Positions 1 through 64,000 of a stretch of DNA of 64,000 nt are shown here, piece by piece. Within the stretch, counting starts at the first letter, position 1. Each line of letters opens with the position of its first letter. Below the pieces are notes generated by a model. The model was not told where the DNA came from. It saw nothing but the letters and a program-made list of their open reading frames with translations, and did no database searches. Source of the stretch: an uncultured virus (IMG/VR IMGVR_UViG_3300025138_000019) (lineage: Duplodnaviria; Heunggongvirae; Uroviricota; Caudoviricetes); the IMG/VR virus record IMGVR_UViG_3300025138_000019; one strand, written 5' to 3'. A program made the translations under genes and the position numbers.

Positions 1-500
1 AATCCAAATTTAGAATAGGAAAGTTTTTCCAAATACTCTTCTTGTGTGTAAGGCCACCTGTTGGTGTCCCCCATCATAACGGGCATACTAAACAGTTCTA
101 TACAATCAGACCAATCATGTGATGATCTTTTATCTAATTGTACTTGATTTTCTATCTTACCCAAGAAAATACTTTCGATTTTTCTGTCTTGGTAAGAACG
201 TCTAAATTCTTTTTTATATTTTTCTATTAGCTTTGGTTTTCTTCCCCAAAAAATCCAAGGCTTGCATCTGTCGTCTGCACAGTTAGGAATCGTATTACCA
301 AATAATCCATATTCAAAAGGAGAGACTGGTCGATCATCAACTCTTGGATGATCGTATAATAAAATTTTGCCAGGCTTATCTACCCAACAAAATCCATCTG
401 GGCTGTCTCCAAGTTTACACAACCCTTCAGATTCCCAAATATCTAGCAACTCTCTAAAAGAATCGCCCTTATGTCCCTGCCGGGGTTTTAGTATAATCAC
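1..500 (-). CDS. Putative glycosyltransferase (exostosin/GT47- or CgeB-like), truncated by the left window edge
   Basis: Not in the ORF track. Manual translation from the GTG at 500 is open to the edge: MIILKPRQGHKGDSFRELLDIW...WIFWGR...SIFLGKIEN...YTQEEYLEKLSYSKFG. The 'Y.E.L..SKFG' motif resembles exostosin-like GT C-termini, and two other GTs are adjacent. Confidence 0.55.
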   Translation of the reverse strand, partial: MIILKPRQGHKGDSFRELLDIWESEGLCKLGDSPDGFCWVDKPGKILLYDHPRVDDRPVSPFEYGLFGNTIPNCADDRCKPWIFWGRKPKLIEKYKKEFRRSYQDRKIESIFLGKIENQVQLDKRSSHDWSDCIELFSMPVMMGDTNRWPYTQEEYLEKLSYSKFG

Positions 501-1146
501 ATTTACCTACCATTATATCCATGAGAGACATCTTAGTTTCAATGCCTCTAGTAAAGTTAGCATGATGCATAATGATGTCTTTTGGTACATCAAAATTCCA
601 TGCAATATCTCGCGTCCATTCTTTTTCTAAAGAATGAAAAACGTTGTGGTATCGTTTACCCAGTGGTTTTGCTTTTATTCCCATATCTTTGATATAGTAA
701 TTCATTGCTATTTGATCACCACTACCACTTTGACTAAAGTTATCCATGTTTTTCAGGACGTTTTCGAATAGATTGAGAATTTTATCGTTTGATCTAGCAA
801 TAAAGAAACCAGCACAAAGCATATTTACATCATCTATACAAGCTATATCATTGTCACCAATTTCTTCGATGATATTATCTTTGAACTTATCGAAGAAAAT
901 TATATCACAATCAGAATGTACAAAAAATTCATCTCGACCTTTTGTTTCTAAGATAGAATCTACAACATATTCCATCTTTTTTCTCATCGCAGACATCCAT
1001 CCGGCGTGCATAAATGATGCCGAAGGACAGTCCTGTGGGATGTTTCTAATAACAAGCTCAAGATCTTTTTCATAAGGAAACGACTTGAGGTAATAATCAT
1101 CTAATATTTGTTTGTGTGAGTCGGAGTAGAACGTATATGTTTTCAT
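469..1146 (-). CDS. Nucleotide-diphospho-sugar transferase (GT77/Nucleotid_trans-like)
   Basis: DxD motif (HSDCDI), followed by LCAGFF, GDQ and HHANF motifs typical of this GT-A family. Confidence 0.75.
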   Translation of the reverse strand: MKTYTFYSDSHKQILDDYYLKSFPYEKDLELVIRNIPQDCPSASFMHAGWMSAMRKKMEYVVDSILETKGRDEFFVHSDCDIIFFDKFKDNIIEEIGDNDIACIDDVNMLCAGFFIARSNDKILNLFENVLKNMDNFSQSGSGDQIAMNYYIKDMGIKAKPLGKRYHNVFHSLEKEWTRDIAWNFDVPKDIIMHHANFTRGIETKMSLMDIMVGKCDYTKTPAGT

Positions 1147-1155
1147 TATATTTTC

Positions 1156-1848
1156 CTAACTAACTTCTCTAAGAACCCCGAAGTTATTATTTTTTCTTTC
1201 TTCAAATACCTTTCCATCTTTTTCATACATTTCACCACTGTCATTTCTTTGATGTAACTCATCAGCTTGATCGTGGTTTCCGGGAATCCAAAGATGTTTT
1301 GCAATACAAATATCACTAACTGCAAACTTACCCATTAGCATACACGCCGAAGTTTGCTCGTTATCACAAAACACAGAAGTATAATCTGGGTGGTAGATAT
1401 ATCCAAATCTCTCATAGAGCTTCCATCCCAAACAAGGCAATGTCATCAATGGATCTTTTCTTATTCCATCATTAAACTTTATTGCCCCATCATAATCAGG
1501 GAAGGTGTTTTGATATGTCCTATAGATGATATCATCATAATCTTCTTGGACGGGGAACATATCATCTGAAATCAGTAAAAGAACATCACCCTCCGCACCG
1601 TCCATATTTGCGTTACAAGCTTCTACTTTAGATTTTGAGTTACCGTAGAAATATTGTATATCATTAGCCTGTGCTAACTCATCTAACCACATTCTCATTT
1701 TTGGTGTATTCATTGTCGAATCATCTTCATCTAAAGTTATGATAAATGATACTTCATGTTTACCAGAAAGTAAAGAAATATATTTGGTTAAAATTTGTTT
1801 GAATTTTTCAGGACGATTACGAGAAGGAAATTTTATCACTAGTTTCAT
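1156..1848 (-). CDS. GT-A (family 2-like) glycosyltransferase
   Basis: N-terminal LVIKFPSRNR strand, ISDDM DxD-like motif, YIYHPDY..FCDNE. Start taken at the second Met (MKLVIKF). Confidence 0.75.
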   Translation of the reverse strand: MKLVIKFPSRNRPEKFKQILTKYISLLSGKHEVSFIITLDEDDSTMNTPKMRMWLDELAQANDIQYFYGNSKSKVEACNANMDGAEGDVLLLISDDMFPVQEDYDDIIYRTYQNTFPDYDGAIKFNDGIRKDPLMTLPCLGWKLYERFGYIYHPDYTSVFCDNEQTSACMLMGKFAVSDICIAKHLWIPGNHDQADELHQRNDSGEMYEKDGKVFEERKNNNFGVLREVS

Positions 1849-1854
1849 TATCAA

Positions 1855-2271
1855 TTACCTATTTTTTCCTATATGGTATTTTGGTATTAGTTCCCAGTCA
1901 GTTTTTTCTCTGTGTGGGATAATTTTAATTTGTGCCAAACCTGATTGTGGTTCATCATATTCCTCTCCTTCGATTGGAACAACTAAACCCCATTCTTTTA
2001 AAAGTTTAACAATAGTATTTCTTCTTCCTAGATCATTGTCAGAAACATCGCTAGACAATCCATCTAGCAAGAATAATTCTTTAAAGTGCAGTATGGCATA
2101 TCTACCTCTTTTGTGTAGAATATGGCAAGACTGATATAATTTGTTTTCTTTTCTTGATGAGACACCTATACGTGTGAGAGTTTCTCTCACTTTCAAAAAA
2201 GAATCTTCTTCTGGAAGTTCTATCTCTACGCCCAAGCCCTCAAAAATATCATTTTCTTCTTCACTATCCAT
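1855..2271 (-). CDS. regA: RegA translational repressor
   Basis: FLKVRETLTRIGV...LYQSCHILHKRGRYAILHFKELF.LDG signature; follows gp62. Start moved to MDSEEE, which has a GGAGA RBS. Confidence 0.95.
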   Translation of the reverse strand: MDSEEENDIFEGLGVEIELPEEDSFLKVRETLTRIGVSSRKENKLYQSCHILHKRGRYAILHFKELFLLDGLSSDVSDNDLGRRNTIVKLLKEWGLVVPIEGEEYDEPQSGLAQIKIIPHREKTDWELIPKYHIGKNR

Positions 2272-2326
2272 AATATTATCTCCAATACATATTCGCTTCA
2301 ATATAATATGGCATAATATATAGATC

Positions 2327-2722
2327 TTATCCCTTTTTAACACCGCCAGTGTCATATAACGCTTCTATATTTCTGAGCTGTTCATCTGACAACAGAGATA
2401 AAACTTCCCTTGCTCTGTGATTTGAATAGTTATAATGCTTTTTTATGAGAGCCAATTTATCATCGTCCTCTCTTTTCAACCACTTACTAAATCGCTTTCT
2501 CTTTCTGAGAGACAATCTAAGATAGTCGAATTGCATTTTACTGCCGAGATGAGACATTTGATTACATTGATTTGCATACAGAATGCTGTCTGGAAAATAA
2601 GACAAACACTTGTTGATGACAAAGGGAACATATTCCTTTTCATACAAACCAGTGGGATCTCCGTCCATCAGTGGAGACTTCGAAAAATTAATTGAATTAA
2701 GATATTCACTCAGATTCATCAA
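2327..2722 (-). CDS. gp62: Clamp loader small subunit
   Basis: YLNSIN, Y.PFVINKCLS, RKRFSKW, YNYS motifs; synteny with gp44 and regA. Confidence 0.92.
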   Translation of the reverse strand: MMNLSEYLNSINFSKSPLMDGDPTGLYEKEYVPFVINKCLSYFPDSILYANQCNQMSHLGSKMQFDYLRLSLRKRKRFSKWLKREDDDKLALIKKHYNYSNHRAREVLSLLSDEQLRNIEALYDTGGVKKG

Positions 2723-3005
2723 CTACCGCCACAATATCTTCTCTTTTGAGTAGGTCAAATTTATCATGAATACCAATTCTCTTACTTACTTCGTAGAGAA
2801 CAATGTCCCCCACTTTATAATCCACTTTAGCTACCTTTCCATCGAGACCTGGAGTTCCGGGTCCCATGGTAATAACAGTGGCTTGAGCAAAAGATGTACT
2901 CAGTACCTGACTTGTCTTGAAAATAATACCAGAATCAGTTTTTTGTTCTTCGTTGTAATCGATTTTTTGTACTAGGATATAGTCACCCTGTGCAGAATAT
3001 TTCAT
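2706..3005 (-). CDS. groES: GroES/Cpn10-like co-chaperonin
   Basis: GDYILVQ, mobile loop KTDSGII, VITMGPG, KVGDIVLY and EDIVAVV match the Cpn10 pattern; 99 aa. Confidence 0.85.
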   Translation of the reverse strand: MKYSAQGDYILVQKIDYNEEQKTDSGIIFKTSQVLSTSFAQATVITMGPGTPGLDGKVAKVDYKVGDIVLYEVSKRIGIHDKFDLLKREDIVAVVDESE

Positions 3006-3952
3006 TTGAATTCACACTCCATCATTAGTTCTACTAAACATGCGGTTAAGTTAATTTCGTGATCTGCAACAAACGCAGATTTGTATTGATAATCAGCCAA
3101 AATCAAAATAGACTGTGGAACTGAAGATGCAATAACATATGTATTCATTCCATCGTAGATCTTTCTGAATATGTGGGTTTGATCGTTATCTAAGTTTTCA
3201 ATAACCCACTTCCTAACTGAAGTAAAATCTTTCTTCTTCATTGAAGAAGCCAATTCTTTGATTTTAATTTCAGAAACATCTGACAATATACCAACATCAA
3301 TTGTACCAGAGACAGAATACTTTTGCAATTCATTTATGATTCTCCTGAAATCAGGAAAATATTTCATTACCAATCCAACCAAAACCTTTTCTTCATAAGG
3401 AACGCCTTCATTGTCAAGGATTGTTTTGATCCTATCTAGAATTTGTATGGCGAGTTTTGGTTTCTCTTTCGATGCTATGTTGAAGTTTACAACGGTACAT
3501 CTAGAATGAATTGGTTCGATGATTCGATTCTTGAAATTGCAAGTCAAGATAAACCTACAGTTTTTAGAGAACTCTTCTATGAATCCTCTGAGTGCAGGTT
3601 GAGTTGACTGTGCATTTGAATAATCAAACTCATCAAGAATTACAACCTTCTTTTGGTTTGTCAAAGAAACCGTGCTGGCAAAATTTCTAATCTTTGTTCG
3701 GAGAGTATCGATGTTTCCATCCTCCGAACAGTTGATCATTAGGTAGTCTGTACCCAGTTCTTTACAAAGAGCCTTTGCAACAGTAGTTTTTCCGCAACCA
3801 GGTCCTCCACATAGAAGAAGGTTTTGAGATTCTCCACTTGCTACAATGTCAGAGAAAATCTTTTTTATGTCTTCTGGTAAGACACACTCTTCAATTTTAG
3901 ATGGTCTATATTTTTCAACCCACAAGTAGTGTTGAGTTTCCACGATGGTCAT
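3002..3952 (-). CDS. gp44: Clamp loader large subunit (AAA+ ATPase)
   Basis: LWVEKYRP, Walker A GGPGCGKTT, Walker B ILDEFD, SRC motif. Confidence 0.97.
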   Translation of the reverse strand: MTIVETQHYLWVEKYRPSKIEECVLPEDIKKIFSDIVASGESQNLLLCGGPGCGKTTVAKALCKELGTDYLMINCSEDGNIDTLRTKIRNFASTVSLTNQKKVVILDEFDYSNAQSTQPALRGFIEEFSKNCRFILTCNFKNRIIEPIHSRCTVVNFNIASKEKPKLAIQILDRIKTILDNEGVPYEEKVLVGLVMKYFPDFRRIINELQKYSVSGTIDVGILSDVSEIKIKELASSMKKKDFTSVRKWVIENLDNDQTHIFRKIYDGMNTYVIASSVPQSILILADYQYKSAFVADHEINLTACLVELMMECEFK

Positions 3953-3978
3953 TATGATTCCTCATTATAATTTTTTAA

Positions 3979-4659
3979 TCAAACAGAGTAAACAGAGTCA
4001 GATTCAAGAGCAACCCAATACTTTAGATCAAGTCCACTAGCATTACAAAATTCACTAACAACCTTTTCTGTAATATTCACTGTATAATCTCCCTGAAGCA
4101 TTTTCAGGTTCTCTACCTTGAAGTAATATTTAAAGGCAGCAGACTCATCATATACAGCATCTCCCAACTCAACCGAGTACGAGTTAGTAGTTCGATCAGC
4201 TTTATCCAGAACTTCAGCGAAGACACCATCATCAGTATTGTGGATACAAAGATCGGGGAGCTGAAGAACAGCCGCAGCTCTTTGCAAGTCATTGAATATA
4301 TCTTGCTTCCAACCGAAACTAACAACAGTATCAGGCATATCAATTTCTTTGGTGGGTACTGTAAGCAGACTTGGTTCTGAATAAAAATACTTAATCAAAG
4401 AATTATTAGATCCCTTGATAGAAACATACCCTTCTTCAAATTCAAAATCAGGATCTGAGAAAAGAGAAATTGTTCCTAAGAATTTACCAAGATCCCAGAT
4501 TCCAAATTGTGTTGCGAAGTCTTCTTCAACAGTAGCTTCTGCCATTACATTCTTGGCGGGGGTAAGGGTCTTCAAAACATTTCCTTCTTTAACTAGAATA
4601 TTTGAGTTTAGACTAGAAAAGTTTTTTAGAATCGAAAATGTGTTTTTACTTAATTTCAT
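3979..4659 (-). CDS. gp45: Sliding clamp
   Basis: MKLSKNT..ILKNFS.LN N-terminus, FGIWDL..FL, YWVALE C-terminus. Confidence 0.95.
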   Translation of the reverse strand: MKLSKNTFSILKNFSSLNSNILVKEGNVLKTLTPAKNVMAEATVEEDFATQFGIWDLGKFLGTISLFSDPDFEFEEGYVSIKGSNNSLIKYFYSEPSLLTVPTKEIDMPDTVVSFGWKQDIFNDLQRAAAVLQLPDLCIHNTDDGVFAEVLDKADRTTNSYSVELGDAVYDESAAFKYYFKVENLKMLQGDYTVNITEKVVSEFCNASGLDLKYWVALESDSVYSV

Positions 4660-4856
4660 TAATCACTCCACTGATCAAAATTTTCCATGTTTTCTTCATA
4701 ATCACTGTCATCTATATTTCCTTGTTTAACATCTCTAAGCAATTTTTTTGCTTGATGTCTGCTTGATTTTCTTCTTTGACTACCTTTTTTTCCAAAAGAA
4801 TAATCTTCCTCACTTGAGGTAGACTTGATCTTACCACGGGTGGATTTGTTTTTCAA
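4659..4856 (-). CDS. Small hypothetical protein (basic N-terminus, acidic C-terminus)
   Basis: 65 aa; fills the RNase H-gp45 gap and overlaps the gp45 start by 1 nt. Confidence 0.6.
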   Translation of the reverse strand: MKNKSTRGKIKSTSSEEDYSFGKKGSQRRKSSRHQAKKLLRDVKQGNIDDSDYEENMENFDQWSD

Positions 4857-5696
4857 TTAAAAATCCTCCAAATAATTAACAAGCTTTACTAATTTCTTGG
4901 TTATAAAGTAATTTAAAATTTTCGAACGATCACCATAGGTTGAATCATCAAAGTTGAGATGTATCCTATCCTGAATATCATTGGGTATTTCTTCGAAATC
5001 AACCAAGACTTTATTTCTATTCCAATTCTTAAACATTGGATCATCTTCACCTATTGTGGTTTCTTTATATTGTGCGAGCTTCTTCTTTGTTAGAGGACGT
5101 TGCTTTTTAGTTTCCTCTATGAAACAATCATCGTCCGAAAGAACATTTGGGATTCCATCAGACGAATCTCCCCTCAACACATGTTCCAGAAGATATGTTT
5201 CCGGATCTTCACACACAACAAAGTCTTTTTTACTTGGACTGTATTGTTTTATATTTCCATATCTTTGAAGTTGTTGGAAGTCTTTATCACTAGAGATGAT
5301 AAGAATCTTTTCCTGTTTGTAGAATCGTTTTGCTATAACTGCAATGACATCATCAGCTTCTGTATTTTGTGCTGAGATATTTTTGTAGGGTAGATTTTCT
5401 TCTACTTCATTTCTAATGATATGTAAGTATTCGAAAATTTTATTCCAATCAACATCAGAGTCTTTTTGCTTTTTTCTTCTCTGTGCTTTGTAATATGAAA
5501 ATACATTTTTTCTCCAGCAATCAGGAGAGTCGTGACAAATAATAATTTCACCATATTCAGCAGAGAACTTTTTTCTATAAGATCTGTAAGTGTTCAGAAC
5601 TAGATGACGAATAAAATCGATATCCATTTCATTATTGTATTTTATAGATTGGAAAATATTCGATAAGATAATTTGGTTGTTGTCTATTAGTATCAT
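4857..5696 (-). CDS. rnh: T4-type RNase H / 5'-3' exonuclease
   Basis: MILID, WRK..F.YYKA.R, EADD, SSDKDF.QL, GD.SDGIPN motifs. Start taken at MILID. Confidence 0.93.
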   Translation of the reverse strand: MILIDNNQIILSNIFQSIKYNNEMDIDFIRHLVLNTYRSYRKKFSAEYGEIIICHDSPDCWRKNVFSYYKAQRRKKQKDSDVDWNKIFEYLHIIRNEVEENLPYKNISAQNTEADDVIAVIAKRFYKQEKILIISSDKDFQQLQRYGNIKQYSPSKKDFVVCEDPETYLLEHVLRGDSSDGIPNVLSDDDCFIEETKKQRPLTKKKLAQYKETTIGEDDPMFKNWNRNKVLVDFEEIPNDIQDRIHLNFDDSTYGDRSKILNYFITKKLVKLVNYLEDF

Positions 5697-5703
5697 GTTA
5701 TAC

Positions 5704-5731
5704 ATTCTATCATAATTTAATTAAAAATCAA
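5704..5731 (-). promoter_or_regulatory. Sigma70-type promoter upstream of rnh
   Basis: TTGATT-N16-TAGAAT with a TGn extended -10. Confidence 0.55.
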
Positions 5732-6045
5732 GTCTCAACCCAGTGTTTTCCATTGTCATCTTTGATGTACTTATAAACCCTACCTGTGGCAGAATCTATC
5801 CACTCGTCACCAACCTTTGCGGAAAAGGGAACTGTATTGTCATTGAAAAAGTTTTGTGATTTGCCCATCATAATCCAACCTTCTCGTTCTCCCACTTCGG
5901 GAGATACACCAGTTATTGTTTTTGACGCGGCATACAATCTAGAATTTTTTATTACAAGATCGCCATATTCATATGTGATAGGAACTCCATTTTCATTTGA
6001 AAATTTGTAGTTGCCTATAAAATTAAAAGAGTCAAATTGTACCAT
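5728..6045 (-). CDS. Hypothetical protein with a CBM5/12-like aromatic motif
   Basis: Y.YGDLV....LYAA.......P.....W pattern and GDEWID..TG.VY; TAATG coupling to the upstream gene. Confidence 0.55.
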   Translation of the reverse strand: MVQFDSFNFIGNYKFSNENGVPITYEYGDLVIKNSRLYAASKTITGVSPEVGEREGWIMMGKSQNFFNDNTVPFSAKVGDEWIDSATGRVYKYIKDDNGKHWVET

Positions 6046-6743
6046 TAAAAGCACCTCAACAAAAGAGTCTTGTCATTTATTCTTCCAGTGACAGGAAGCT
6101 TTTTAGTATTTATCTTGTCTAATGTATTTAAAGAAAAATTCTTTCCTCCTGAACAACAACTCCCCAGAAGAGTTTTTATATTTCTTCCGGCAGATTTACA
6201 AAAAGACAACTCAGGGTTGTAGTTTTGTATGGTTGTTCCCTTAAAAACAAATCCTTCTTTTTCCGAACATTCGTAATAGAATATTTTATTCTGTTTAGTA
6301 TTGAATGCGATCAAACCATTAGCACCAACTACTTTTGTTGAATCTACCGATTCAACTGAGTGCTCGTCCCAAGACTCTTGGTACTTTACATTCTTAACCA
6401 TCTTTTCTGGAGTTATCTTTTTCTTCTTTCTTACAATCTTACTCCTCGATTCGAATTCATCTGCAATAGAAGTGACATAAAGAAGAAGTTTCTTTTGTTT
6501 TGTTTTTGACAAATAAGACCAACCCTCTACTAAATCAGGATCAGTTTCATTTATACTACACTCCAATTCATTTTCAAAAGTTCTAAATCTTTCTGCAATG
6601 AATCTAGCTTCTTTTTTTGGCATTTTGTATGCGCTGCACAAACCTTTTGCGCTTCTCTTACGAAGAGTTGTATTGTTTTGTAGGGAGGCGATATATTCAT
6701 CAATCCATGTTTCGACTATAGCACCCGGCGTGTCACCGTTCAT
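6045..6743 (-). CDS. Hypothetical protein (T4-like accessory/core)
   Basis: DLVEGWSYL and TGRIN..TLLLR motifs of the kind seen in T4-like hypothetical proteins; GGAGA RBS before MNGD. Confidence 0.65.
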   Translation of the reverse strand: MNGDTPGAIVETWIDEYIASLQNNTTLRKRSAKGLCSAYKMPKKEARFIAERFRTFENELECSINETDPDLVEGWSYLSKTKQKKLLLYVTSIADEFESRSKIVRKKKKITPEKMVKNVKYQESWDEHSVESVDSTKVVGANGLIAFNTKQNKIFYYECSEKEGFVFKGTTIQNYNPELSFCKSAGRNIKTLLGSCCSGGKNFSLNTLDKINTKKLPVTGRINDKTLLLRCF

Positions 6744-6745
6744 TT

Positions 6746-8335
6746 TTAATCTCCTGGCTTCCAAAATACAAACACTGGTTCATACTTTAGATATTTTCCT
6801 TTGACTTGACAATAATTCTTACACTTTGGGATTCCGTTTTCGTCCACTCGGTTTTGACCTGGCATGGATTCCAATCCCATTTTTAACTTGTACTTGAATA
6901 TCATACCATAAGATTCAAGAATTTCAATAGAATCTTTCTCTATAGGCAGATACTCACCTTTGACTAAAATGTCTGCGACATTCCACAGGAGATATCTATC
7001 ATTTTTTAAATATTCAACACAAGTCTTTAGTGTGGGTTCAAGAAATCCATCTCTCCATGATTCATACGAAGAACCAAACTTCTTAAATGATTGATTCTCA
7101 TCTTCACTATATGCCTCTCTATTGAAGTAGGGAGGTGAAGTGAATATTAAATCAAGTTTTCCTTTGTGTTTCTGGAACCCCGGATCTTCATGAATTACTT
7201 CGGAGCCAAGTTGATATAGTTCGTAATTGTTTGTAGAGCTAAAGAAAGGATTTCCACGGTACGTTTTAGTATTATAGAAATCGGCAACCAGACTATATTT
7301 AGAAGTGTTATCAGGAAAGAAATTGTCAGGATTGGGATCAGTGCCAATATAAAGAATATTCCTATCATCACGAGCACACATAGCACCCAAAATTCTACCA
7401 CCCCAGCCTGAACTTGGATCGTAAATTCTGATTTGTTCTTGTTGTTTAATTTGTTCAGTATATCTCTCATACAAATATTTAGCTGTAGTGGGAGGAAAGT
7501 TTACCGCTGGTTGGATATAACCTATACGAAAAGCTTTGAAGCCTCCGGGGAACATTGGTTTATCTTTTTTATAGAGTCTAATAGAATAAACCTTATCGTC
7601 AGCCATATTTTCAATATCAAATGTAGAGTAGTGTTTATATTGCAACCAACCACAATCTTTATACTTTTGAACTTCATCTTTTGTTAGTTGCAGAATCTCT
7701 GACTGTTCAATCTGAAAATAACTAGTATTCAAACCCTCTCTGATTTTTACTTCTTCTAAGAAGAAATCATATCCATCAAACAGACTTTGGTTTGTAAAAA
7801 ATATATCAATCCATTCCTCACCAGAGTCAACATCAACAACGGAATACTTCTTACTATTTTTTATAGTAGAAAGAGCATGTGAGTAAAATGAATCTCTTCT
7901 GAAATGCCTAGACGCACCTTTTACAACTCGATCCAAATAATCATCATTTGCAATCAAGTCATAGATGGAGTGTCCATTGTCTTTGTCGGAATAATTTATT
8001 CTAGTCTTAAACATATTATCAAAAAACTGATCGACTTCCACTCCCAGTCTTGATTTGTTTATGATCACATCATCATCTATATCTGATAATTCATCAGTGT
8101 TTGTAAATGTATGAACTGGATATTCCGCAAGCTTATTGAATGCTTTGATGATATCAGTTTCAGACTTCCCAGTGCGAGGAGGACAACCATAATTGTCCCA
8201 TGAGTAAGTCAAAACTTTTCTCAATTCAATAACCCAGTCTTTAAATTCATCTGGTGTCATTGCAAGAAGATCTTCAAACTTACAATTCACCTTTGAATTT
8301 ATGACATAATCATTTCGTTCATAAAATTGTTTCAT
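6746..8335 (-). CDS. SAM-dependent DNA amino-methyltransferase (N4-C/N6-A type) with a large N-terminal region
   Basis: Motif I YDPSSGWGGR and motif IV FTSPPYF; ATGA overlap with the upstream PLP enzyme gene. Confidence 0.8.
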   Translation of the reverse strand: MKQFYERNDYVINSKVNCKFEDLLAMTPDEFKDWVIELRKVLTYSWDNYGCPPRTGKSETDIIKAFNKLAEYPVHTFTNTDELSDIDDDVIINKSRLGVEVDQFFDNMFKTRINYSDKDNGHSIYDLIANDDYLDRVVKGASRHFRRDSFYSHALSTIKNSKKYSVVDVDSGEEWIDIFFTNQSLFDGYDFFLEEVKIREGLNTSYFQIEQSEILQLTKDEVQKYKDCGWLQYKHYSTFDIENMADDKVYSIRLYKKDKPMFPGGFKAFRIGYIQPAVNFPPTTAKYLYERYTEQIKQQEQIRIYDPSSGWGGRILGAMCARDDRNILYIGTDPNPDNFFPDNTSKYSLVADFYNTKTYRGNPFFSSTNNYELYQLGSEVIHEDPGFQKHKGKLDLIFTSPPYFNREAYSEDENQSFKKFGSSYESWRDGFLEPTLKTCVEYLKNDRYLLWNVADILVKGEYLPIEKDSIEILESYGMIFKYKLKMGLESMPGQNRVDENGIPKCKNYCQVKGKYLKYEPVFVFWKPGD

Positions 8336-9087
8336 GATCCTACATTCCAAAATAAAGCACCCGGACTTGCATACCTTTTCATAAATTCCCATGCCTTTGC
8401 ATCGTATGTTGGTGCAGAAGGAAAGGGTGGTTTCACTTTTGTTTCTTTGTTGAAGGGGATTTCACAGTGATAGACTTTTGCTCTTCCGTAGTCTCCTTTG
8501 TGTCCAACAGCAACACAATGGAACGATGCATCTGGCCATGCTTGCTGTAATCCTCTAGTGAGGGTTCCGGATGAACCGACTGTCCATACTTCGTTTGGTC
8601 GAACATCGCACCGTAAAGCAACCCTAGTAACGGAAGCAATAACACTAGGATGGTCAAACCCAATAGGAAGTAATCTACGATTGATAGGACTTTCTTGCAC
8701 ATAATCTCTTGCTCTTTTCTCTGTCACCGACAGCATCCCATTTGGAACCCAGTTCATTATAGCACCTTCTTCAATGGCCCGCAACTGATAATCATGTAGT
8801 TTATCCATCGAACGTTCAGCCATAAAGACAATTGCCTTTTTACCATATTTGCGGCATAAGTACGAAAGAGAAATCTGTGCGTACCCAGTTGCGGGAGAAC
8901 TCCCATATACCCATTCTTCTATCTCCGGTTGACTTTGTATTAAATAATCTGCAAATCTAACTTTAGATCCGCCTCCGAGAAGATCATCTCGAACAATAGA
9001 AAATCCTTCGTGTTCTTCTATCACTGGGGCGGGATTTGGATCTATCCAATCACCAATATCACAATCATCATCGAATAGACTTGGCAT
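8332..9087 (-). CDS. PLP-dependent fold-type II enzyme (PALP; D-cysteine desulfhydrase/ACC deaminase-like)
   Basis: RDDLLGGGSKVR (PLP lysine), VGSSGTLTRGL phosphate loop, YDAKAW, FWNVG. Confidence 0.8.
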   Translation of the reverse strand: MPSLFDDDCDIGDWIDPNPAPVIEEHEGFSIVRDDLLGGGSKVRFADYLIQSQPEIEEWVYGSSPATGYAQISLSYLCRKYGKKAIVFMAERSMDKLHDYQLRAIEEGAIMNWVPNGMLSVTEKRARDYVQESPINRRLLPIGFDHPSVIASVTRVALRCDVRPNEVWTVGSSGTLTRGLQQAWPDASFHCVAVGHKGDYGRAKVYHCEIPFNKETKVKPPFPSAPTYDAKAWEFMKRYASPGALFWNVGS

Positions 9088-9090
9088 AAA

Positions 9091-10806
9091 TTACTTCATC
9101 CTACTAAAATTATTCACCTTTTTAAACTTAATATGATTTTTGAATTTATCTACAAGTTGATCTGCCTTATGACTTATTACAAAAATATTATTTTTTTGGC
9201 TGAGACCATCTAAAATTTTCATTAAGTCATCAGTACCAACAGAGTCCAGAGAAGAATCAAAAATTTCATCAAGAATCAAAAGATTGCAACTTGCACTATT
9301 TTTTAGTTTGGCGACTTCTCTCCAAGCTAACAATAAAGCCAAGTCTATTCTCATTTTTTCGCCTTCGCTAAAACTCATATATGTAAAATTATCTCTGAAT
9401 CTACTCTTGATTGTTTCATTGAACTCTTCATCTAAAGTAAACTGAACAAAGAAATCCATTTCAGTTAAGTTTTTATTGATCAGTTTATTCATGATAGGCA
9501 AATAATGTTTTATAATTTTTGCCTTAATCCCAGAGTCTTTCAGTAGAGTTGTCATAAATTGATATTCACTTCTTGTAGACAGAACACTTTCCTTTTCGTC
9601 AAGAAATGATTCTAACTCAGAATTAAAATCTTCTAACTGAGAAACTTCGGCAGAGACATCATAATCACTCAATTGCAATTCGTTGTTTTCATCCTGTATC
9701 TTTTTTATGTACTTAAAGATTGCAGAAACAGAAGAATTGTAGTTGGTTATCTCACCCTGAATAACCTTGATCTTGTTAATAAAATCTTGATAAGAAAATA
9801 ATGTTTCTTTTTTCTCTACAATAGAATCGTCAATTTTTTCCAAACCAAGATGTAAATCGGTTATGTTTTTTTCTAGATTACTTGTTTTTTCATCACAGAA
9901 GGAAGAATCAATTGGTTGATCACAAGTAGGGCATGAAGTGTTGGTATTAAAGAATGAAATTTCTTTCTTTATTGACTTCATGTTTCTTTTCATCTGCGAT
10001 TCCAATTCCTCAAGTTTACTCAAAGAATTTTCAATTGATGATCTATCTTCTATGTTAACTTCTAGATCTTTTATTTTATTTTCTGAACTAGTAATTTTGT
10101 TTTGAAACTCTTCGATTTTACTTTGAGACTCTTCAATCTTACTTTGATTATTTTCTAAGGTTTCTTTACCTTTTTCTTTTAGACTCTCTATATGATTCTT
10201 CTGAAGATTAATTTTTTCTTTAACCGTGGAAACAGCAGAATCAATTTTGTTTATTTTTTCTCTAAGTAAAGATCTTTTTTCTTTTAACACATCATTCATC
10301 AAACTAAAAACATTCAAGTCCAAAATATCTTCAATGACAGATCTTCTTTCGGAGGCACTCAACTGCATGAACGGAATAAAAGAGGAGCTACCAAGAGTAA
10401 CTATTTGAGTGAATGTTTTATAGTTCATTCTTACAACTTGTTCTTCGAGCATTCGTTGATAATCTTTAGCTTTTGCATTTTGATCCAATAACTTTCCATC
10501 TTTATAGATTTCAAATATCTTGGGATTCAATCCTCGTATTATCTTATACTCGTGTGTCCCAACAGAAAAGGAAAGTTCAACTAAACAATCTTTATTGTTG
10601 ATACTATTAATTAATTGTGGAATGTTTATTCTACGGAATGGTTTGCCAAACAAAGCAAAGGTAATGGAGTCCAACAAAGCGTAAGACTTACCATGACCAT
10701 TTGCTCCGGTGACAAGAGTGGTTGTCTTCCCACCCAAGTTTATTTCAGTAAAATAATTTCCGAATGATCCAAAATTTTTAAATCGAACATTATTAAATGT
10801 GATCAT
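9091..10806 (-). CDS. gp46: Recombination endonuclease ATPase subunit (Rad50/SbcC-like)
   Basis: Walker A GANGHGKS, coiled coil with CPTC zinc hook, FSEGEKMRIDL signature, LDEIFDSSLD. Confidence 0.96.
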   Translation of the reverse strand: MITFNNVRFKNFGSFGNYFTEINLGGKTTTLVTGANGHGKSYALLDSITFALFGKPFRRINIPQLINSINNKDCLVELSFSVGTHEYKIIRGLNPKIFEIYKDGKLLDQNAKAKDYQRMLEEQVVRMNYKTFTQIVTLGSSSFIPFMQLSASERRSVIEDILDLNVFSLMNDVLKEKRSLLREKINKIDSAVSTVKEKINLQKNHIESLKEKGKETLENNQSKIEESQSKIEEFQNKITSSENKIKDLEVNIEDRSSIENSLSKLEELESQMKRNMKSIKKEISFFNTNTSCPTCDQPIDSSFCDEKTSNLEKNITDLHLGLEKIDDSIVEKKETLFSYQDFINKIKVIQGEITNYNSSVSAIFKYIKKIQDENNELQLSDYDVSAEVSQLEDFNSELESFLDEKESVLSTRSEYQFMTTLLKDSGIKAKIIKHYLPIMNKLINKNLTEMDFFVQFTLDEEFNETIKSRFRDNFTYMSFSEGEKMRIDLALLLAWREVAKLKNSASCNLLILDEIFDSSLDSVGTDDLMKILDGLSQKNNIFVISHKADQLVDKFKNHIKFKKVNNFSRMK

Positions 10807-10818
10807 AAATTAAACCGA

Positions 10819-11532
10819 CTACTTAGTTTCTTCAGTTGCCTCTGTGATTGTTTCTTTTTCTTTGGTATCAACAACTTCAGTTGATGCGTCTTCAACTACT
10901 ACAGTTTCTAAAACCTCATCACTTTCCATGGACTTAAACTTTTCTTGCTTCTTGAGCTTTGCTTCTTTCTTTTGCTTTGCTCGTTCTGCACAGCTAGAAC
11001 AACCACCTGAACTCTTCTTCAAAGAAGCAACTTCAATTCCAGAAGGACCGAGCTGTCCCGGAATTGTTAGTATAGTAAGTTCCTGACCATCTTCAATATT
11101 TCTAGATGCTCGATATACAATAGTGGAGAAAGTATTATCAAAACTCCAGTGAACGTTAGGAACTTCTGATCTAGAATAAGCCAATCCATTTCCCATAGGA
11201 ATGACAAAGGGGTGTCCAAGCTCATCCACAATAGGATTGTTGGAACTAAACTTATAGAGAAATGATGCAGCCATCAAATCATTAAAGTTTTTGCCGAATG
11301 ATTCAACTGTAGTATGAAGAACAAGTGCTGGAACTTCTTCGATAACTTCACCGGCTTCGTAATTTCTTTCTGCATAGACACCATAGCTCTGCTTTTCATC
11401 ACTGAATTTAATTTTACAATCAGGAGTTTCGAACGCATTCTTATGCGGTCTACCATTTTCCTTAGTAAAGAATTCAGCGCCGCTGATATGTCTTTTCCAA
11501 ACCATTTGTCTTCTTTGTGTGTCTTCACTCAT
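10819..11532 (-). CDS. SET-domain-like protein (degenerate) with CxxC and an acidic tail
   Basis: YGVYAERNYEAGEVIEE (SET-N), YSRSEVPN in place of NHS..PN, YRASRNIEDGQELTI (SET-C). Confidence 0.7.
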   Translation of the reverse strand: MSEDTQRRQMVWKRHISGAEFFTKENGRPHKNAFETPDCKIKFSDEKQSYGVYAERNYEAGEVIEEVPALVLHTTVESFGKNFNDLMAASFLYKFSSNNPIVDELGHPFVIPMGNGLAYSRSEVPNVHWSFDNTFSTIVYRASRNIEDGQELTILTIPGQLGPSGIEVASLKKSSGGCSSCAERAKQKKEAKLKKQEKFKSMESDEVLETVVVEDASTEVVDTKEKETITEATEETK

Positions 11533-12578
11533 AGTGATAAGCTCTCCATATAAAGCATTTTTGCTAATTGTTTTAAAGAATCTTTATTATCTAAATCAGT
11601 ATTCAAATCTATTTCATTAGAAATTATACTGATCGTATCTTGTCCCATATCAATCATATCTTCATCAAATTCAACATCACCCATATCTTCAATAACAGTC
11701 AAATCTAAGTTATCAACATCCATTAGGGTATCTAAAAATGAATCAAATTCAACAGAATTTTCTTTTTTATTCACGAACAACTTAATGTATTTATTAGAAA
11801 ATTCTTCCAAGTCAATATCTAAAACTTCATTATTTTCTTTTGTATCATCATACTCGAAACTGAAAAACATTCTCTCTGGGTTTTCAATGAATTCAATTTC
11901 TCTTGTTTCTGTGTCTAAGATATGAAATCCCTTTTTATCATTCAAATCACTGAATGTCATTTGGTAAGGAGTCCCCAAGTAATGAACATTATTTTTACTG
12001 CTTTTGCTATGAAAATGTCCACTTAAAACCATCTCGAATCTTTTTAGGAAATTGTCATCCATGCCACCATGAAATTTAACTCCTCGCATAACTTCGTACC
12101 CAGTCAATTCAAAGTGTCCGCAAATTATAGGACATTTACAATTCTGCAAGAACTCCATCGAATCATCATAATTTTCTTTGTTGATCCAAGAAACCAAACC
12201 AATACAAAGATCGTCAAAAACTAACTCTGTTGGTTCGTCATAAATTACAAGATTATCATTTTTACTAAAGAGTTCTTGTAGTGAATTTATTTTGTTTGTG
12301 TTTTTATAAAAAGCATCATGGTTTCCTATGAGACAATGCATTTTTATATTATTATCTTTTAGATTTTTAATGAAATCATTCTGGATACCATGAAGGGTAT
12401 TATAATTAACATACTTTCTTCTGTCCATCAAATCACCAAGATGGATTGATTGTGTTATTCCATTTTCTTTACAATATGGAAAAAATATGTTATTAAAAAA
12501 TCTAGAAAAATAATCCATGAAATGTGGAGAATCATTTCTAACGCCAAAGTGTGTATCTGTTATGAGTGCTATTTTCAT
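11529..12578 (-). CDS. gp47: Recombination endonuclease nuclease subunit (Mre11/SbcD-like)
   Basis: DTHFG, HLGDLMDRR, GNHD, GHF and SGHFH phosphoesterase motifs. Confidence 0.96.
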   Translation of the reverse strand: MKIALITDTHFGVRNDSPHFMDYFSRFFNNIFFPYCKENGITQSIHLGDLMDRRKYVNYNTLHGIQNDFIKNLKDNNIKMHCLIGNHDAFYKNTNKINSLQELFSKNDNLVIYDEPTELVFDDLCIGLVSWINKENYDDSMEFLQNCKCPIICGHFELTGYEVMRGVKFHGGMDDNFLKRFEMVLSGHFHSKSSKNNVHYLGTPYQMTFSDLNDKKGFHILDTETREIEFIENPERMFFSFEYDDTKENNEVLDIDLEEFSNKYIKLFVNKKENSVEFDSFLDTLMDVDNLDLTVIEDMGDVEFDEDMIDMGQDTISIISNEIDLNTDLDNKDSLKQLAKMLYMESLSL

Positions 12579-13087
12579 TTAGGTTTCTTTTTATTCTTTG
12601 TCGTGAACTTGTCTAGATCATTATCACTTAGAGAAAAATAAGTTGCCATTGCTTTTTTTGTATCGGTTTTTTCAAAATAATTATGTTTAAACCAACTGCT
12701 CATAGATCCATCTGTATCTAACTGTTCCATCATTTTAAACTTAATGAAGTTTTGTTTCTTTTCTTTTTCTATTCTTCGTATGAAGGCATAGTAAGTTATT
12801 TGAGTAAAATAAGAAAAAGGATTTTTTGATTTTTCTGGATCAAAATTGTGTGCATAAGTTATACAGTTTTCAATTGCATCACCAACCATTTCTTCTCTGA
12901 ATGGATAGTTTGCAAAGTTTGGTTTGTATGACAAGTGTTCTGCTATCTTGACGAAGCACTCTCCAATGTAATTACTAACTGGAGGTCTTCCTTCATCAAC
13001 TTCTTCTGCTTCTTTAATTTGAGTCTTCCACTCACACATTGCTTCGAAGAAGACTGTATTATCAATATAATTATTTGCTTTGGCCAT
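12575..13087 (-). CDS. gp55: Late-transcription sigma factor
   Basis: NYIDN..F, YIGECF.KIA.HLS.KPNF, NFDPEKS.NPFSYFTQI motifs. Confidence 0.96.
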   Translation of the reverse strand: MAKANNYIDNTVFFEAMCEWKTQIKEAEEVDEGRPPVSNYIGECFVKIAEHLSYKPNFANYPFREEMVGDAIENCITYAHNFDPEKSKNPFSYFTQITYYAFIRRIEKEKKQNFIKFKMMEQLDTDGSMSSWFKHNYFEKTDTKKAMATYFSLSDNDLDKFTTKNKKKPK

Positions 13088-13107
13088 TTATTTAATTCTC
13101 CACACAG

Positions 13108-13135
13108 AGTATACACGAAATATTTATTTTATCAA
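13108..13135 (-). promoter_or_regulatory. Sigma70-type promoter for the gp55-gp47-gp46 operon
   Basis: TTGATA-N16-TATACT, followed by a GGAGA RBS. Confidence 0.6.
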
Positions 13136-13143
13136 CTTTTTTC

Positions 13144-13171
13144 TTGACAATTTTAAGAACCCCTTTACAAT
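13144..13171 (+). promoter_or_regulatory. Near-consensus sigma70 promoter facing antisense to the uvsW operon
   Basis: TTGACA-N16-TACAAT; no plus-strand gene downstream. Confidence 0.55.
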
Positions 13172-13202
13172 TCACTATGTAGTGAGAGAAAAGGAATAGT
13201 CT

Positions 13203-13841
13203 CTATTCAAAGTATTCATCAGGATCAGAATTCCAATCAGTCCATCTGTTTCCAAAATTAGGATGATCTGTTTCTTCTCCAGTATATTCTTCATCCGCAA
13301 CATCACCATCAAAATCTTCGTCATCATCATTTTCAAAATCGATCAAACTAGGATCTACCATTCCAGATTTGATAAGATCTTGTAATATACTAGGAGGTAG
13401 CATCATTGAAAAATGATATTCAGTTTCGCTATCTTCACTTGGATCTTTATTTAATAGATCATCCAAAGACTTGAGCATATTCTCTAAGTCTTTACTTTTT
13501 TGTTTTTGGATCTCGGTGTGATCTTTTATCTCTCTGGATTTTGGATTAGTGTCTTCTTTTTCTTTTTCAATATCATAAAGCTCAGCCGCTTCATTAGCTG
13601 GAGTTGAATATGTTACGATATAATCTTGTGGAATTTTTGTATCCAAAGAATGATCAGAATAAGAAATCCAATTCTTAAGAACTGTAATTTCTCTTTGCAT
13701 ACCTGTCATAGGATCTGCCATAAGAAGAGTTCTAAAAACCATAGGTCTTTCTAGGATCAATTTACCGGAAATTTGTCCTTTTATTTTAGCAATCAATTCA
13801 TCACCATTTTTTAATTTTAGGATCCGATAAGAAGTTCTCAT
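13203..13841 (-). CDS. Hypothetical protein (Sm-like N-terminus, acidic C-terminus) typically found downstream of uvsW
   Basis: ILKLKNGDELIA N-terminus; ATGA overlap with uvsW. Confidence 0.7.
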   Translation of the reverse strand: MRTSYRILKLKNGDELIAKIKGQISGKLILERPMVFRTLLMADPMTGMQREITVLKNWISYSDHSLDTKIPQDYIVTYSTPANEAAELYDIEKEKEDTNPKSREIKDHTEIQKQKSKDLENMLKSLDDLLNKDPSEDSETEYHFSMMLPPSILQDLIKSGMVDPSLIDFENDDDEDFDGDVADEEYTGEETDHPNFGNRWTDWNSDPDEYFE

Positions 13842-15349
13842 ACACTTTCTCCTTTGATTCGGATTTTAATAAGATTAAAATCAAATTTCTCTTTATTATA
13901 TATCTTTATTCTTTCATTCAGATGATTGAGAGTGTGGTTTCTATGCTTCTTGTAAGACAAATCATCTGCTATATCATATAATTTTGTTATTTTTTTATTT
14001 TCAGATTTTCTCAAGCCTCTACCAATAGACTGAAGAACTCTCACGACAGACTTAGATGGAGATGCAAAAATTACATTTTCTATATTTGGAATATTTATTC
14101 CCGTTGAACATGTTCCATAAGAGGCAACTAGAACCTTACCATCACTGTCCTGTGAACTTATCAATTGACGTATTTCTTCTCTCTGATCTACTTCAGTTCC
14201 ACCATGAATAAAATAAACATCATCTTCTGGTACAACTTTTTTTATTTCTTCATATAGAGGTTTGCCGTGTAGCTCGACATAATTATAAAGAAGTAAAGTA
14301 TTCCCCTTCAATGAAGAAACTAAATTTGATATAAACTTATTTCTGGATTTGTTTTCAACAATCCATTTTATTTCATCATTATATTTGCAGCGTTTCATTT
14401 CTTCTTTATCTTTTTCACTGTGTTCCAATACTAGACAATCTATCTTTAGATTTGACAATAGATCTTTTTCAATAAGATCTTTTGTTGTGGTCACATTATA
14501 CACTCTACCAAAAAGACCTTCAATGACTAATTTGTGTGTTTGTGTGCCATCTAAAGTTCCTGTTGTTCCTATCCTATAAGGACAATTTTTTAGTTTAGTC
14601 ATTAGTGATGTCAAAGACTTGGCCTTAAACAAATGGCACTCATCACCAAATACCACAGAGTATTGATCGAAATACTCTTGAGGCATTTTATAAATGCTTT
14701 GCCATGTGGAAATCACAACTCGTTTATCGGATGTCTTATCTTGTCCTGAAAATATAACATGACAATTTTTATCAACATCCCAAGAACCATCCGAGTAATC
14801 TTTGAAGTCGTTATACATTTGATTAACCAAACCAGTGGTGGGAACTACGACTAATACTTTTTTGTCTGACTCTAATTTGCTTAGATAAAATCTGGTGAGT
14901 AGATATATTATCAAAGATTTGCCGCTACCCGTAGGAGAAAGCAACAAACACCTATTCTTATTTAATGCATGTAAAAGACCATTTATTTGATGATCGTGTG
15001 GAGATATTCTTTTTCCTTTAGAGCAGGGTTTGATTTCATTTTCAACAAAATCTATTAGCTCACCTTGGTTTGTTTTGAACTGTTCAAACAAAGGTTGTTT
15101 ATACTCCACGGTATATTTTCTATCTTTGGCAAACTGAACAACGTAGTCAAGAAGACCTGAATATATGGTATGTCGATATAAATTAAATAATCTAATTTGA
15201 CCATCCCACAGCTTATTTTTGTAAGCTGGTGTAAATTGATAATTTGGGACTTCGAATGTAAAGAATTGACTTAGCTCTTTTGCTAAAGATCTATCACAAT
15301 CCACAAGCAGATCCACAGAATCGAGATGTTGTATAGTCATATCGCTCAT
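13838..15349 (-). CDS. uvsW: UvsW SF2 helicase
   Basis: WDGQIRLF, SPTGSGKS, GDECH, TGT, QSIGRGLR. Confidence 0.96.
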   Translation of the reverse strand: MSDMTIQHLDSVDLLVDCDRSLAKELSQFFTFEVPNYQFTPAYKNKLWDGQIRLFNLYRHTIYSGLLDYVVQFAKDRKYTVEYKQPLFEQFKTNQGELIDFVENEIKPCSKGKRISPHDHQINGLLHALNKNRCLLLSPTGSGKSLIIYLLTRFYLSKLESDKKVLVVVPTTGLVNQMYNDFKDYSDGSWDVDKNCHVIFSGQDKTSDKRVVISTWQSIYKMPQEYFDQYSVVFGDECHLFKAKSLTSLMTKLKNCPYRIGTTGTLDGTQTHKLVIEGLFGRVYNVTTTKDLIEKDLLSNLKIDCLVLEHSEKDKEEMKRCKYNDEIKWIVENKSRNKFISNLVSSLKGNTLLLYNYVELHGKPLYEEIKKVVPEDDVYFIHGGTEVDQREEIRQLISSQDSDGKVLVASYGTCSTGINIPNIENVIFASPSKSVVRVLQSIGRGLRKSENKKITKLYDIADDLSYKKHRNHTLNHLNERIKIYNKEKFDFNLIKIRIKGESV

Positions 15350-15367
15350 ACACTATATGTATGAGGG

Positions 15368-15802
15368 TTACTGACCTTGAGTGAACTTGATCCAGTCCAA
15401 GGCAGCCCTGATATTCCACTGTCTATTTGATACAATTTTAATTACCTCTTCTAAGTAATTCACTTTTTCTTTTTGGAGAATAATTTTGGCTTCTATTCTG
15501 TGTACATCAGAATCACTTTGTAAAAATCTGTCTATGTCTGTTTTCAGAATAGTCAAAGGAAAAGGCTCCCAATTATGTTTCTTGAGATCATCTTCGCCCA
15601 TTTTTCCAGTGTAGTACAACCACTTATCTCTCTTCATAATCTTCAATTCAGAATACATCTTTTCTAGAATTAACTTCTCTTCCATTAAGATGACAAGATA
15701 CTTGTTGTGTATCTGGGGAGTCTTCAGGGACTCTATGTCGAGCTGCGTTTCATTTAGAGTGATATCCTTAGATACCATTTGTTTAATTTCACTTATATTC
15801 AT
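15368..15802 (-). CDS. uvsY: UvsY recombination mediator
   Basis: P.IHNKYL, KWLYYTGK, R.WNIRAALDW.KF motifs; adjacent to uvsW. Confidence 0.92.
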   Translation of the reverse strand: MNISEIKQMVSKDITLNETQLDIESLKTPQIHNKYLVILMEEKLILEKMYSELKIMKRDKWLYYTGKMGEDDLKKHNWEPFPLTILKTDIDRFLQSDSDVHRIEAKIILQKEKVNYLEEVIKIVSNRQWNIRAALDWIKFTQGQ

Positions 15803-15832
15803 AATTTACCTCATAATATATATGAACATTTA

Positions 15833-17605
15833 CTAGGACTCTACAACGTCAGCGGAGTATATTTCTAAGCTCTCTCCATCTCTATCATAAGCATTTCTAA
15901 TTGTTCCAATAAGAATTAAACGATTTCCCACCGGAATATCAGAATCTGGTATAGTAAAAGTTACCGGGAATGCACTAGACAATGGTTCGGTTACAAAATC
16001 TGGAGCATCTACGCCAGCTAATTTTACACTAGGTGCTGAGTTTTTATCTAGAGTATAGATTGCCCAGTTCCAAATCGCTCCGTAAGGTTCTCCATCATCT
16101 ATACTCGCATCGAAAGTACAGGATTGTCCTCGAACAGGTGGGTTCGGTGTGAAGGTTGGATTTGTAAGTGAAGCTTTGTAACCTCTAGGTTCTATTTCAC
16201 CATAAGTTATAGTCTCACTATCACTTCCTAATGGATTTGATAATATGACTGATGCCTTTAGTGTTTTCCCTGCGGTGTTGTCAGGAATAATGAAAGTATG
16301 TTCTAGCGTATCTTCAAGATCATTATATTCTTCATCATCAATTGTCCAAGTTACAGTTGTGGTGCTTGATGGATATGAGCCTGCATTATCTTGAATATTG
16401 ATAAAAGCACGTAGTCCTTCATTCGTGTGCTCGGCTCCTAAGTTGCCGCTGTTTGGACGAGACGATGGTATTAAGATATTTTGTATCTCAGGTGTCACTC
16501 CAGTTATTGTAGAAAAAGCCACATTAGAACTTTCTTCTACAACAGTATTATCTTTTCCAATTATTTTTACATCGCAATAAATTTTTTGTCCTTCGTGTCC
16601 TTCTACAGTCTCAAACTTTTCGCTTGTGCTTCTTTGTTGTATCTGGACTCTGACTGCATCAAAAATTTCTATTATCTCATAGGTATATCCAAATGATTCT
16701 AGTATTTCTTTCATTTTTAAAAAGTCCGACGAAGGCGTTATCAATCCATCGTCATCGATTTTGGCACTAGGAACGGGTCCACCATACCGACCTGTCACTA
16801 ACAGAGTACCATGTTGTTTTGATACCATGAAAGCTGGACTCCCACTATCTCCACTCCACACGTTTGCCTTCAGACCTCGATTTATTTTATCCTTCACTGG
16901 AAGGTTGAAGTTGCTTGATCCACAGTCAGGACAATCGGAAATGGGATTACCGTTCACATCTTTTTTTTGTTTGCATGTGGTTTGCCATATTGCACCTTGT
17001 GGGGACTTAGTGAAAATTAAAGTATTTTTTAACCACCCTTTATATCCTCCGCTCATCGCCGTCGCGGGGATAACTGGAACTTTATTGTATATTCTTATAC
17101 CAAGATCAGCGGGAACTTCATCTCTCAACTCAAGAATAACAGTGTCATTAAATTGATTTTCCGGAGGAGGGGGAATAAAAGTAGTTTCAAACTTTTTACC
17201 CTCCTTATTCATAAACGTCACTACTTTGCCAAGTTGATTTTGTGCTGCTGTCCAATAATGTTTACATGCAGCAACATGTTTAGGACTTACTAACATCATT
17301 GCAACATAACCAGAGTTATAAAAATTTATGTTTGCATCTTCTGAAGCTTGATCTGCATCCCACTCATCTTCCCAGCCGTTATTCACTGCGTTGTTTCTGG
17401 TGCATTTATTATTGTATCTTCTTGGTAATACCGCTAGTCCAGTAAAATCTACAGGATAGTCTTGGAGAAGCTCCGTATAACATTTTGGATTATATCCAAT
17501 GGGTATTCCTTCTATCTTTTCCCCGGTTTGTCTGTTGAAAGACGCTTCGGGTTCATAAAGATATAGATCATGTAATGATGGTTTGTATTCTTCTATTGCG
17601 ACCAT
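15833..17605 (-). CDS. Trypsin-like serine protease domain followed by Ig-like domains
   Basis: Triad motifs SPKHVAACKH, NDTVILEL and GDSGSP; C-terminal beta-rich repeats (VTWTIDD...F.IP..TAGKTL.ASV; FTIP..DIPVG.RL). Confidence 0.75.
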   Translation of the reverse strand: MVAIEEYKPSLHDLYLYEPEASFNRQTGEKIEGIPIGYNPKCYTELLQDYPVDFTGLAVLPRRYNNKCTRNNAVNNGWEDEWDADQASEDANINFYNSGYVAMMLVSPKHVAACKHYWTAAQNQLGKVVTFMNKEGKKFETTFIPPPPENQFNDTVILELRDEVPADLGIRIYNKVPVIPATAMSGGYKGWLKNTLIFTKSPQGAIWQTTCKQKKDVNGNPISDCPDCGSSNFNLPVKDKINRGLKANVWSGDSGSPAFMVSKQHGTLLVTGRYGGPVPSAKIDDDGLITPSSDFLKMKEILESFGYTYEIIEIFDAVRVQIQQRSTSEKFETVEGHEGQKIYCDVKIIGKDNTVVEESSNVAFSTITGVTPEIQNILIPSSRPNSGNLGAEHTNEGLRAFINIQDNAGSYPSSTTTVTWTIDDEEYNDLEDTLEHTFIIPDNTAGKTLKASVILSNPLGSDSETITYGEIEPRGYKASLTNPTFTPNPPVRGQSCTFDASIDDGEPYGAIWNWAIYTLDKNSAPSVKLAGVDAPDFVTEPLSSAFPVTFTIPDSDIPVGNRLILIGTIRNAYDRDGESLEIYSADVVES

Positions 17606-17619
17606 TTTTTAAACTTCCT

Positions 17620-18384
17620 TTATGAAATATAAGGCTCCGAATACCAAGTGTATTCAATGCGTTGTGCTTCACCTGCTTCATCACCTATGTTCACATTAGC
17701 AGTTATTATCTCTTCCTCAGAAGGAGAGAAACTAGTAGTAGAAAGCGAAACGTCAGTAATATTTACTGGCTCTGATATTGCAGGAATATTTGATGCATTT
17801 TTAACTGGTGTTATTTCATAGTGACTATAGGCAAATGTTACCGTGCAAAACACAGGTTCTGAGTCCGAACTTACGGTAGAGAACTGGACACCACTCAAAC
17901 CAACTGGAAACAAATTAAATATTTCTACTTGAAATTTTGGTTGATAAGAACTATTTAATATAGTGAAAAGACCTGTACTATGAAACTGCTCTGGTGATAT
18001 TCTTTCATCATAGTTTGATACACCCGGACTACCAATGGAAGTAATCCAATCATATATTTCCAACCAGTTTTTCATAGTTTCATCTACCAAGAAAGTAACA
18101 GTTAGGTCTTCAAAAATATACTTACCGGAAGGGTGTGGTACATTGACACCAAAAGAGGTTGGGTGATCAACTTGAAGATTGCTTATTGATGGTAAATTAA
18201 CCTGTTGTACAAATTCAGACAGATTCGGAATTCTTGGTGTATTGAACTGGAAGTAATTTACACCGAGGGCGTTGTGAGAACCTGTATAAGCTCCTTGAGT
18301 CCGCAACTCATAGTCAGACACCATTGGTGTGTTTAAACCGAATGTGAGTCCACTGGGAGCTTCTGATGGGTTAGTGAGTGACAT
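17620..18384 (-). CDS. gp3: Tail tube terminator / tail completion protein with a C-terminal extension
   Basis: F.F...RIPN...FVQQVNLP, FLVDETMKNWLEIYDWI, LFPVGLSG.QF, VTFAY; directly after gp23. Confidence 0.88.
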   Translation of the reverse strand: MSLTNPSEAPSGLTFGLNTPMVSDYELRTQGAYTGSHNALGVNYFQFNTPRIPNLSEFVQQVNLPSISNLQVDHPTSFGVNVPHPSGKYIFEDLTVTFLVDETMKNWLEIYDWITSIGSPGVSNYDERISPEQFHSTGLFTILNSSYQPKFQVEIFNLFPVGLSGVQFSTVSSDSEPVFCTVTFAYSHYEITPVKNASNIPAISEPVNITDVSLSTTSFSPSEEEIITANVNIGDEAGEAQRIEYTWYSEPYIS

Positions 18385-18399
18385 ACATTTCCTCCGTAG

Positions 18400-18407
18400 T
18401 ATTTATA
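18400..18407 (-). promoter_or_regulatory. T4 late promoter TATAAATA (gp3)
   Basis: Exact gp55 consensus immediately after the gp23 terminator. Confidence 0.8.
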
Positions 18408-18408
18408 T

Positions 18409-18441
18409 AAAAAAAAGGGGCGCCCCAAACGGGACGCCCCT
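18409..18441 (-). terminator. Rho-independent terminator after gp23
   Basis: GGGGCGTCCC-GTTT-GGGGCGCCCC hairpin followed by T8. Confidence 0.92.
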
Positions 18442-18470
18442 GATTCTTTTAGTTACTAGTATTGTCAGGA

Positions 18471-19898
18471 TCAGGCGTTACCGTGAAGGTTCTGAACCGC
18501 AAAGATTCTGTAATACTGGTTTCCACCCAGAACATCGAGATCGGTGTTCTGTGCGAATGGGTTGGCTACCATTCCATATCGAGTCTTGAACCCGATCTTG
18601 GGCTGGAAGGTGTCTTCACCAACCGCACGCACCATCTGGAGTGGAACGTATGGGCAGTAGAAGAATCCAGCGTCATATGGACTGGTTCCTCTGTATCCAA
18701 CGGCGACATAATCTTGGAACGCCAGAACGTCTTCCGCAGCGGTAGTAGAGGTTGCCGCGTTCGAACCGGCTGCGTATGGATCGATGTAGACTCTCATCTT
18801 ACCATTGAGAACACCAGCGAAGGTGTTACCAGTGTCATCAACATCTAAGTTAGTGTTGAGGGCTGGTGAGATGTTAAGGAATCCACCCATTGCGAGAGCA
18901 CTTGCAACGTCAGCAGTTGTGACGATGAAGTTACCCTTACCACGTCGAGTTTCCTTAGCGATTCTGTTAGCTTCACGTTCAATCTGGAACATGAGACCAC
19001 GGAAACGTTCAGCACTCCAACGTCCATCGGAATCTGCTGCTAGGTTGTAGATACCAGCTTTACCTGCTGCGACACCGCTAAGATCTGACTGTGCTGCACC
19101 AAGTTTGGCAACGTTGTAGACAGTTCTAATAACTTCGCGGTTGATTTCACTAAGAATCTCAGTTGAGAGAATGTTAGCGAGTTCAGTCTCAGCGTCGAGT
19201 CCGTGGACAGCCTTGAGGTCCTGAGCGAGTTCAGTGCTGTATTCAGCCTTGAGTGCTCTGGTCTTAGCTTCTACGGCAATTCTCTCGATGCTGAATGCCA
19301 TCTGCTGGAACTTAGCTCCACCAGTAGTACCAAGCTGTTCAGCGTTGGTTGTGGTCATTGCACGGAAGTCAGTACTCATGAGAGTGTTGCGACCAAAGTT
19401 CTGGGAACCAGTACCACCGAATGGGTTAGCAGAAGCACCACTTGGGCCATTCACACTAACGTCGCCGATAGAACCGGAGAACTTGGACTGTGGCTCTTGG
19501 AATAGAGCTTCGGAACCAGTCTGGCTGTCGTAGCGAGATCTAAGTGCGAAGATCAATCCAGTGGGAGCAGTCATTGGCTGCACACCACAAACGTCGTATG
19601 CCATTAAGTTTGGCATAGCACGACGAACGAGACTGATTAGAATTGGATCGTAACCAGCAAGGTTACCTGCTGAAGCAGCAGCCTGAGTTACGCTAAAGCC
19701 ACCACCCATTGCATTGGTTGGTGCTGCTTCTGCGATCATCTGCTCTTTCATTGCTCTCTCTTGGTTTTCAAGGAGAACTGCGGTTACTTGCTTCTTGTGC
19801 TGGTCGCCAATATCTGGAAGAGCGTCATGCTCCAGTAGTGGAGACCACTTTTCACTTAATACATCATATGGTGTTTGGTCATCTTGGTGATAAAACAT
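18471..19898 (-). CDS. gp23: Major capsid protein
   Basis: LISLVRRAMPNL.AYDVCGVQPMT.PTG, RALKAEYSTELAQDLKAVHGLDAE, FQPKIGFKTRYG. Confidence 0.99.
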   Translation of the reverse strand: MFYHQDDQTPYDVLSEKWSPLLEHDALPDIGDQHKKQVTAVLLENQERAMKEQMIAEAAPTNAMGGGFSVTQAAASAGNLAGYDPILISLVRRAMPNLMAYDVCGVQPMTAPTGLIFALRSRYDSQTGSEALFQEPQSKFSGSIGDVSVNGPSGASANPFGGTGSQNFGRNTLMSTDFRAMTTTNAEQLGTTGGAKFQQMAFSIERIAVEAKTRALKAEYSTELAQDLKAVHGLDAETELANILSTEILSEINREVIRTVYNVAKLGAAQSDLSGVAAGKAGIYNLAADSDGRWSAERFRGLMFQIEREANRIAKETRRGKGNFIVTTADVASALAMGGFLNISPALNTNLDVDDTGNTFAGVLNGKMRVYIDPYAAGSNAATSTTAAEDVLAFQDYVAVGYRGTSPYDAGFFYCPYVPLQMVRAVGEDTFQPKIGFKTRYGMVANPFAQNTDLDVLGGNQYYRIFAVQNLHGNA

Positions 19899-19916
19899 TT
19901 ATTAGGCTCCTGTGGA

Positions 19917-20993
19917 TTATTTCTTGTTCCGGTTTTCAAAATTGAGTCTGCTAAGATAGCCTTCCATAAGAGTATTTGATACTGCTTCTGGGGACCCTGA
20001 TGCACGCCTAGCAGTGCGTGTGTCAACTTCTTCGACCAGATCATCGTTTGACGACTGAGTGTCTTTGAAGTATGTTTCTTTGATAATTTCAAGCTTTCTC
20101 TTGAACTGTTCTGTTGATTCAAACTCAACACCCTCAGCAAGAGTAGCAAACTTTTCGATTTGAGTGTCAACTAAATCGTTAGAAACGTCCATGAAAATTT
20201 CAGAAGCTTTTTGTTCTGAAAGATTTCTAGATAATTCGAGATTCTTTTCGATTTGTGAGTTGAGTTCTTTCTTGAGATCTTCATTCGATTCGAATAACTC
20301 ATCAACGACGTTATACTTTTCGTCTGGGATGTCAATGTAGTGATTTTCAAAAAGATCTTTTAGACCCACTAAGAAAGATTCTGCGATATCAGACTTGATA
20401 CCTCTTTCCAGAGCCAACTCATTATTATTCATCCACTCTGAAATTACATACTCAAGGTATTCGTCTAATTTCTCAGTGAGTTCAACGATGGTTGTCTCTA
20501 GGGTAGTTTCAAGGAGTTCTTTATATTCTACATTAAGAGATTCTTGAATTGAAGATACTCTCTCATTAATAGCAGCTTCAAAGACAACTGTTGCTTTCTC
20601 TTTGAAGTCTTCACTTAATTGTTCACCACTAAAGAGATTATTGAGATGTTCGGACACTGTCTTTGCATCTCGATCTGGATCTGGAGTATCGATGGTTTGA
20701 GTTTCATCTTTACCTTGCCCACCAGCAGCTTGTCCTTTAGCTGCGATAGATTTTTTATTAGCCTTATCCTTTCCTTCGGTTCCTTTATCTGTATCAATTT
20801 TTGCACCTTTACCCGATGCATCCTGATATAGATTAGTATCTTCGGAAGAAGAAGGATCTAGTGTTTTAACACCAGCAGAGGCTTCAAAGAGGTCTTTGGC
20901 CATCTTTGATTTGACTCTTTCTTTTAGTTCAGAAATCAAGGTAGTGTCCTTGAGTTCTTCATTTTCGTTTACAACAGTTTCTGTAGTAGCCAT
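19917..20993 (-). CDS. gp22: Prohead core scaffold protein
   Basis: LSEDFKEKATVVFEAA, YLEYV..EWM..N.LA.E.G, F.RKLE.IKETYF. Confidence 0.93.
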   Translation of the reverse strand: MATTETVVNENEELKDTTLISELKERVKSKMAKDLFEASAGVKTLDPSSSEDTNLYQDASGKGAKIDTDKGTEGKDKANKKSIAAKGQAAGGQGKDETQTIDTPDPDRDAKTVSEHLNNLFSGEQLSEDFKEKATVVFEAAINERVSSIQESLNVEYKELLETTLETTIVELTEKLDEYLEYVISEWMNNNELALERGIKSDIAESFLVGLKDLFENHYIDIPDEKYNVVDELFESNEDLKKELNSQIEKNLELSRNLSEQKASEIFMDVSNDLVDTQIEKFATLAEGVEFESTEQFKRKLEIIKETYFKDTQSSNDDLVEEVDTRTARRASGSPEAVSNTLMEGYLSRLNFENRNKK

Positions 20994-21040
20994 TTACTTG
21001 CTCCTTGAGTACCAAGCACTTTATGCCTATGTATCACCTT

Positions 21041-21048
21041 TATTTATA
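21041..21048 (-). promoter_or_regulatory. T4 late promoter TATAAATA (gp22-gp23)
   Basis: Exact consensus in the gp21-gp22 intergenic region. Confidence 0.8.
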
Positions 21049-21052
21049 TAAA

Positions 21053-21700
21053 TTATATTTTAGATAAGAAATCTTCGAACAACTTTATTGCTTTTTCTTC
21101 TAGCTCTTGCTTTGATGCGTTTTTCATTTCTTTGTGATAAAAATCCATCTGTTTTTCTATCAGAAGACCATTATCCCAAATCCATTCTTTACCTTCCATG
21201 ATCCCGTTGACAAAAGCATTTGGTGCAGATGGGTCTGCAACAATATCAACGGCAGCTAAAAGATAGTCATCTTGAACTTCATTAATTCCATTTACAGTTT
21301 TGAGTGATCCCATACCTCTAGAAGAAACACCGAGTTGAGCACCACCATCGATTAGATTTTGTACAATCTTACCCATGGGTGTATCTAAAACTTTTGCTCT
21401 ACCAACGATATCATTTCCTTCAACTGCCAAATCTTTAATGATGTGGGAAGCTCTATCAAGATTTACAGTGGGTCCTTGGGGGTGGTTTAATTCACCCAAA
21501 GCTCTGTTCTTCTTGACATGACTCTCACAATAAGCGGAAACTTTAGGTCCTAAAACTCCAATAGGATAAACTCTCCCATTTCTATTCTTTTCTTCTGCTT
21601 GCATGAATACACCTTTGAGCCAGTAATCTTTTTTACCAGACTCATCGGTCTTCTCTACAATCATTTCAATGTTTTCTGTCGTTTCCGTTATTAGTTTCAT
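21053..21700 (-). CDS. gp21: Prohead protease
   Basis: MKLITE, NRNGRVYP, ALGELNHP, GVSSRGMGSL, DIVADPSAP. Confidence 0.97.
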   Translation of the reverse strand: MKLITETTENIEMIVEKTDESGKKDYWLKGVFMQAEEKNRNGRVYPIGVLGPKVSAYCESHVKKNRALGELNHPQGPTVNLDRASHIIKDLAVEGNDIVGRAKVLDTPMGKIVQNLIDGGAQLGVSSRGMGSLKTVNGINEVQDDYLLAAVDIVADPSAPNAFVNGIMEGKEWIWDNGLLIEKQMDFYHKEMKNASKQELEEKAIKLFEDFLSKI

Positions 21701-21722
21701 TTGTTTTCTCCTGAAGGGGTAT

Positions 21723-22331
21723 TCAGTATGATGCGCCGCCGACTTTTTTACCTACAGAGGCTTTTGCTTTTTTTGCAATCTTTGTAGATTTTTCGTTTGC
21801 TTCGTCGGTTCCCCCAATTTCGGGAGCTTTGGTTTTTGATGCAGGATCGTCAACTGTTTCCATAGGATCATGTGGAGCAGCATTTGGTTTTAGTTTACCA
21901 GTATCTGCTTCTTCGTTTGTTTGCTTCTTGACTTTCTTATTTCTAGAAATTAAAGCCTTCGCAATGTTTTCTCTTCTTTTGGATAGGTACTCATCAGATT
22001 CATCAGCGTCCCCATCGTTATCGATATCTTCATCTTCTTTACCAACAGGATCTAGCTTCTTCTTCTTAGCCTTCTTCTCGTCAATATCCACGTCATCATC
22101 TTTTTTCTCCTCAAATACTTCAGGAGCGACACCAGAATATCTTTCTTCTAATTTATCATTGATCTTACTATAGAGAGCTTTTTCAATTTCCTTTTTAGCG
22201 GAAATTAAATCTTCATCGATTAGACTTTCTATAATCTTATACATGGTATCTTCTTTAGCCATTTTTGCTTTTTTGGCTTTTTCTTTACCCTCTTTGGTAT
22301 ATGGGTATTTTTTACCGTCTACTTCTGGCAT
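21723..22331 (-). CDS. Prohead core protein-like (gp67/gp68 position), highly charged
   Basis: Lies between gp20 and gp21; K/E-rich; contains LDPVGKEDEDIDNDGD..SDEYL.KRR. Confidence 0.65.
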   Translation of the reverse strand: MPEVDGKKYPYTKEGKEKAKKAKMAKEDTMYKIIESLIDEDLISAKKEIEKALYSKINDKLEERYSGVAPEVFEEKKDDDVDIDEKKAKKKKLDPVGKEDEDIDNDGDADESDEYLSKRRENIAKALISRNKKVKKQTNEEADTGKLKPNAAPHDPMETVDDPASKTKAPEIGGTDEANEKSTKIAKKAKASVGKKVGGASY

Positions 22332-22334
22332 TAT

Positions 22335-22754
22335 TTATCCTCCTCGGTGTTTTACTTTTGAAAATTCTACAAAATGATCATATGAATCTTTCGACTCAAC
22401 AAGACTAGTTCTAAACTTATTTTGATTATCTAAGTTTAGATTATCATGAATGTAGATTAAATCTTTCGCTTGATCTGGATTTAAGCTAACAGTGCTTTTA
22501 TCCAAAAGATCAATATGAACAGAAGAATTAGAATCTATGCACTCTTTTAAATATGGAATTATCTTATGGGAGATATCTTCTTCACTTAAATCTTTGTTTA
22601 CTACATCAGAAAAATTCAAAACTTGAGATTTGTTTTTAATATCTTCAAATTTTAATCTGATCCTATTAGATAATTCTTTCTTGAAGTTATCAAGAAATGA
22701 ATCCTTATCTTCATAAAGAGCAGATAAAACTATATTTCTCATATATTCTGACAT
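22335..22754 (-). CDS. Putative prohead core protein (gp67/gp68-like)
   Basis: Directly after the portal gene; helical pattern L...NQ.KF...L. Confidence 0.55.
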   Translation of the reverse strand: MSEYMRNIVLSALYEDKDSFLDNFKKELSNRIRLKFEDIKNKSQVLNFSDVVNKDLSEEDISHKIIPYLKECIDSNSSVHIDLLDKSTVSLNPDQAKDLIYIHDNLNLDNQNKFRTSLVESKDSYDHFVEFSKVKHRGG

Positions 22755-22755
22755 C

Positions 22756-24291
22756 TTAGACCTCTGGTTGATCAGTTTCCTCTGGTTCAGGATTCTGTTC
22801 TGTTTCTTTATTAATCTGTGAATCTATACGCAATATTGTTTCATCGTCTTGATGAAGAACATGCCTTCTTATATATTCTTCTGAGAAGTACTTACCAACA
22901 TATGGTTCAGTTGAACCTATAAGTTCTAATCTTTCTCTTAAAATTTCTGTTTCTCTTAGTTCTGCAAAGTAAGAATCTTCATTGTATTGAAAATTAATGT
23001 CATGTTTAATCTGTTCCCAGTCATCCTGTGTGATGACTCCCTTTAACAGTAACTGAGTTCTAAGAAGATCAGTGAACAAGTTCACGAATCGTGATCTCAG
23101 TCTTTGAACAAACTTATAAAATTTAACTTCGTCTCTAGTTATTTCAGCAGATCTTCCCATATTGAATCCGTTGTCACTCTCTAGACGAGATAGAGGAACG
23201 TTCAACGCTCGGAATAGTTTTCTTTGTAGGTATTCTACATCTGCCATTTCACCCAAGTTTTGTCCACCATCAAGAGTAGAAATTTCGGTTCCTCTGCCAC
23301 CCTCACGACGAGGAAGCCAGTAATCTTCAAGCATGTGAAGATGATCTTTATTGTCTCGGATAGCACCTGTAGTTTGATCATAAACCAATTTGTTTCTATA
23401 TCGGTTCATCAACTCTTTTACATACTGCTCCGCTTTTTGCTTTGGTAAACTACCAACGTCAATGTAAAAGATTCTTCTTTCTGGTGCTCTGGATATTCTG
23501 TAGATAACTACAGCATCTTCAATTTGTCTGAGCATGTTTACAGGACGAATTGCTTTCTGTAAATATCCGACTACCTTTTTAGTGCTGCTGTCAACGACAC
23601 CACTGTGGATATAACAAATTGAATCAGGTGAAATTTTCACGCCGGTTGCACTTGTTGTATATGGTGTCTCTTTATCTGTATTGGTATAAACGAAAAACTC
23701 TTCTGTGTCGGTGACTATTGGATATGAAATGTTTTTTACCTGAAGAGGTTTTTTGTTAACTTTTCTTATCTTTTTAATCTTGACGGGATCGATAGGTCTA
23801 AGTTCTTTAATCCCTGATTTTGGATTTTCTTTATCTACGATAACATGAAAGAAAAGTTTTCCATCAACATACCATCTTCTGAAAATTTCATATGACTTAT
23901 TCGAAAAGTCCAACAGTTTAGAAATCTCCACGAATTCTTGGTGGATTTTTCCTTTTATATTTTCAGATAAGTCTGTATTTTCTAGATTCAATTTAACTGG
24001 CTTCTTATCAGTTCCTTGAATTATAGAATCATTTACAATATCCTCAATCGCCATATCCACTTCTGGGTATAGTGAAATGGATCTGTAAGTCGCAAGCAAC
24101 TGGTTTTCGTCACGAAATTCACCGCTGAAGTTGACATAAGACCCCATGAAACCGCCACCGGGGCCTGTCTCCATCAACTGACTGCCGTCATACTCATCGG
24201 GAGAAACGAAGGATTCTTGACGGAGATTTTGTAAAATCTCCTCTTCCTTCGGCTTCTTCCCTATGGTAAATCCAAATAAATCAAACGCCAT
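22756..24291 (-). CDS. gp20: Portal protein
   Basis: FRRWYVDG, IEDAVVIYRISRAPERRIFYIDVG, EDYWLPRREGGRGTEI. Confidence 0.98.
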   Translation of the reverse strand: MAFDLFGFTIGKKPKEEEILQNLRQESFVSPDEYDGSQLMETGPGGGFMGSYVNFSGEFRDENQLLATYRSISLYPEVDMAIEDIVNDSIIQGTDKKPVKLNLENTDLSENIKGKIHQEFVEISKLLDFSNKSYEIFRRWYVDGKLFFHVIVDKENPKSGIKELRPIDPVKIKKIRKVNKKPLQVKNISYPIVTDTEEFFVYTNTDKETPYTTSATGVKISPDSICYIHSGVVDSSTKKVVGYLQKAIRPVNMLRQIEDAVVIYRISRAPERRIFYIDVGSLPKQKAEQYVKELMNRYRNKLVYDQTTGAIRDNKDHLHMLEDYWLPRREGGRGTEISTLDGGQNLGEMADVEYLQRKLFRALNVPLSRLESDNGFNMGRSAEITRDEVKFYKFVQRLRSRFVNLFTDLLRTQLLLKGVITQDDWEQIKHDINFQYNEDSYFAELRETEILRERLELIGSTEPYVGKYFSEEYIRRHVLHQDDETILRIDSQINKETEQNPEPEETDQPEV

Positions 24292-24313
24292 AATATATCT
24301 CCTATTAAATCAA

Positions 24314-24895
24314 TTAGGCTATTTCACCGGGTGCTGCTGCTACTGTACCAGCCGGTGGTGCTCCACCAGAATTGGTAGCTTGCAACTCAAAGTTTTCATA
24401 TTCAACTGTGCAACTAAATTCTACTAGCTGATCAGTAACTCCTGCGTTAAGCTCGACTGGACCTACGCTCGATGGCCAACAATGCTTCAATGTCATTATT
24501 TTGATTGGATTTGATCCATCATTAGCTAGGTGTTCTACTGTCCAATCTGGGAAGTTTGTCGCGTCATTTTGATCAAGAGCACCATAGTTGTTGGTAGCAT
24601 GGTTGTTGATCGCGTTACTCCAGTTATGTAGTCCCTGCCAGACACCACCAGCGCCACCTTCATCGATGACGGTGAATGTCCAAGGAGCATAAACTCTATC
24701 GCCGGGGACTTTGAGAATACGTCCACGGAACCCAACTGGAATTGGTGTGATATCAGAAGACGGTAAACTTGCCGCCCTACACAGAACCGTGTTTACCTGA
24801 CCAACTCCACCGGGAAATGGTAATGTAACTCGGAATCTGTTTGGACGAGTACCGCCTTTAAACTGACCTTTAAATGTTGATAATCTGTTTGGCAT
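24314..24895 (-). CDS. gp19: Tail tube protein
   Basis: GGTRPNRFRV, AASLP.S...PI.V.FRGR.LKVPGDR, WP..VG..EL. Confidence 0.95.
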   Translation of the reverse strand: MPNRLSTFKGQFKGGTRPNRFRVTLPFPGGVGQVNTVLCRAASLPSSDITPIPVGFRGRILKVPGDRVYAPWTFTVIDEGGAGGVWQGLHNWSNAINNHATNNYGALDQNDATNFPDWTVEHLANDGSNPIKIMTLKHCWPSSVGPVELNAGVTDQLVEFSCTVEYENFELQATNSGGAPPAGTVAAAPGEIA

Positions 24896-24908
24896 TAGTG
24901 TTCTCTCC

Positions 24909-24916
24909 TATTTATC
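24909..24916 (-). promoter_or_regulatory. Late promoter variant GATAAATA (gp19)
   Basis: One mismatch to TATAAATA, just upstream of the gp19 RBS. Confidence 0.5.
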
Positions 24917-26333
24917 AAAGAACGTCGGCGGTATTTTTGTTGGTGAATCTAAGTTTAACGAAGTTGATGCTCTTAGCTGGCTTCAGATATACATCTGCAA
25001 CAAACTCGTTTGCATCGACAACCGCAGGTGGGTTGTTAGTTTCATCACAAACTATCCTATACTCAGTCAATCCTCTTTGTGCCTGAACATTATTCAGTAC
25101 TGAGTTTGCAGCAGTAACGAATCCGGCTCTAGTCACAGTATCGTTTAGCTCGAAGAGGATACCTCTAGCAGCTCTACCTAATACTTTCTTGAGGTAGATA
25201 AACAATCTAACAACATTAATTCTACTTAATGATGATGTTGCTGCTCCTCCTGTTTTATCTCCGAAAAGAATAGTACCTTCACCGGGGAATGTTAGAACAA
25301 CATTAATCTTTTTATCATACATGGTGTCTGCATCGCTACTGGTTGGGTTATCAACTAGACGAAGACTGTTGACAATTCTACCCCTTCTTGTTCCAGCAGG
25401 TGAGAACCAAGGCGCGAAATCTCTATCTGTTCTTGACATACAACCTGCAACATCTGCGATGAGCGGAGTCTGTATGGTTCCTTGATCCTCTTCGTTTGTA
25501 CCGAACGCTAAGAAAGCCTTCTTACCATAAACGGTAACTGAGTATTCATCAGGACCAATGTTTTTGGTAGAAGTACCAGTTCTGTCGGTATATTCATACA
25601 AACCAATGTGATCATATCTTCTTAGAGCACCAACGGAAGCTACGTATGTACCCTGTGCAGCAGATGCACCACGAACACACATAACTGCGTCGATATCAAT
25701 TAGAGATTGATCTCTGAATGGACCCGATGTTATACCAAATCCAACATATCCGAGAACAGCTTCTCCACCATACTGCAAGAAGTTGTGGACGGTCCACCAT
25801 CCATCCTGCCACGCTCCAGTTGGTCCGTTCGGCCATCTACCAGTCCCGTCTGGACCCAGAGTTCCCTCTGCTACCAGAAGATCTGTTAGAGCGTCACTTC
25901 CGTCATCACCGCCTGGGAGGAGGTGCGAGGCGAGTGTTTTATTTGGGTTAGGATCTTCGCTTAGAATAGGAATGTTAGGTCTACTTGAAATTCCTGTTCT
26001 CAAAGAACCAGTTTCAGTACCACTCTTGTTTGCCGGACCCTTACCAGCGACTCCAAAGTCCACTCCGGGGGCAGGGAAAGTGTTGGTTCCGAATGCGGGA
26101 TTTGCATTTCTCTGTAGAAGTCTACCCCACCAGTCATTTAAGTCTCGTACTTGGAGATAGCCTCTGTTATATTCGAATGTGGTTCCGATCGCAGCAATTA
26201 AGTCTTGAGTAGAACCCCTAAGATCGGATTCAACGATAAAACCACATCTAAATGGTGCGCTTGCTTCTGAATCAGAAATTAAAAATGACTCATCATCGAT
26301 CTGTATGGTAACTTTTGGTTGTCCTGTTGGCAT
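24915..26333 (-). CDS. gp18: Tail sheath protein (short form)
   Basis: PWFSPAG..RG, GDKT, RINVVRLF, FELND, CDETNN, KPAKSINFV.L.F. Confidence 0.93.
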   Translation of the reverse strand: MPTGQPKVTIQIDDESFLISDSEASAPFRCGFIVESDLRGSTQDLIAAIGTTFEYNRGYLQVRDLNDWWGRLLQRNANPAFGTNTFPAPGVDFGVAGKGPANKSGTETGSLRTGISSRPNIPILSEDPNPNKTLASHLLPGGDDGSDALTDLLVAEGTLGPDGTGRWPNGPTGAWQDGWWTVHNFLQYGGEAVLGYVGFGITSGPFRDQSLIDIDAVMCVRGASAAQGTYVASVGALRRYDHIGLYEYTDRTGTSTKNIGPDEYSVTVYGKKAFLAFGTNEEDQGTIQTPLIADVAGCMSRTDRDFAPWFSPAGTRRGRIVNSLRLVDNPTSSDADTMYDKKINVVLTFPGEGTILFGDKTGGAATSSLSRINVVRLFIYLKKVLGRAARGILFELNDTVTRAGFVTAANSVLNNVQAQRGLTEYRIVCDETNNPPAVVDANEFVADVYLKPAKSINFVKLRFTNKNTADVL

Positions 26334-26382
26334 TATTTTAATTCCCTTGATTGTTTGCTCATAGCAATAGAGATTTCAGTAC

Positions 26383-26390
26383 TATTTATC
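26383..26390 (-). promoter_or_regulatory. Late promoter variant GATAAATA (gp18)
   Basis: Lies in the gp17-gp18 intergenic region, where T4-like phages carry a late promoter. Confidence 0.6.
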
Positions 26391-26408
26391 ATTTTGTGAT
26401 TTTCCGAA

Positions 26409-28534
<2,126 letters not shown>

Positions 28535-28545
<11 letters not shown>

Positions 28546-29275
28546 AAATTATAGGTCCTCTGCTATAGTCAGCGGTTGATCCAGTTACCTCTGCACGAAC
28601 TATGAAATCTGCAATATCTGATGTAGCACCAACTATATCAAACATGTTTACGTTGGATTTTACAATGATCTTACCTTCATCTATTCGTTGATATATCGAT
28701 GTTTTACAAGTGAATGTCAAGGTAGAAATTATAGCTCTTCTTGTAGAAAAATCACCTTCATATTCTTCTTGCATCGATACATCATTAAGAACTATGGGAA
28801 CATCCAAACTTTCGTTTAGTTCATTTAATTTTATAGAAACTATAAACTCTGGACTAAAATATGGAACAATTTGTTCTACAATTTGTAAATTATCGTCGAT
28901 GTTTCTAGTAAACACATATAGATTAAATGACAAGTTGAAAGGAGACTCAGAGAAAGAACTAAAACTATTTTTTCCCGGCTCTCTTTTTATTATCTTATTT
29001 AACTTATTTATTTTTCTGGAAGCATCATACTGAATACCTGTCATATCAAAACCAAGTCTAGGAAGGGTTATCATATTTTTTGGTGGATCTGTTATGCTAC
29101 TCTGTTCTTCCAACCGTCTAATAAACTTTTCTTTAGGTCCATAAGTTAGGGGAACTCTGATTCTTTGAACTTCGTCACCATTCTTATCTTTTCTGGCGAT
29201 ATGAATATCGTTAAAAAGAGAACCAAACCCAACCACTATTTTACGAATTGATTCGTTATAGAAATATCTAAACAT
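28535..29275 (-). CDS. gp15: Tail terminator / sheath stabiliser
   Basis: YFYNESIRK.VVGFG.LFN, VPLTYGPKEKF, QIVEQIVPYF.P. Confidence 0.95.
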
Positions 29276-30207
29276 TATAGGTTACCCTCAGAGAATGGAT
29301 CAATTTCAGTAAAGTCAAATATGTCTTCTAAATCTGCTTGTATTTCAATCCCCAACCCATCACCAGCAATACCGTTTGAAGAGTTATCTTTCTCTATCGT
29401 TACGTTGGTAGAGCCTAAGTATTGAATCTTTCTAGTAACTCCACTAGAAACGCCTATTAGGTATTCGCCAGCATCCACTCGTATTCCACCTGCTGTAGAA
29501 CCAATAAGGATCTTGTTATTAAATGCATTCCAATCATATACAACTCCTGTACCACTAGCGTTAAATATACCACCACCAGAGCCTCCTATCTGAGTTGGTT
29601 GATATATCGTCTCACCCAACTGATACGATCCTCCTGATGGACCAGCTTCAGTATTATCCATGTAAGCTTCGAATGCAAAATCTTTTCTGTCAGTTTCTAG
29701 TTTATCTATGTCACTGACACCAGTTTCAAACTCTTCATGTGAGTAAGTGAACAGATCACAATCAAGTGCGTATGTGTAGAGTTTTCCTAATTGATAAAAC
29801 GGATTCTCGTGTTCGACAAAATTAATTTCAAATATACCACCACTGAGAGGAAAATAAATTAAATCTCCTTCTTTGGGTCTCTCTATACTGACATCTTGTG
29901 TTGAGACTTCTTGTTCGAATCTTTTTCTTGATATTAAAAGACGAACCTTATCCCGTACCTCAACTCCAAACTTACTAATAATATCTCCTTCACCCTCAAA
30001 TCCATCTATGGATAGAATATACATTTCAAATTCATATGCATTTCTGAACACGTTAGTTGGATCTTCACCGAACAGATCGTCTTTATTTACTTTAGATCTG
30101 GGGATATAATACATGTCCCTACCCATCGATTTGATTGTTTCGATAGTTAGGTCTTCAATGAGCGTCTGCTCATTATTATTATCTTTGAAGAATGGATTTT
30201 GTGCCAT
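29275..30207 (-). CDS. gp14: Neck protein
   Basis: NPFF, G.D.YYIPR, RPKEGDLIYFP, PFYQLGK, DF.E.DPFSE. Confidence 0.95.
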   Translation of the reverse strand: MAQNPFFKDNNNEQTLIEDLTIETIKSMGRDMYYIPRSKVNKDDLFGEDPTNVFRNAYEFEMYILSIDGFEGEGDIISKFGVEVRDKVRLLISRKRFEQEVSTQDVSIERPKEGDLIYFPLSGGIFEINFVEHENPFYQLGKLYTYALDCDLFTYSHEEFETGVSDIDKLETDRKDFAFEAYMDNTEAGPSGGSYQLGETIYQPTQIGGSGGGIFNASGTGVVYDWNAFNNKILIGSTAGGIRVDAGEYLIGVSSGVTRKIQYLGSTNVTIEKDNSSNGIAGDGLGIEIQADLEDIFDFTEIDPFSEGNL

Positions 30208-30210
30208 TTA

Positions 30211-31017
30211 CTACCCTGTGTAAAAATCAACCGGAAGTTCGTACTCTGATCTAACCTCTACTTCTATCCGATCTATTTCTTCTTGTGCTTCTCTCATGAT
30301 CTCACCACCACGGAGAGAAACTCCGCCTGGTAACTGGACACCATCATATTTTGATAAATTTGAACCCCACTGTCTTTTTATAAGAGCGGTTGTATATTTT
30401 TTAAGCAAACGATCATCAAATATTTCTGTGAACGTAATTGGGTTTAACTTAACATATGTTTGTATGATTAAGAACATACCAGACTTCATTTCAGCTTCCC
30501 AATTTGTATCAATGTGAAGTCTATTTGTTACTTTGTTAAATCTAACCGCCTTTTCTGGTTGGAACATATCTTCGATTAGATTGATGTATCGTTTAGTGCT
30601 GTCATATGAAGCAAGTCCTTGCGACACAGCACCAACTAAACCTCTATTGATACCAAAGTAATCAGATAGGGCCAATTGATATCTTACATCAAACATGTTG
30701 ATGTTTGCAAATTGTCCGAATTGAAATACTTTGGTTACAGTGACAATATCGCGTCCTGTTGGACCGTCCCCAGTTGGACCGTTAACAGCACCCATTGAAT
30801 TTGTATCGATATACTTGTTTGCTATATCTTCGTCCGTAACTTGATAGGCAAAGAAAGCTTTTTCTACGCCATCAAAATGTCGTTCAGCAAATAGCTGCAA
30901 AGCATCGTCCACACGATCCTCTGCTTGTTGCCAATCTACATTAATTTCTATTACAGGTGAACCTAATCGCCTAAAAGAATAATCAATTAAAGTTTCTCTT
31001 GAATTTGGAGCAGCCAT
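30211..31017 (-). CDS. gp13: Neck protein
   Basis: LG.PVIEINVD, HFDG, IKRQWGSNLSKY.GVQLPGGV. Confidence 0.96.
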   Translation of the reverse strand: MAAPNSRETLIDYSFRRLGSPVIEINVDWQQAEDRVDDALQLFAERHFDGVEKAFFAYQVTDEDIANKYIDTNSMGAVNGPTGDGPTGRDIVTVTKVFQFGQFANINMFDVRYQLALSDYFGINRGLVGAVSQGLASYDSTKRYINLIEDMFQPEKAVRFNKVTNRLHIDTNWEAEMKSGMFLIIQTYVKLNPITFTEIFDDRLLKKYTTALIKRQWGSNLSKYDGVQLPGGVSLRGGEIMREAQEEIDRIEVEVRSEYELPVDFYTG

Positions 31018-31036
31018 ATACAGACCTCCTCTGGTC

Positions 31037-31044
31037 TATTTATA
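31037..31044 (-). promoter_or_regulatory. T4 late promoter TATAAATA (gp13 operon)
   Basis: Exact consensus upstream of a GGAGG RBS. Confidence 0.8.
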
Positions 31045-31063
31045 TATGGTTTATCTCCAGATC

Positions 31064-31615
31064 CTATTCTTCTTCTAAAAGTTCTATATCTTCTGGTGTT
31101 GTAACCTTAGTACGAAGCAATTCTTTATAATCCATATTTTCGATATAATATCTTCTTGTTATGGGAGATACTGCTTCCTCTGGATCACTTGGTTTGTAAT
31201 TTGTGAATCCTGGCATACTAAGAGGACAATTTAATTTAGGGTAGTCTAACTTACTATATTCTTCATTTTCAGCTAGTAGCCAAGTTCTGGAACTGTCTCC
31301 ACAACCACACCCACCACAGAAATACTTACCTTCGGTTTTACTGTCCTGTAGGTGTTCACAAGGAGGAAGTTCTCCACCTACGTGTTGATTACCAAAGCAA
31401 CCTAGAACTCTAAGCTGCTTAGTGGGTTGAGTGGTTTTTTTATTGGTCAGTCCCCTTGAAGCCACGGAAGTTGCGAAACTCTGGACTAATCCTAAATTTT
31501 TTCGGATCGTTGTCTTGGTTCCGTCTGGACTGTCCACTGCTTCTACTCTGAACTTGTTCTCTACTTTTTCGTTGTTTTTTTTTGAACAACCACAATCTTT
31601 TTTATCACTCATCAA
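31064..31615 (-). CDS. Cys-rich hypothetical protein (CGC, CGGCGCGD, CP motifs)
   Basis: 183 aa with a putative metal-binding Cys cluster; last gene of the fibre cluster. Confidence 0.65.
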   Translation of the reverse strand: MMSDKKDCGCSKKNNEKVENKFRVEAVDSPDGTKTTIRKNLGLVQSFATSVASRGLTNKKTTQPTKQLRVLGCFGNQHVGGELPPCEHLQDSKTEGKYFCGGCGCGDSSRTWLLAENEEYSKLDYPKLNCPLSMPGFTNYKPSDPEEAVSPITRRYYIENMDYKELLRTKVTTPEDIELLEEE

Positions 31616-31621
31616 TGACTC

Positions 31622-32422
31622 CTATGGTAAATAAATTCTTCTGATAGGTCTTATTTTATTAAACTCGTAATGATCACATAACTTAACGTAATACGAACCT
31701 GCGGCACTTCTATTAAATTGTACACCATAATTATATGAACTTCCATTCATTTCTCTAAAATTATTTATGTGTGCCAAAGAAGAGGAAATATAGTTACCCT
31801 TCATCGATTTAAATCTTATATCACTTGCCTTAGATCTACCATATTCTCTTATTAGATTCCTTTGTATTGTGCTCTCTATATCAAGATCATATTTCTTATC
31901 AGCGATAAAAAGAAGCTCATAAAAAGATGGGATGTACCAATCTCTATGCCCATTTTTTTTATAATCTTTAAACTTTTTAAATATTCTATACTTAGGAACA
32001 GAAACTGACATTCCATCACCATAAGTATTTTTATGCCCATCAGTAACAGATGTATTATAGCTTATGAAGTTTTCTGATTTATTTCTGTAGTTTAATTTAG
32101 AAACAAGACCATATTCATCTTTACCTGGCATAGTAGGATCAGGAAGAAAGAAGTCTTCGGTACATACAATCAACAACCACTTTCTTGTTTGACGTTCATT
32201 TATTTTTGGAATTTCAGTTCCATATGAAGACATAAAATTATCTGGTGATGTGTAATCAAAAACACCAGCGACAACTCCCCCACCATATTTTTTACCAGTG
32301 GCTTTATTGATGTGAATTTTTTCATTGTTTACTGTAATATAATCAGAGTTGAGTTTTTTGGGTACTCTTTTTTCACCTAAGATTACTTTTTTTACTTCTA
32401 AGTCAGATGATTTGCTAGCCAT
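31622..32422 (-). CDS. Stand-alone DUF1566/Lcl-like (C-lectin fold) domain protein
   Basis: G..YGGGVVAG, DWYIPS..EL and IRPIRR motifs shared with 40734..43643 and 43643..46579. Confidence 0.65.
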   Translation of the reverse strand: MASKSSDLEVKKVILGEKRVPKKLNSDYITVNNEKIHINKATGKKYGGGVVAGVFDYTSPDNFMSSYGTEIPKINERQTRKWLLIVCTEDFFLPDPTMPGKDEYGLVSKLNYRNKSENFISYNTSVTDGHKNTYGDGMSVSVPKYRIFKKFKDYKKNGHRDWYIPSFYELLFIADKKYDLDIESTIQRNLIREYGRSKASDIRFKSMKGNYISSSLAHINNFREMNGSSYNYGVQFNRSAAGSYYVKLCDHYEFNKIRPIRRIYLP

Positions 32423-33231
32423 TAGCCGTCCTCCCCTTGGTCATCTACACCACAGTAACTACAGTTGCATGGACCATTGCAGTTGTTTTGGAATGGATCT
32501 ATCCATTCCCCAGCCTGCAATAAGCATTCTTCTTGAGTTAAATATTCAGTACAACCACCCTCTACATCATCATCACAACAAGCACTGACTATTTCGTCAT
32601 AACCAAGCAAACTCCAAATATCACACTCCACAGAAGCTTGTCCAAAGATAGAATAATTGCAAACGCTTCCGTCTTTATAGAATATACTTCCATATGGAGG
32701 TCTTACTAATAAAGCACAATCCTCTGTGGTGCATACGTTAGAACATTGAAGTCCGATTACTTCTCCGTTTTCAGCAGTCCCGGTTTCATAGTGACAACAA
32801 GCTTTGGGGAATCGTACATCTTCAGTTCCAAAACCACACAAAGTAGATGAGTTATTAAAAGTCTCACATGGAAACGGATACCAATTTCCACCCTTTTCAT
32901 TGCAGCCGCACTGAGTGGTTGCAGTCAAACCTAGTTGGTATTTTTGTGAATATTCTGAGTATGTGTCATTTACTATAGAACCCAACAAATTATCTTTCTC
33001 ATCTTCACTTAAATGACTACATGCACAACAACATCCTGTCCTACCAATTTGAGGACAAGTGACTTCACTTAAATCATCTGCCCCACGGAACAGTCCTTTT
33101 TGAACTGCACATTCAACATAGGAAGCCATTATCTTACTTCCATCAGGAAGACAGCATCCTCCAGTCAAACCATCATACTCTCCGTGTGCTATTACTGTTG
33201 GTATTCTAGATCTAAAGGTTGTAGTTGCCAT
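32422..33231 (-). CDS. Cys-rich GxCC-repeat protein
   Basis: GGCCLPDG, GCCCAC, KACC and SACC..C...T..EC...G.W repeats. Confidence 0.7.
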   Translation of the reverse strand: MATTTFRSRIPTVIAHGEYDGLTGGCCLPDGSKIMASYVECAVQKGLFRGADDLSEVTCPQIGRTGCCCACSHLSEDEKDNLLGSIVNDTYSEYSQKYQLGLTATTQCGCNEKGGNWYPFPCETFNNSSTLCGFGTEDVRFPKACCHYETGTAENGEVIGLQCSNVCTTEDCALLVRPPYGSIFYKDGSVCNYSIFGQASVECDIWSLLGYDEIVSACCDDDVEGGCTEYLTQEECLLQAGEWIDPFQNNCNGPCNCSYCGVDDQGEDG

Positions 33232-33237
33232 TTATTG

Positions 33238-36200
33238 TCAACACCTTTCGTATTCTAAACATGGATCGAAGCCGAGTGTAGTATCATAACCACACGCCAC
33301 ATCAGTACATATACTTGTTCCTCCGACAGGAATCTTCACTCTATATGAGGTTGAATAATATTCCCAAGGATCGATGATATCTGGTAACTGTGTGTAATCA
33401 AATCCAGTTCCGTATGGATCTTCGGTAGAACTCAATAACCCCTCCCCGGCTGGACCGGGTGAACACCATGAACACAGTCCTTGACTTCTCTTAGGATCAC
33501 TTGGGATTGCGGGTGTCGCCGGGGGCCCATTGGATTCTAATTTACATGGTTTCCAGAAACACTGTGGCCCACCCGGTGAATTCCCCGGAGTCACTGCGTC
33601 TCTATCAATTTCATTACAAACTTTACCACTCATGCAGTATCCTCTTGGATCTCCACCTAAAATATAGGTACATCCATTACCACATCTCAGTCCATCACAG
33701 AACCCATCTCCGGGAGCATCGGGATCGCTCCCCGGATTGTTGGTTAGATTATCTACCTCATCCCTTCCATCTGAGTAACCACAAACGCAGTTTTTATAAC
33801 ATATATCTTGGTTTGTTGGATCGTGATCACCTTCTTGGTTCCACTCACCTTCATCAGATCTATGAAGACAAAGATTGTCCTTATATCCTTCTGCGTCACA
33901 GTCACTCGTATTCATAACTGGACACATCATACATTCTTGAAGTTCTTCCAGAATATCAAGAGGATTTCTTAGTGGTTCGTTGTCGTCACAACCACCAGCA
34001 GCAGAATCTTCGTTGGCACATCTAGTGCTTTGTCCTGAGGCATTAAAGTGTCCTGTACAAATTGCTTCCTTACATTCAGGAGAAAGGCTCTTGTATGGTG
34101 GAGTTTCCGGGAACATTATATCAAGAACTTCCTCAACCACCTGTTTTCTCTGGTCGAAGGTGATCGCTGAGAGGCATAGACAACCGTAACAACCTACTCC
34201 GCCAATCTTTGGACCCAACTCACTACAACCTCCGTCATTCCCAACACCGAGAAGAGCTGCTTCCAAAAGACTCTTTAAGAGTGCTTTGGCTCGTTGTTGT
34301 GCCTTATAAATTGGTTCCGCTATGTGACCACATGCTTCAGACTTTTCGTTATTGGGAACGAATGGTTGATTGAGAACTGCGTCCTGTAAAATGTTTTCTG
34401 GATCGCACTGACATGTTCCGTCGATACATTTCAGATTACCCGGACATGGTGTGCTTTCATCACACGAATCTCCGATTCCATTCGATGGATCCAATGTCGG
34501 ATCGACAGGATTACCATTAGCGTCGAGCGGATTGCCATTACACCGACTTCCCCCGAACTGTCTACTACATGCGCTTTCGCCTGTTTGAGGATCTACGGGT
34601 TCCTTTGGATTCTGCGCTTCGCCACAACATTCTTCGGTTGCTACAGGACCTCCTCCAACATCACCATCACAAGGTTGTTGACAGTCTGGGTTGGGATTCT
34701 TTTTCATTGTAGTTCTGGTTCTGCCATCATCGGTCGGACCACCACCACAATATACGTTATCAGGTTTAACTTCACCTGAAGGATCCGGTGGTTTCCCTAA
34801 AGACATATCTATAACATCGTCTGATAGAAAACGACATGATCTACAAGTGTAGCAAAGATCTAAATCTTCAACTTTACCGTCAAAAGCTTCTTTGAATTCT
34901 GGATCCGATCCAGCAGGGTTGTTTCCTGGTCTTGTGTCACACTGACTCCTACAAGCACATACCATTTTATGTATTAAACCATCAGCACAATCGCCACCAT
35001 CGTTGCAATTTGCTCCTTCTTGAGCATTTACATCACAATCAGTATGACACAAACCTTGGTTTGCATCTGGACAGAGACAATTAGTTTCACAAGGCTCACC
35101 ATTCGCACAAAACGCAGCACACAGTTCTCTAGCTTTATCGGTGGTGATTCTTAGACATGCATCATTCTCACAATTAGCAGCATCAGGGCCTGATATGCAA
35201 TTTCCATTACAACATACTTGTCCGTCTGGACATCCTTCTGGACAGCTCTTCTCAGGATCGCCGCCAATTTCCCAGCCCTGATTTCTCAGTTCTTTCATAC
35301 ATGCACAGTTAGGGGCGCACCACTCTTCTTGCTCGATCTCAGGAGCGCATCCACCTGATCCACTAGGTTCTCCACGATCTTTGCACTTCTTGACTGCATC
35401 GAGTGCATCAAGTGCTGCATCTACTGCATCCCTTATCTTACCGAGTGGCGCAAACTCGCATGGAGGCGGACCACCGTTCTCGGCTTCGAATGCGTCTCTC
35501 GCGTCCGAACAGCCTTCAGGAAGGCCTTGGGGGATGAAGCTACATGCCGCAGCTATGACTTCATACCTTGCGTTCATTCCATCTGCAATTGATCGTGCTA
35601 GACAATCTCTATTGAAGTCAGGACCATCACACGCCCCGATTCCAGCAAGATCTGCTGTGCAATCGCCACCAGACTCATCTTTGTATTTGGGCATCGGACC
35701 ATTTTCGGTAGGCTGACCGGGGTCACCTGTTCCCGGATCACATTGAAGCGGGAGTTGACTTTGGTTGCACATACCATCTCTTGCAAGTCCTTTGTTATCA
35801 CTAAACGTGCAAAGCCACTTAGATCTAGTCTTCGATCTACATCTCTTGCATAATTCACACACACCCAAGTTGTCCCACATTTGTCTACTTAAATCATCAC
35901 CACACATGATTTGTGTTGTGCAGACTGGTGAACATTGCAACGGATCGCCGTCTTCTTCTTCTGGACATTCATCTAACCCGCTAGGACCTGGACCAGGTCC
36001 ACCACCGTTGTCGTCGTCTTCATCTGATTCACATACACATCTTGGCGCACCACTACAACTGGTGTCGGGTGGGCATGGATTACCTTCACAGCAGTTACCA
36101 CCAGGTCCACCACCACCACCAGGCGGGTCAATCAAGTCACATAAAAGTTCGGCAGTTGATCCACAAGAAAGAGAGAATGGATCGTAATCAGAACCTTCGA

Positions 36201-39200
36201 TTAGAACTGGAGGTGGTGCCTGACCCTCTTCTGGTGTGCAAGCTTCTTCTCCATATTCTCCTTGTACAACATAGTCACCATTTTCATTTTTCAAGCAAGG
36301 TAAAGTTCCACCAATTTCTGAACACAACCCAGCTTCAGCTTCTTCTACAGTTATCTTTTTACATTCAGGTTCCGGACATTCAGGACATCCGTCACTACAC
36401 ATACCTTCCATAGTACAATCAGTTTCTACACCTTGGAATTCAGGAGTACCATATGTGTCATCGTAATTGTTACAAAATTCTTCTGTGGATTCAATGCAGT
36501 CTCTGTATGGATCTGAAAAGTCTCCGTTTTCGTCTATGGGACCTGGTCGCCATATACAACAAGAACCAATAAAGTCTGGTGGATCTTGACATTTGCCCTC
36601 GACACATATTTGTGGTTGTTCGCATGGAGGAACACATTTATCTTCCCCTTCACCTTCTGGATCTATGCACTTCCCGTTGTAACACCATAATGGTGGTACA
36701 CATGGAGGATCACATGGAGTGCAGTCTAGGAAACCAGCAGGATCGAAGCACTCTCCGTTTACACAAAGACATGGTGCGGTGCATGCTGGATCGCATCCTT
36801 GTGGTTCACACGGAGAACACTCTCCACCGATACAACAAAGATTTTGTCCGGGGAACGATAACGCACAATCGATATCGCTTGTACAATCATCACTGTCATC
36901 ATCGCTACAATTACAGACATATTCATTATTCTCAAGAACACATGTGCAAATCTGACCAGGATTACAATCATCTCCGTTGACATCACAATTTCCAACTGAA
37001 CATTCTGCCATCTGGAACGCTAGATTTACGCATTGCTGTGTCCAACCTACTTCACAACACTCAGGTATTTTTTCACAGACGGCTGTACAACATCCCGGTA
37101 ACTCACAATATGGTGTGTCATTTGCTTCATAACAACTTCCCGCACCTTCAGTGCCACATCCAAGAGGAATACAATTATTGATTTCATCACAATAAAGGGC
37201 TTCATCGTGGAACACTGTTGTGTATTCTGGTTGTTCGTTTATATTATCACAAACTTCCCTGAATGTCCGCTGGCAACTTATGAGCTTTCCATTCTCGTAG
37301 GTACAACAAGGACGCAGGGATGTACATTGTCTTAACCCAGATGCACCGGCACGATCACAACCACAATCTGGATTATCATTTTCTACTGCACACCACTCAT
37401 CAGGGGGTTGTTCATCTGTACAATTACCAAAGCAATCGCCGGGACATTGATCTTCTGGAATACAAGGAACTCCGGGAATGCACGAAGCGTTTACAGCAAA
37501 ATCACAAGCATTATCGTTCGTGCTAGGTCCTCCGTTTGCAACTGGAGTGTATATACCACCAAGATCGTCACATGATCCCTCGTCATCTACGTTTATACAG
37601 TTATCCCAACCGAGACAACAGTATCCATCACTACATGGGTAAACATCTTCGTCTGTAATAGTACACAGTTTTCCGATTCTTCCAGAACAGAACTCGACTT
37701 CCTCTGAGCATGGGTTGACAACAATCGAACCAGCCTGGTTCGTTTCAATTTGTGCAAATACTTCTCGACTTATAATTCTATCTCGAACTGCGGGTGGGTA
37801 ACAACTACAATTTTCCACGACAGGAGTAAACACAGAACCAAATTCATTCTGAGCGCCCTCAGGAGTGCCAAGTTGATCACATAAGAATTTTGGCACTCCT
37901 CTGGTTCCTGTACTATAGAAACATTCTGTTCGAGAAGTTGGTTCGTTCACAAAGCCGCTCTGAATAAGACTACAAATACCACAGTTATCATCTGGGTTTT
38001 CCCAACCAAGATTACATTGTAGCGCGTCTCCGCAGGGATTTCCTGTTCTATTACAATCACTGTCGATTCGTCCACATTCTCCGTCTGTGCAGTCAGGAGC
38101 GTCTGCACAACTACAGTTTCCGGTATCGCACGTCAATGAGCTGGCGCAAGGTGGAGAACCACCTCCGCAGTCGGCGGAACAACATTCCTTTGTCCATACC
38201 GGCACGCAGCTACCAACACCACCTCTACAACAGCTAAACTGAGGACCTTCGAGGATTCCTCCGGGTATTGTTCCCCTTACTTCACCACCAAGGCACACCT
38301 CGCAGTGATTCGCATCGCATACTGGTTGGCAATTGCCATTTATACAGCACGCAACGTAATATGATCCTTCATCTCCATCTGGGTTACATGGATTTGCTTT
38401 GGGTGGCGGTGGACAATCGGTGCCAAGCGGATCGTCATTACAACTTCGACAGAAGCTAGGAGCTTCGCCTCCACAACAGCAAGGACCATCCGAATTGCCT
38501 CCAGTCTCCCAGTCTGGATCTTCTAAATCAGCGTTTCGAAGGGCCTCTGGATCTCTCTCGAAGAATTCCTTACTATACAAGGAAGGACGACACACACCAT
38601 TAACACATATATGAGCACTTCCGCAATCGGAATCAGCCGAACATGACGGGATGGTATTGGCATCAAACTGTCCTGCTCTACCCCGAGATGATCTCTGGAT
38701 TCCTCTTTCTTCTGCTAGACAACAGCCGGGAAGACCTGGATTTTCTTCACATAACTCACTGTCTCTGTAACCGCAGAGCATACAGCAAGGAACCATTGGA
38801 TCTGGATCTGGTGGATCCGTATCACAATCAACCTCTGAACACTGTTCATCTGGGAAAAATTCTAATCCACCAAGACGAGTGCAATCTTCGGCTGTTACGT
38901 TTACACATGCAGTTTCATCTGGGTTTGCTGGATCTGGTAGATAACAACAAGCTCCTATATCTGGAGGAGGCACAGTAGGACAATCATCTTCTCCGGTGCA
39001 AATTGTTTGTGGTGTGAATATTCCACCACCATCTACACAATTAGTTTGTGTTATAAAATCTTCACATTTGTATTCTGAGTCGGTATCACCAGAATTGCAA
39101 TTTTGTAAACAAGTACAACACTTACCAACTGGTTCGTCGTCATCGACAATACAACAATCAATATCTTGACATCTAACGTCTTGTCCCATAAATACGCCAC

Positions 39201-40722
39201 CGACTCGCTTACAATCTTGGACTGTAACATCACTCAGGCAAGTATCTTCAGTGCAACATGCACCAATGTATGGAATATAATCACAACAATCGATATATCC
39301 ACATCCTGCCGTTCCACCGCCATATGCGGGATCGTTTGGATTTATGGAAGTACCTTCTAAAATTTCTTCGCACTGTATTCTACTGTAATTACCAATACAG
39401 ATACCATCTTTACAACAGGCCCATTGTGGTTGACATGGATCATTACAAAATCTTATTGAGTTATCACCCTCTGGACTTGAATCATATGAATTACAGGTTA
39501 CACCTTCCCAGTAAGTTGCATTATAGTAATCACATTCTGCTTTACTCATCTCAGATAAACAAATACCCTCAGAACAACAAACTCCGGCGGTGATGCCACA
39601 GTTATTTTGACATGAGTTGTTTATATCAAAAACACCATACAAATTATCACAGAAAGATTGTGTTACATAATCTTTACATTTGAATGTTTCATTGATTGGA
39701 TCTTGATAACAACAGGATCCGTATGCTCCACCAGATTGACATGAATCTACATTGTAACCTCTTGCAGCAAAAACAACTCTCCAAGAGAAACCATTGTCGT
39801 GACTATAGAAGTTACAGATATCAGTACCACAACTGAAGAACTTGTTTAATGATTCAAAGTAAACATTGTCTGGGAACTTCCAAAATCCATCACCTTTAAC
39901 AACCGCAGTAAACGATCGTAGTTCTGGTTTTGCGTTGAAGTCTCCGGTGAATCCCTTGATACCAATTGGGGTATTGATTACAACCAATGCACCTCTATCG
40001 ACATCAATCAGAATTCCGCTGTCTGATGTTTCTCCACCAAGATCGTCATCCCCAGTTACTCCTGTAATTTCATCTTGTAGAATTGGACCGACTGTATAAG
40101 TAAAGTCCTTTGTATCAGTAACAAGTTTTACGTTAGCGGCTGGAGCAGCATCAACTTCGTCTGGAAATTGTGCCTTACTTAAAATGGAGTTGAAGAATAA
40201 AATTTCATCGTCTATTGTGACACCATGAAGTTCAGAAACTCTATCTGGCTCGCTAAGATAAAGTAAGTGACTACCTGTCATTCCGACATCTACACTCGCA
40301 CCAGTAAACTCTTCTGGATTGTAGCCACCAGTTATGAAAACAGAATTGAATAGACCAACAGAAACATAAAGTGAACCATCACCACCTATTGATGTGAATT
40401 CAAATGTCTTTCCACCGTCAACACCTTTAAACAAATCATATTGACCTGCATCGACAGTCGAACCTGCTCCAAGGTGATAAGTTCCAGTATTTCCAGTTAA
40501 ACCTATAACGGTAAATACATTTTCATCACTGATATGGAAATCTAAGTGATCATCATATCTTTCTATTCGAGTGATATATGCACCAGTTCCACCTGATGGA
40601 CCAGACCAAGTAGTGCCAGGAGTTGCTAACTCTGGCCCAGTGGTGCCGGTTATTCCTCTTGGACCCTGCGGACCTCTAGGTCCCTTTGGTTTTATGTGGC
40701 TACTTCCGATGAATCTTGACAT
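33238..40722 (-). CDS. Giant (2494 aa) Cys-rich putative fibre/adhesin with a collagen-like N-terminus
   Basis: GPRGPQGPRGITGTTGP, about ten xxCC repeats, small EGF-like Cys modules and Pro/Gly linkers; lies in the tail-fibre slot. Confidence 0.75.
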   Translation of the reverse strand: MSRFIGSSHIKPKGPRGPQGPRGITGTTGPELATPGTTWSGPSGGTGAYITRIERYDDHLDFHISDENVFTVIGLTGNTGTYHLGAGSTVDAGQYDLFKGVDGGKTFEFTSIGGDGSLYVSVGLFNSVFITGGYNPEEFTGASVDVGMTGSHLLYLSEPDRVSELHGVTIDDEILFFNSILSKAQFPDEVDAAPAANVKLVTDTKDFTYTVGPILQDEITGVTGDDDLGGETSDSGILIDVDRGALVVINTPIGIKGFTGDFNAKPELRSFTAVVKGDGFWKFPDNVYFESLNKFFSCGTDICNFYSHDNGFSWRVVFAARGYNVDSCQSGGAYGSCCYQDPINETFKCKDYVTQSFCDNLYGVFDINNSCQNNCGITAGVCCSEGICLSEMSKAECDYYNATYWEGVTCNSYDSSPEGDNSIRFCNDPCQPQWACCKDGICIGNYSRIQCEEILEGTSINPNDPAYGGGTAGCGYIDCCDYIPYIGACCTEDTCLSDVTVQDCKRVGGVFMGQDVRCQDIDCCIVDDDEPVGKCCTCLQNCNSGDTDSEYKCEDFITQTNCVDGGGIFTPQTICTGEDDCPTVPPPDIGACCYLPDPANPDETACVNVTAEDCTRLGGLEFFPDEQCSEVDCDTDPPDPDPMVPCCMLCGYRDSELCEENPGLPGCCLAEERGIQRSSRGRAGQFDANTIPSCSADSDCGSAHICVNGVCRPSLYSKEFFERDPEALRNADLEDPDWETGGNSDGPCCCGGEAPSFCRSCNDDPLGTDCPPPPKANPCNPDGDEGSYYVACCINGNCQPVCDANHCEVCLGGEVRGTIPGGILEGPQFSCCRGGVGSCVPVWTKECCSADCGGGSPPCASSLTCDTGNCSCADAPDCTDGECGRIDSDCNRTGNPCGDALQCNLGWENPDDNCGICSLIQSGFVNEPTSRTECFYSTGTRGVPKFLCDQLGTPEGAQNEFGSVFTPVVENCSCYPPAVRDRIISREVFAQIETNQAGSIVVNPCSEEVEFCSGRIGKLCTITDEDVYPCSDGYCCLGWDNCINVDDEGSCDDLGGIYTPVANGGPSTNDNACDFAVNASCIPGVPCIPEDQCPGDCFGNCTDEQPPDEWCAVENDNPDCGCDRAGASGLRQCTSLRPCCTYENGKLISCQRTFREVCDNINEQPEYTTVFHDEALYCDEINNCIPLGCGTEGAGSCYEANDTPYCELPGCCTAVCEKIPECCEVGWTQQCVNLAFQMAECSVGNCDVNGDDCNPGQICTCVLENNEYVCNCSDDDSDDCTSDIDCALSFPGQNLCCIGGECSPCEPQGCDPACTAPCLCVNGECFDPAGFLDCTPCDPPCVPPLWCYNGKCIDPEGEGEDKCVPPCEQPQICVEGKCQDPPDFIGSCCIWRPGPIDENGDFSDPYRDCIESTEEFCNNYDDTYGTPEFQGVETDCTMEGMCSDGCPECPEPECKKITVEEAEAGLCSEIGGTLPCLKNENGDYVVQGEYGEEACTPEEGQAPPPVLIEGSDYDPFSLSCGSTAELLCDLIDPPGGGGGPGGNCCEGNPCPPDTSCSGAPRCVCESDEDDDNGGGPGPGPSGLDECPEEEDGDPLQCSPVCTTQIMCGDDLSRQMWDNLGVCELCKRCRSKTRSKWLCTFSDNKGLARDGMCNQSQLPLQCDPGTGDPGQPTENGPMPKYKDESGGDCTADLAGIGACDGPDFNRDCLARSIADGMNARYEVIAAACSFIPQGLPEGCSDARDAFEAENGGPPPCEFAPLGKIRDAVDAALDALDAVKKCKDRGEPSGSGGCAPEIEQEEWCAPNCACMKELRNQGWEIGGDPEKSCPEGCPDGQVCCNGNCISGPDAANCENDACLRITTDKARELCAAFCANGEPCETNCLCPDANQGLCHTDCDVNAQEGANCNDGGDCADGLIHKMVCACRSQCDTRPGNNPAGSDPEFKEAFDGKVEDLDLCYTCRSCRFLSDDVIDMSLGKPPDPSGEVKPDNVYCGGGPTDDGRTRTTMKKNPNPDCQQPCDGDVGGGPVATEECCGEAQNPKEPVDPQTGESACSRQFGGSRCNGNPLDANGNPVDPTLDPSNGIGDSCDESTPCPGNLKCIDGTCQCDPENILQDAVLNQPFVPNNEKSEACGHIAEPIYKAQQRAKALLKSLLEAALLGVGNDGGCSELGPKIGGVGCYGCLCLSAITFDQRKQVVEEVLDIMFPETPPYKSLSPECKEAICTGHFNASGQSTRCANEDSAAGGCDDNEPLRNPLDILEELQECMMCPVMNTSDCDAEGYKDNLCLHRSDEGEWNQEGDHDPTNQDICYKNCVCGYSDGRDEVDNLTNNPGSDPDAPGDGFCDGLRCGNGCTYILGGDPRGYCMSGKVCNEIDRDAVTPGNSPGGPQCFWKPCKLESNGPPATPAIPSDPKRSQGLCSWCSPGPAGEGLLSSTEDPYGTGFDYTQLPDIIDPWEYYSTSYRVKIPVGGTSICTDVACGYDTTLGFDPCLEYERC

Positions 40723-40733
40723 ATAGAATCTCT

Positions 40734-43643
40734 TTATGAATTACAGTCACATGGACTACATGAATTACAACCACCCAAGACTGGATATGCAGGGGAACTG
40801 TTGGCACAACTCACGCTTATTGTATATATGGGAATTCTTCTCACGGGTCGCAGTTTATTTTTATCGTTTACATCTTTCCTGTATGAACTGATCATATTAC
40901 CATCGGGTACACTTTGTGCATACATTCGATGTCCCTGAGAAGCTTCAAACTGCCTACCAGTTATTTCTGATGTTCTTAAATTAGGATCAGAAGTTTCGTA
41001 GTTACCAGTGCTTGGCAAAAATTTCGATCCGGAAGTAGATGTCCAATATCGTCCAGTCATAGGAATGTATCCTGTAGTCGAACTCTGCATCTGAGAATTT
41101 TTCCCAGTCATATAGTTCATCTCAACTGCACTAGGAATATACCAATCGGTAAAACCAGTATTGTTGCTTCTGTTAAAAGAAGAAATCTCGTAAGTTGCGT
41201 CACCATTTGTGTTTTGTATATCCCACATTATGGCATAGTAAAGATCAAAATTAGTTTCAACTGCATCTCTGAGTGCGGCTTCATTATCAAAGTCAAACAA
41301 TTCGATGAGAGGATACCAATTTGAAGATGTTTCTATACCATGCTTCCATCTTGTATAATCAAAATCATCCCCTAAACTAGGACCAAGATTCCAAATATGT
41401 GTGTCTTTACTGGTATCATCATAAAGTCTGGTATTCAATAATCCATCTATTACAGATGTAGCGTATGAAGTCTCACCTTGTTCAAATCCTTTATTCATAC
41501 CCCATGTCATGTCGTAGTTGTTGCTATTTCCTACGGATAGATCTTCTTTGGCAGTAACTAAAGCCCATCGACGATGAATCGTAGCTGTGCCATAATACCT
41601 AGAGGCAAAGTAAGAGTACATTATTGAGCCACCCTCATCTACAACATTGGCCTCTTCCATTTTATCGTTCAATGAAGCAGAACCGTAATCACATAATCTA
41701 GGTAAAGGATTTCCAAATTGATCTCTTCCATGGTTTATGAAAGTTTTACTTATGTGTCCTTGTTCTTGTGCGTTCCATGTATTCTCGTAAAAATCTTTAA
41801 AGTAGATTTTAAGTGGAGACGTGTGATCACAGGGACAAGTCTGTTGGTTTTCTGTTCTTGGTCCAACAGAGGAGACATAACTTCTTGGTGTGCCAGGAAA
41901 CAACGAACCATTTGCTTGACAATATTTCTGGATTAAGTTAGAACCATCTTCATTTGCACCAGTGTGTGTTTCCATGCAGTATATGGGGGGTCCTTTTGCC
42001 AAGTCTGGATTATTTACAGTAGTACAAGTTGATGGTTCTCCAATGTAACCTACAAAAATACCTCCACCAAATTCATCACCAACTCGAATACCATCCACAC
42101 ATGGTTGAGTGTTCAGTTGACAAGAATCTTCTCCTTGTTCGGAGATGGGAGGTCTGCAACACTCCACATAATTTGGTTCATCAGGAAAATCGCATTGTGT
42201 TCCGATTCCATGAAAAACTCCAGACTCTGTGTCACCATCATTATCAATATCTTTATTCACAGCACAACCAAAAGCAGAGTCTTGGGTGCAGATTTCACCT
42301 CTACAACACGCACCGAAATATCCTTCGGTACAACAATTTACCCAATTGGGAGCGGTCTCATCACATGATCTACCCTCAAAGAATACACCATCAATTAGAT
42401 CACAAAATTCAGCATCGACTGATAGACAAACCCCGTCTTTACAACAGGCTCCATCACCCGGACATTTGTTTGGACAACCACCAGATTCTTGTATTTCTGC
42501 ACAGGTTTTATCTGCAAATAATCCACCGATTTCATCACACTTTTCTTTTGTGCTTCTTACACATCCATCATTTACACAACAAGAACCTTCAACAAAGCAG
42601 TTTGGACCTTCTTGTCTGTCTAAACATGTTACTGTATCAAACACACCTTCGATTGCATCACAAAAAGCTTTTGTAATATAATCATCACAAGTTGTAGTAA
42701 AGTCTCCAGATTCTCTGGAACAATAACAACAAGATCCTATTGTATTCTCAAACAACGCCCCCAACTTTTGGGATGGTGTTTTTATCTTCTTTGTTCCAAC
42801 TGTTCTATCTCTGAATTTAAACTGTGCCTGTATTTGATCTTTAGTTAAACCAGACTGATTTAGTATATTTGACATTGGTAGATAAACACCAAAGCATACA
42901 CCTGCCACTGTTTCTAGTGGATCTCCACCGCCAAAGAAATTGTGTGTTCCATGAATTTTTTCACTTCCACTAGCCCCACTAACACCCGGTGTTAAATCCT
43001 GTACATTCCAGTTCACCAACGAGGGCTGACTGCCGGGAACCTGTCCGGCATCAATTGAAGAAAAACTTTCTCTCACTATCTTAAAAGTAAACCCAACAGA
43101 TCCAGAACTTCCGGTGTTTGCAACAGGAGTGGGATCATAAGTTAAACCTCTTGCTCCCTTGCCACCAGTTCGTCCATCTCTAGTGAAGAAAACAATTTCT
43201 CCAGTGTTTCCAATTTTCCCAACATCATATGTTTTACCACTAAGAACTATTTCATCGGTTCCATTTGAACCATGAATTGGATGTGCGATTATATCACTAC
43301 CAGAAATTCTTAATCGTTTGAATGTTGCAGTGTTTCCATCTACTGATTTTAGTATGCTGTTATAAGTACCACCATAAACAGGAGCAGCGATAAAAATGCC
43401 TTCGGGTAAAATATCACCTGTAGCTCCGATTATATTATCAATGGTAAACTCTTTACCATCAGTAAGACTGATCTTAATTCCGGAAGCTGACACTCCAACT
43501 ATGTTAGATATCCCAGCACCAGTATTACCCCTACTTCCTAGAGTATAGCCACCAGTAGTTCCAGTTGCTCCCTTTGCTCCGGTAGGTCCAGTAGGTCCAA
43601 CAGGACCCGGTGCCACTATGATATGTCTACTACTTCCAGGCAT
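40734..43643 (-). CDS. Putative tail fibre: collagen-like N-terminus, four G[AS]CC repeats, DUF1566-like C-terminus
   Basis: GPVGPTGPTGAKGATG; G[AS]CC x4; VGDEFGGG, DWYIPSAVEM, YWTST, LRPVRR. Confidence 0.75.
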   Translation of the reverse strand: MPGSSRHIIVAPGPVGPTGPTGAKGATGTTGGYTLGSRGNTGAGISNIVGVSASGIKISLTDGKEFTIDNIIGATGDILPEGIFIAAPVYGGTYNSILKSVDGNTATFKRLRISGSDIIAHPIHGSNGTDEIVLSGKTYDVGKIGNTGEIVFFTRDGRTGGKGARGLTYDPTPVANTGSSGSVGFTFKIVRESFSSIDAGQVPGSQPSLVNWNVQDLTPGVSGASGSEKIHGTHNFFGGGDPLETVAGVCFGVYLPMSNILNQSGLTKDQIQAQFKFRDRTVGTKKIKTPSQKLGALFENTIGSCCYCSRESGDFTTTCDDYITKAFCDAIEGVFDTVTCLDRQEGPNCFVEGSCCVNDGCVRSTKEKCDEIGGLFADKTCAEIQESGGCPNKCPGDGACCKDGVCLSVDAEFCDLIDGVFFEGRSCDETAPNWVNCCTEGYFGACCRGEICTQDSAFGCAVNKDIDNDGDTESGVFHGIGTQCDFPDEPNYVECCRPPISEQGEDSCQLNTQPCVDGIRVGDEFGGGIFVGYIGEPSTCTTVNNPDLAKGPPIYCMETHTGANEDGSNLIQKYCQANGSLFPGTPRSYVSSVGPRTENQQTCPCDHTSPLKIYFKDFYENTWNAQEQGHISKTFINHGRDQFGNPLPRLCDYGSASLNDKMEEANVVDEGGSIMYSYFASRYYGTATIHRRWALVTAKEDLSVGNSNNYDMTWGMNKGFEQGETSYATSVIDGLLNTRLYDDTSKDTHIWNLGPSLGDDFDYTRWKHGIETSSNWYPLIELFDFDNEAALRDAVETNFDLYYAIMWDIQNTNGDATYEISSFNRSNNTGFTDWYIPSAVEMNYMTGKNSQMQSSTTGYIPMTGRYWTSTSGSKFLPSTGNYETSDPNLRTSEITGRQFEASQGHRMYAQSVPDGNMISSYRKDVNDKNKLRPVRRIPIYTISVSCANSSPAYPVLGGCNSCSPCDCNS

Positions 43644-46579
43644 TAACTATCCCTTATAACCTTTGGAACTCTCCAAAGTGAATCATCGCCGGATAGATAT
43701 TTTGAATCACATCTAATCAAACGAACTGGTCTTACTTTGTATTTATTTTCTAAACGATTTGCTTTATATGTAAAGAATTGAGTAACATCTCCATTAGGAT
43801 TGAAGTGCATTGCCCAAGCTTCGGATCCAGATATAATACTTCCATCACCCAGAACTACACCCTCACCACTCACACCGGATCCTAAAGTTGATCCAGCATA
43901 TTCATTAAAGGCTCCAGTTGATGTCCAGTGCCAACCATCAACTGGAACACCTTCATGTTCTAGTAGTTTTACATTTAAGTTAAAGTTGTAGTAGTCATCA
44001 TCACTGGTACAGTTTGCAGCAATAAACGCCATCTCATCATGACTGGGTAAATACCAGTTCGATACTGCTGCTGGGTTTTCTCCTGTTTGTCCGTCAGAAG
44101 TTAACCCGTCAGATAATAATCTAGCAGCTCTAAAAGATGTCATCTCACCTGCGGTTGGACCAAACAAACTCTGATCAAATCTAACATCGAACTTGCCATC
44201 ACTATAGTTATCAGCGGAAACTAGTCGTATTGTATTTAACAGTCCCCAATTTCTTCTCCAATATCCATTATTGGCTTGCTTTGGATGTGTTGCAGCCCAC
44301 AACTGAGGATCTGTCCTAGTTCCTCTTGCTTTTTCACACGAAACAAAAGTATTGCTGTTTAGGTTATTGAGTGACTTCGAATACTTGGAATCATACCAAT
44401 AACCCTCATTACCAATATAACTTTCGTAGTTTGGTAAGTCATTATATTTTCCGTTTATTTCATCGTACAGTGGACCCCAGGCACACCCAGAGTTACCCCA
44501 AACAAACTCTTCTTGCGTAAAAGGACTACCGTAGTCTGACAGAGTTGAGCCAGAAATTGCAATCGGTTCTTTGGAAACTATGAGAAGATATGAATCTGGC
44601 AGTGGTTCTCCTGCAACAGGCAAATCTGTTCTAAAGAAAGGGTTGCAATTACTAGCAGTTCCACCACTTATACCATATCCATTATAGTCATATGAACTGT
44701 AATAGTATTCAGAGTTTCTCATATTTCCATCAATCAAACTCATGGTGTTTCCCGGACTAAATGCATGTCTCGCACCAAGAAGTTTAGATCCATATGGGTT
44801 GTATAATCCAACAACCACACCTCCGGCAAATTCATCGCCTGGTTTTATTTGCTGTGAACCAATTATACCAGAGCAACTACTTGTTGCTTTATTTGTGCAG
44901 TTTACTTGAGAACATGTGGTTCCTTTTCCTGCGTAGTATCCACCTGTTGCGATACAAGAATCTCCTGAGATTCCGCTATCACAATCTCCTGATGATCGGC
45001 AGCAAGCCCCGGTTCCCCCATAACAGCGATTCTCTCCGTTTTCGTCAATACATTGAACCCCGAGTCCGTGGAAAAATCCACCCGACTCTACACAATCATA
45101 GTGTGTTTTTAGTTCACAATCACCAACACCATTACAACATGCTCCGAGATCTCCAAAAGCAGAATTGCAACTAATATCCACACAAGATATATCATTACCA
45201 CCAAAAATGGTTTCTATATTTTCTTCCAAACCTAATGATAAACATTCATATGCAGTCATTTGCTGGCATTGTATATTCCCAAAGTCGGTGTTTTTTATAC
45301 AACATGGACCTTTTACATTACAGATGTCACAAGTAGATCCTGTTCCACCAAAAGTCCCACCGGCAATACAAGTATCACAAGTAGAGCCAACTCCCTGAAA
45401 ATAACCATTCGTACAACCATCTATTGTTCTAAGATCACAAGTTCCTGATGCACTACAACATGCCCCGACACCAGTTACATCTTCAAATGAACCTTCAAAA
45501 TTTCTAAACAGCGGATCATCTTGATTTGGGTTACATGAAAATACCAGTGAGTCTGATACAGATAGACCATCTAGAGTAACACCACCAATAGAAACTGGAC
45601 CTTGAGATACTAGGTTTCCATACCAAAGACCATCAACCCAAAAGAAATTGTAAAGTTGTTCCACACCAATGTTATTATCATCTAAAGAAAAACATGGGAC
45701 TCTATTGTACGGAAATACAACGTTTGTTCCAAATCTCTGATATGAATCATTGAAAGGATTATGGTGCCTTTTCATGAATATACTAATTGCATGACCTTTA
45801 TCAGAATCTTCTGGAGGTAATATGTTAAAAACTACACGCCTTCCAGTAGGTACTGTGGTTGCTTCTACTATAAAGAAATCTGCTTCTCTTGGATCTATAT
45901 CAACTCGCCAAGTAAAAAAGTCTTCTAATAACGTGTAGTTATTGGAACTTGTTCCTATGATCTTAAATCTTTCTGCATACCTTGATATCGCAGATTCTAG
46001 AGTTTCTTCTATAGGATCGTATTTTATTCTATCGCCAGTTGCAGCCGGACCAAGCTTAAAAGGACCGCTGACTCCCTCTGGTATAAATGATCTTATAATA
46101 TCATTTTTAGTTGCTGCTTCATCTAGTTCTATGCTACCAACGAAACCAACATTATAGTCTATTACAATTTCATTTCCATCAATAGTCTCGAAGACATTTA
46201 AACCAAATCCAGTAGCAGTTATAGGTCTAACTGAAATTCCTTGGAGTTGATCTCCACAAACACCATCATACAAACCAATACCAGTCGATCCTTCGGCGGT
46301 TCCTGTTATGAACTGGAAGGACGGACCTGTATAACCTACAAGCGCCCCGTCTGCGTACAACACAACACCAGAGCTAAATCCCTGTTCTAGTGTAGATCCT
46401 GCTAAGGTAAATCCTAGTAGTTCGTTTCCAGTGCCACCACTGAGTCCATATGAAAGCGGTCCAGTATGTCCTTTGGGACCACTAGGACCTGACAGTCCAA
46501 TTGGACCTGTAGATCCACCGGACTGACCGGCGTGGATGAAGCTTACTGCACTGCTTCCATAAGTACCTTGTCTTGCCAC
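43643..46579 (-). CDS. Putative tail fibre: collagen-like N-terminus, four G[AP]CC repeats, DUF1566-like C-terminus
   Basis: GPIGLSGPSGPKGHTGP; G[AP]CC x4; PGDEFAGG, NWYLPSHDEM, HWTST, VRPVR. Confidence 0.75.
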   Translation of the reverse strand: MARQGTYGSSAVSFIHAGQSGGSTGPIGLSGPSGPKGHTGPLSYGLSGGTGNELLGFTLAGSTLEQGFSSGVVLYADGALVGYTGPSFQFITGTAEGSTGIGLYDGVCGDQLQGISVRPITATGFGLNVFETIDGNEIVIDYNVGFVGSIELDEAATKNDIIRSFIPEGVSGPFKLGPAATGDRIKYDPIEETLESAISRYAERFKIIGTSSNNYTLLEDFFTWRVDIDPREADFFIVEATTVPTGRRVVFNILPPEDSDKGHAISIFMKRHHNPFNDSYQRFGTNVVFPYNRVPCFSLDDNNIGVEQLYNFFWVDGLWYGNLVSQGPVSIGGVTLDGLSVSDSLVFSCNPNQDDPLFRNFEGSFEDVTGVGACCSASGTCDLRTIDGCTNGYFQGVGSTCDTCIAGGTFGGTGSTCDICNVKGPCCIKNTDFGNIQCQQMTAYECLSLGLEENIETIFGGNDISCVDISCNSAFGDLGACCNGVGDCELKTHYDCVESGGFFHGLGVQCIDENGENRCYGGTGACCRSSGDCDSGISGDSCIATGGYYAGKGTTCSQVNCTNKATSSCSGIIGSQQIKPGDEFAGGVVVGLYNPYGSKLLGARHAFSPGNTMSLIDGNMRNSEYYYSSYDYNGYGISGGTASNCNPFFRTDLPVAGEPLPDSYLLIVSKEPIAISGSTLSDYGSPFTQEEFVWGNSGCAWGPLYDEINGKYNDLPNYESYIGNEGYWYDSKYSKSLNNLNSNTFVSCEKARGTRTDPQLWAATHPKQANNGYWRRNWGLLNTIRLVSADNYSDGKFDVRFDQSLFGPTAGEMTSFRAARLLSDGLTSDGQTGENPAAVSNWYLPSHDEMAFIAANCTSDDDYYNFNLNVKLLEHEGVPVDGWHWTSTGAFNEYAGSTLGSGVSGEGVVLGDGSIISGSEAWAMHFNPNGDVTQFFTYKANRLENKYKVRPVRLIRCDSKYLSGDDSLWRVPKVIRDS

Positions 46580-46595
46580 TGCGTCACCTTCCAGA

Positions 46596-47780
46596 TTAAG
46601 TTAGATTTAAAGTGCTCTCTACAGTAGCTTTATGTGTATCTAATGCAGTAAGTTTGTCATACAAATCGACAGGAGATCCTGTCTTACTCTGATTATATAT
46701 GGTCGCAGTGTCAGTGACGGTTAGGTTTTCTATAGTAACACTAGATGGAATTGAAACTGCGCTGGTAGAACTTACTTTGATATAGGGATATAACTCAATT
46801 TGTCTTTGAGTGTTCTGACCAACGATGACTGTCTCTGTTTTTCTTGAAAATATGGGTGTTGTAAACGCATAATGTGTATTGGATGATATTGTCCAAGTTC
46901 CTGATGCAATAGTAATTTTACCGGAGGAATCAGCCAATCCAGTAATTTTTCCTGACCCATCACTAGATTTTCTTACATCAAAATAATTATCTACGGTGTT
47001 TGCTCCAACAACTTGACCACTCCAAGTTATTCTTCCATTTGTTTGCTGGATTGCAGAACTTCCGATTAAACCCGGATCTGGCGGTGTATTGACATAAATT
47101 CTTTCGTCCAAAGATGAAAGAGATGCCGATGAATTCAATGCACCATATAAATCTTTGTAATCTAAAATTGTAAAGGTCAGAGGTCTGTCACATCTTTTCC
47201 AATTGTAAGAATCAGATTCTGTTATTGAATAAATCAACGCGCCAGGAGGCTCTGTTCCAACTTCACTTGAAATTTCCTCTCCACCGATAATGTAACCAAC
47301 ATAGTTTAAAACTTGTGCATTAAAGCCTGGAGTTTTAATTTTTTGTATAACTGGTTTTACAACATATCCCGGATTGTTTGGTGCAAGAGCCTGCAATACA
47401 CCGCTAGTATTTCCCGACAGGAAGTAAACATCTTCTCCACCCGCACCGCCAGTCACACCGTCTTCATCTTTTTCTTGTCTGAGTGTGATTGGACCTGTAT
47501 CTGGATAATTTATCATTCCATAAAGAACAACATTAAGATTAGATCCAGTAATACTCTCTACTACACCAAAAACTTCGGCATTGGCAGGATCATTTGCGAG
47601 AGATGTCACATACCTGTTCAATCCCGGATCGTAACGAACTACATGGCCAGCACTTAATCCATTTTCTACAGAATATTCATCAGCATCCCTAGAGATGGTG
47701 GTGAGTAATCGAGCACCAACTGTATTAAGGTTAGCGACACTTCTAATTGAATCAATGTTTGATGAACTATAACTGGGCAT
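46596..47780 (-). CDS. Virion structural protein (fibre/baseplate-associated)
   Basis: G.VVR...A...AEV.GVV...YFLS...G.L...P...V.KPV module shared with 47794..50097. Confidence 0.6.
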   Translation of the reverse strand: MPSYSSSNIDSIRSVANLNTVGARLLTTISRDADEYSVENGLSAGHVVRYDPGLNRYVTSLANDPANAEVFGVVESITGSNLNVVLYGMINYPDTGPITLRQEKDEDGVTGGAGGEDVYFLSGNTSGVLQALAPNNPGYVVKPVIQKIKTPGFNAQVLNYVGYIIGGEEISSEVGTEPPGALIYSITESDSYNWKRCDRPLTFTILDYKDLYGALNSSASLSSLDERIYVNTPPDPGLIGSSAIQQTNGRITWSGQVVGANTVDNYFDVRKSSDGSGKITGLADSSGKITIASGTWTISSNTHYAFTTPIFSRKTETVIVGQNTQRQIELYPYIKVSSTSAVSIPSSVTIENLTVTDTATIYNQSKTGSPVDLYDKLTALDTHKATVESTLNLT

Positions 47781-47793
47781 TTTTTATTCCTTC

Positions 47794-50097
47794 TTAGAAA
47801 TCCGAATCTGCAACGTAGTGAACAAAGATATCATCAAATGCCACTGCACCAGCGTTGCAGAATATTCTTATTCCACCTGGTCTAACAGTAGACGCGGTTA
47901 TTGGAACAACACCAGCAGCAGCAGTTCGCAAAGCACTATTATACCCAACAGTCCCACTTGTTTTAGTCAAATCTCTCTGTGCAGATTGATTGTATCCATC
48001 TGCTACTTTTCCTGAACTTGGAGAATAAAGACTTACTGTTGGTGCTTCTCTCATTTTGACTGGGAAATCATAATAAAACGAGAGCGTGGGTGAAGTCGTA
48101 AATCTAACAGGTTCAAAATCTGCTAAAACTTCATTGAACATGGTAACTAATCCAGTTCTAGTAGATCTATCATAACTTCTCTGATAATACCTAGAACACC
48201 TAGCCAGTTCTCTCTGAGAAAACTCTTCCGTGATTTTTTCTATTTCTGGTAGAGGATCTACAAAGCCTTTGTATAATCTCCACTGCGCCAAATCTAAAGT
48301 AGCACCAGATGTTAGATGATTTAACTTGAGTCCGAGTCCCAAGAATCCATCTGCCCTCGATACAGTTTTACCCGATGGGACTGGTGGAACAGCAAACCTC
48401 AGAGCGAACTGACTAAATTTAGTTCCCAACTGAAGTTGACTGATTTTATAATAATCATAAGTCGTTCCATCATAGTATCTCTTGAGATAAAGATCTACTA
48501 CATCTTTAGTTGCACCTCTGAGGTATCCAGAAATTGTAATGTCTTGTCCGACATAACTGTCTGCCCCCTCTATTCTGTTTTCAAACCCAGCAAAGTCTCC
48601 CGAATTACCAAAGGAGAATCCGGATGCTAGAGTGTGTGACAATTCTGTATAGAAATTGGGACTTCCTAAAACATCTTGTTGTCCAGCATCAAAATCCATT
48701 CTTCTTATTTTCGCAGCGGAAACACCAGCCCCGACTCCAGTGTAGTTGCGAATGTAGTAACGATACCAACGATCAGCAGAATAAGTATCACCAGTGCCGG
48801 TAAAGTCTGCGGTTATTCCAATATCTCTTTGCCAAATTTCGAAAGAACCATTTATTAATTCGGAACCTTCCACATTGGGATTTGGTTCTGTACTATTGAA
48901 CTGTCTATTAGTTCCTCCAGATTCACCAGATCTAAGTCCACTAACAGCACCACCTGCGCCTGGTGCATGGACAAGAACTATTTCATTTGGAGTCCTAATT
49001 AGAACTGGTTTTAATACATTACCCGGAATTGCGTTGGTTAGGTTACCACCTTCTGTTAAGTAATTAATTCCCGGAGCTATATTACCAGTAACATTACTGT
49101 CACCAATAATTCCGTGCGTGGTAATTTCAAGATACTGACTCTCGATTTTTTTGGTTACAATTCCTAGTGTTTGATCTGCAAAGTCTTGTGTAAGATTACT
49201 ACCAAAAGTAAATCCGTCTGTGCTGTTAAATCGAACGATATCACCAAGACTATATGGAGAGTTATCTCCAACGTTCGGCATTATTCTAGATCTCAAATCT
49301 CCGCCGGTAGATCCAGTCTTACCACTTAGTAATTGACCTCTATATTGCAGAAGTAGTCCTTGGTTTCCTGTGATTCCTAGCAGAACTGGCTTCGATACTA
49401 AACCTGTTATTTGTGGTTCTTCTGTGGTTATTCCGCCCATGTAATGAGTAGATGGGTTTAAGAAATATACCTGCCCTGTTGTCAATCCACTCGGACCAAC
49501 TTGAGATTGCATGAATGTATTTGTCAGGCCGGTAACATAACCGGATGTTGTGATGTCAATGATAGAAATGCCACCACACGCTCCTCCGGTCGGGGGCGAA
49601 GAAGATATGCCAGTAACCATACCTATCATTTCCGCCCGGAAACCACTGTCCGCACAAGCGTAGGTTAATCCTGCTTCACTTGAGGATGACAGTGTTCCGT
49701 GATTGCTATCCAGTCTAACGAAAGTTCCGACAGTGACTCCTGTAGTCTCTCCACCAGTTCCAAGATATCTAAAAACAGTGGCCGGAACTCTGAGTCCGCC
49801 TGTATTTTCATCGCTTGATCCAGAAAAATTCAACTCTCCAGTTACAGTTAGATCACCGGCAACGGTATGGGTAGGAACACTGGATGCCAGTTTAAGCTTG
49901 ATATGACCTGCGGTTATTGCGTTTGTAGTGGCACCAAGAACAACATCTATACCATCACCAGTACCGGCAATGTTATATAAATGCATACTGTTTAGCTTAG
50001 TAATAATTTCAGCGTTCTCTTTTTGAACCCAATCATAGAAAGTAGTATTACTGGCTAACTCTTCTATTCTTTGAAAATTATCATTTTCAATCGTCAT
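47794..50097 (-). CDS. Virion structural / tail fibre-like protein
   Basis: TF..W...N N-terminus, two copies of the ...KPVL module, then LINGSFEIWQR..ADRW and EL.RC.RYYQ motifs common in phage fibre proteins. Confidence 0.65.
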   Translation of the reverse strand: MTIENDNFQRIEELASNTTFYDWVQKENAEIITKLNSMHLYNIAGTGDGIDVVLGATTNAITAGHIKLKLASSVPTHTVAGDLTVTGELNFSGSSDENTGGLRVPATVFRYLGTGGETTGVTVGTFVRLDSNHGTLSSSSEAGLTYACADSGFRAEMIGMVTGISSSPPTGGACGGISIIDITTSGYVTGLTNTFMQSQVGPSGLTTGQVYFLNPSTHYMGGITTEEPQITGLVSKPVLLGITGNQGLLLQYRGQLLSGKTGSTGGDLRSRIMPNVGDNSPYSLGDIVRFNSTDGFTFGSNLTQDFADQTLGIVTKKIESQYLEITTHGIIGDSNVTGNIAPGINYLTEGGNLTNAIPGNVLKPVLIRTPNEIVLVHAPGAGGAVSGLRSGESGGTNRQFNSTEPNPNVEGSELINGSFEIWQRDIGITADFTGTGDTYSADRWYRYYIRNYTGVGAGVSAAKIRRMDFDAGQQDVLGSPNFYTELSHTLASGFSFGNSGDFAGFENRIEGADSYVGQDITISGYLRGATKDVVDLYLKRYYDGTTYDYYKISQLQLGTKFSQFALRFAVPPVPSGKTVSRADGFLGLGLKLNHLTSGATLDLAQWRLYKGFVDPLPEIEKITEEFSQRELARCSRYYQRSYDRSTRTGLVTMFNEVLADFEPVRFTTSPTLSFYYDFPVKMREAPTVSLYSPSSGKVADGYNQSAQRDLTKTSGTVGYNSALRTAAAGVVPITASTVRPGGIRIFCNAGAVAFDDIFVHYVADSDF

Positions 50098-50122
50098 CTG
50101 TGTGTTCCCTTACTAAAGCCTA

Positions 50123-50905
50123 TCATGCGGTATCAACCAAGTAATTATTAATAAATCTTATCGTCTGATCAGCCCGAGGGCTGGCAATTGCAGAGACTCT
50201 GGTTCTATCGGGGTTGACGGGAGTTGCCCCACCATTACTCGAACCAAAAATGACGGGAGTCAGAACTAGTTTCACTCTAACAGCGCCAAGTGGTGGTGTT
50301 CCTTCTAAACTGGAGTTATCTGCAAGATCGGGATCAAACTCAAACCCCTCTACATTTTCATTTGCAAGAAAATATTTTTTACTAATCTGGAAACCAACAG
50401 CACTGCCATTGGAAACTCCCTCAAACCTGTAAGTACCAAAGTCTCCATCACCTTCAAAATATACCCACTGCTTGAGACCACCACCAACATCGTCAGGTAA
50501 AGTTACTAAGAACCAACCCGGATCAACTTCAATCAGGCTCCCGCCGGAAGACCAACTTCCACGGACACCCACCGTGGGAGAAACCGGACATGCGCCAGGA
50601 GCGGTAACATCACCCCAACCCGGTCCAGATACATCTGCGTCTGGAGCTACTAGACCACCCCAGTTACTCATCATTGTTGTTGTTAAGGTTTGATTAAGAA
50701 AAAATCTTTCCTGAACTTCATTCAATTCAGAAGCTTGCAAAGGATATCCGGGAACGAACCCAGTGAATGTGTAATTTTTAGGAAGACCTGTTGCCTGCAA
50801 TTCTTGGTTAACTGTTCTGGCATAATAGGGAAAACTGCTAAGAGGGAATGAGAATTGTCCCCCAGCCTGTGCTTTACCGAATGGAATTAAAGATCGTTCT
50901 GCCAT
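50123..50905 (-). CDS. Structural protein with a DUF4815-like N-terminal motif
   Basis: PYY...F.PGYPLQASELNEVQ matches the gene that follows gp8 in marine T4-like phages. Confidence 0.6.
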   Translation of the reverse strand: MAERSLIPFGKAQAGGQFSFPLSSFPYYARTVNQELQATGLPKNYTFTGFVPGYPLQASELNEVQERFFLNQTLTTTMMSNWGGLVAPDADVSGPGWGDVTAPGACPVSPTVGVRGSWSSGGSLIEVDPGWFLVTLPDDVGGGLKQWVYFEGDGDFGTYRFEGVSNGSAVGFQISKKYFLANENVEGFEFDPDLADNSSLEGTPPLGAVRVKLVLTPVIFGSSNGGATPVNPDRTRVSAIASPRADQTIRFINNYLVDTA

Positions 50906-50913
50906 ATATTACC

Positions 50914-52758
50914 TCAGCTCCCCGCCATGTTAAGTACGATGTTAGCTCTAAATTTTCTTCCACTCTCTGACATAACTCCCTTTGAAGACAATTCAGTAGA
51001 AGATGGAATCACAACTTTAGTTGCTCCTGTATGTAGGTTCTTACCTGTATTCGCTTTTATCTCGGGTGTCTGTGTCACGTTCGTTATAATGTAATCACTA
51101 CCACCCAAAGTCAGTGTTGTTCCAGATTTAAAGTTTTCTGGCTTTGCAGTCGCCAACTCTATACTAACTACAGAAGAACTTGTTTGTGTGGAGGCAACAA
51201 TTTTATCTCTTGCAGCAGATTGTGCTTTTTTTGGTTTCAATGATCTTCCCACAGAAAACAATGTAGCCTTGGCTACCACAGAAAGTGCCGGTGCATCTGG
51301 TTCTGTCGATGCAATTGCGGTAAATTTAGTTGTAGAAGCAACGACAGATTTTTCTGAAACATTTTTATCAGAAAATAACACTGTGCCATCTAATTTTTGA
51401 GCACCCTCTATCAAACCAAACTTATAAAACTCTGTCTGATCTGTGCTGTTTGCTATGTCGGTATAATCAAGAGAAGCCGTAACAGAAACTCTAGTTGCCT
51501 CTAGAACTTGTCTCAAATTAAATCCACCAATCGGCTCCATTCCAAGTGTAATTACATTTTCCAACACAGTTTTATCATTAACACCAGAAACATCTGATAG
51601 ATCAACTGTAAAGTCACTATAACCTGATCCATTGTTTTCTATTTTTATACCAGTTATGAGATATCTCTGTTGATCTTTGCTTAAACTTGCATCGTTTGTT
51701 CTTTCTGTCAACAATCTTATTGTTGCATTGGAACCGGACGATGAGAGCAAAGGAATTACCGGATTCGATACATTAATTCTTTTCTGTATATCCGTCAAAC
51801 CAGACAAATCAATTTCACAAGAAATGATTCTGCCACCAGCAGTTCGAGTGTTTATTAAACTAGATGCAGTTGAATTTGGATTATATGAGAATATGTTCTC
51901 TGCTAGTTTTTCTATGTCTGTCTTTGTTGACTTGGTTGGATCACAATTAGGACAAGAAGAACATGTAGATCCGCCAGGTCCTAATTTTTCGGTAAAGGTA
52001 CTTTCTAAATCTAAAGAATTTGCGATAGTGTCACAATCCATACATGTTGTGCAAGAGAATGACATAACAAGGTCGCTCTTTCCAAAAGTGGCACCTTTAG
52101 ATTGTGAGAATCCACCTTCTCTTGCATATAAACAACAAGATCCAGTTTGTCCAGCACCAGTAGGGCAAATTTGCAGAGCTTTCGTGGTGAGAGAACCCGT
52201 TTTTGTTTTTATATCAGAAAAATCAAATGGATCGGGGACTGCGATCCATTTGTCAAAGTTTACTGAATTCTTTTGACCCAAATCTTCTCTGAAAAGAAAC
52301 AGATATGAGTAACCATCCTTTTCTGTGACAATACCAGATTGGTGTGTTGGCATAACATTTGCAACTGGTTGTAGGGGTGTCCCGTTGAACTGTTTATTGT
52401 TTAGTGGATTATTACCTAGAACCAAATAAGTGCTTCCATTTGGTGTAATTAGATAATAATTTTTTCCTGTGTTGGAGTCTTCTGGATTCCATGCATAATA
52501 TGGTGATCCTTGTGCCCATTTTACTCTTCTTGCTACAACCTTAACATCGTCGGCCGATATTTTTGAATATAGTGTTGCATCACTTCCTGCATCAATCTGA
52601 TCTTTTGCTGTGTTCAGAGTACCAGCTCTTCCTGTTGGTTCAGGTGAACCCAGAAATAATGACAAAGATCTATCCCCTTTTTGGATAGACTTCACGAATT
52701 GGTGTGCGTTGTTGGCACCCAGTCCTATTGGTGAAATGTTGTTTTTAGTTACAGCCAT
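50914..52758 (-). CDS. gp8: Baseplate wedge protein gp8-like
   Basis: VARRVKW..G..Y, YLVL.N, PTH..G....DGY.YLFLF, F..FGLI; follows gp6/gp7. Confidence 0.75.
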   Translation of the reverse strand: MAVTKNNISPIGLGANNAHQFVKSIQKGDRSLSLFLGSPEPTGRAGTLNTAKDQIDAGSDATLYSKISADDVKVVARRVKWAQGSPYYAWNPEDSNTGKNYYLITPNGSTYLVLGNNPLNNKQFNGTPLQPVANVMPTHQSGIVTEKDGYSYLFLFREDLGQKNSVNFDKWIAVPDPFDFSDIKTKTGSLTTKALQICPTGAGQTGSCCLYAREGGFSQSKGATFGKSDLVMSFSCTTCMDCDTIANSLDLESTFTEKLGPGGSTCSSCPNCDPTKSTKTDIEKLAENIFSYNPNSTASSLINTRTAGGRIISCEIDLSGLTDIQKRINVSNPVIPLLSSSGSNATIRLLTERTNDASLSKDQQRYLITGIKIENNGSGYSDFTVDLSDVSGVNDKTVLENVITLGMEPIGGFNLRQVLEATRVSVTASLDYTDIANSTDQTEFYKFGLIEGAQKLDGTVLFSDKNVSEKSVVASTTKFTAIASTEPDAPALSVVAKATLFSVGRSLKPKKAQSAARDKIVASTQTSSSVVSIELATAKPENFKSGTTLTLGGSDYIITNVTQTPEIKANTGKNLHTGATKVVIPSSTELSSKGVMSESGRKFRANIVLNMAGS

Positions 52759-52770
52759 TCTTCTTTCCTA

Positions 52771-54060
52771 TTAAGTACAGTTACCATCAGCAGCACACAG
52801 ATTATCACAACTAGTTATACCTAAATTCGGATTAGTTACACCATCTATATTTAGGGGTAAAAATAACATATCAAAAACCTTCAAATCACCAATCGGAGTT
52901 TCACCGCTTACACCACTAGCCCAGTTTGGGTGTACAAACGAGGGCATATTATATGTATTACCAGAAATTGCATCGGAGCTGGGAGATCCAGAACATCCGG
53001 CTATTGCATCAAATCCAATTATATTTTCCATTGAAAATACAACATAATTACCTATCTGTGGGTTTTCGAAGAATCGAGGATCTAGTCCATCGAAGGTAGA
53101 TCCCACCACGGCAGGATTATAGTCATCTATTGTTGTTTGGAAAAATACTCTGGTGCCTATTGGGTGTAGAATATTATTATAAGAAACTTCATAATCAGCC
53201 AAAACTGGAATATCTTCTGCTTGTTCTGTCAAAAGATTTACAGTGTATGTAAAATCATTAAAGAATCTGTCAGTCATTCTTCCGTAGTTAAGAAGAGCAT
53301 TTTCGCTTGCTTCTGAACCAAAAAATCCACCAGAAGATCCAGTATTGGTTGCGATGTTACCAAGATTCAACCGCATCATCTCAGTTTTTGGTTCTTGAAC
53401 CTGAACACCATTTACTTTATCAAAAATTGTCGTAAAGAATCTCGATATTGCTTCTGGAGTTGTTTTTCTTCCATAAAGCTTATCTTTTATATTCTTAATT
53501 AATCTCTTGGTACTATTGACATCAACTAAATTTAAATTCACTAATCCGTCAACAAAGGTATTGATAAAATGTTGAGCAGTAGTCTGATCCATAAATTCAA
53601 TATCTTGAATTCTTTCTATTGTATCTACTCTATACTTTGCCCCAGCATTTTTATCACAATATAACCAATTATAGTAATACTGCAAAAATTTAACAAACAA
53701 AGTTTTTTCGTTACGATCTTCAACCTTCATCCAAAACGGGACAAATTTTCTCACATCATATGCAATACCACAACTGTCTGTTAATAAATTTGGTATTCCA
53801 TCCGCGTCCAATACTGGACCAGATGAAGGTACTTCCGAATCACCGAGCTGATTGTCTATGCCATTATCGGCCAAAGGACCTGGTATAACAGGTTTATTAT
53901 TGTCGGAAGTGTCAGAACTAATAAAATTAACAAATTCTTCTATTACTTTATCTAAATCCAAATCTTTATTAAGGGACAATTCAACTAAAGCCTGATCTTC
54001 TCTTTTAGAAGCCAGACTAGAGCCTTTTTTTACCTCATCTGAAAACGGAATTAGTGACAA
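52771..54060 (-). CDS. gp7: Baseplate wedge protein gp7-like (short)
   Basis: FVKFLQYYY.WL, LIKNIK..Y..K.T, F.Y, LHPIG..F. Confidence 0.65.
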   Translation of the reverse strand: MSLIPFSDEVKKGSSLASKREDQALVELSLNKDLDLDKVIEEFVNFISSDTSDNNKPVIPGPLADNGIDNQLGDSEVPSSGPVLDADGIPNLLTDSCGIAYDVRKFVPFWMKVEDRNEKTLFVKFLQYYYNWLYCDKNAGAKYRVDTIERIQDIEFMDQTTAQHFINTFVDGLVNLNLVDVNSTKRLIKNIKDKLYGRKTTPEAISRFFTTIFDKVNGVQVQEPKTEMMRLNLGNIATNTGSSGGFFGSEASENALLNYGRMTDRFFNDFTYTVNLLTEQAEDIPVLADYEVSYNNILHPIGTRVFFQTTIDDYNPAVVGSTFDGLDPRFFENPQIGNYVVFSMENIIGFDAIAGCSGSPSSDAISGNTYNMPSFVHPNWASGVSGETPIGDLKVFDMLFLPLNIDGVTNPNLGITSCDNLCAADGNCT

Positions 54061-54070
54061 AATTTATCCC

Positions 54071-55918
54071 TCATGAATTTACTAGTCTTACTGAATTTGC
54101 AATTGGATTTATAATAACCTGGCGAACCCCCGAAACAGAAGTTATATCAAAAGGATTTGCAGTTAAAGTAAAGGGTCCTCTTGTGATTCCACTATTAATT
54201 TTTACAATCCCTGTGTCGAGATCAACATAACCAATACCAACATCTTCAACCACAGCACTACCTTCGTCTTCGATTAATCTAAGACTAAAGCGTCGAGTTG
54301 GAACTCCGGGTATTTGTTGACCCTGCGATAAACGACAAGGAACAGAACTGAGTGGACTAGAAAACGAGTTTCCGCTCGTCATATAAAATACTGCCAATTT
54401 ATTACCAAAGTAAAATGTTTTTTCTCTTGTATTTGAAGTTGAACTCGATATGTTAAATGCACAGATAAAGAATGGATATGACAAATCAGTTTTGTCTGGA
54501 TTTACAATTGGAACTATGCCCGGATCAATACTCTCTATATCTTGACCTAAAGCTAGTGTATCTAAAGAGTAATTAAACTTTCTATTTGTAATTCTATTGA
54601 AAGCTTGATTTATTTCAGAGATGACTTGCTCGTCGGATTTTATTGCGTTTGTTTTGTCTCTTCTTACTATCAAGTCTACGTTGGCATTAACAAACTCAGC
54701 CTTTTTATATTCCGGTATAATAGTTACTACTGTTTTTTCTCGTAATATTTTTATAGCTTCTTCTGCGTTAGGGGAAGAAGGATCAATTGCATTTTGGTTT
54801 CCATCAACTAAAGAAACAAAAAGTCTTCCTAATACTGGAGGGCTTAGTTCATCACCACCAAATACACTAATAAACTTATTGGGATCGCCTTCTCCCTGAC
54901 CAAATCCAGCTTCATTTAAAAGTGCAAGACAATCATTTTTAGTAACAGCTCTGTCTTGCGCCGCAAATGTTTTTGGTATGAAGAATCTAAGGTTATCTGG
55001 ATCTGGATCATCTTTACCGCCGGAAGAGTTGCCAGTTTGTGGGACTAACTGTGTTCCCGAATTGAGTGATATTTGTGTTCCGCCGTCTATTGAATTGGGA
55101 ATGGTTTTGTAAGCAAAGAATCCATAGTTGTTTCCTGCTTGACCACCGGACACCAAATACGAAACTCTAACAATACTGTTTGTGTTTAGTCCAGATCCTA
55201 TAACAATTCCGGTACTGGGATCATATCTCCCACTGAAATTAACATAGAATCCATTTCTTTCTCTTTCTAAAAAGTAGACTGTATCGTCTTCGAATATGTT
55301 TGGAGCAAAAGTACCACTTCTTCTGTACTCAACAAACGTACCTGTTCCTTCGACATCAACTTCAACTTTAATTGTTCTAATGTCAATGTCTGTGCTAGGA
55401 AGAAAAACTCTTTGTTGTTCTGGTTCAGTTTCAAAAATTTGTTCTATCACTGCTTCTGTCGCTTGATATGCATCAAAAATTGCAATCGGTTCTTCTGTCC
55501 CCGGAATATTCTGTAGAGTAAACTCTTTTGCGTTAAAGAACGTAGTTGTTTGTCCATTTGCATTAGTTGCTTGGATTGGCTGAAAAGCAGCAACCGAAGC
55601 TCCGGCTTCGCCGGCTACTCGCAATTTTAAACTTACCGAAGAAGAAATTCTACCGGGAACAACATAACCCATTGGTTTTGCTAAAGATATTAAAGAATCA
55701 GGTCTTTGTGCCGTATCAATGAACATCTCATTTGCAAACATGTTATTATAGAATGCATAATAAAAACTGTTATAAGCCAAAAGATCAACTAAGGTTCCAA
55801 TGGCAGATCCATCAAAGGAAAAATCTTTAAACTCTTCTTGTCCACCAAGAAATGACTTTAGACTTGCTTTGATTTCATCGAAATCTAAACTACCTAGTTC
55901 AATTTTGGGATTGCTCAT
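54071..55918 (-). CDS. gp6: Baseplate wedge protein
   Basis: LDFDEIK.SLK.FL..Q.EFKDF.F.GS, NEMFIDTA, QDRAVT..D. Confidence 0.92.
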   Translation of the reverse strand: MSNPKIELGSLDFDEIKASLKSFLGGQEEFKDFSFDGSAIGTLVDLLAYNSFYYAFYNNMFANEMFIDTAQRPDSLISLAKPMGYVVPGRISSSVSLKLRVAGEAGASVAAFQPIQATNANGQTTTFFNAKEFTLQNIPGTEEPIAIFDAYQATEAVIEQIFETEPEQQRVFLPSTDIDIRTIKVEVDVEGTGTFVEYRRSGTFAPNIFEDDTVYFLERERNGFYVNFSGRYDPSTGIVIGSGLNTNSIVRVSYLVSGGQAGNNYGFFAYKTIPNSIDGGTQISLNSGTQLVPQTGNSSGGKDDPDPDNLRFFIPKTFAAQDRAVTKNDCLALLNEAGFGQGEGDPNKFISVFGGDELSPPVLGRLFVSLVDGNQNAIDPSSPNAEEAIKILREKTVVTIIPEYKKAEFVNANVDLIVRRDKTNAIKSDEQVISEINQAFNRITNRKFNYSLDTLALGQDIESIDPGIVPIVNPDKTDLSYPFFICAFNISSSTSNTREKTFYFGNKLAVFYMTSGNSFSSPLSSVPCRLSQGQQIPGVPTRRFSLRLIEDEGSAVVEDVGIGYVDLDTGIVKINSGITRGPFTLTANPFDITSVSGVRQVIINPIANSVRLVNS

Positions 55919-56310
55919 TATCGAAGCCTTTCTAACTCAACCACAATTGTGGATGTATCGGTAACAGTTGTGTCCTGCAAAATAACCTTGTAAGTAACTC
56001 TAACATCAACATCAAAATTACTCTCCCTCTCCAGAATTTCAATTTTTTCTAGAGTGGCTCTGGGTTCATATCTTGCTATTAAGTTTTCCCATCTGTGTTG
56101 CAGTATACCATAATCAATAGCATTATCATTCTCAAACAAGTACTCATATAACCCACCACCGAAGTCCTCATCAAATGGTCTTTCTCCAAGTCCAGTCAGT
56201 ATTATATTCTGAATAGACTGACGAACTGCATTTATATCAGTCTTCTTATTTACGTCTTTCGTAAAAGAATTCAATCCAAAACTAAAATCTAAGTCTGAAT
56301 AAATGGGCAT
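55918..56310 (-). CDS. gp25: Baseplate wedge subunit
   Basis: YSDLD.SF, AVRQSI.NIILT..GERPF..DFG, YEPR, LERLR. Confidence 0.93.
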   Translation of the reverse strand: MPIYSDLDFSFGLNSFTKDVNKKTDINAVRQSIQNIILTGLGERPFDEDFGGGLYEYLFENDNAIDYGILQHRWENLIARYEPRATLEKIEILERESNFDVDVRVTYKVILQDTTVTDTSTIVVELERLR

Positions 56311-56331
56311 GTGATGATTCCTTGGCTACTG

Positions 56332-56338
56332 TATTTAG
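56332..56338 (-). promoter_or_regulatory. Late promoter variant CTAAATA (gp25 operon)
   Basis: Intergenic TAAATA core upstream of an AAGGA RBS. Confidence 0.5.
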
Positions 56339-56348
56339 CCAATATTTT

Positions 56349-57242
56349 TTACTGGATATCTTTCAACCAGTCAGTGATTTCTTCGGATTCTTCTGGGCTT
56401 TTCAACAAACTATCTCTAGTTAAAGTAAGTCTCATGAAGTAAATTGTTGGATCATTCATTTCATGTGTAATTTCTTGAATCATCCATTTACCACTCAAAT
56501 TCTTTTCTTCTATATTAGGATCGGCCTCTTCTGGTGGAATAGTGATTCTTATGATATGACCTGGTCTTAGATTTAGATTACCAACCATACCAATTTGTAT
56601 GACCTGCGAACTTGCCAATTGTCCTTGAGCGTTTCTATACAACGGAGTGTGTGGCGGAGTATCCCAAAAAGTGGCTAAACTTTTCGTATATTCCATATAT
56701 TCATGAAATTTATCCCCAATACACGGACAATTACAACTACTAGGACTATTTGGTTCGTCCCACAAACAACCGAGATACTCTTCACCTAAAACATCTTCTA
56801 TTTTAAGGCATTCTTTTGTATCTAAAACCATATCATCCAGTTCATCATCAGTTGGATCTGGATCTATTGGAAATTCAAGTAATGCAGTTTTTGCATCAGC
56901 CAATGTTTCAAACTGAATAAAGTTCCATTCATCATCCAAACCCTCTTGTTCTAAAACGACATAGTTAGTCGTAGAGTCAAGATTTACAATACTTCCAAAT
57001 CTAGACCTAAACCACTGTATGAAATCCAGTTTTTCATATATTTTTGCTTTCCTTGGTTGTAGATCTTTACATGGGCAGTTACAGTATGGATCATCCTCGG
57101 GACATCCAGCGTTGCTAACTTCTCCGCCAGGATTTGCACAAATATACTCGTCACGATATGCATACTTTGTGTTCATTTTTGTTTTTTTGCCCTCTTTTAC
57201 ATATTTTCGGAGAGCGTCTATTATTTGTAGATCAGTAGCCAT
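56349..57242 (-). CDS. Baseplate hub (gp27-like) C-terminal part with Cys-rich insertions
   Basis: I.I...GN.NL.PG..I.I.IP....LSGKWMI..ITH......L.L.RDS ending. Start taken at MATD. Confidence 0.6.
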   Translation of the reverse strand: MATDLQIIDALRKYVKEGKKTKMNTKYAYRDEYICANPGGEVSNAGCPEDDPYCNCPCKDLQPRKAKIYEKLDFIQWFRSRFGSIVNLDSTTNYVVLEQEGLDDEWNFIQFETLADAKTALLEFPIDPDPTDDELDDMVLDTKECLKIEDVLGEEYLGCLWDEPNSPSSCNCPCIGDKFHEYMEYTKSLATFWDTPPHTPLYRNAQGQLASSQVIQIGMVGNLNLRPGHIIRITIPPEEADPNIEEKNLSGKWMIQEITHEMNDPTIYFMRLTLTRDSLLKSPEESEEITDWLKDIQ

Positions 57243-59469
57243 TGTTACAATCTCCCTCACAAAGACCATCATGGGCATTTTCTGCACTGAAGTAATAAAT
57301 TTTCTTTTTGTCCCCAGTATAACCTTGTGTCAACTTCAATCCAAACAAAGTCAAATCAGTTTGATCAATAACAGATAAGTTTACGACTTGTCCAATAGAA
57401 GTCTGTGGACAGTAATCCCCGGTCGATGTTATGTGATAAGATCCAATAGGGTTTGGTGTATATCCTCTGGGATAATCTGTGCTGTCTTTGTTTGTGTTGA
57501 CTCCAGGTCCAACTAAAGTATCAGCTTCTTTTTCATATGGTGGGTTATCAGGAATATCCGGAAGGCCATCTTCTTCCGCAAAATTAAACAAAGATCTATT
57601 CATCACTTCATTTAAGTTGTAAGCTCCTGTATAATCGTAAGTATATCCTCTCCCACCATAGTTCTTTTTAAGAACAAGGAAAGGAGAATATACATCATTA
57701 TAAAAATCTAAAGTAAATCCTTCTGTGAATTTACCTCGCATTTCTTCGATTGTCAAATTACCAAATATTGCGGCTCGTAGGTTACTTGGAATGGAATCAA
57801 ACACAGAGTCGTCCGAGCCTCTTATGTTTGCAATCCCATGCAAATCTTTTAAGATTAAATCTTCGCCGGTATTTACATTTTCCAGACCAGGAACTGTGAT
57901 ATTGTTAATTGTTCCTACCGAGGCACCATACCAGTCTAAAATTTCATCATCATCAGTTACTGCAAAGATAGGATCTGCGGTCAATCCCATGAAATTCAGA
58001 AGTTCTATCTTTGGTATTAACTCTATTTCTTTCCACTCATATCTAAAAATATTTTTTGCTATTGGATAATAGTCTGTTATTAATACACTTTTCAATTCAT
58101 CCTGATCATCAGCGATACAACAAACAGAATACTTGTAAATATTCCACTTCTCTTTTAAATCCCTTTTTCTTCTATATTCATCCAACGCTTGGGAAACTGG
58201 TGCTTTTATTTCCCTTTTAATTTTCTTGAGAGTTTCTATATTTAACTCAGACATATCCAAATAGTTTTGCCAAAGTTCATTTGGATATTCAGATGTCAGC
58301 CCTCTGATGTACTCCATATCAGAGTTTTCGTTGTATTTTCCTTTATCAGACCAACCCCAGATATCATCATAGTTTTTATGAGCCTCAGTCTGAACCAATT
58401 CAAAATCATCCGGAATTAAGTGATATGATTCTAACTTTTTCCACTTTTCTTTATCTTCCTGATAATTATATTCATACGTTTTATATAAATACTTTTCATC
58501 ATCGAATAAGAATCTAGCATATGGATCAAAATAATTTGGTTTGACTATTGTATATCTTCCAAGAAAAGCAGAGCGATCTGACATGTTTCTGGTAAATGAC
58601 ATACCAGAATCATCAACTAGCTTTTTGATTCTAAATGGATCTAGTTCATTAGAAGAAACTGAATATGAGTTTTTACCCGTTGACAACTGCTCGGCTTCCT
58701 CTCCCAATAAAGCCTCATGTGACTTATAGTGCCAACCATCAAAGTCTTGCCAAAAGAAATACAAACACGCATTTGGATTTTCTTTTCTAACAGAAAAGGA
58801 AGCGGCGTAGTTTATAAGCTCCATCAAGGCCATAGAAATAACAGGTTTTCTTTGTGGTAAAGAAAGGTTATTACCTCTAATCCAAATTGAATTTTGTGTA
58901 TCTTCTATTTCGAAAGGTTCATCAGAAAAATATTTACCCGCAAGATAATCAATAAGTCCCGGACTACCATCAGCATCATTCCCTGCTATCTTACCCATGA
59001 ATTCAGTATCACCAGCAAAAGGTATTTCTGATTCATAATATTTCACAGCTTGCTTTGATGAAAACTTTAATTGATAATATCTAAGTTGTTGTCCACCGCT
59101 TGTTCTGGTTGTGGTTGTTGGACTCTGTAATTCAACGAACTCATAAACATAAAATGTAGCAGTTTTCCTTGCTTGAACATCTTCAACTGCACTCTCAAAG
59201 TCAAGTTCTATTTTTTCATTACCAGTAAAGTTAAAATTATCAATGATATCACCTACACCCAATATGATCAAGTTTCCTGTCATACTGGGACTCAATAATG
59301 ATTCTGATATAGACATACCACCAAATTGAGATGGTGAGCCTACTGCCAATTGAGCTTCCTGAACATCTTCACCAAGAACACCCATGGAAGAAATTTCATT
59401 TCCATTCAGGTCTTCTTTGATTATCTTAAGTTTGTGTATATTACAAGATTTATAATAAATATCAGCCAT
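57232..59469 (-). CDS. Baseplate hub (gp27-like) N-terminal part
   Basis: ISESLLSP.MTG.L.I......F.FTGNE.I...F and YFFWQD..GWHYKS; follows gp53. Confidence 0.6.
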   Translation of the reverse strand: MADIYYKSCNIHKLKIIKEDLNGNEISSMGVLGEDVQEAQLAVGSPSQFGGMSISESLLSPSMTGNLIILGVGDIIDNFNFTGNEKIELDFESAVEDVQARKTATFYVYEFVELQSPTTTTRTSGGQQLRYYQLKFSSKQAVKYYESEIPFAGDTEFMGKIAGNDADGSPGLIDYLAGKYFSDEPFEIEDTQNSIWIRGNNLSLPQRKPVISMALMELINYAASFSVRKENPNACLYFFWQDFDGWHYKSHEALLGEEAEQLSTGKNSYSVSSNELDPFRIKKLVDDSGMSFTRNMSDRSAFLGRYTIVKPNYFDPYARFLFDDEKYLYKTYEYNYQEDKEKWKKLESYHLIPDDFELVQTEAHKNYDDIWGWSDKGKYNENSDMEYIRGLTSEYPNELWQNYLDMSELNIETLKKIKREIKAPVSQALDEYRRKRDLKEKWNIYKYSVCCIADDQDELKSVLITDYYPIAKNIFRYEWKEIELIPKIELLNFMGLTADPIFAVTDDDEILDWYGASVGTINNITVPGLENVNTGEDLILKDLHGIANIRGSDDSVFDSIPSNLRAAIFGNLTIEEMRGKFTEGFTLDFYNDVYSPFLVLKKNYGGRGYTYDYTGAYNLNEVMNRSLFNFAEEDGLPDIPDNPPYEKEADTLVGPGVNTNKDSTDYPRGYTPNPIGSYHITSTGDYCPQTSIGQVVNLSVIDQTDLTLFGLKLTQGYTGDKKKIYYFSAENAHDGLCEGDCNNGY

Positions 59470-60380
59470 TATGCTATAACCCTAGATCCTCTTCTGCTAG
59501 TTCCTCGGATCATATTAAAATATGCTTGTTTTATTTTAGGAATAAACTTTTTATTTGGAATTTTTAGTATTCTTTTAGAATTATTAATCTTTTCTCTTTC
59601 GAACCGAAGAGAAGTCGTCGGAGGAGTAGTTTCATTATGAATGAATTTATACAAAGCAGTTTCAGTATTTAAATTATTAGAAAAATCAAACTGTTCTGTC
59701 ACCGATCCAGCAGAATCTAATTTTCTATAAGGAGAAATTTCAATTCTACCACCATCCGTTAGAGTAATGAACTTCATCAACATGTCTTTTTCTATTTGTT
59801 TTTTATATCTAACTTTAGAATCACCAGTACCATAAACTAAATCATATGTATTTGTTGTTAGGTTTTTTCTGTAAACATAAAGAAGAGGACTTGTTTTTAA
59901 ATTATCTTCATTGGATGTATTTGTAAATTCTTCTTTTACAACTATTCTTCTAAACTTTTTGTCATAGTACTTTACAACACCAGCTTCTTTCCATTTATCA
60001 GAAGAAAGCGCAGTATAAAATACAACAACATCACCTGATTTTATTTTATCCAAAACATCATCAAAGTAATAAGCGGTCCCCCGGAAATCTCTTTCCAATG
60101 AATTCTGTTCTTCATCGTAAGAAAGAGGAAAATCCTTATGTGAAATCATCTCATTAAAAAGACCTATCACAAAGAATGCCGAGTGATCCAAATATTCATT
60201 ATATGCCAGTTTGTCCAAAGAATCAGATTCAATATACTGATAATTTTTGAAAGCAGAAAGATCCTTTTTAAAAGTCTCTGTGAATTTTGCTGTTCTAAAA
60301 ATATCAACCACTTCAAAAACTTGATTATTTGGCATTGTGTATGATGTTTTGGGAAACTTTTTAAAGTAATTACTACTCAT
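59469..60380 (-). CDS. gp53: Baseplate wedge protein
   Basis: YFKKFP...Y, DIFR, LA...Y LysM-like segment, E...N..KR.LKI. Confidence 0.85.
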   Translation of the reverse strand: MSSNYFKKFPKTSYTMPNNQVFEVVDIFRTAKFTETFKKDLSAFKNYQYIESDSLDKLAYNEYLDHSAFFVIGLFNEMISHKDFPLSYDEEQNSLERDFRGTAYYFDDVLDKIKSGDVVVFYTALSSDKWKEAGVVKYYDKKFRRIVVKEEFTNTSNEDNLKTSPLLYVYRKNLTTNTYDLVYGTGDSKVRYKKQIEKDMLMKFITLTDGGRIEISPYRKLDSAGSVTEQFDFSNNLNTETALYKFIHNETTPPTTSLRFEREKINNSKRILKIPNKKFIPKIKQAYFNMIRGTSRRGSRVIA

Positions 60381-61285
60381 GATTGGAACGCCTCTGATCT
60401 GGTTTGAATTCCAGCACGAGGATTGGCCCCGCCTGATGTTTGTGATGCGTTAAACAGGATTGGTTCTATTTCCGTAAACTTAACAACAAGTTCCGTTTTC
60501 ATGGGATAGATATTGCCTTCCCCGTCTTCAGCCATAGACTTTGTGTCATTTACTACAGATACATCAGATATACCGCACAATTTTGGAGTTCCTATAGTTT
60601 GTTCTGTTATATCAATTCCATTATCCCTCTTACATTCAATTGTCCACATGAAAGGAGCAAGAACTCTAGACAACGGACTCAATATATCTTTTTGTCCCAA
60701 CGAATATGCTTCAAACGCAGAAGAAATATTAGAAATCGCCGTAACGTCGGCCCTACCTCGGGGAACTAATGACCACTTAAATGTAAAGTCTCTTTGTGTT
60801 GTGGATTTCCAAGTCATTTCTTGGGACATCATATTCCTTCTTGAAGTTGTCAGCTCACTGGTCTGATCCGAGACCGTATTGATGGCAATCTTTCCGGCTT
60901 GTTTGGCGAGGGTTTGTACTGGAGACATTGCATCAATGACCACCGACCCCGCAGCGCCTTTTATTCCATTCCTAGCGTAGGCAGAACTTGTTCTATTAAT
61001 TATTCCCATAGATTCGACTCCCTGACTAGCCGAGGCGGTGGCCGTTTTACTTATATTGTATGTCTTTGTGGAATCTTCTGGCTCATAATTGTTACCAGTA
61101 CTTCTTGCTAAATCTTGTGGTAATGGTAGTCTGATCAGTGCGTAAACAGGAATTGCAGAAGGATTTCCCCTTGCTTGCGCTGTACCAGCATATTTTCTGC
61201 ATGTAATATACATATAACTGTCAATCTCAGATGGAAGCTCTCTGTTTATGGCAGGATAGGCAAAATTTGGGTTAGATACTGGCAT
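60377..61285 (-). CDS. gp48: Baseplate tail tube cap
   Basis: I.LPLP..L, R.FTFKW.L.PR, C.I.DVSV, L...FTEIE; divergent from gp4. Confidence 0.75.
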   Translation of the reverse strand: MPVSNPNFAYPAINRELPSEIDSYMYITCRKYAGTAQARGNPSAIPVYALIRLPLPQDLARSTGNNYEPEDSTKTYNISKTATASASQGVESMGIINRTSSAYARNGIKGAAGSVVIDAMSPVQTLAKQAGKIAINTVSDQTSELTTSRRNMMSQEMTWKSTTQRDFTFKWSLVPRGRADVTAISNISSAFEAYSLGQKDILSPLSRVLAPFMWTIECKRDNGIDITEQTIGTPKLCGISDVSVVNDTKSMAEDGEGNIYPMKTELVVKFTEIEPILFNASQTSGGANPRAGIQTRSEAFQS

Positions 61286-61321
61286 TTTTTCTCCTTGGGC
61301 CTAACTATATATGTTAGAACT

Positions 61322-61759
61322 ATGGCATATAAAACAAAATTTAATCCAATAAACACAAGCAAATACGCTGGAAATGTGAAAAACATCATTTGCAGATCTT
61401 TGTGGGAAAGAAAAGTCTGTAAATATTTAGATGAAAATAAAAATGTTTTACAATGGGGAAGTGAAGAGCTGATAATTCCATATGTTTCACCAGTTGACAA
61501 TAAAGCACATCGATACTATCCAGACTTTATAGCAGAAATAAGAACAAAAGACGGTGATGTAAAAACATTTGTTATAGAAGTCAAACCAGAAAAACAGACA
61601 AAAAAGCCACAAAAGAAGAAGAAGTCCAAAAGAACATTTTTATCAGAAGTAAAAACTTATGCGGTAAACGAAGCAAAATGGATTGCCGCGACTAAATACT
61701 GTGAGGAAAAAGGTTGGCATTTTAAAATAGTAACAGAAAAAACCCTCAACATAAGGTAA
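61322..61759 (+). CDS. gp4: Head completion nuclease
   Basis: MAYK.KF.P.N..KY.G, RSLWER, WGSEE..IPY.SP.D..HRYYPDF, IEVKP, N.AKW.AA. Confidence 0.95.
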   Translation: MAYKTKFNPINTSKYAGNVKNIICRSLWERKVCKYLDENKNVLQWGSEELIIPYVSPVDNKAHRYYPDFIAEIRTKDGDVKTFVIEVKPEKQTKKPQKKKKSKRTFLSEVKTYAVNEAKWIAATKYCEEKGWHFKIVTEKTLNIR

Positions 61760-61762
61760 GAA

Positions 61763-62419
61763 ATGTCCTCACTATCAAAATTAAAAACATTCTTTAGTAC
61801 CACAGAACACCCTGCAAGAACTAACAAGTTTGAAGCAAGTTGGCGAGGACTCTCACGATCTGGAGATCTTGAAGATCCTAATGATCCTGTAGCAATAAAA
61901 TCAGTATCGTTTCCGGGAATGACAGTTGAGTTTGATACTCAAGAATTTCAGGGTCTTAGAAGACAAATACCAAGAAAAAGAAATAACACACAGCAACTTT
62001 TGGTAACTTTTTGGCTTGGTAGTAAATTAACCTTATACGCACAAATATCAGACTGGATGAAGGCTGTAAGTGGTATAGATGACAGTACGGGTACTAGTTA
62101 TAGACCATCCAATAAAGTTCCATATATAAGCACTGATAACTTATATAATGATAAGATAAAAGATTGTTGGTTGTCTTTGCAACTTGAAGATATTTGGACG
62201 GGAAAAATCCCCATAGATGATGGAACCGTGACTGGGGATTTTCCAGCAATATTGTTTGTGGGTGAAGCATATCCAGTTGCTATTCAACCGATAAATCTTT
62301 CTATTGATCAACCAAATGAATTTGCAACCTTCGACGTTCTTTTTAACTATGTTGATATAAAATATCAGCCAGCAACAAGAGTGTCCTTTCCTAATTTTGG
62401 CGGATCGGCATTCGCATAA
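61763..62419 (+). CDS. gp54: Tail tube initiator (gp54-like, tube fold)
   Basis: AR.N.F.., V.FPG, AYP..I..I.L, F.V.F.Y; synteny. Confidence 0.65.
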   Translation: MSSLSKLKTFFSTTEHPARTNKFEASWRGLSRSGDLEDPNDPVAIKSVSFPGMTVEFDTQEFQGLRRQIPRKRNNTQQLLVTFWLGSKLTLYAQISDWMKAVSGIDDSTGTSYRPSNKVPYISTDNLYNDKIKDCWLSLQLEDIWTGKIPIDDGTVTGDFPAILFVGEAYPVAIQPINLSIDQPNEFATFDVLFNYVDIKYQPATRVSFPNFGGSAFA

Positions 62420-62435
62420 AACGGAGATTTAAACT

Positions 62436-63164
62436 ATGATTTCAGAATTACTAACACTTGATCTTCCTAAGTATCAAGTTGAAATTCCATCTAAGAAGAA
62501 AAAAACTTTTCTTAGACCCTTCTTGGTAAAAGAAGAAAAGGTTCTCCTCCAGGCTCAAGAGACCGGAGACGCAGCCTCTATTCTCAAAGCTTTAGGAGAA
62601 ATGATACAATGTTGCGTAGAAAATGTGGGGAATCCATATGAGTTACCACTATTTGATATCGAATATCTGTTTATAAAGTTAAGAGAAAAGTCTGTTGATG
62701 AAACAGTATCTCCTGCTATAATTTGCCCAGAATCAAACGAGAGAATTGAACTTAAAATAAACTTAGCAGATATTGAATTAAAAACAGAAGATGCACACAC
62801 CAATAAAATAAAATTAAGTGAAACCGTTGAAGTCCATATGAAATATCCAACTCTGATGGATTATATCGATCTTCAAACATTGGATGCAACATCTTCCGAA
62901 GTATTATACAAACTTATCGTCAAGTGTATAAACAAAATACAAACTCCAGAAGAACTAATAAGTGATGTCCAATCACTAAATGAAACTGAAATAGAAGAGT
63001 TTGTAAACTCAATGACAAACTCACAGTTTGAATCTGTATTGAATTTCTTTGCAACTATGCCTAGATTAGAAAAAGAAGTTTCATATGAAACGAAAGATGG
63101 AAAAACCAAGAAAGTGCTGTTTAGAGGATTGTCTGATTTTTTTCTATTGCCCTCAGCCACATAA
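62436..63164 (+). CDS. gp26: Baseplate hub assembly protein / tail assembly chaperone
   Basis: P.Y...IPS......RPFLVKEEK.LL, FDIEYLF.KLR.KSV.E, MKYP, FF.TMP.L, GL.DFF. Confidence 0.9.
   Translation: MISELLTLDLPKYQVEIPSKKKKTFLRPFLVKEEKVLLQAQETGDAASILKALGEMIQCCVENVGNPYELPLFDIEYLFIKLREKSVDETVSPAIICPESNERIELKINLADIELKTEDAHTNKIKLSETVEVHMKYPTLMDYIDLQTLDATSSEVLYKLIVKCINKIQTPEELISDVQSLNETEIEEFVNSMTNSQFESVLNFFATMPRLEKEVSYETKDGKTKKVLFRGLSDFFLLPSAT
63137..63143 (+). other. Candidate -1 programmed ribosomal frameshift site (T TTT TTT)
   Basis: XXXYYYZ heptamer in the gp26 frame; the -1 frame opens right after a TGA (63134-63136) and runs into gp51. Confidence 0.7.
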
Positions 63165-63199
63165 ATCTTCTCTACCATTACAATATAAATTTTCAACTT

Positions 63200-63343
63200 A
63201 TGCACAACTTTAATTACACAAGAGGTGATCTGGAAAATTTACTATGTTGGGAAAGAGAGATTTTAGTGTCACAAGTGGGGGAAGTAATTCGAGCGGAAAA
63301 TGAAAGACTTGAACAAATGATGGCCAAACAAAGAGGATTCTGA
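63200..63343 (+). CDS. gp51: gp51-like baseplate hub assembly protein (probably made as a gp26 frameshift extension)
   Basis: Not in the ORF track. MHNFNYTRGDLENLLCWEREILVSQV..E.ER matches the M.H..YSL.E.EN..PWER.IY pattern; no RBS before the ATG. Confidence 0.75.
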   Translation: MHNFNYTRGDLENLLCWEREILVSQVGEVIRAENERLEQMMAKQRGF

Positions 63344-63346
63344 TAA

Positions 63347-64000
63347 ATGGAAAATCACTTAGACTTTTTTAAAGAAAAAAAGAAATCTCGTTCGAATCAG
63401 GGCGATGGTGTTTTATTATCTGCCATATCAAATCTTAAAAAGGACAGAGTAAAAAAGTCTAATCTGAAAAAGAGTAACATCAAAAAGACAAACGTAGCCA
63501 ACATAGTAGAGGGAGATATATCTGATAATTATGTAATTCCAGATCAACAAACTCCACCTCCTGACTTTTATTCTGGTTCTGATTATAAAAAAAAAGAAGA
63601 TCAGGTAACCAAAGAAACCGTAGATAAAAATTACATAACAAAAATAGTAAATGGAATAGTAAATAATAAATTTCATTCTGTAAAAAGTAATTATGTTGTA
63701 AAACAGCCACAGAATATTATTTACAATACGATAAAATCACCAGAGCAAAAGCTGTATAGAATGGATAAAAGAAATTTTAAAAATTCTCCAGCAGAACAAA
63801 AAATTTACAGACTAAATCAAAATAATGTTGTTGTATCACCAGAAGAAATGTTTAATCAGGCTCCACCTGTTAAATCGGTGAAGAATGGATCAACCAAATC
63901 TAATTTTACTAGATTACCAGAACAACGACTAAACACAGCAGAGCAGATATCAAACGAATCTAATTTTACTAGATTACCAGAACAACGACTAAACACAGCA
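63347..64000 (+). CDS. Low-complexity, repeat-containing ORF in the tape-measure/gp29 position, truncated by the right edge
   Basis: Manual translation MENHLDFFKEKKK... is open to the window end; ends in SNFTRLPEQRLNTA repeats. Confidence 0.65.
   Translation, partial: MENHLDFFKEKKKSRSNQGDGVLLSAISNLKKDRVKKSNLKKSNIKKTNVANIVEGDISDNYVIPDQQTPPPDFYSGSDYKKKEDQVTKETVDKNYITKIVNGIVNNKFHSVKSNYVVKQPQNIIYNTIKSPEQKLYRMDKRNFKNSPAEQKIYRLNQNNVVVSPEEMFNQAPPVKSVKNGSTKSNFTRLPEQRLNTAEQISNESNFTRLPEQRLNTA
63897..64000 (+). repeat. 60-bp in-frame tandem repeat
   Basis: 63897-63940 is identical to 63957-64000 (44 nt of the second copy are visible). Confidence 0.9.

Follow-up and report, generated by a model that had tools for sequence, protein, structure and literature searches.

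Results

Organization of the locus

The window analysed here is a 64,000-nucleotide stretch of DNA from an uncultured marine virus (IMG/VR record IMGVR_UViG_3300025138_000019). The genome is of the T4-like myophage type, with gp23, gp22, gp21, gp20-gp13, gp6, gp25, sheath, clamp and loader genes in T4-like order. Six adjoining ORFs on the minus strand, from 31064 to 46579, encode proteins of 978, 969, 2494, 269, 266 and 183 aa (Table 1). As the first-pass annotation had claimed, these contiguous genes lie between baseplate genes (gp25, gp6, gp7-like and gp8-like) on one side and gp13-gp14-gp15 on the other. That annotation, which recognized a real system but erred in several descriptive details, also called the genes mostly translationally coupled: the junctions of -1, 11, 6, -1 and 6 nt do include two overlaps, but the other three of the five are gaps of 6-11 nt. 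We refer to the group as the cassette, without S183, which is not part of it because it is retained in relatives where the cassette is absent. Among the genes preceding the cassette, U260 has a DUF4815-like N-terminus, and F767 matches the tail fibre family phrog_4492 (E 3e-30), with no meaningful match in the PDB.

Table 1. Coordinates of the genes and features at the locus
Feature	Position	Strand	Description
U260 + F767 + F394	46596..50905	(-)	Baseplate/fibre-type genes (260, 767, 394 aa) between gp8 and the cassette
C978	43643..46579	(-)	GSS + collagen-like run, Cys-free stalk (~res 1-345), four GACC modules (res 371-570), tip
C969	40734..43643	(-)	GSS + collagen-like run, stalk, five GACC-type modules (res 302-500), tip (res 509-940)
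Conserved GACC block of C969	42144..42740	(-)	
Predicted C-type-lectin-like tip of C969	40824..42119	(-)	Structure match of the model
C2494	33238..40722	(-)	GSS + collagen-like run, stalk (res 1-330), GACC block (res 334-640), mosaic of ~1850 aa
Eight-Cys module (CCxxVCxxxPxCCxxxW type)	37006..37161	(-)	Inside the variable part of C2494
Strain-variation patch in C2494 (~res 1712-1765)	35430..35589	(-)	Seen in one other run (X4)
C269	32422..33231	(-)	GACC-module half of a split gene; no collagen run
LC266	31622..32422	(-)	Detached C-type-lectin-like half (predicted); TAATG overlap coupling to C269
S183	31064..31615	(-)	Small conserved protein, six invariant Cys, gp13-linked

A six-cysteine module in four of the proteins

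The GACC module occurs in C978, C969, C2494 and C269, that is, in four of the six genes first grouped as one family; each unit holds six cysteines, and the four genes encode 356. The tandem module noted earlier from its G[AS]CC motif exists, but it had been written with five cysteines, and a regular expression taken literally from that spacing gives no match. A profile based solely on 621 units from cellular proteins retrieves 13 modules in the four proteins (6.7-27.9 bits, 9 of them at >=10 bits) and none in the other 41 proteins of the window or in 200 shuffles. A profile of the repeat had been proposed as a check on the original observation; it finds modules in the phage proteins and in many bacterial proteins. 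Cysteine makes up 3.6, 4.3, 10.1 and 10.0% of C978, C969, C2494 and C269, and 0-1.4% of the capsid, portal, sheath, terminase, gp6 and gp13-gp15 proteins. Proteins of the four repeat-bearing types are acidic.

The proposal that this modular fibre or adhesin architecture is undescribed was upheld: no model of Pfam, PHROGs or NCBIfam matches the repeat, nor does any of 50,697 GenBank phage records. Beyond a weak match to the tail family phrog_819 (E 4e-4), the repeat proteins match no structural-protein family. Among the main texts of openly available papers, we found none that describes the system. Judged by their sequences, the GACC module and the eight-Cys module of C2494 are two uncatalogued Cys-rich domain families.

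Collagen-like starts and predicted lectin-like tips

C978 and C969 are paralogues (hhalign probability 100). The GSS motif followed by Gly-X-Y that had been reported for the three large proteins lies at residues 8, 3 and 6 of C978, C969 and C2494, respectively, and the run comprises 6-7 uninterrupted triplets, below the Pfam Collagen cut-off. The statement that two proteins end in a DUF1566-like domain agrees with the modelled fold of C969, but not with the sequence scores: against a Pfam gathering cut-off of 34.9 bits for Lcl_C/DUF1566 (PF07603), C969 reaches 20.9 bits (E 5e-4) and LC266 14.6 bits (E 0.04), while C978 itself gives no match and 13 of the 31 members of its family a weak one. 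The C969 tip model superposes on the C-terminal domain of Legionella Lcl (8q4e) with a Z of 9.6 and an rmsd of 3.0 (127/131 aligned) and matches 4eps with a Z of 9.9; Mtd (1yu0, Z 4.9), TvpA (2y3c, Z 6.4) and TaqVP (5vf4, Z 5.0) are weaker matches. Foldseek searches with the modelled structures returned nothing at E<=0.001, and the C969 model has a pLDDT of ~55-70 in the repeat region and <50 in the N-terminal 300 residues. The model thus gives the C969 tip a C-type-lectin-like fold resembling that of the Lcl CTD, with large insertions. That of C978, which matches the tip profile (E 5e-7), is probably C-type-lectin-like too. Such a head, modelled for C969, probably binds surface glycans.

Lcl is a trimeric adhesin with collagen and DUF1566 parts that binds glycosaminoglycan (PMC11162425). 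It shares with C969 a collagen-like run and the C-terminal fold of the model. Unlike the cassette proteins, it is secreted to the bacterial surface, and its CTD is free of disulfides; the cassette proteins differ in their short runs, in the GACC modules between run and tip, in their tip insertions and in their sub-threshold scores.

Related loci retain the N-termini and the first GACC block while their ends are exchanged between Lcl_C, RCC1-like, PKD or FG-GAP domains and further Cys repeats; tip variation appears to arise from module exchange. With Bordetella phage Mtd and the DGR variable proteins TvpA and TaqVP, the modelled C969 tip, which probably terminates a fibre, shares a broad fold. 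Unlike them, the cassette has no template/variable pair (no repeat of >=25 nt in 28000-52000) and no reverse transcriptase in the scanned ORFs of these incomplete genomes, which gives no support for a DGR target protein.

The mosaic of C2494 and the split gene C269/LC266

The stalk of C2494 is conserved, and the domain at its end is also found in phage proteins; the nearest clusters of this domain are viral (0.92), with PF26209 in 21% of their members, which is a lead only. A homotrimer prediction for residues 1-330 scored 0.02, the fold being uncertain. The part that follows the GACC block is an acidic, Cys-rich and lineage-specific mosaic: residues 661-2494 hold 204 of the protein's 252 cysteines, most of which do not belong to GACC modules. 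The eight-Cys module in this part matches a profile of cellular units only (49 bits, iE 3e-14), for which 200 shuffles gave no match, and its best cellular copy at 58% over 48 aa; it has no match in the PDB. Among the related phage loci compared, it occurs elsewhere only in one lineage (L078/L079). Its GC3 of 0.29 is like that of the rest of the gene; being codon-ameliorated, the module would not have been transferred very recently. In run X4, the strain-variation patch differs by at least 34 substitutions and by two 1-nt indels that compensate each other.

In most relatives C269 and LC266 form one ORF of ~500 aa, and LC266 matches the C-half profile of this family (E 7e-21): LC266 is the detached tip of C269, a natural split. 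A frameshift artefact at 32422 was ruled out by comparison with another run and with relatives.

The atlas places S183 near DUF6171 (0.81), a tentative relationship for which hhalign gives a probability of 7% and Pfam no match; no match to its fold was found, which is no proof of a new fold. As a marker it retrieves at least 332 IMG/VR stretches. A role as dedicated folding or redox partner was ruled out by its persistence where the cassette is absent.

The cassette is accessory

Gene order is conserved across 85 partly redundant related IMG/VR loci, with one clear exception (L083). The cassette is accessory: it is absent from 8 of 54 related loci, and some relatives carry Cys-free, ordinary fibre-like genes in its slot. 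A count of 47/54 loci with an upstream GxCC motif was discarded because gp8 itself holds one GxCC. The gp13 tree is a quick, midpoint-rooted tree of 68 rows with no clade test. The clade is widespread, uncultured, aquatic and T4-like.

The cassette had been said to replace gp9-gp12/wac. It shares with these T4 proteins the gp8-gp13 genomic slot and a probable role in fibrous appendages. Unlike them, it is optional, and none of the six proteins has a Pfam, PHROG or PDB match to T4 gp9, gp10, gp11, gp12 or wac. Since U260, F767 and F394 fill the slot ahead of an accessory cassette, its replacement of gp9-gp12/wac is not supported.

Cellular homologues

Searching with the GACC repeat block returned 1005 representatives at E<=1e-3. 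Genome-scan patterns were biased to one spacing for both modules: among the 80 GACC matches listed, 46 were in Planctomycetota, 17 in Eisenbacteria, 11 in other groups (6 of these with no open unit) and 6 unnamed, and among the 80 eight-Cys matches listed, 72 were in Planctomycetota, mostly Phycisphaerales. Cellular GACC carriers have dockerin, PKD, peptidase or FG-GAP partner domains and, unlike the phage carriers, signal-like N-termini; among the best 149 matches listed, a hydrophobic N-terminus was found in 57 of 91 non-collagen versus 2 of 58 collagen-type proteins. The C969 profile gave one marginal match in GTDB genomes, in the tip only. By these sequence matches, the phages share GACC and eight-Cys mini-domains with secreted or surface proteins of Planctomycetota (Phycisphaerae), and likewise with repeats of Ca. 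Eisenbacteria.

The mini-domains probably come from the Planctomycetota pool, and the simplest reason would be a phycisphaeral planctomycete as host, a proposition that we regard as evenly balanced. No described T4-like phage of Phycisphaerae was found in the literature. In a record classed as a provirus (G006), none of the scanned ORFs was clearly a host gene, and the GMP reductase of a near-identical record gave no pointer to a host.

Probable disulfides and export signals

In agreement with the original observation, none of the N-termini has a hydrophobic stretch strong enough for a signal peptide, and the cassette proteins have no membrane helices. The GACC profile aligns weakly with iRhom2 571-606 (E 0.04), all six cysteines included, and the C969 module at residues 396-441 superposes on the iRhom homology domain unit (8snl, 9xy4) with a Z of 3.6-3.9 and an rmsd of 1.6-1.7 over 40 aa. 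Six-Cys spacing and a ~40-residue fold may be shared, the match being weak; iRhom, unlike the cassette proteins, is an animal membrane pseudoprotease with a single or paired unit, and homology with the GACC module is tentative. The iRhom domain is stapled by 8 disulfides (PMC11248996). By analogy with homologues, disulfides are favoured over metal. Disulfide pairing could not be read from Cys co-loss, since match selection leaves the cysteines nearly invariant. Three partial genomes, with 146 ORFs scanned, showed no thiol oxidase or thioredoxin; an Erv oxidase search of five partial records was empty, as were its controls.

The core proteins of this phage fit the earlier statement that tailed-phage structural proteins are usually Cys-poor, but Milano and Jabs are published exceptions: the virions of these tailed phages contain many disulfides and are put together in a reducing cytoplasm. 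The maturation question is therefore real, yet not unique to this phage; the Jabs preprint proposes late oxidation and calls the formation of tailed-phage disulfides open. Milano structural proteins contain 2.1% Cys, and in both phages most of the disulfides cross-link core proteins at interfaces. Here, disulfides predicted from sequence would lie in accessory-fibre mini-domains with 10-14% Cys, beside a Cys-poor core. A content of 10% in autonomous mini-domains is still unusual in scale, and forming hundreds of intradomain disulfides without a catalyst is harder than forming interface disulfides.

Discussion

We propose, with a probability of roughly 0.6, that the cassette encodes accessory paralogous receptor-binding fibres, or neck or baseplate appendages, whose disulfide modules are oxidised at or after lysis. 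The short collagen-like run and Cys-free stalk would form an N-terminal anchor that trimerizes and attaches to the virion. A jointed arm of GACC mini-domains, each probably holding three disulfides, would lead to an exchangeable end, either a C-type-lectin-like head or, in C2494, the long mosaic of Cys-rich mini-domains. Synthesis without signal peptides, assembly in the reduced state and oxidation at or after lysis, which has been proposed for Jabs, is the most likely sequence of events.

Virion fibres might instead use their cysteines as Zn or Fe ligands and fold in the cytoplasm without later oxidation. T4 fibres contain metal sites, a precedent, and the acidity of the proteins, the lack of signal peptides and the lack of an oxidase in the partial genomes scanned are in keeping with this. 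We nevertheless consider it improbable: cellular copies mostly have hydrophobic N-termini and extracellular domains, the only solved look-alike, the iRhom unit, is disulfide-bonded, and GACC units, under a bias from match selection, keep all six Cys at 99-100% with only 0.2 His per unit. Still less probable are products released at lysis or displayed on the infected cell, mimicking host surface proteins and serving as decoys, as aggregation factors or as shields against superinfection. A dispensable cassette made of host-type surface modules, with phrog_819 as its sole structural match, would suit such a role, which sits poorly with its position inside a tightly packed late tail/neck operon, in a slot of fibre-like genes in relatives, with the missing signal peptides and membrane helices, and with the usual fibre plan of collagen start, conserved anchor and variable tip.

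The host bears on what the fibres do. A tentative alternative has a non-planctomycete host, the modules having come long ago from a shared aquatic gene pool to serve now as structural spacers. It accommodates the bins holding clade contigs (only two were found, a Terrimicrobiaceae (Verrucomicrobiota) bin and one other, neither Planctomycetota), the phage GC of ~35-40%, a gp23 that shares 55-59% identity with capsids of cyanophages and pelagiphages, and the old GACC block conserved across the clade. The occurrence of the GACC module in Eisenbacteria and some further groups weakens the planctomycete reading. Against the alternative stand the lack of photosynthesis genes among the 146 ORFs scanned in partial genomes and the independent eight-Cys module, which is nearly Planctomycetota-only among the matches listed and lies in the lineage-specific part of C2494, suggesting repeated access to planctomycete genes. 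Slightly less probable again is a Phycisphaerae-infecting T4-like clade that repeatedly captures extracellular disulfide mini-domains of its host, with optional, lysis-oxidised fibres of several hundred cysteines acting as host-surface mimics or homotypic binders and not as mere spacers.

For the reading as accessory fibres, natural relatives with and without the cassette offer a ready comparison, and as single modules are small and easily expressed, disulfide formation in tailed phages becomes directly testable. The two new Cys-rich families link planctomycete surface proteins with a common aquatic phage clade. The composition of the cassette hints at a planctomycete host; if this link is true, it would provide a marker for T4-like phages of Phycisphaerae.

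Cassette organization and the six-cysteine unit

The six ORFs reported in the first-pass annotation are present as it described them, with gaps of -1, 11, 6, -1 and 6 nt between successive ORFs, and the three large fibre-type proteins C978, C969 and C2494 (named by length in residues) indeed start with GSS followed by 6-7 Gly-X-Y triplets. Their cysteines are gathered in one block of about 200-330 residues each (12-14% Cys), preceded by stalks nearly devoid of cysteine; past its block, C2494 continues for 1830 residues at 11% Cys. The repeat forming these blocks, the GACC unit, contains six cysteines and has no model in Pfam, PHROGs or NCBIfam. Searched with a profile of 621 units from cellular-type proteins, four of the window proteins gave 13 matching units and 200 shuffles gave none, a signal far above chance. 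The L083 protein (see table) shows that the module occurs in other viral contexts too.

The window encodes a T4-like structural and replication core: gp23, scaffold, protease, portal, sheath and terminase, as well as gp13-gp15, gp6, gp25, clamp, loader and UvsW. The capsid protein is less than 60% identical to each of 2592 matching GenBank phage records, the closest being cyanophages and pelagiphage Mosig. The region is present in 20 metagenome runs from 15 studies, of marine, seawater or brine source. The methylase-like and PLP-enzyme-like neighbours are a possible DNA modification pair, and the two genes after gp23 possibly serve in head decoration or as tail terminators. The Destabilase gene of G002, a record near-identical to this phage, might encode an unusual lysin. 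In relatives there are large sugar-modification clusters as well as separate collagen fibre genes.

Coordinates of individual genes (window positions unless a locus is named)
Feature	Position	Strand	Description
Sugar transferase gene	469-1146	-	Nucleotide-diphospho-sugar transferase, after regA
Methylase-like and PLP-enzyme-like genes	6746-9087	-	Weak N6/N4 DNA methylase-like match (E 1e-4), adjoining weak PLP-enzyme-like match (E 0.01)
SET-domain gene	10819-11532	-	PF00856, E 8e-8; between gp47-like and gp46-like genes
Two genes after gp23	15833-18384	-	590 and 254 aa; no Pfam match
S183	31064-31615	-	183 aa neighbour of gp13
gp8-like gene	50914-52758	-	Wedge protein with Cys-rich insertion (10 Cys, one GxCC)
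L083 gene	L083:10001-10960		594 aa GACC-block protein; neighbourhood unlike that of the cassette
L401 gene	L401:2564-3574	+	DUF6734 and DUF6171 fusion in place of the last cassette gene
Destabilase gene (G002)	L233:16832-17260	-	i-type lysozyme, E 6e-15; GMP reductase and GDP-mannose dehydratase close by

The slot following gp8

The cassette had been proposed to replace gp9-gp12, a view that finds no support, as the slot after gp8 is already filled by three baseplate or fibre-type genes, U260, F767 and F394. U260 resembles the N-terminal part of a DUF4815 protein of 1152 aa in PDB 9euf (E 1.4e-4), which we take to be the Staphylococcus phage 812 tripod protein, and F767 matches the tail fibre family phrog_4492. 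The tripod is described in passages of PMC13433997 that do not name the chain. None of these genes matched T4 gp9-gp12 or wac, whose roles are outlined in PMC3004832. The Cys-rich insertion of the gp8-like protein is a possible disulfide docking site for fibres.

The cassette is accessory

Two IMG/VR scans with the cassette as bait returned 49 and 37 loci. Where contigs reach, the order is gp8, U260, F767, F394, C978, C969, C2494, C269, S183, gp13, with L083 as exception and L078/L079 as variant; the C2494 position holds one or two copies of about 900-3100 aa. Since these loci were found through the cassette itself, we searched again with S183 and examined the best 80 of the 332 stretches obtained. 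S183 was called in 79 of them, with gp13 next in 77, and 54 loci, having 1.9 kb or more of upstream sequence, could be judged for the cassette. Baseplate or F-type genes abut S183 in six (L376, L381, L413, L422, L427, L434), while L401 and L402 have genes without CC motifs in the cassette position. No GACC block was detected in the 118 kb record of L381 (65% complete) or the 63 kb record of L376; a control record gave 4 matches. A quick gp13 tree places the loci that lack the cassette on three or four distinct branches, with L376 in one group with the cassette-bearing L373, L375 and L378 (SH-aLRT 97). The cassette is thus accessory. In L422 and L434, U260 lies directly ahead of S183, and F767, F394 and the cassette are all absent; their fibres must be encoded elsewhere.

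S183, previously counted within the fibre system, persists in loci lacking the cassette and does not belong to it. It is a very conserved clade marker adjoining gp13, with 49-62% identity across 35 sequences, six invariant cysteines and a confident core in the predicted structure. Sequence and structure comparisons gave no match; as a guess, it could be a metal-binding neck-assembly helper.

The last cassette gene is split in the window into C269, the GACC half, and LC266, the lectin-like half, coupled by TAATG. C269 homologues are 483-681 aa long in 34 complete relatives, and 20 of these also match LC266 by BLAST. The gene is split in 5 of the 54 S183 loci (one a copy of this phage) and fused in 27. 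In three of the four runs compared, which come from three studies, contigs span the junction: two short contigs show no difference, and a long one has its listed differences away from it. The split is natural and recurring, and parts the Cys arm from the lectin-like head.

Tips and variable ends

The C969 model has a mean pLDDT of 53 (tip mostly 70-90, repeats 55-70, first 300 residues mostly below 50). Residues 509-940 form a C-type-lectin-like domain in the predicted structure, whose best structural matches are BACOVA_04982 (Z 9.9) and the Lcl CTD (Z 9.6, rmsd 3.0), followed by FGE-type and DGR variable proteins. Foldseek ranked the same Lcl chain first, yet at E 0.07, and found viral DUF1566 proteins at E 0.002-0.01. 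Lcl is a trimeric adhesin with collagen and DUF1566 regions that binds glycosaminoglycans (PMC11162425); like C969, it combines collagen with a C-type-lectin-like tip. Of the DUF1566-like ends assigned earlier to two large proteins, that of C969 is supported by this modelled fold; C978, a paralogue of C969 across its first 580 residues, may have the same tip, on weaker evidence. Relatives retain the N-terminus together with the first Cys block and differ in the remainder. For the part of C2494 beyond residue 700, BLAST returned no relative in the phage proteins compared, and one other strain shows a dense 160-nt patch of differences, which fits exchange of short segments in this variable part.

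Probable cysteine oxidation

All six cysteines of the GACC unit align with those of the iRhom homology domain unit, its only solved look-alike (E 0.04, a weak profile match), and the unit in the C969 model superposes with rmsd 1.6 over 40 residues. The extracellular iRhom domain is stapled by 8 disulfides (PMC11248996). Together with the mostly exported cellular copies, this favours disulfides over metal ligands in the GACC unit. The phage cassette proteins carry no export signal, in line with the first-pass annotation, and a scan of 146 ORFs from three partial genomes turned up no thiol oxidase. In phage Milano, whose structural proteins contain 2.1% Cys, disulfides form an extensive network (PMC10811340), and phage Jabs has about 1,700 disulfides, with oxidation proposed at or after lysis by a mechanism called open (bioRxiv 10.64898/2026.07.24.740622). 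Late oxidation, at or after lysis, would thus be the simplest route for the GACC fibres.

Probable cellular sources of the modules and the host

Clustered at 50%, proteins with the GACC block comprise 1005 representatives. Among 149 listed top matches, 58 resemble the phage proteins in being of collagen type and the other 91 do not; a hydrophobic N-terminus occurs in 57 of the latter and 2 of the former. Cellular copies thus appear to be mostly exported. Partner domains in 30 scanned proteins were dockerin, PKD, peptidase and FG-GAP, and both proteins with an organism name, out of 10 looked up, are from Planctomycetota. In GTDB genomes, a pattern scan detected at least 131 GACC loci; the 80 listed comprise 46 Planctomycetota, 17 Eisenbacteria, 6 unnamed and 11 others.

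C2494 contains a second module, with eight cysteines, at residues 1188-1239. It scores 49 bits against a profile of 207 units, and its codon use is already phage-like. Genomes yielded at least 137 such loci, of which 133 hold a complete open unit; the 80 listed comprise 72 Planctomycetota, mostly Phycisphaerales from lakes and sea, 4 unnamed and 4 others. The best-matching cellular unit shares 58% identity with the window copy across 48 residues, and the only other phage copies among loci of the two cassette-based scans are in L078/L079. The presence of two planctomycete-type modules, independent of each other and one of them lineage-specific, suggests that the phage lineage has repeatedly had access to planctomycete genes, and we give a Phycisphaerae host about even odds (0.5). 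Counting against this, the two clade contigs in genome bins (L452, L453) lie in a Terrimicrobiaceae bin and one without name; they may be mis-binned. Among the 146 ORFs, no host signal came from any other gene, nor did one come from the GMP reductase of the near-identical record.

C969 is absent from all GenBank phage records searched, and a literature search, made at the level of listings and outside most subscription journals, brought up no paper on the GACC module or on these fibres, and none on a phage of Phycisphaerae. The fibre plan of anchor, collagen, stalk and variable lectin tip is of an already known kind; the new part is the arms of Cys mini-domains.
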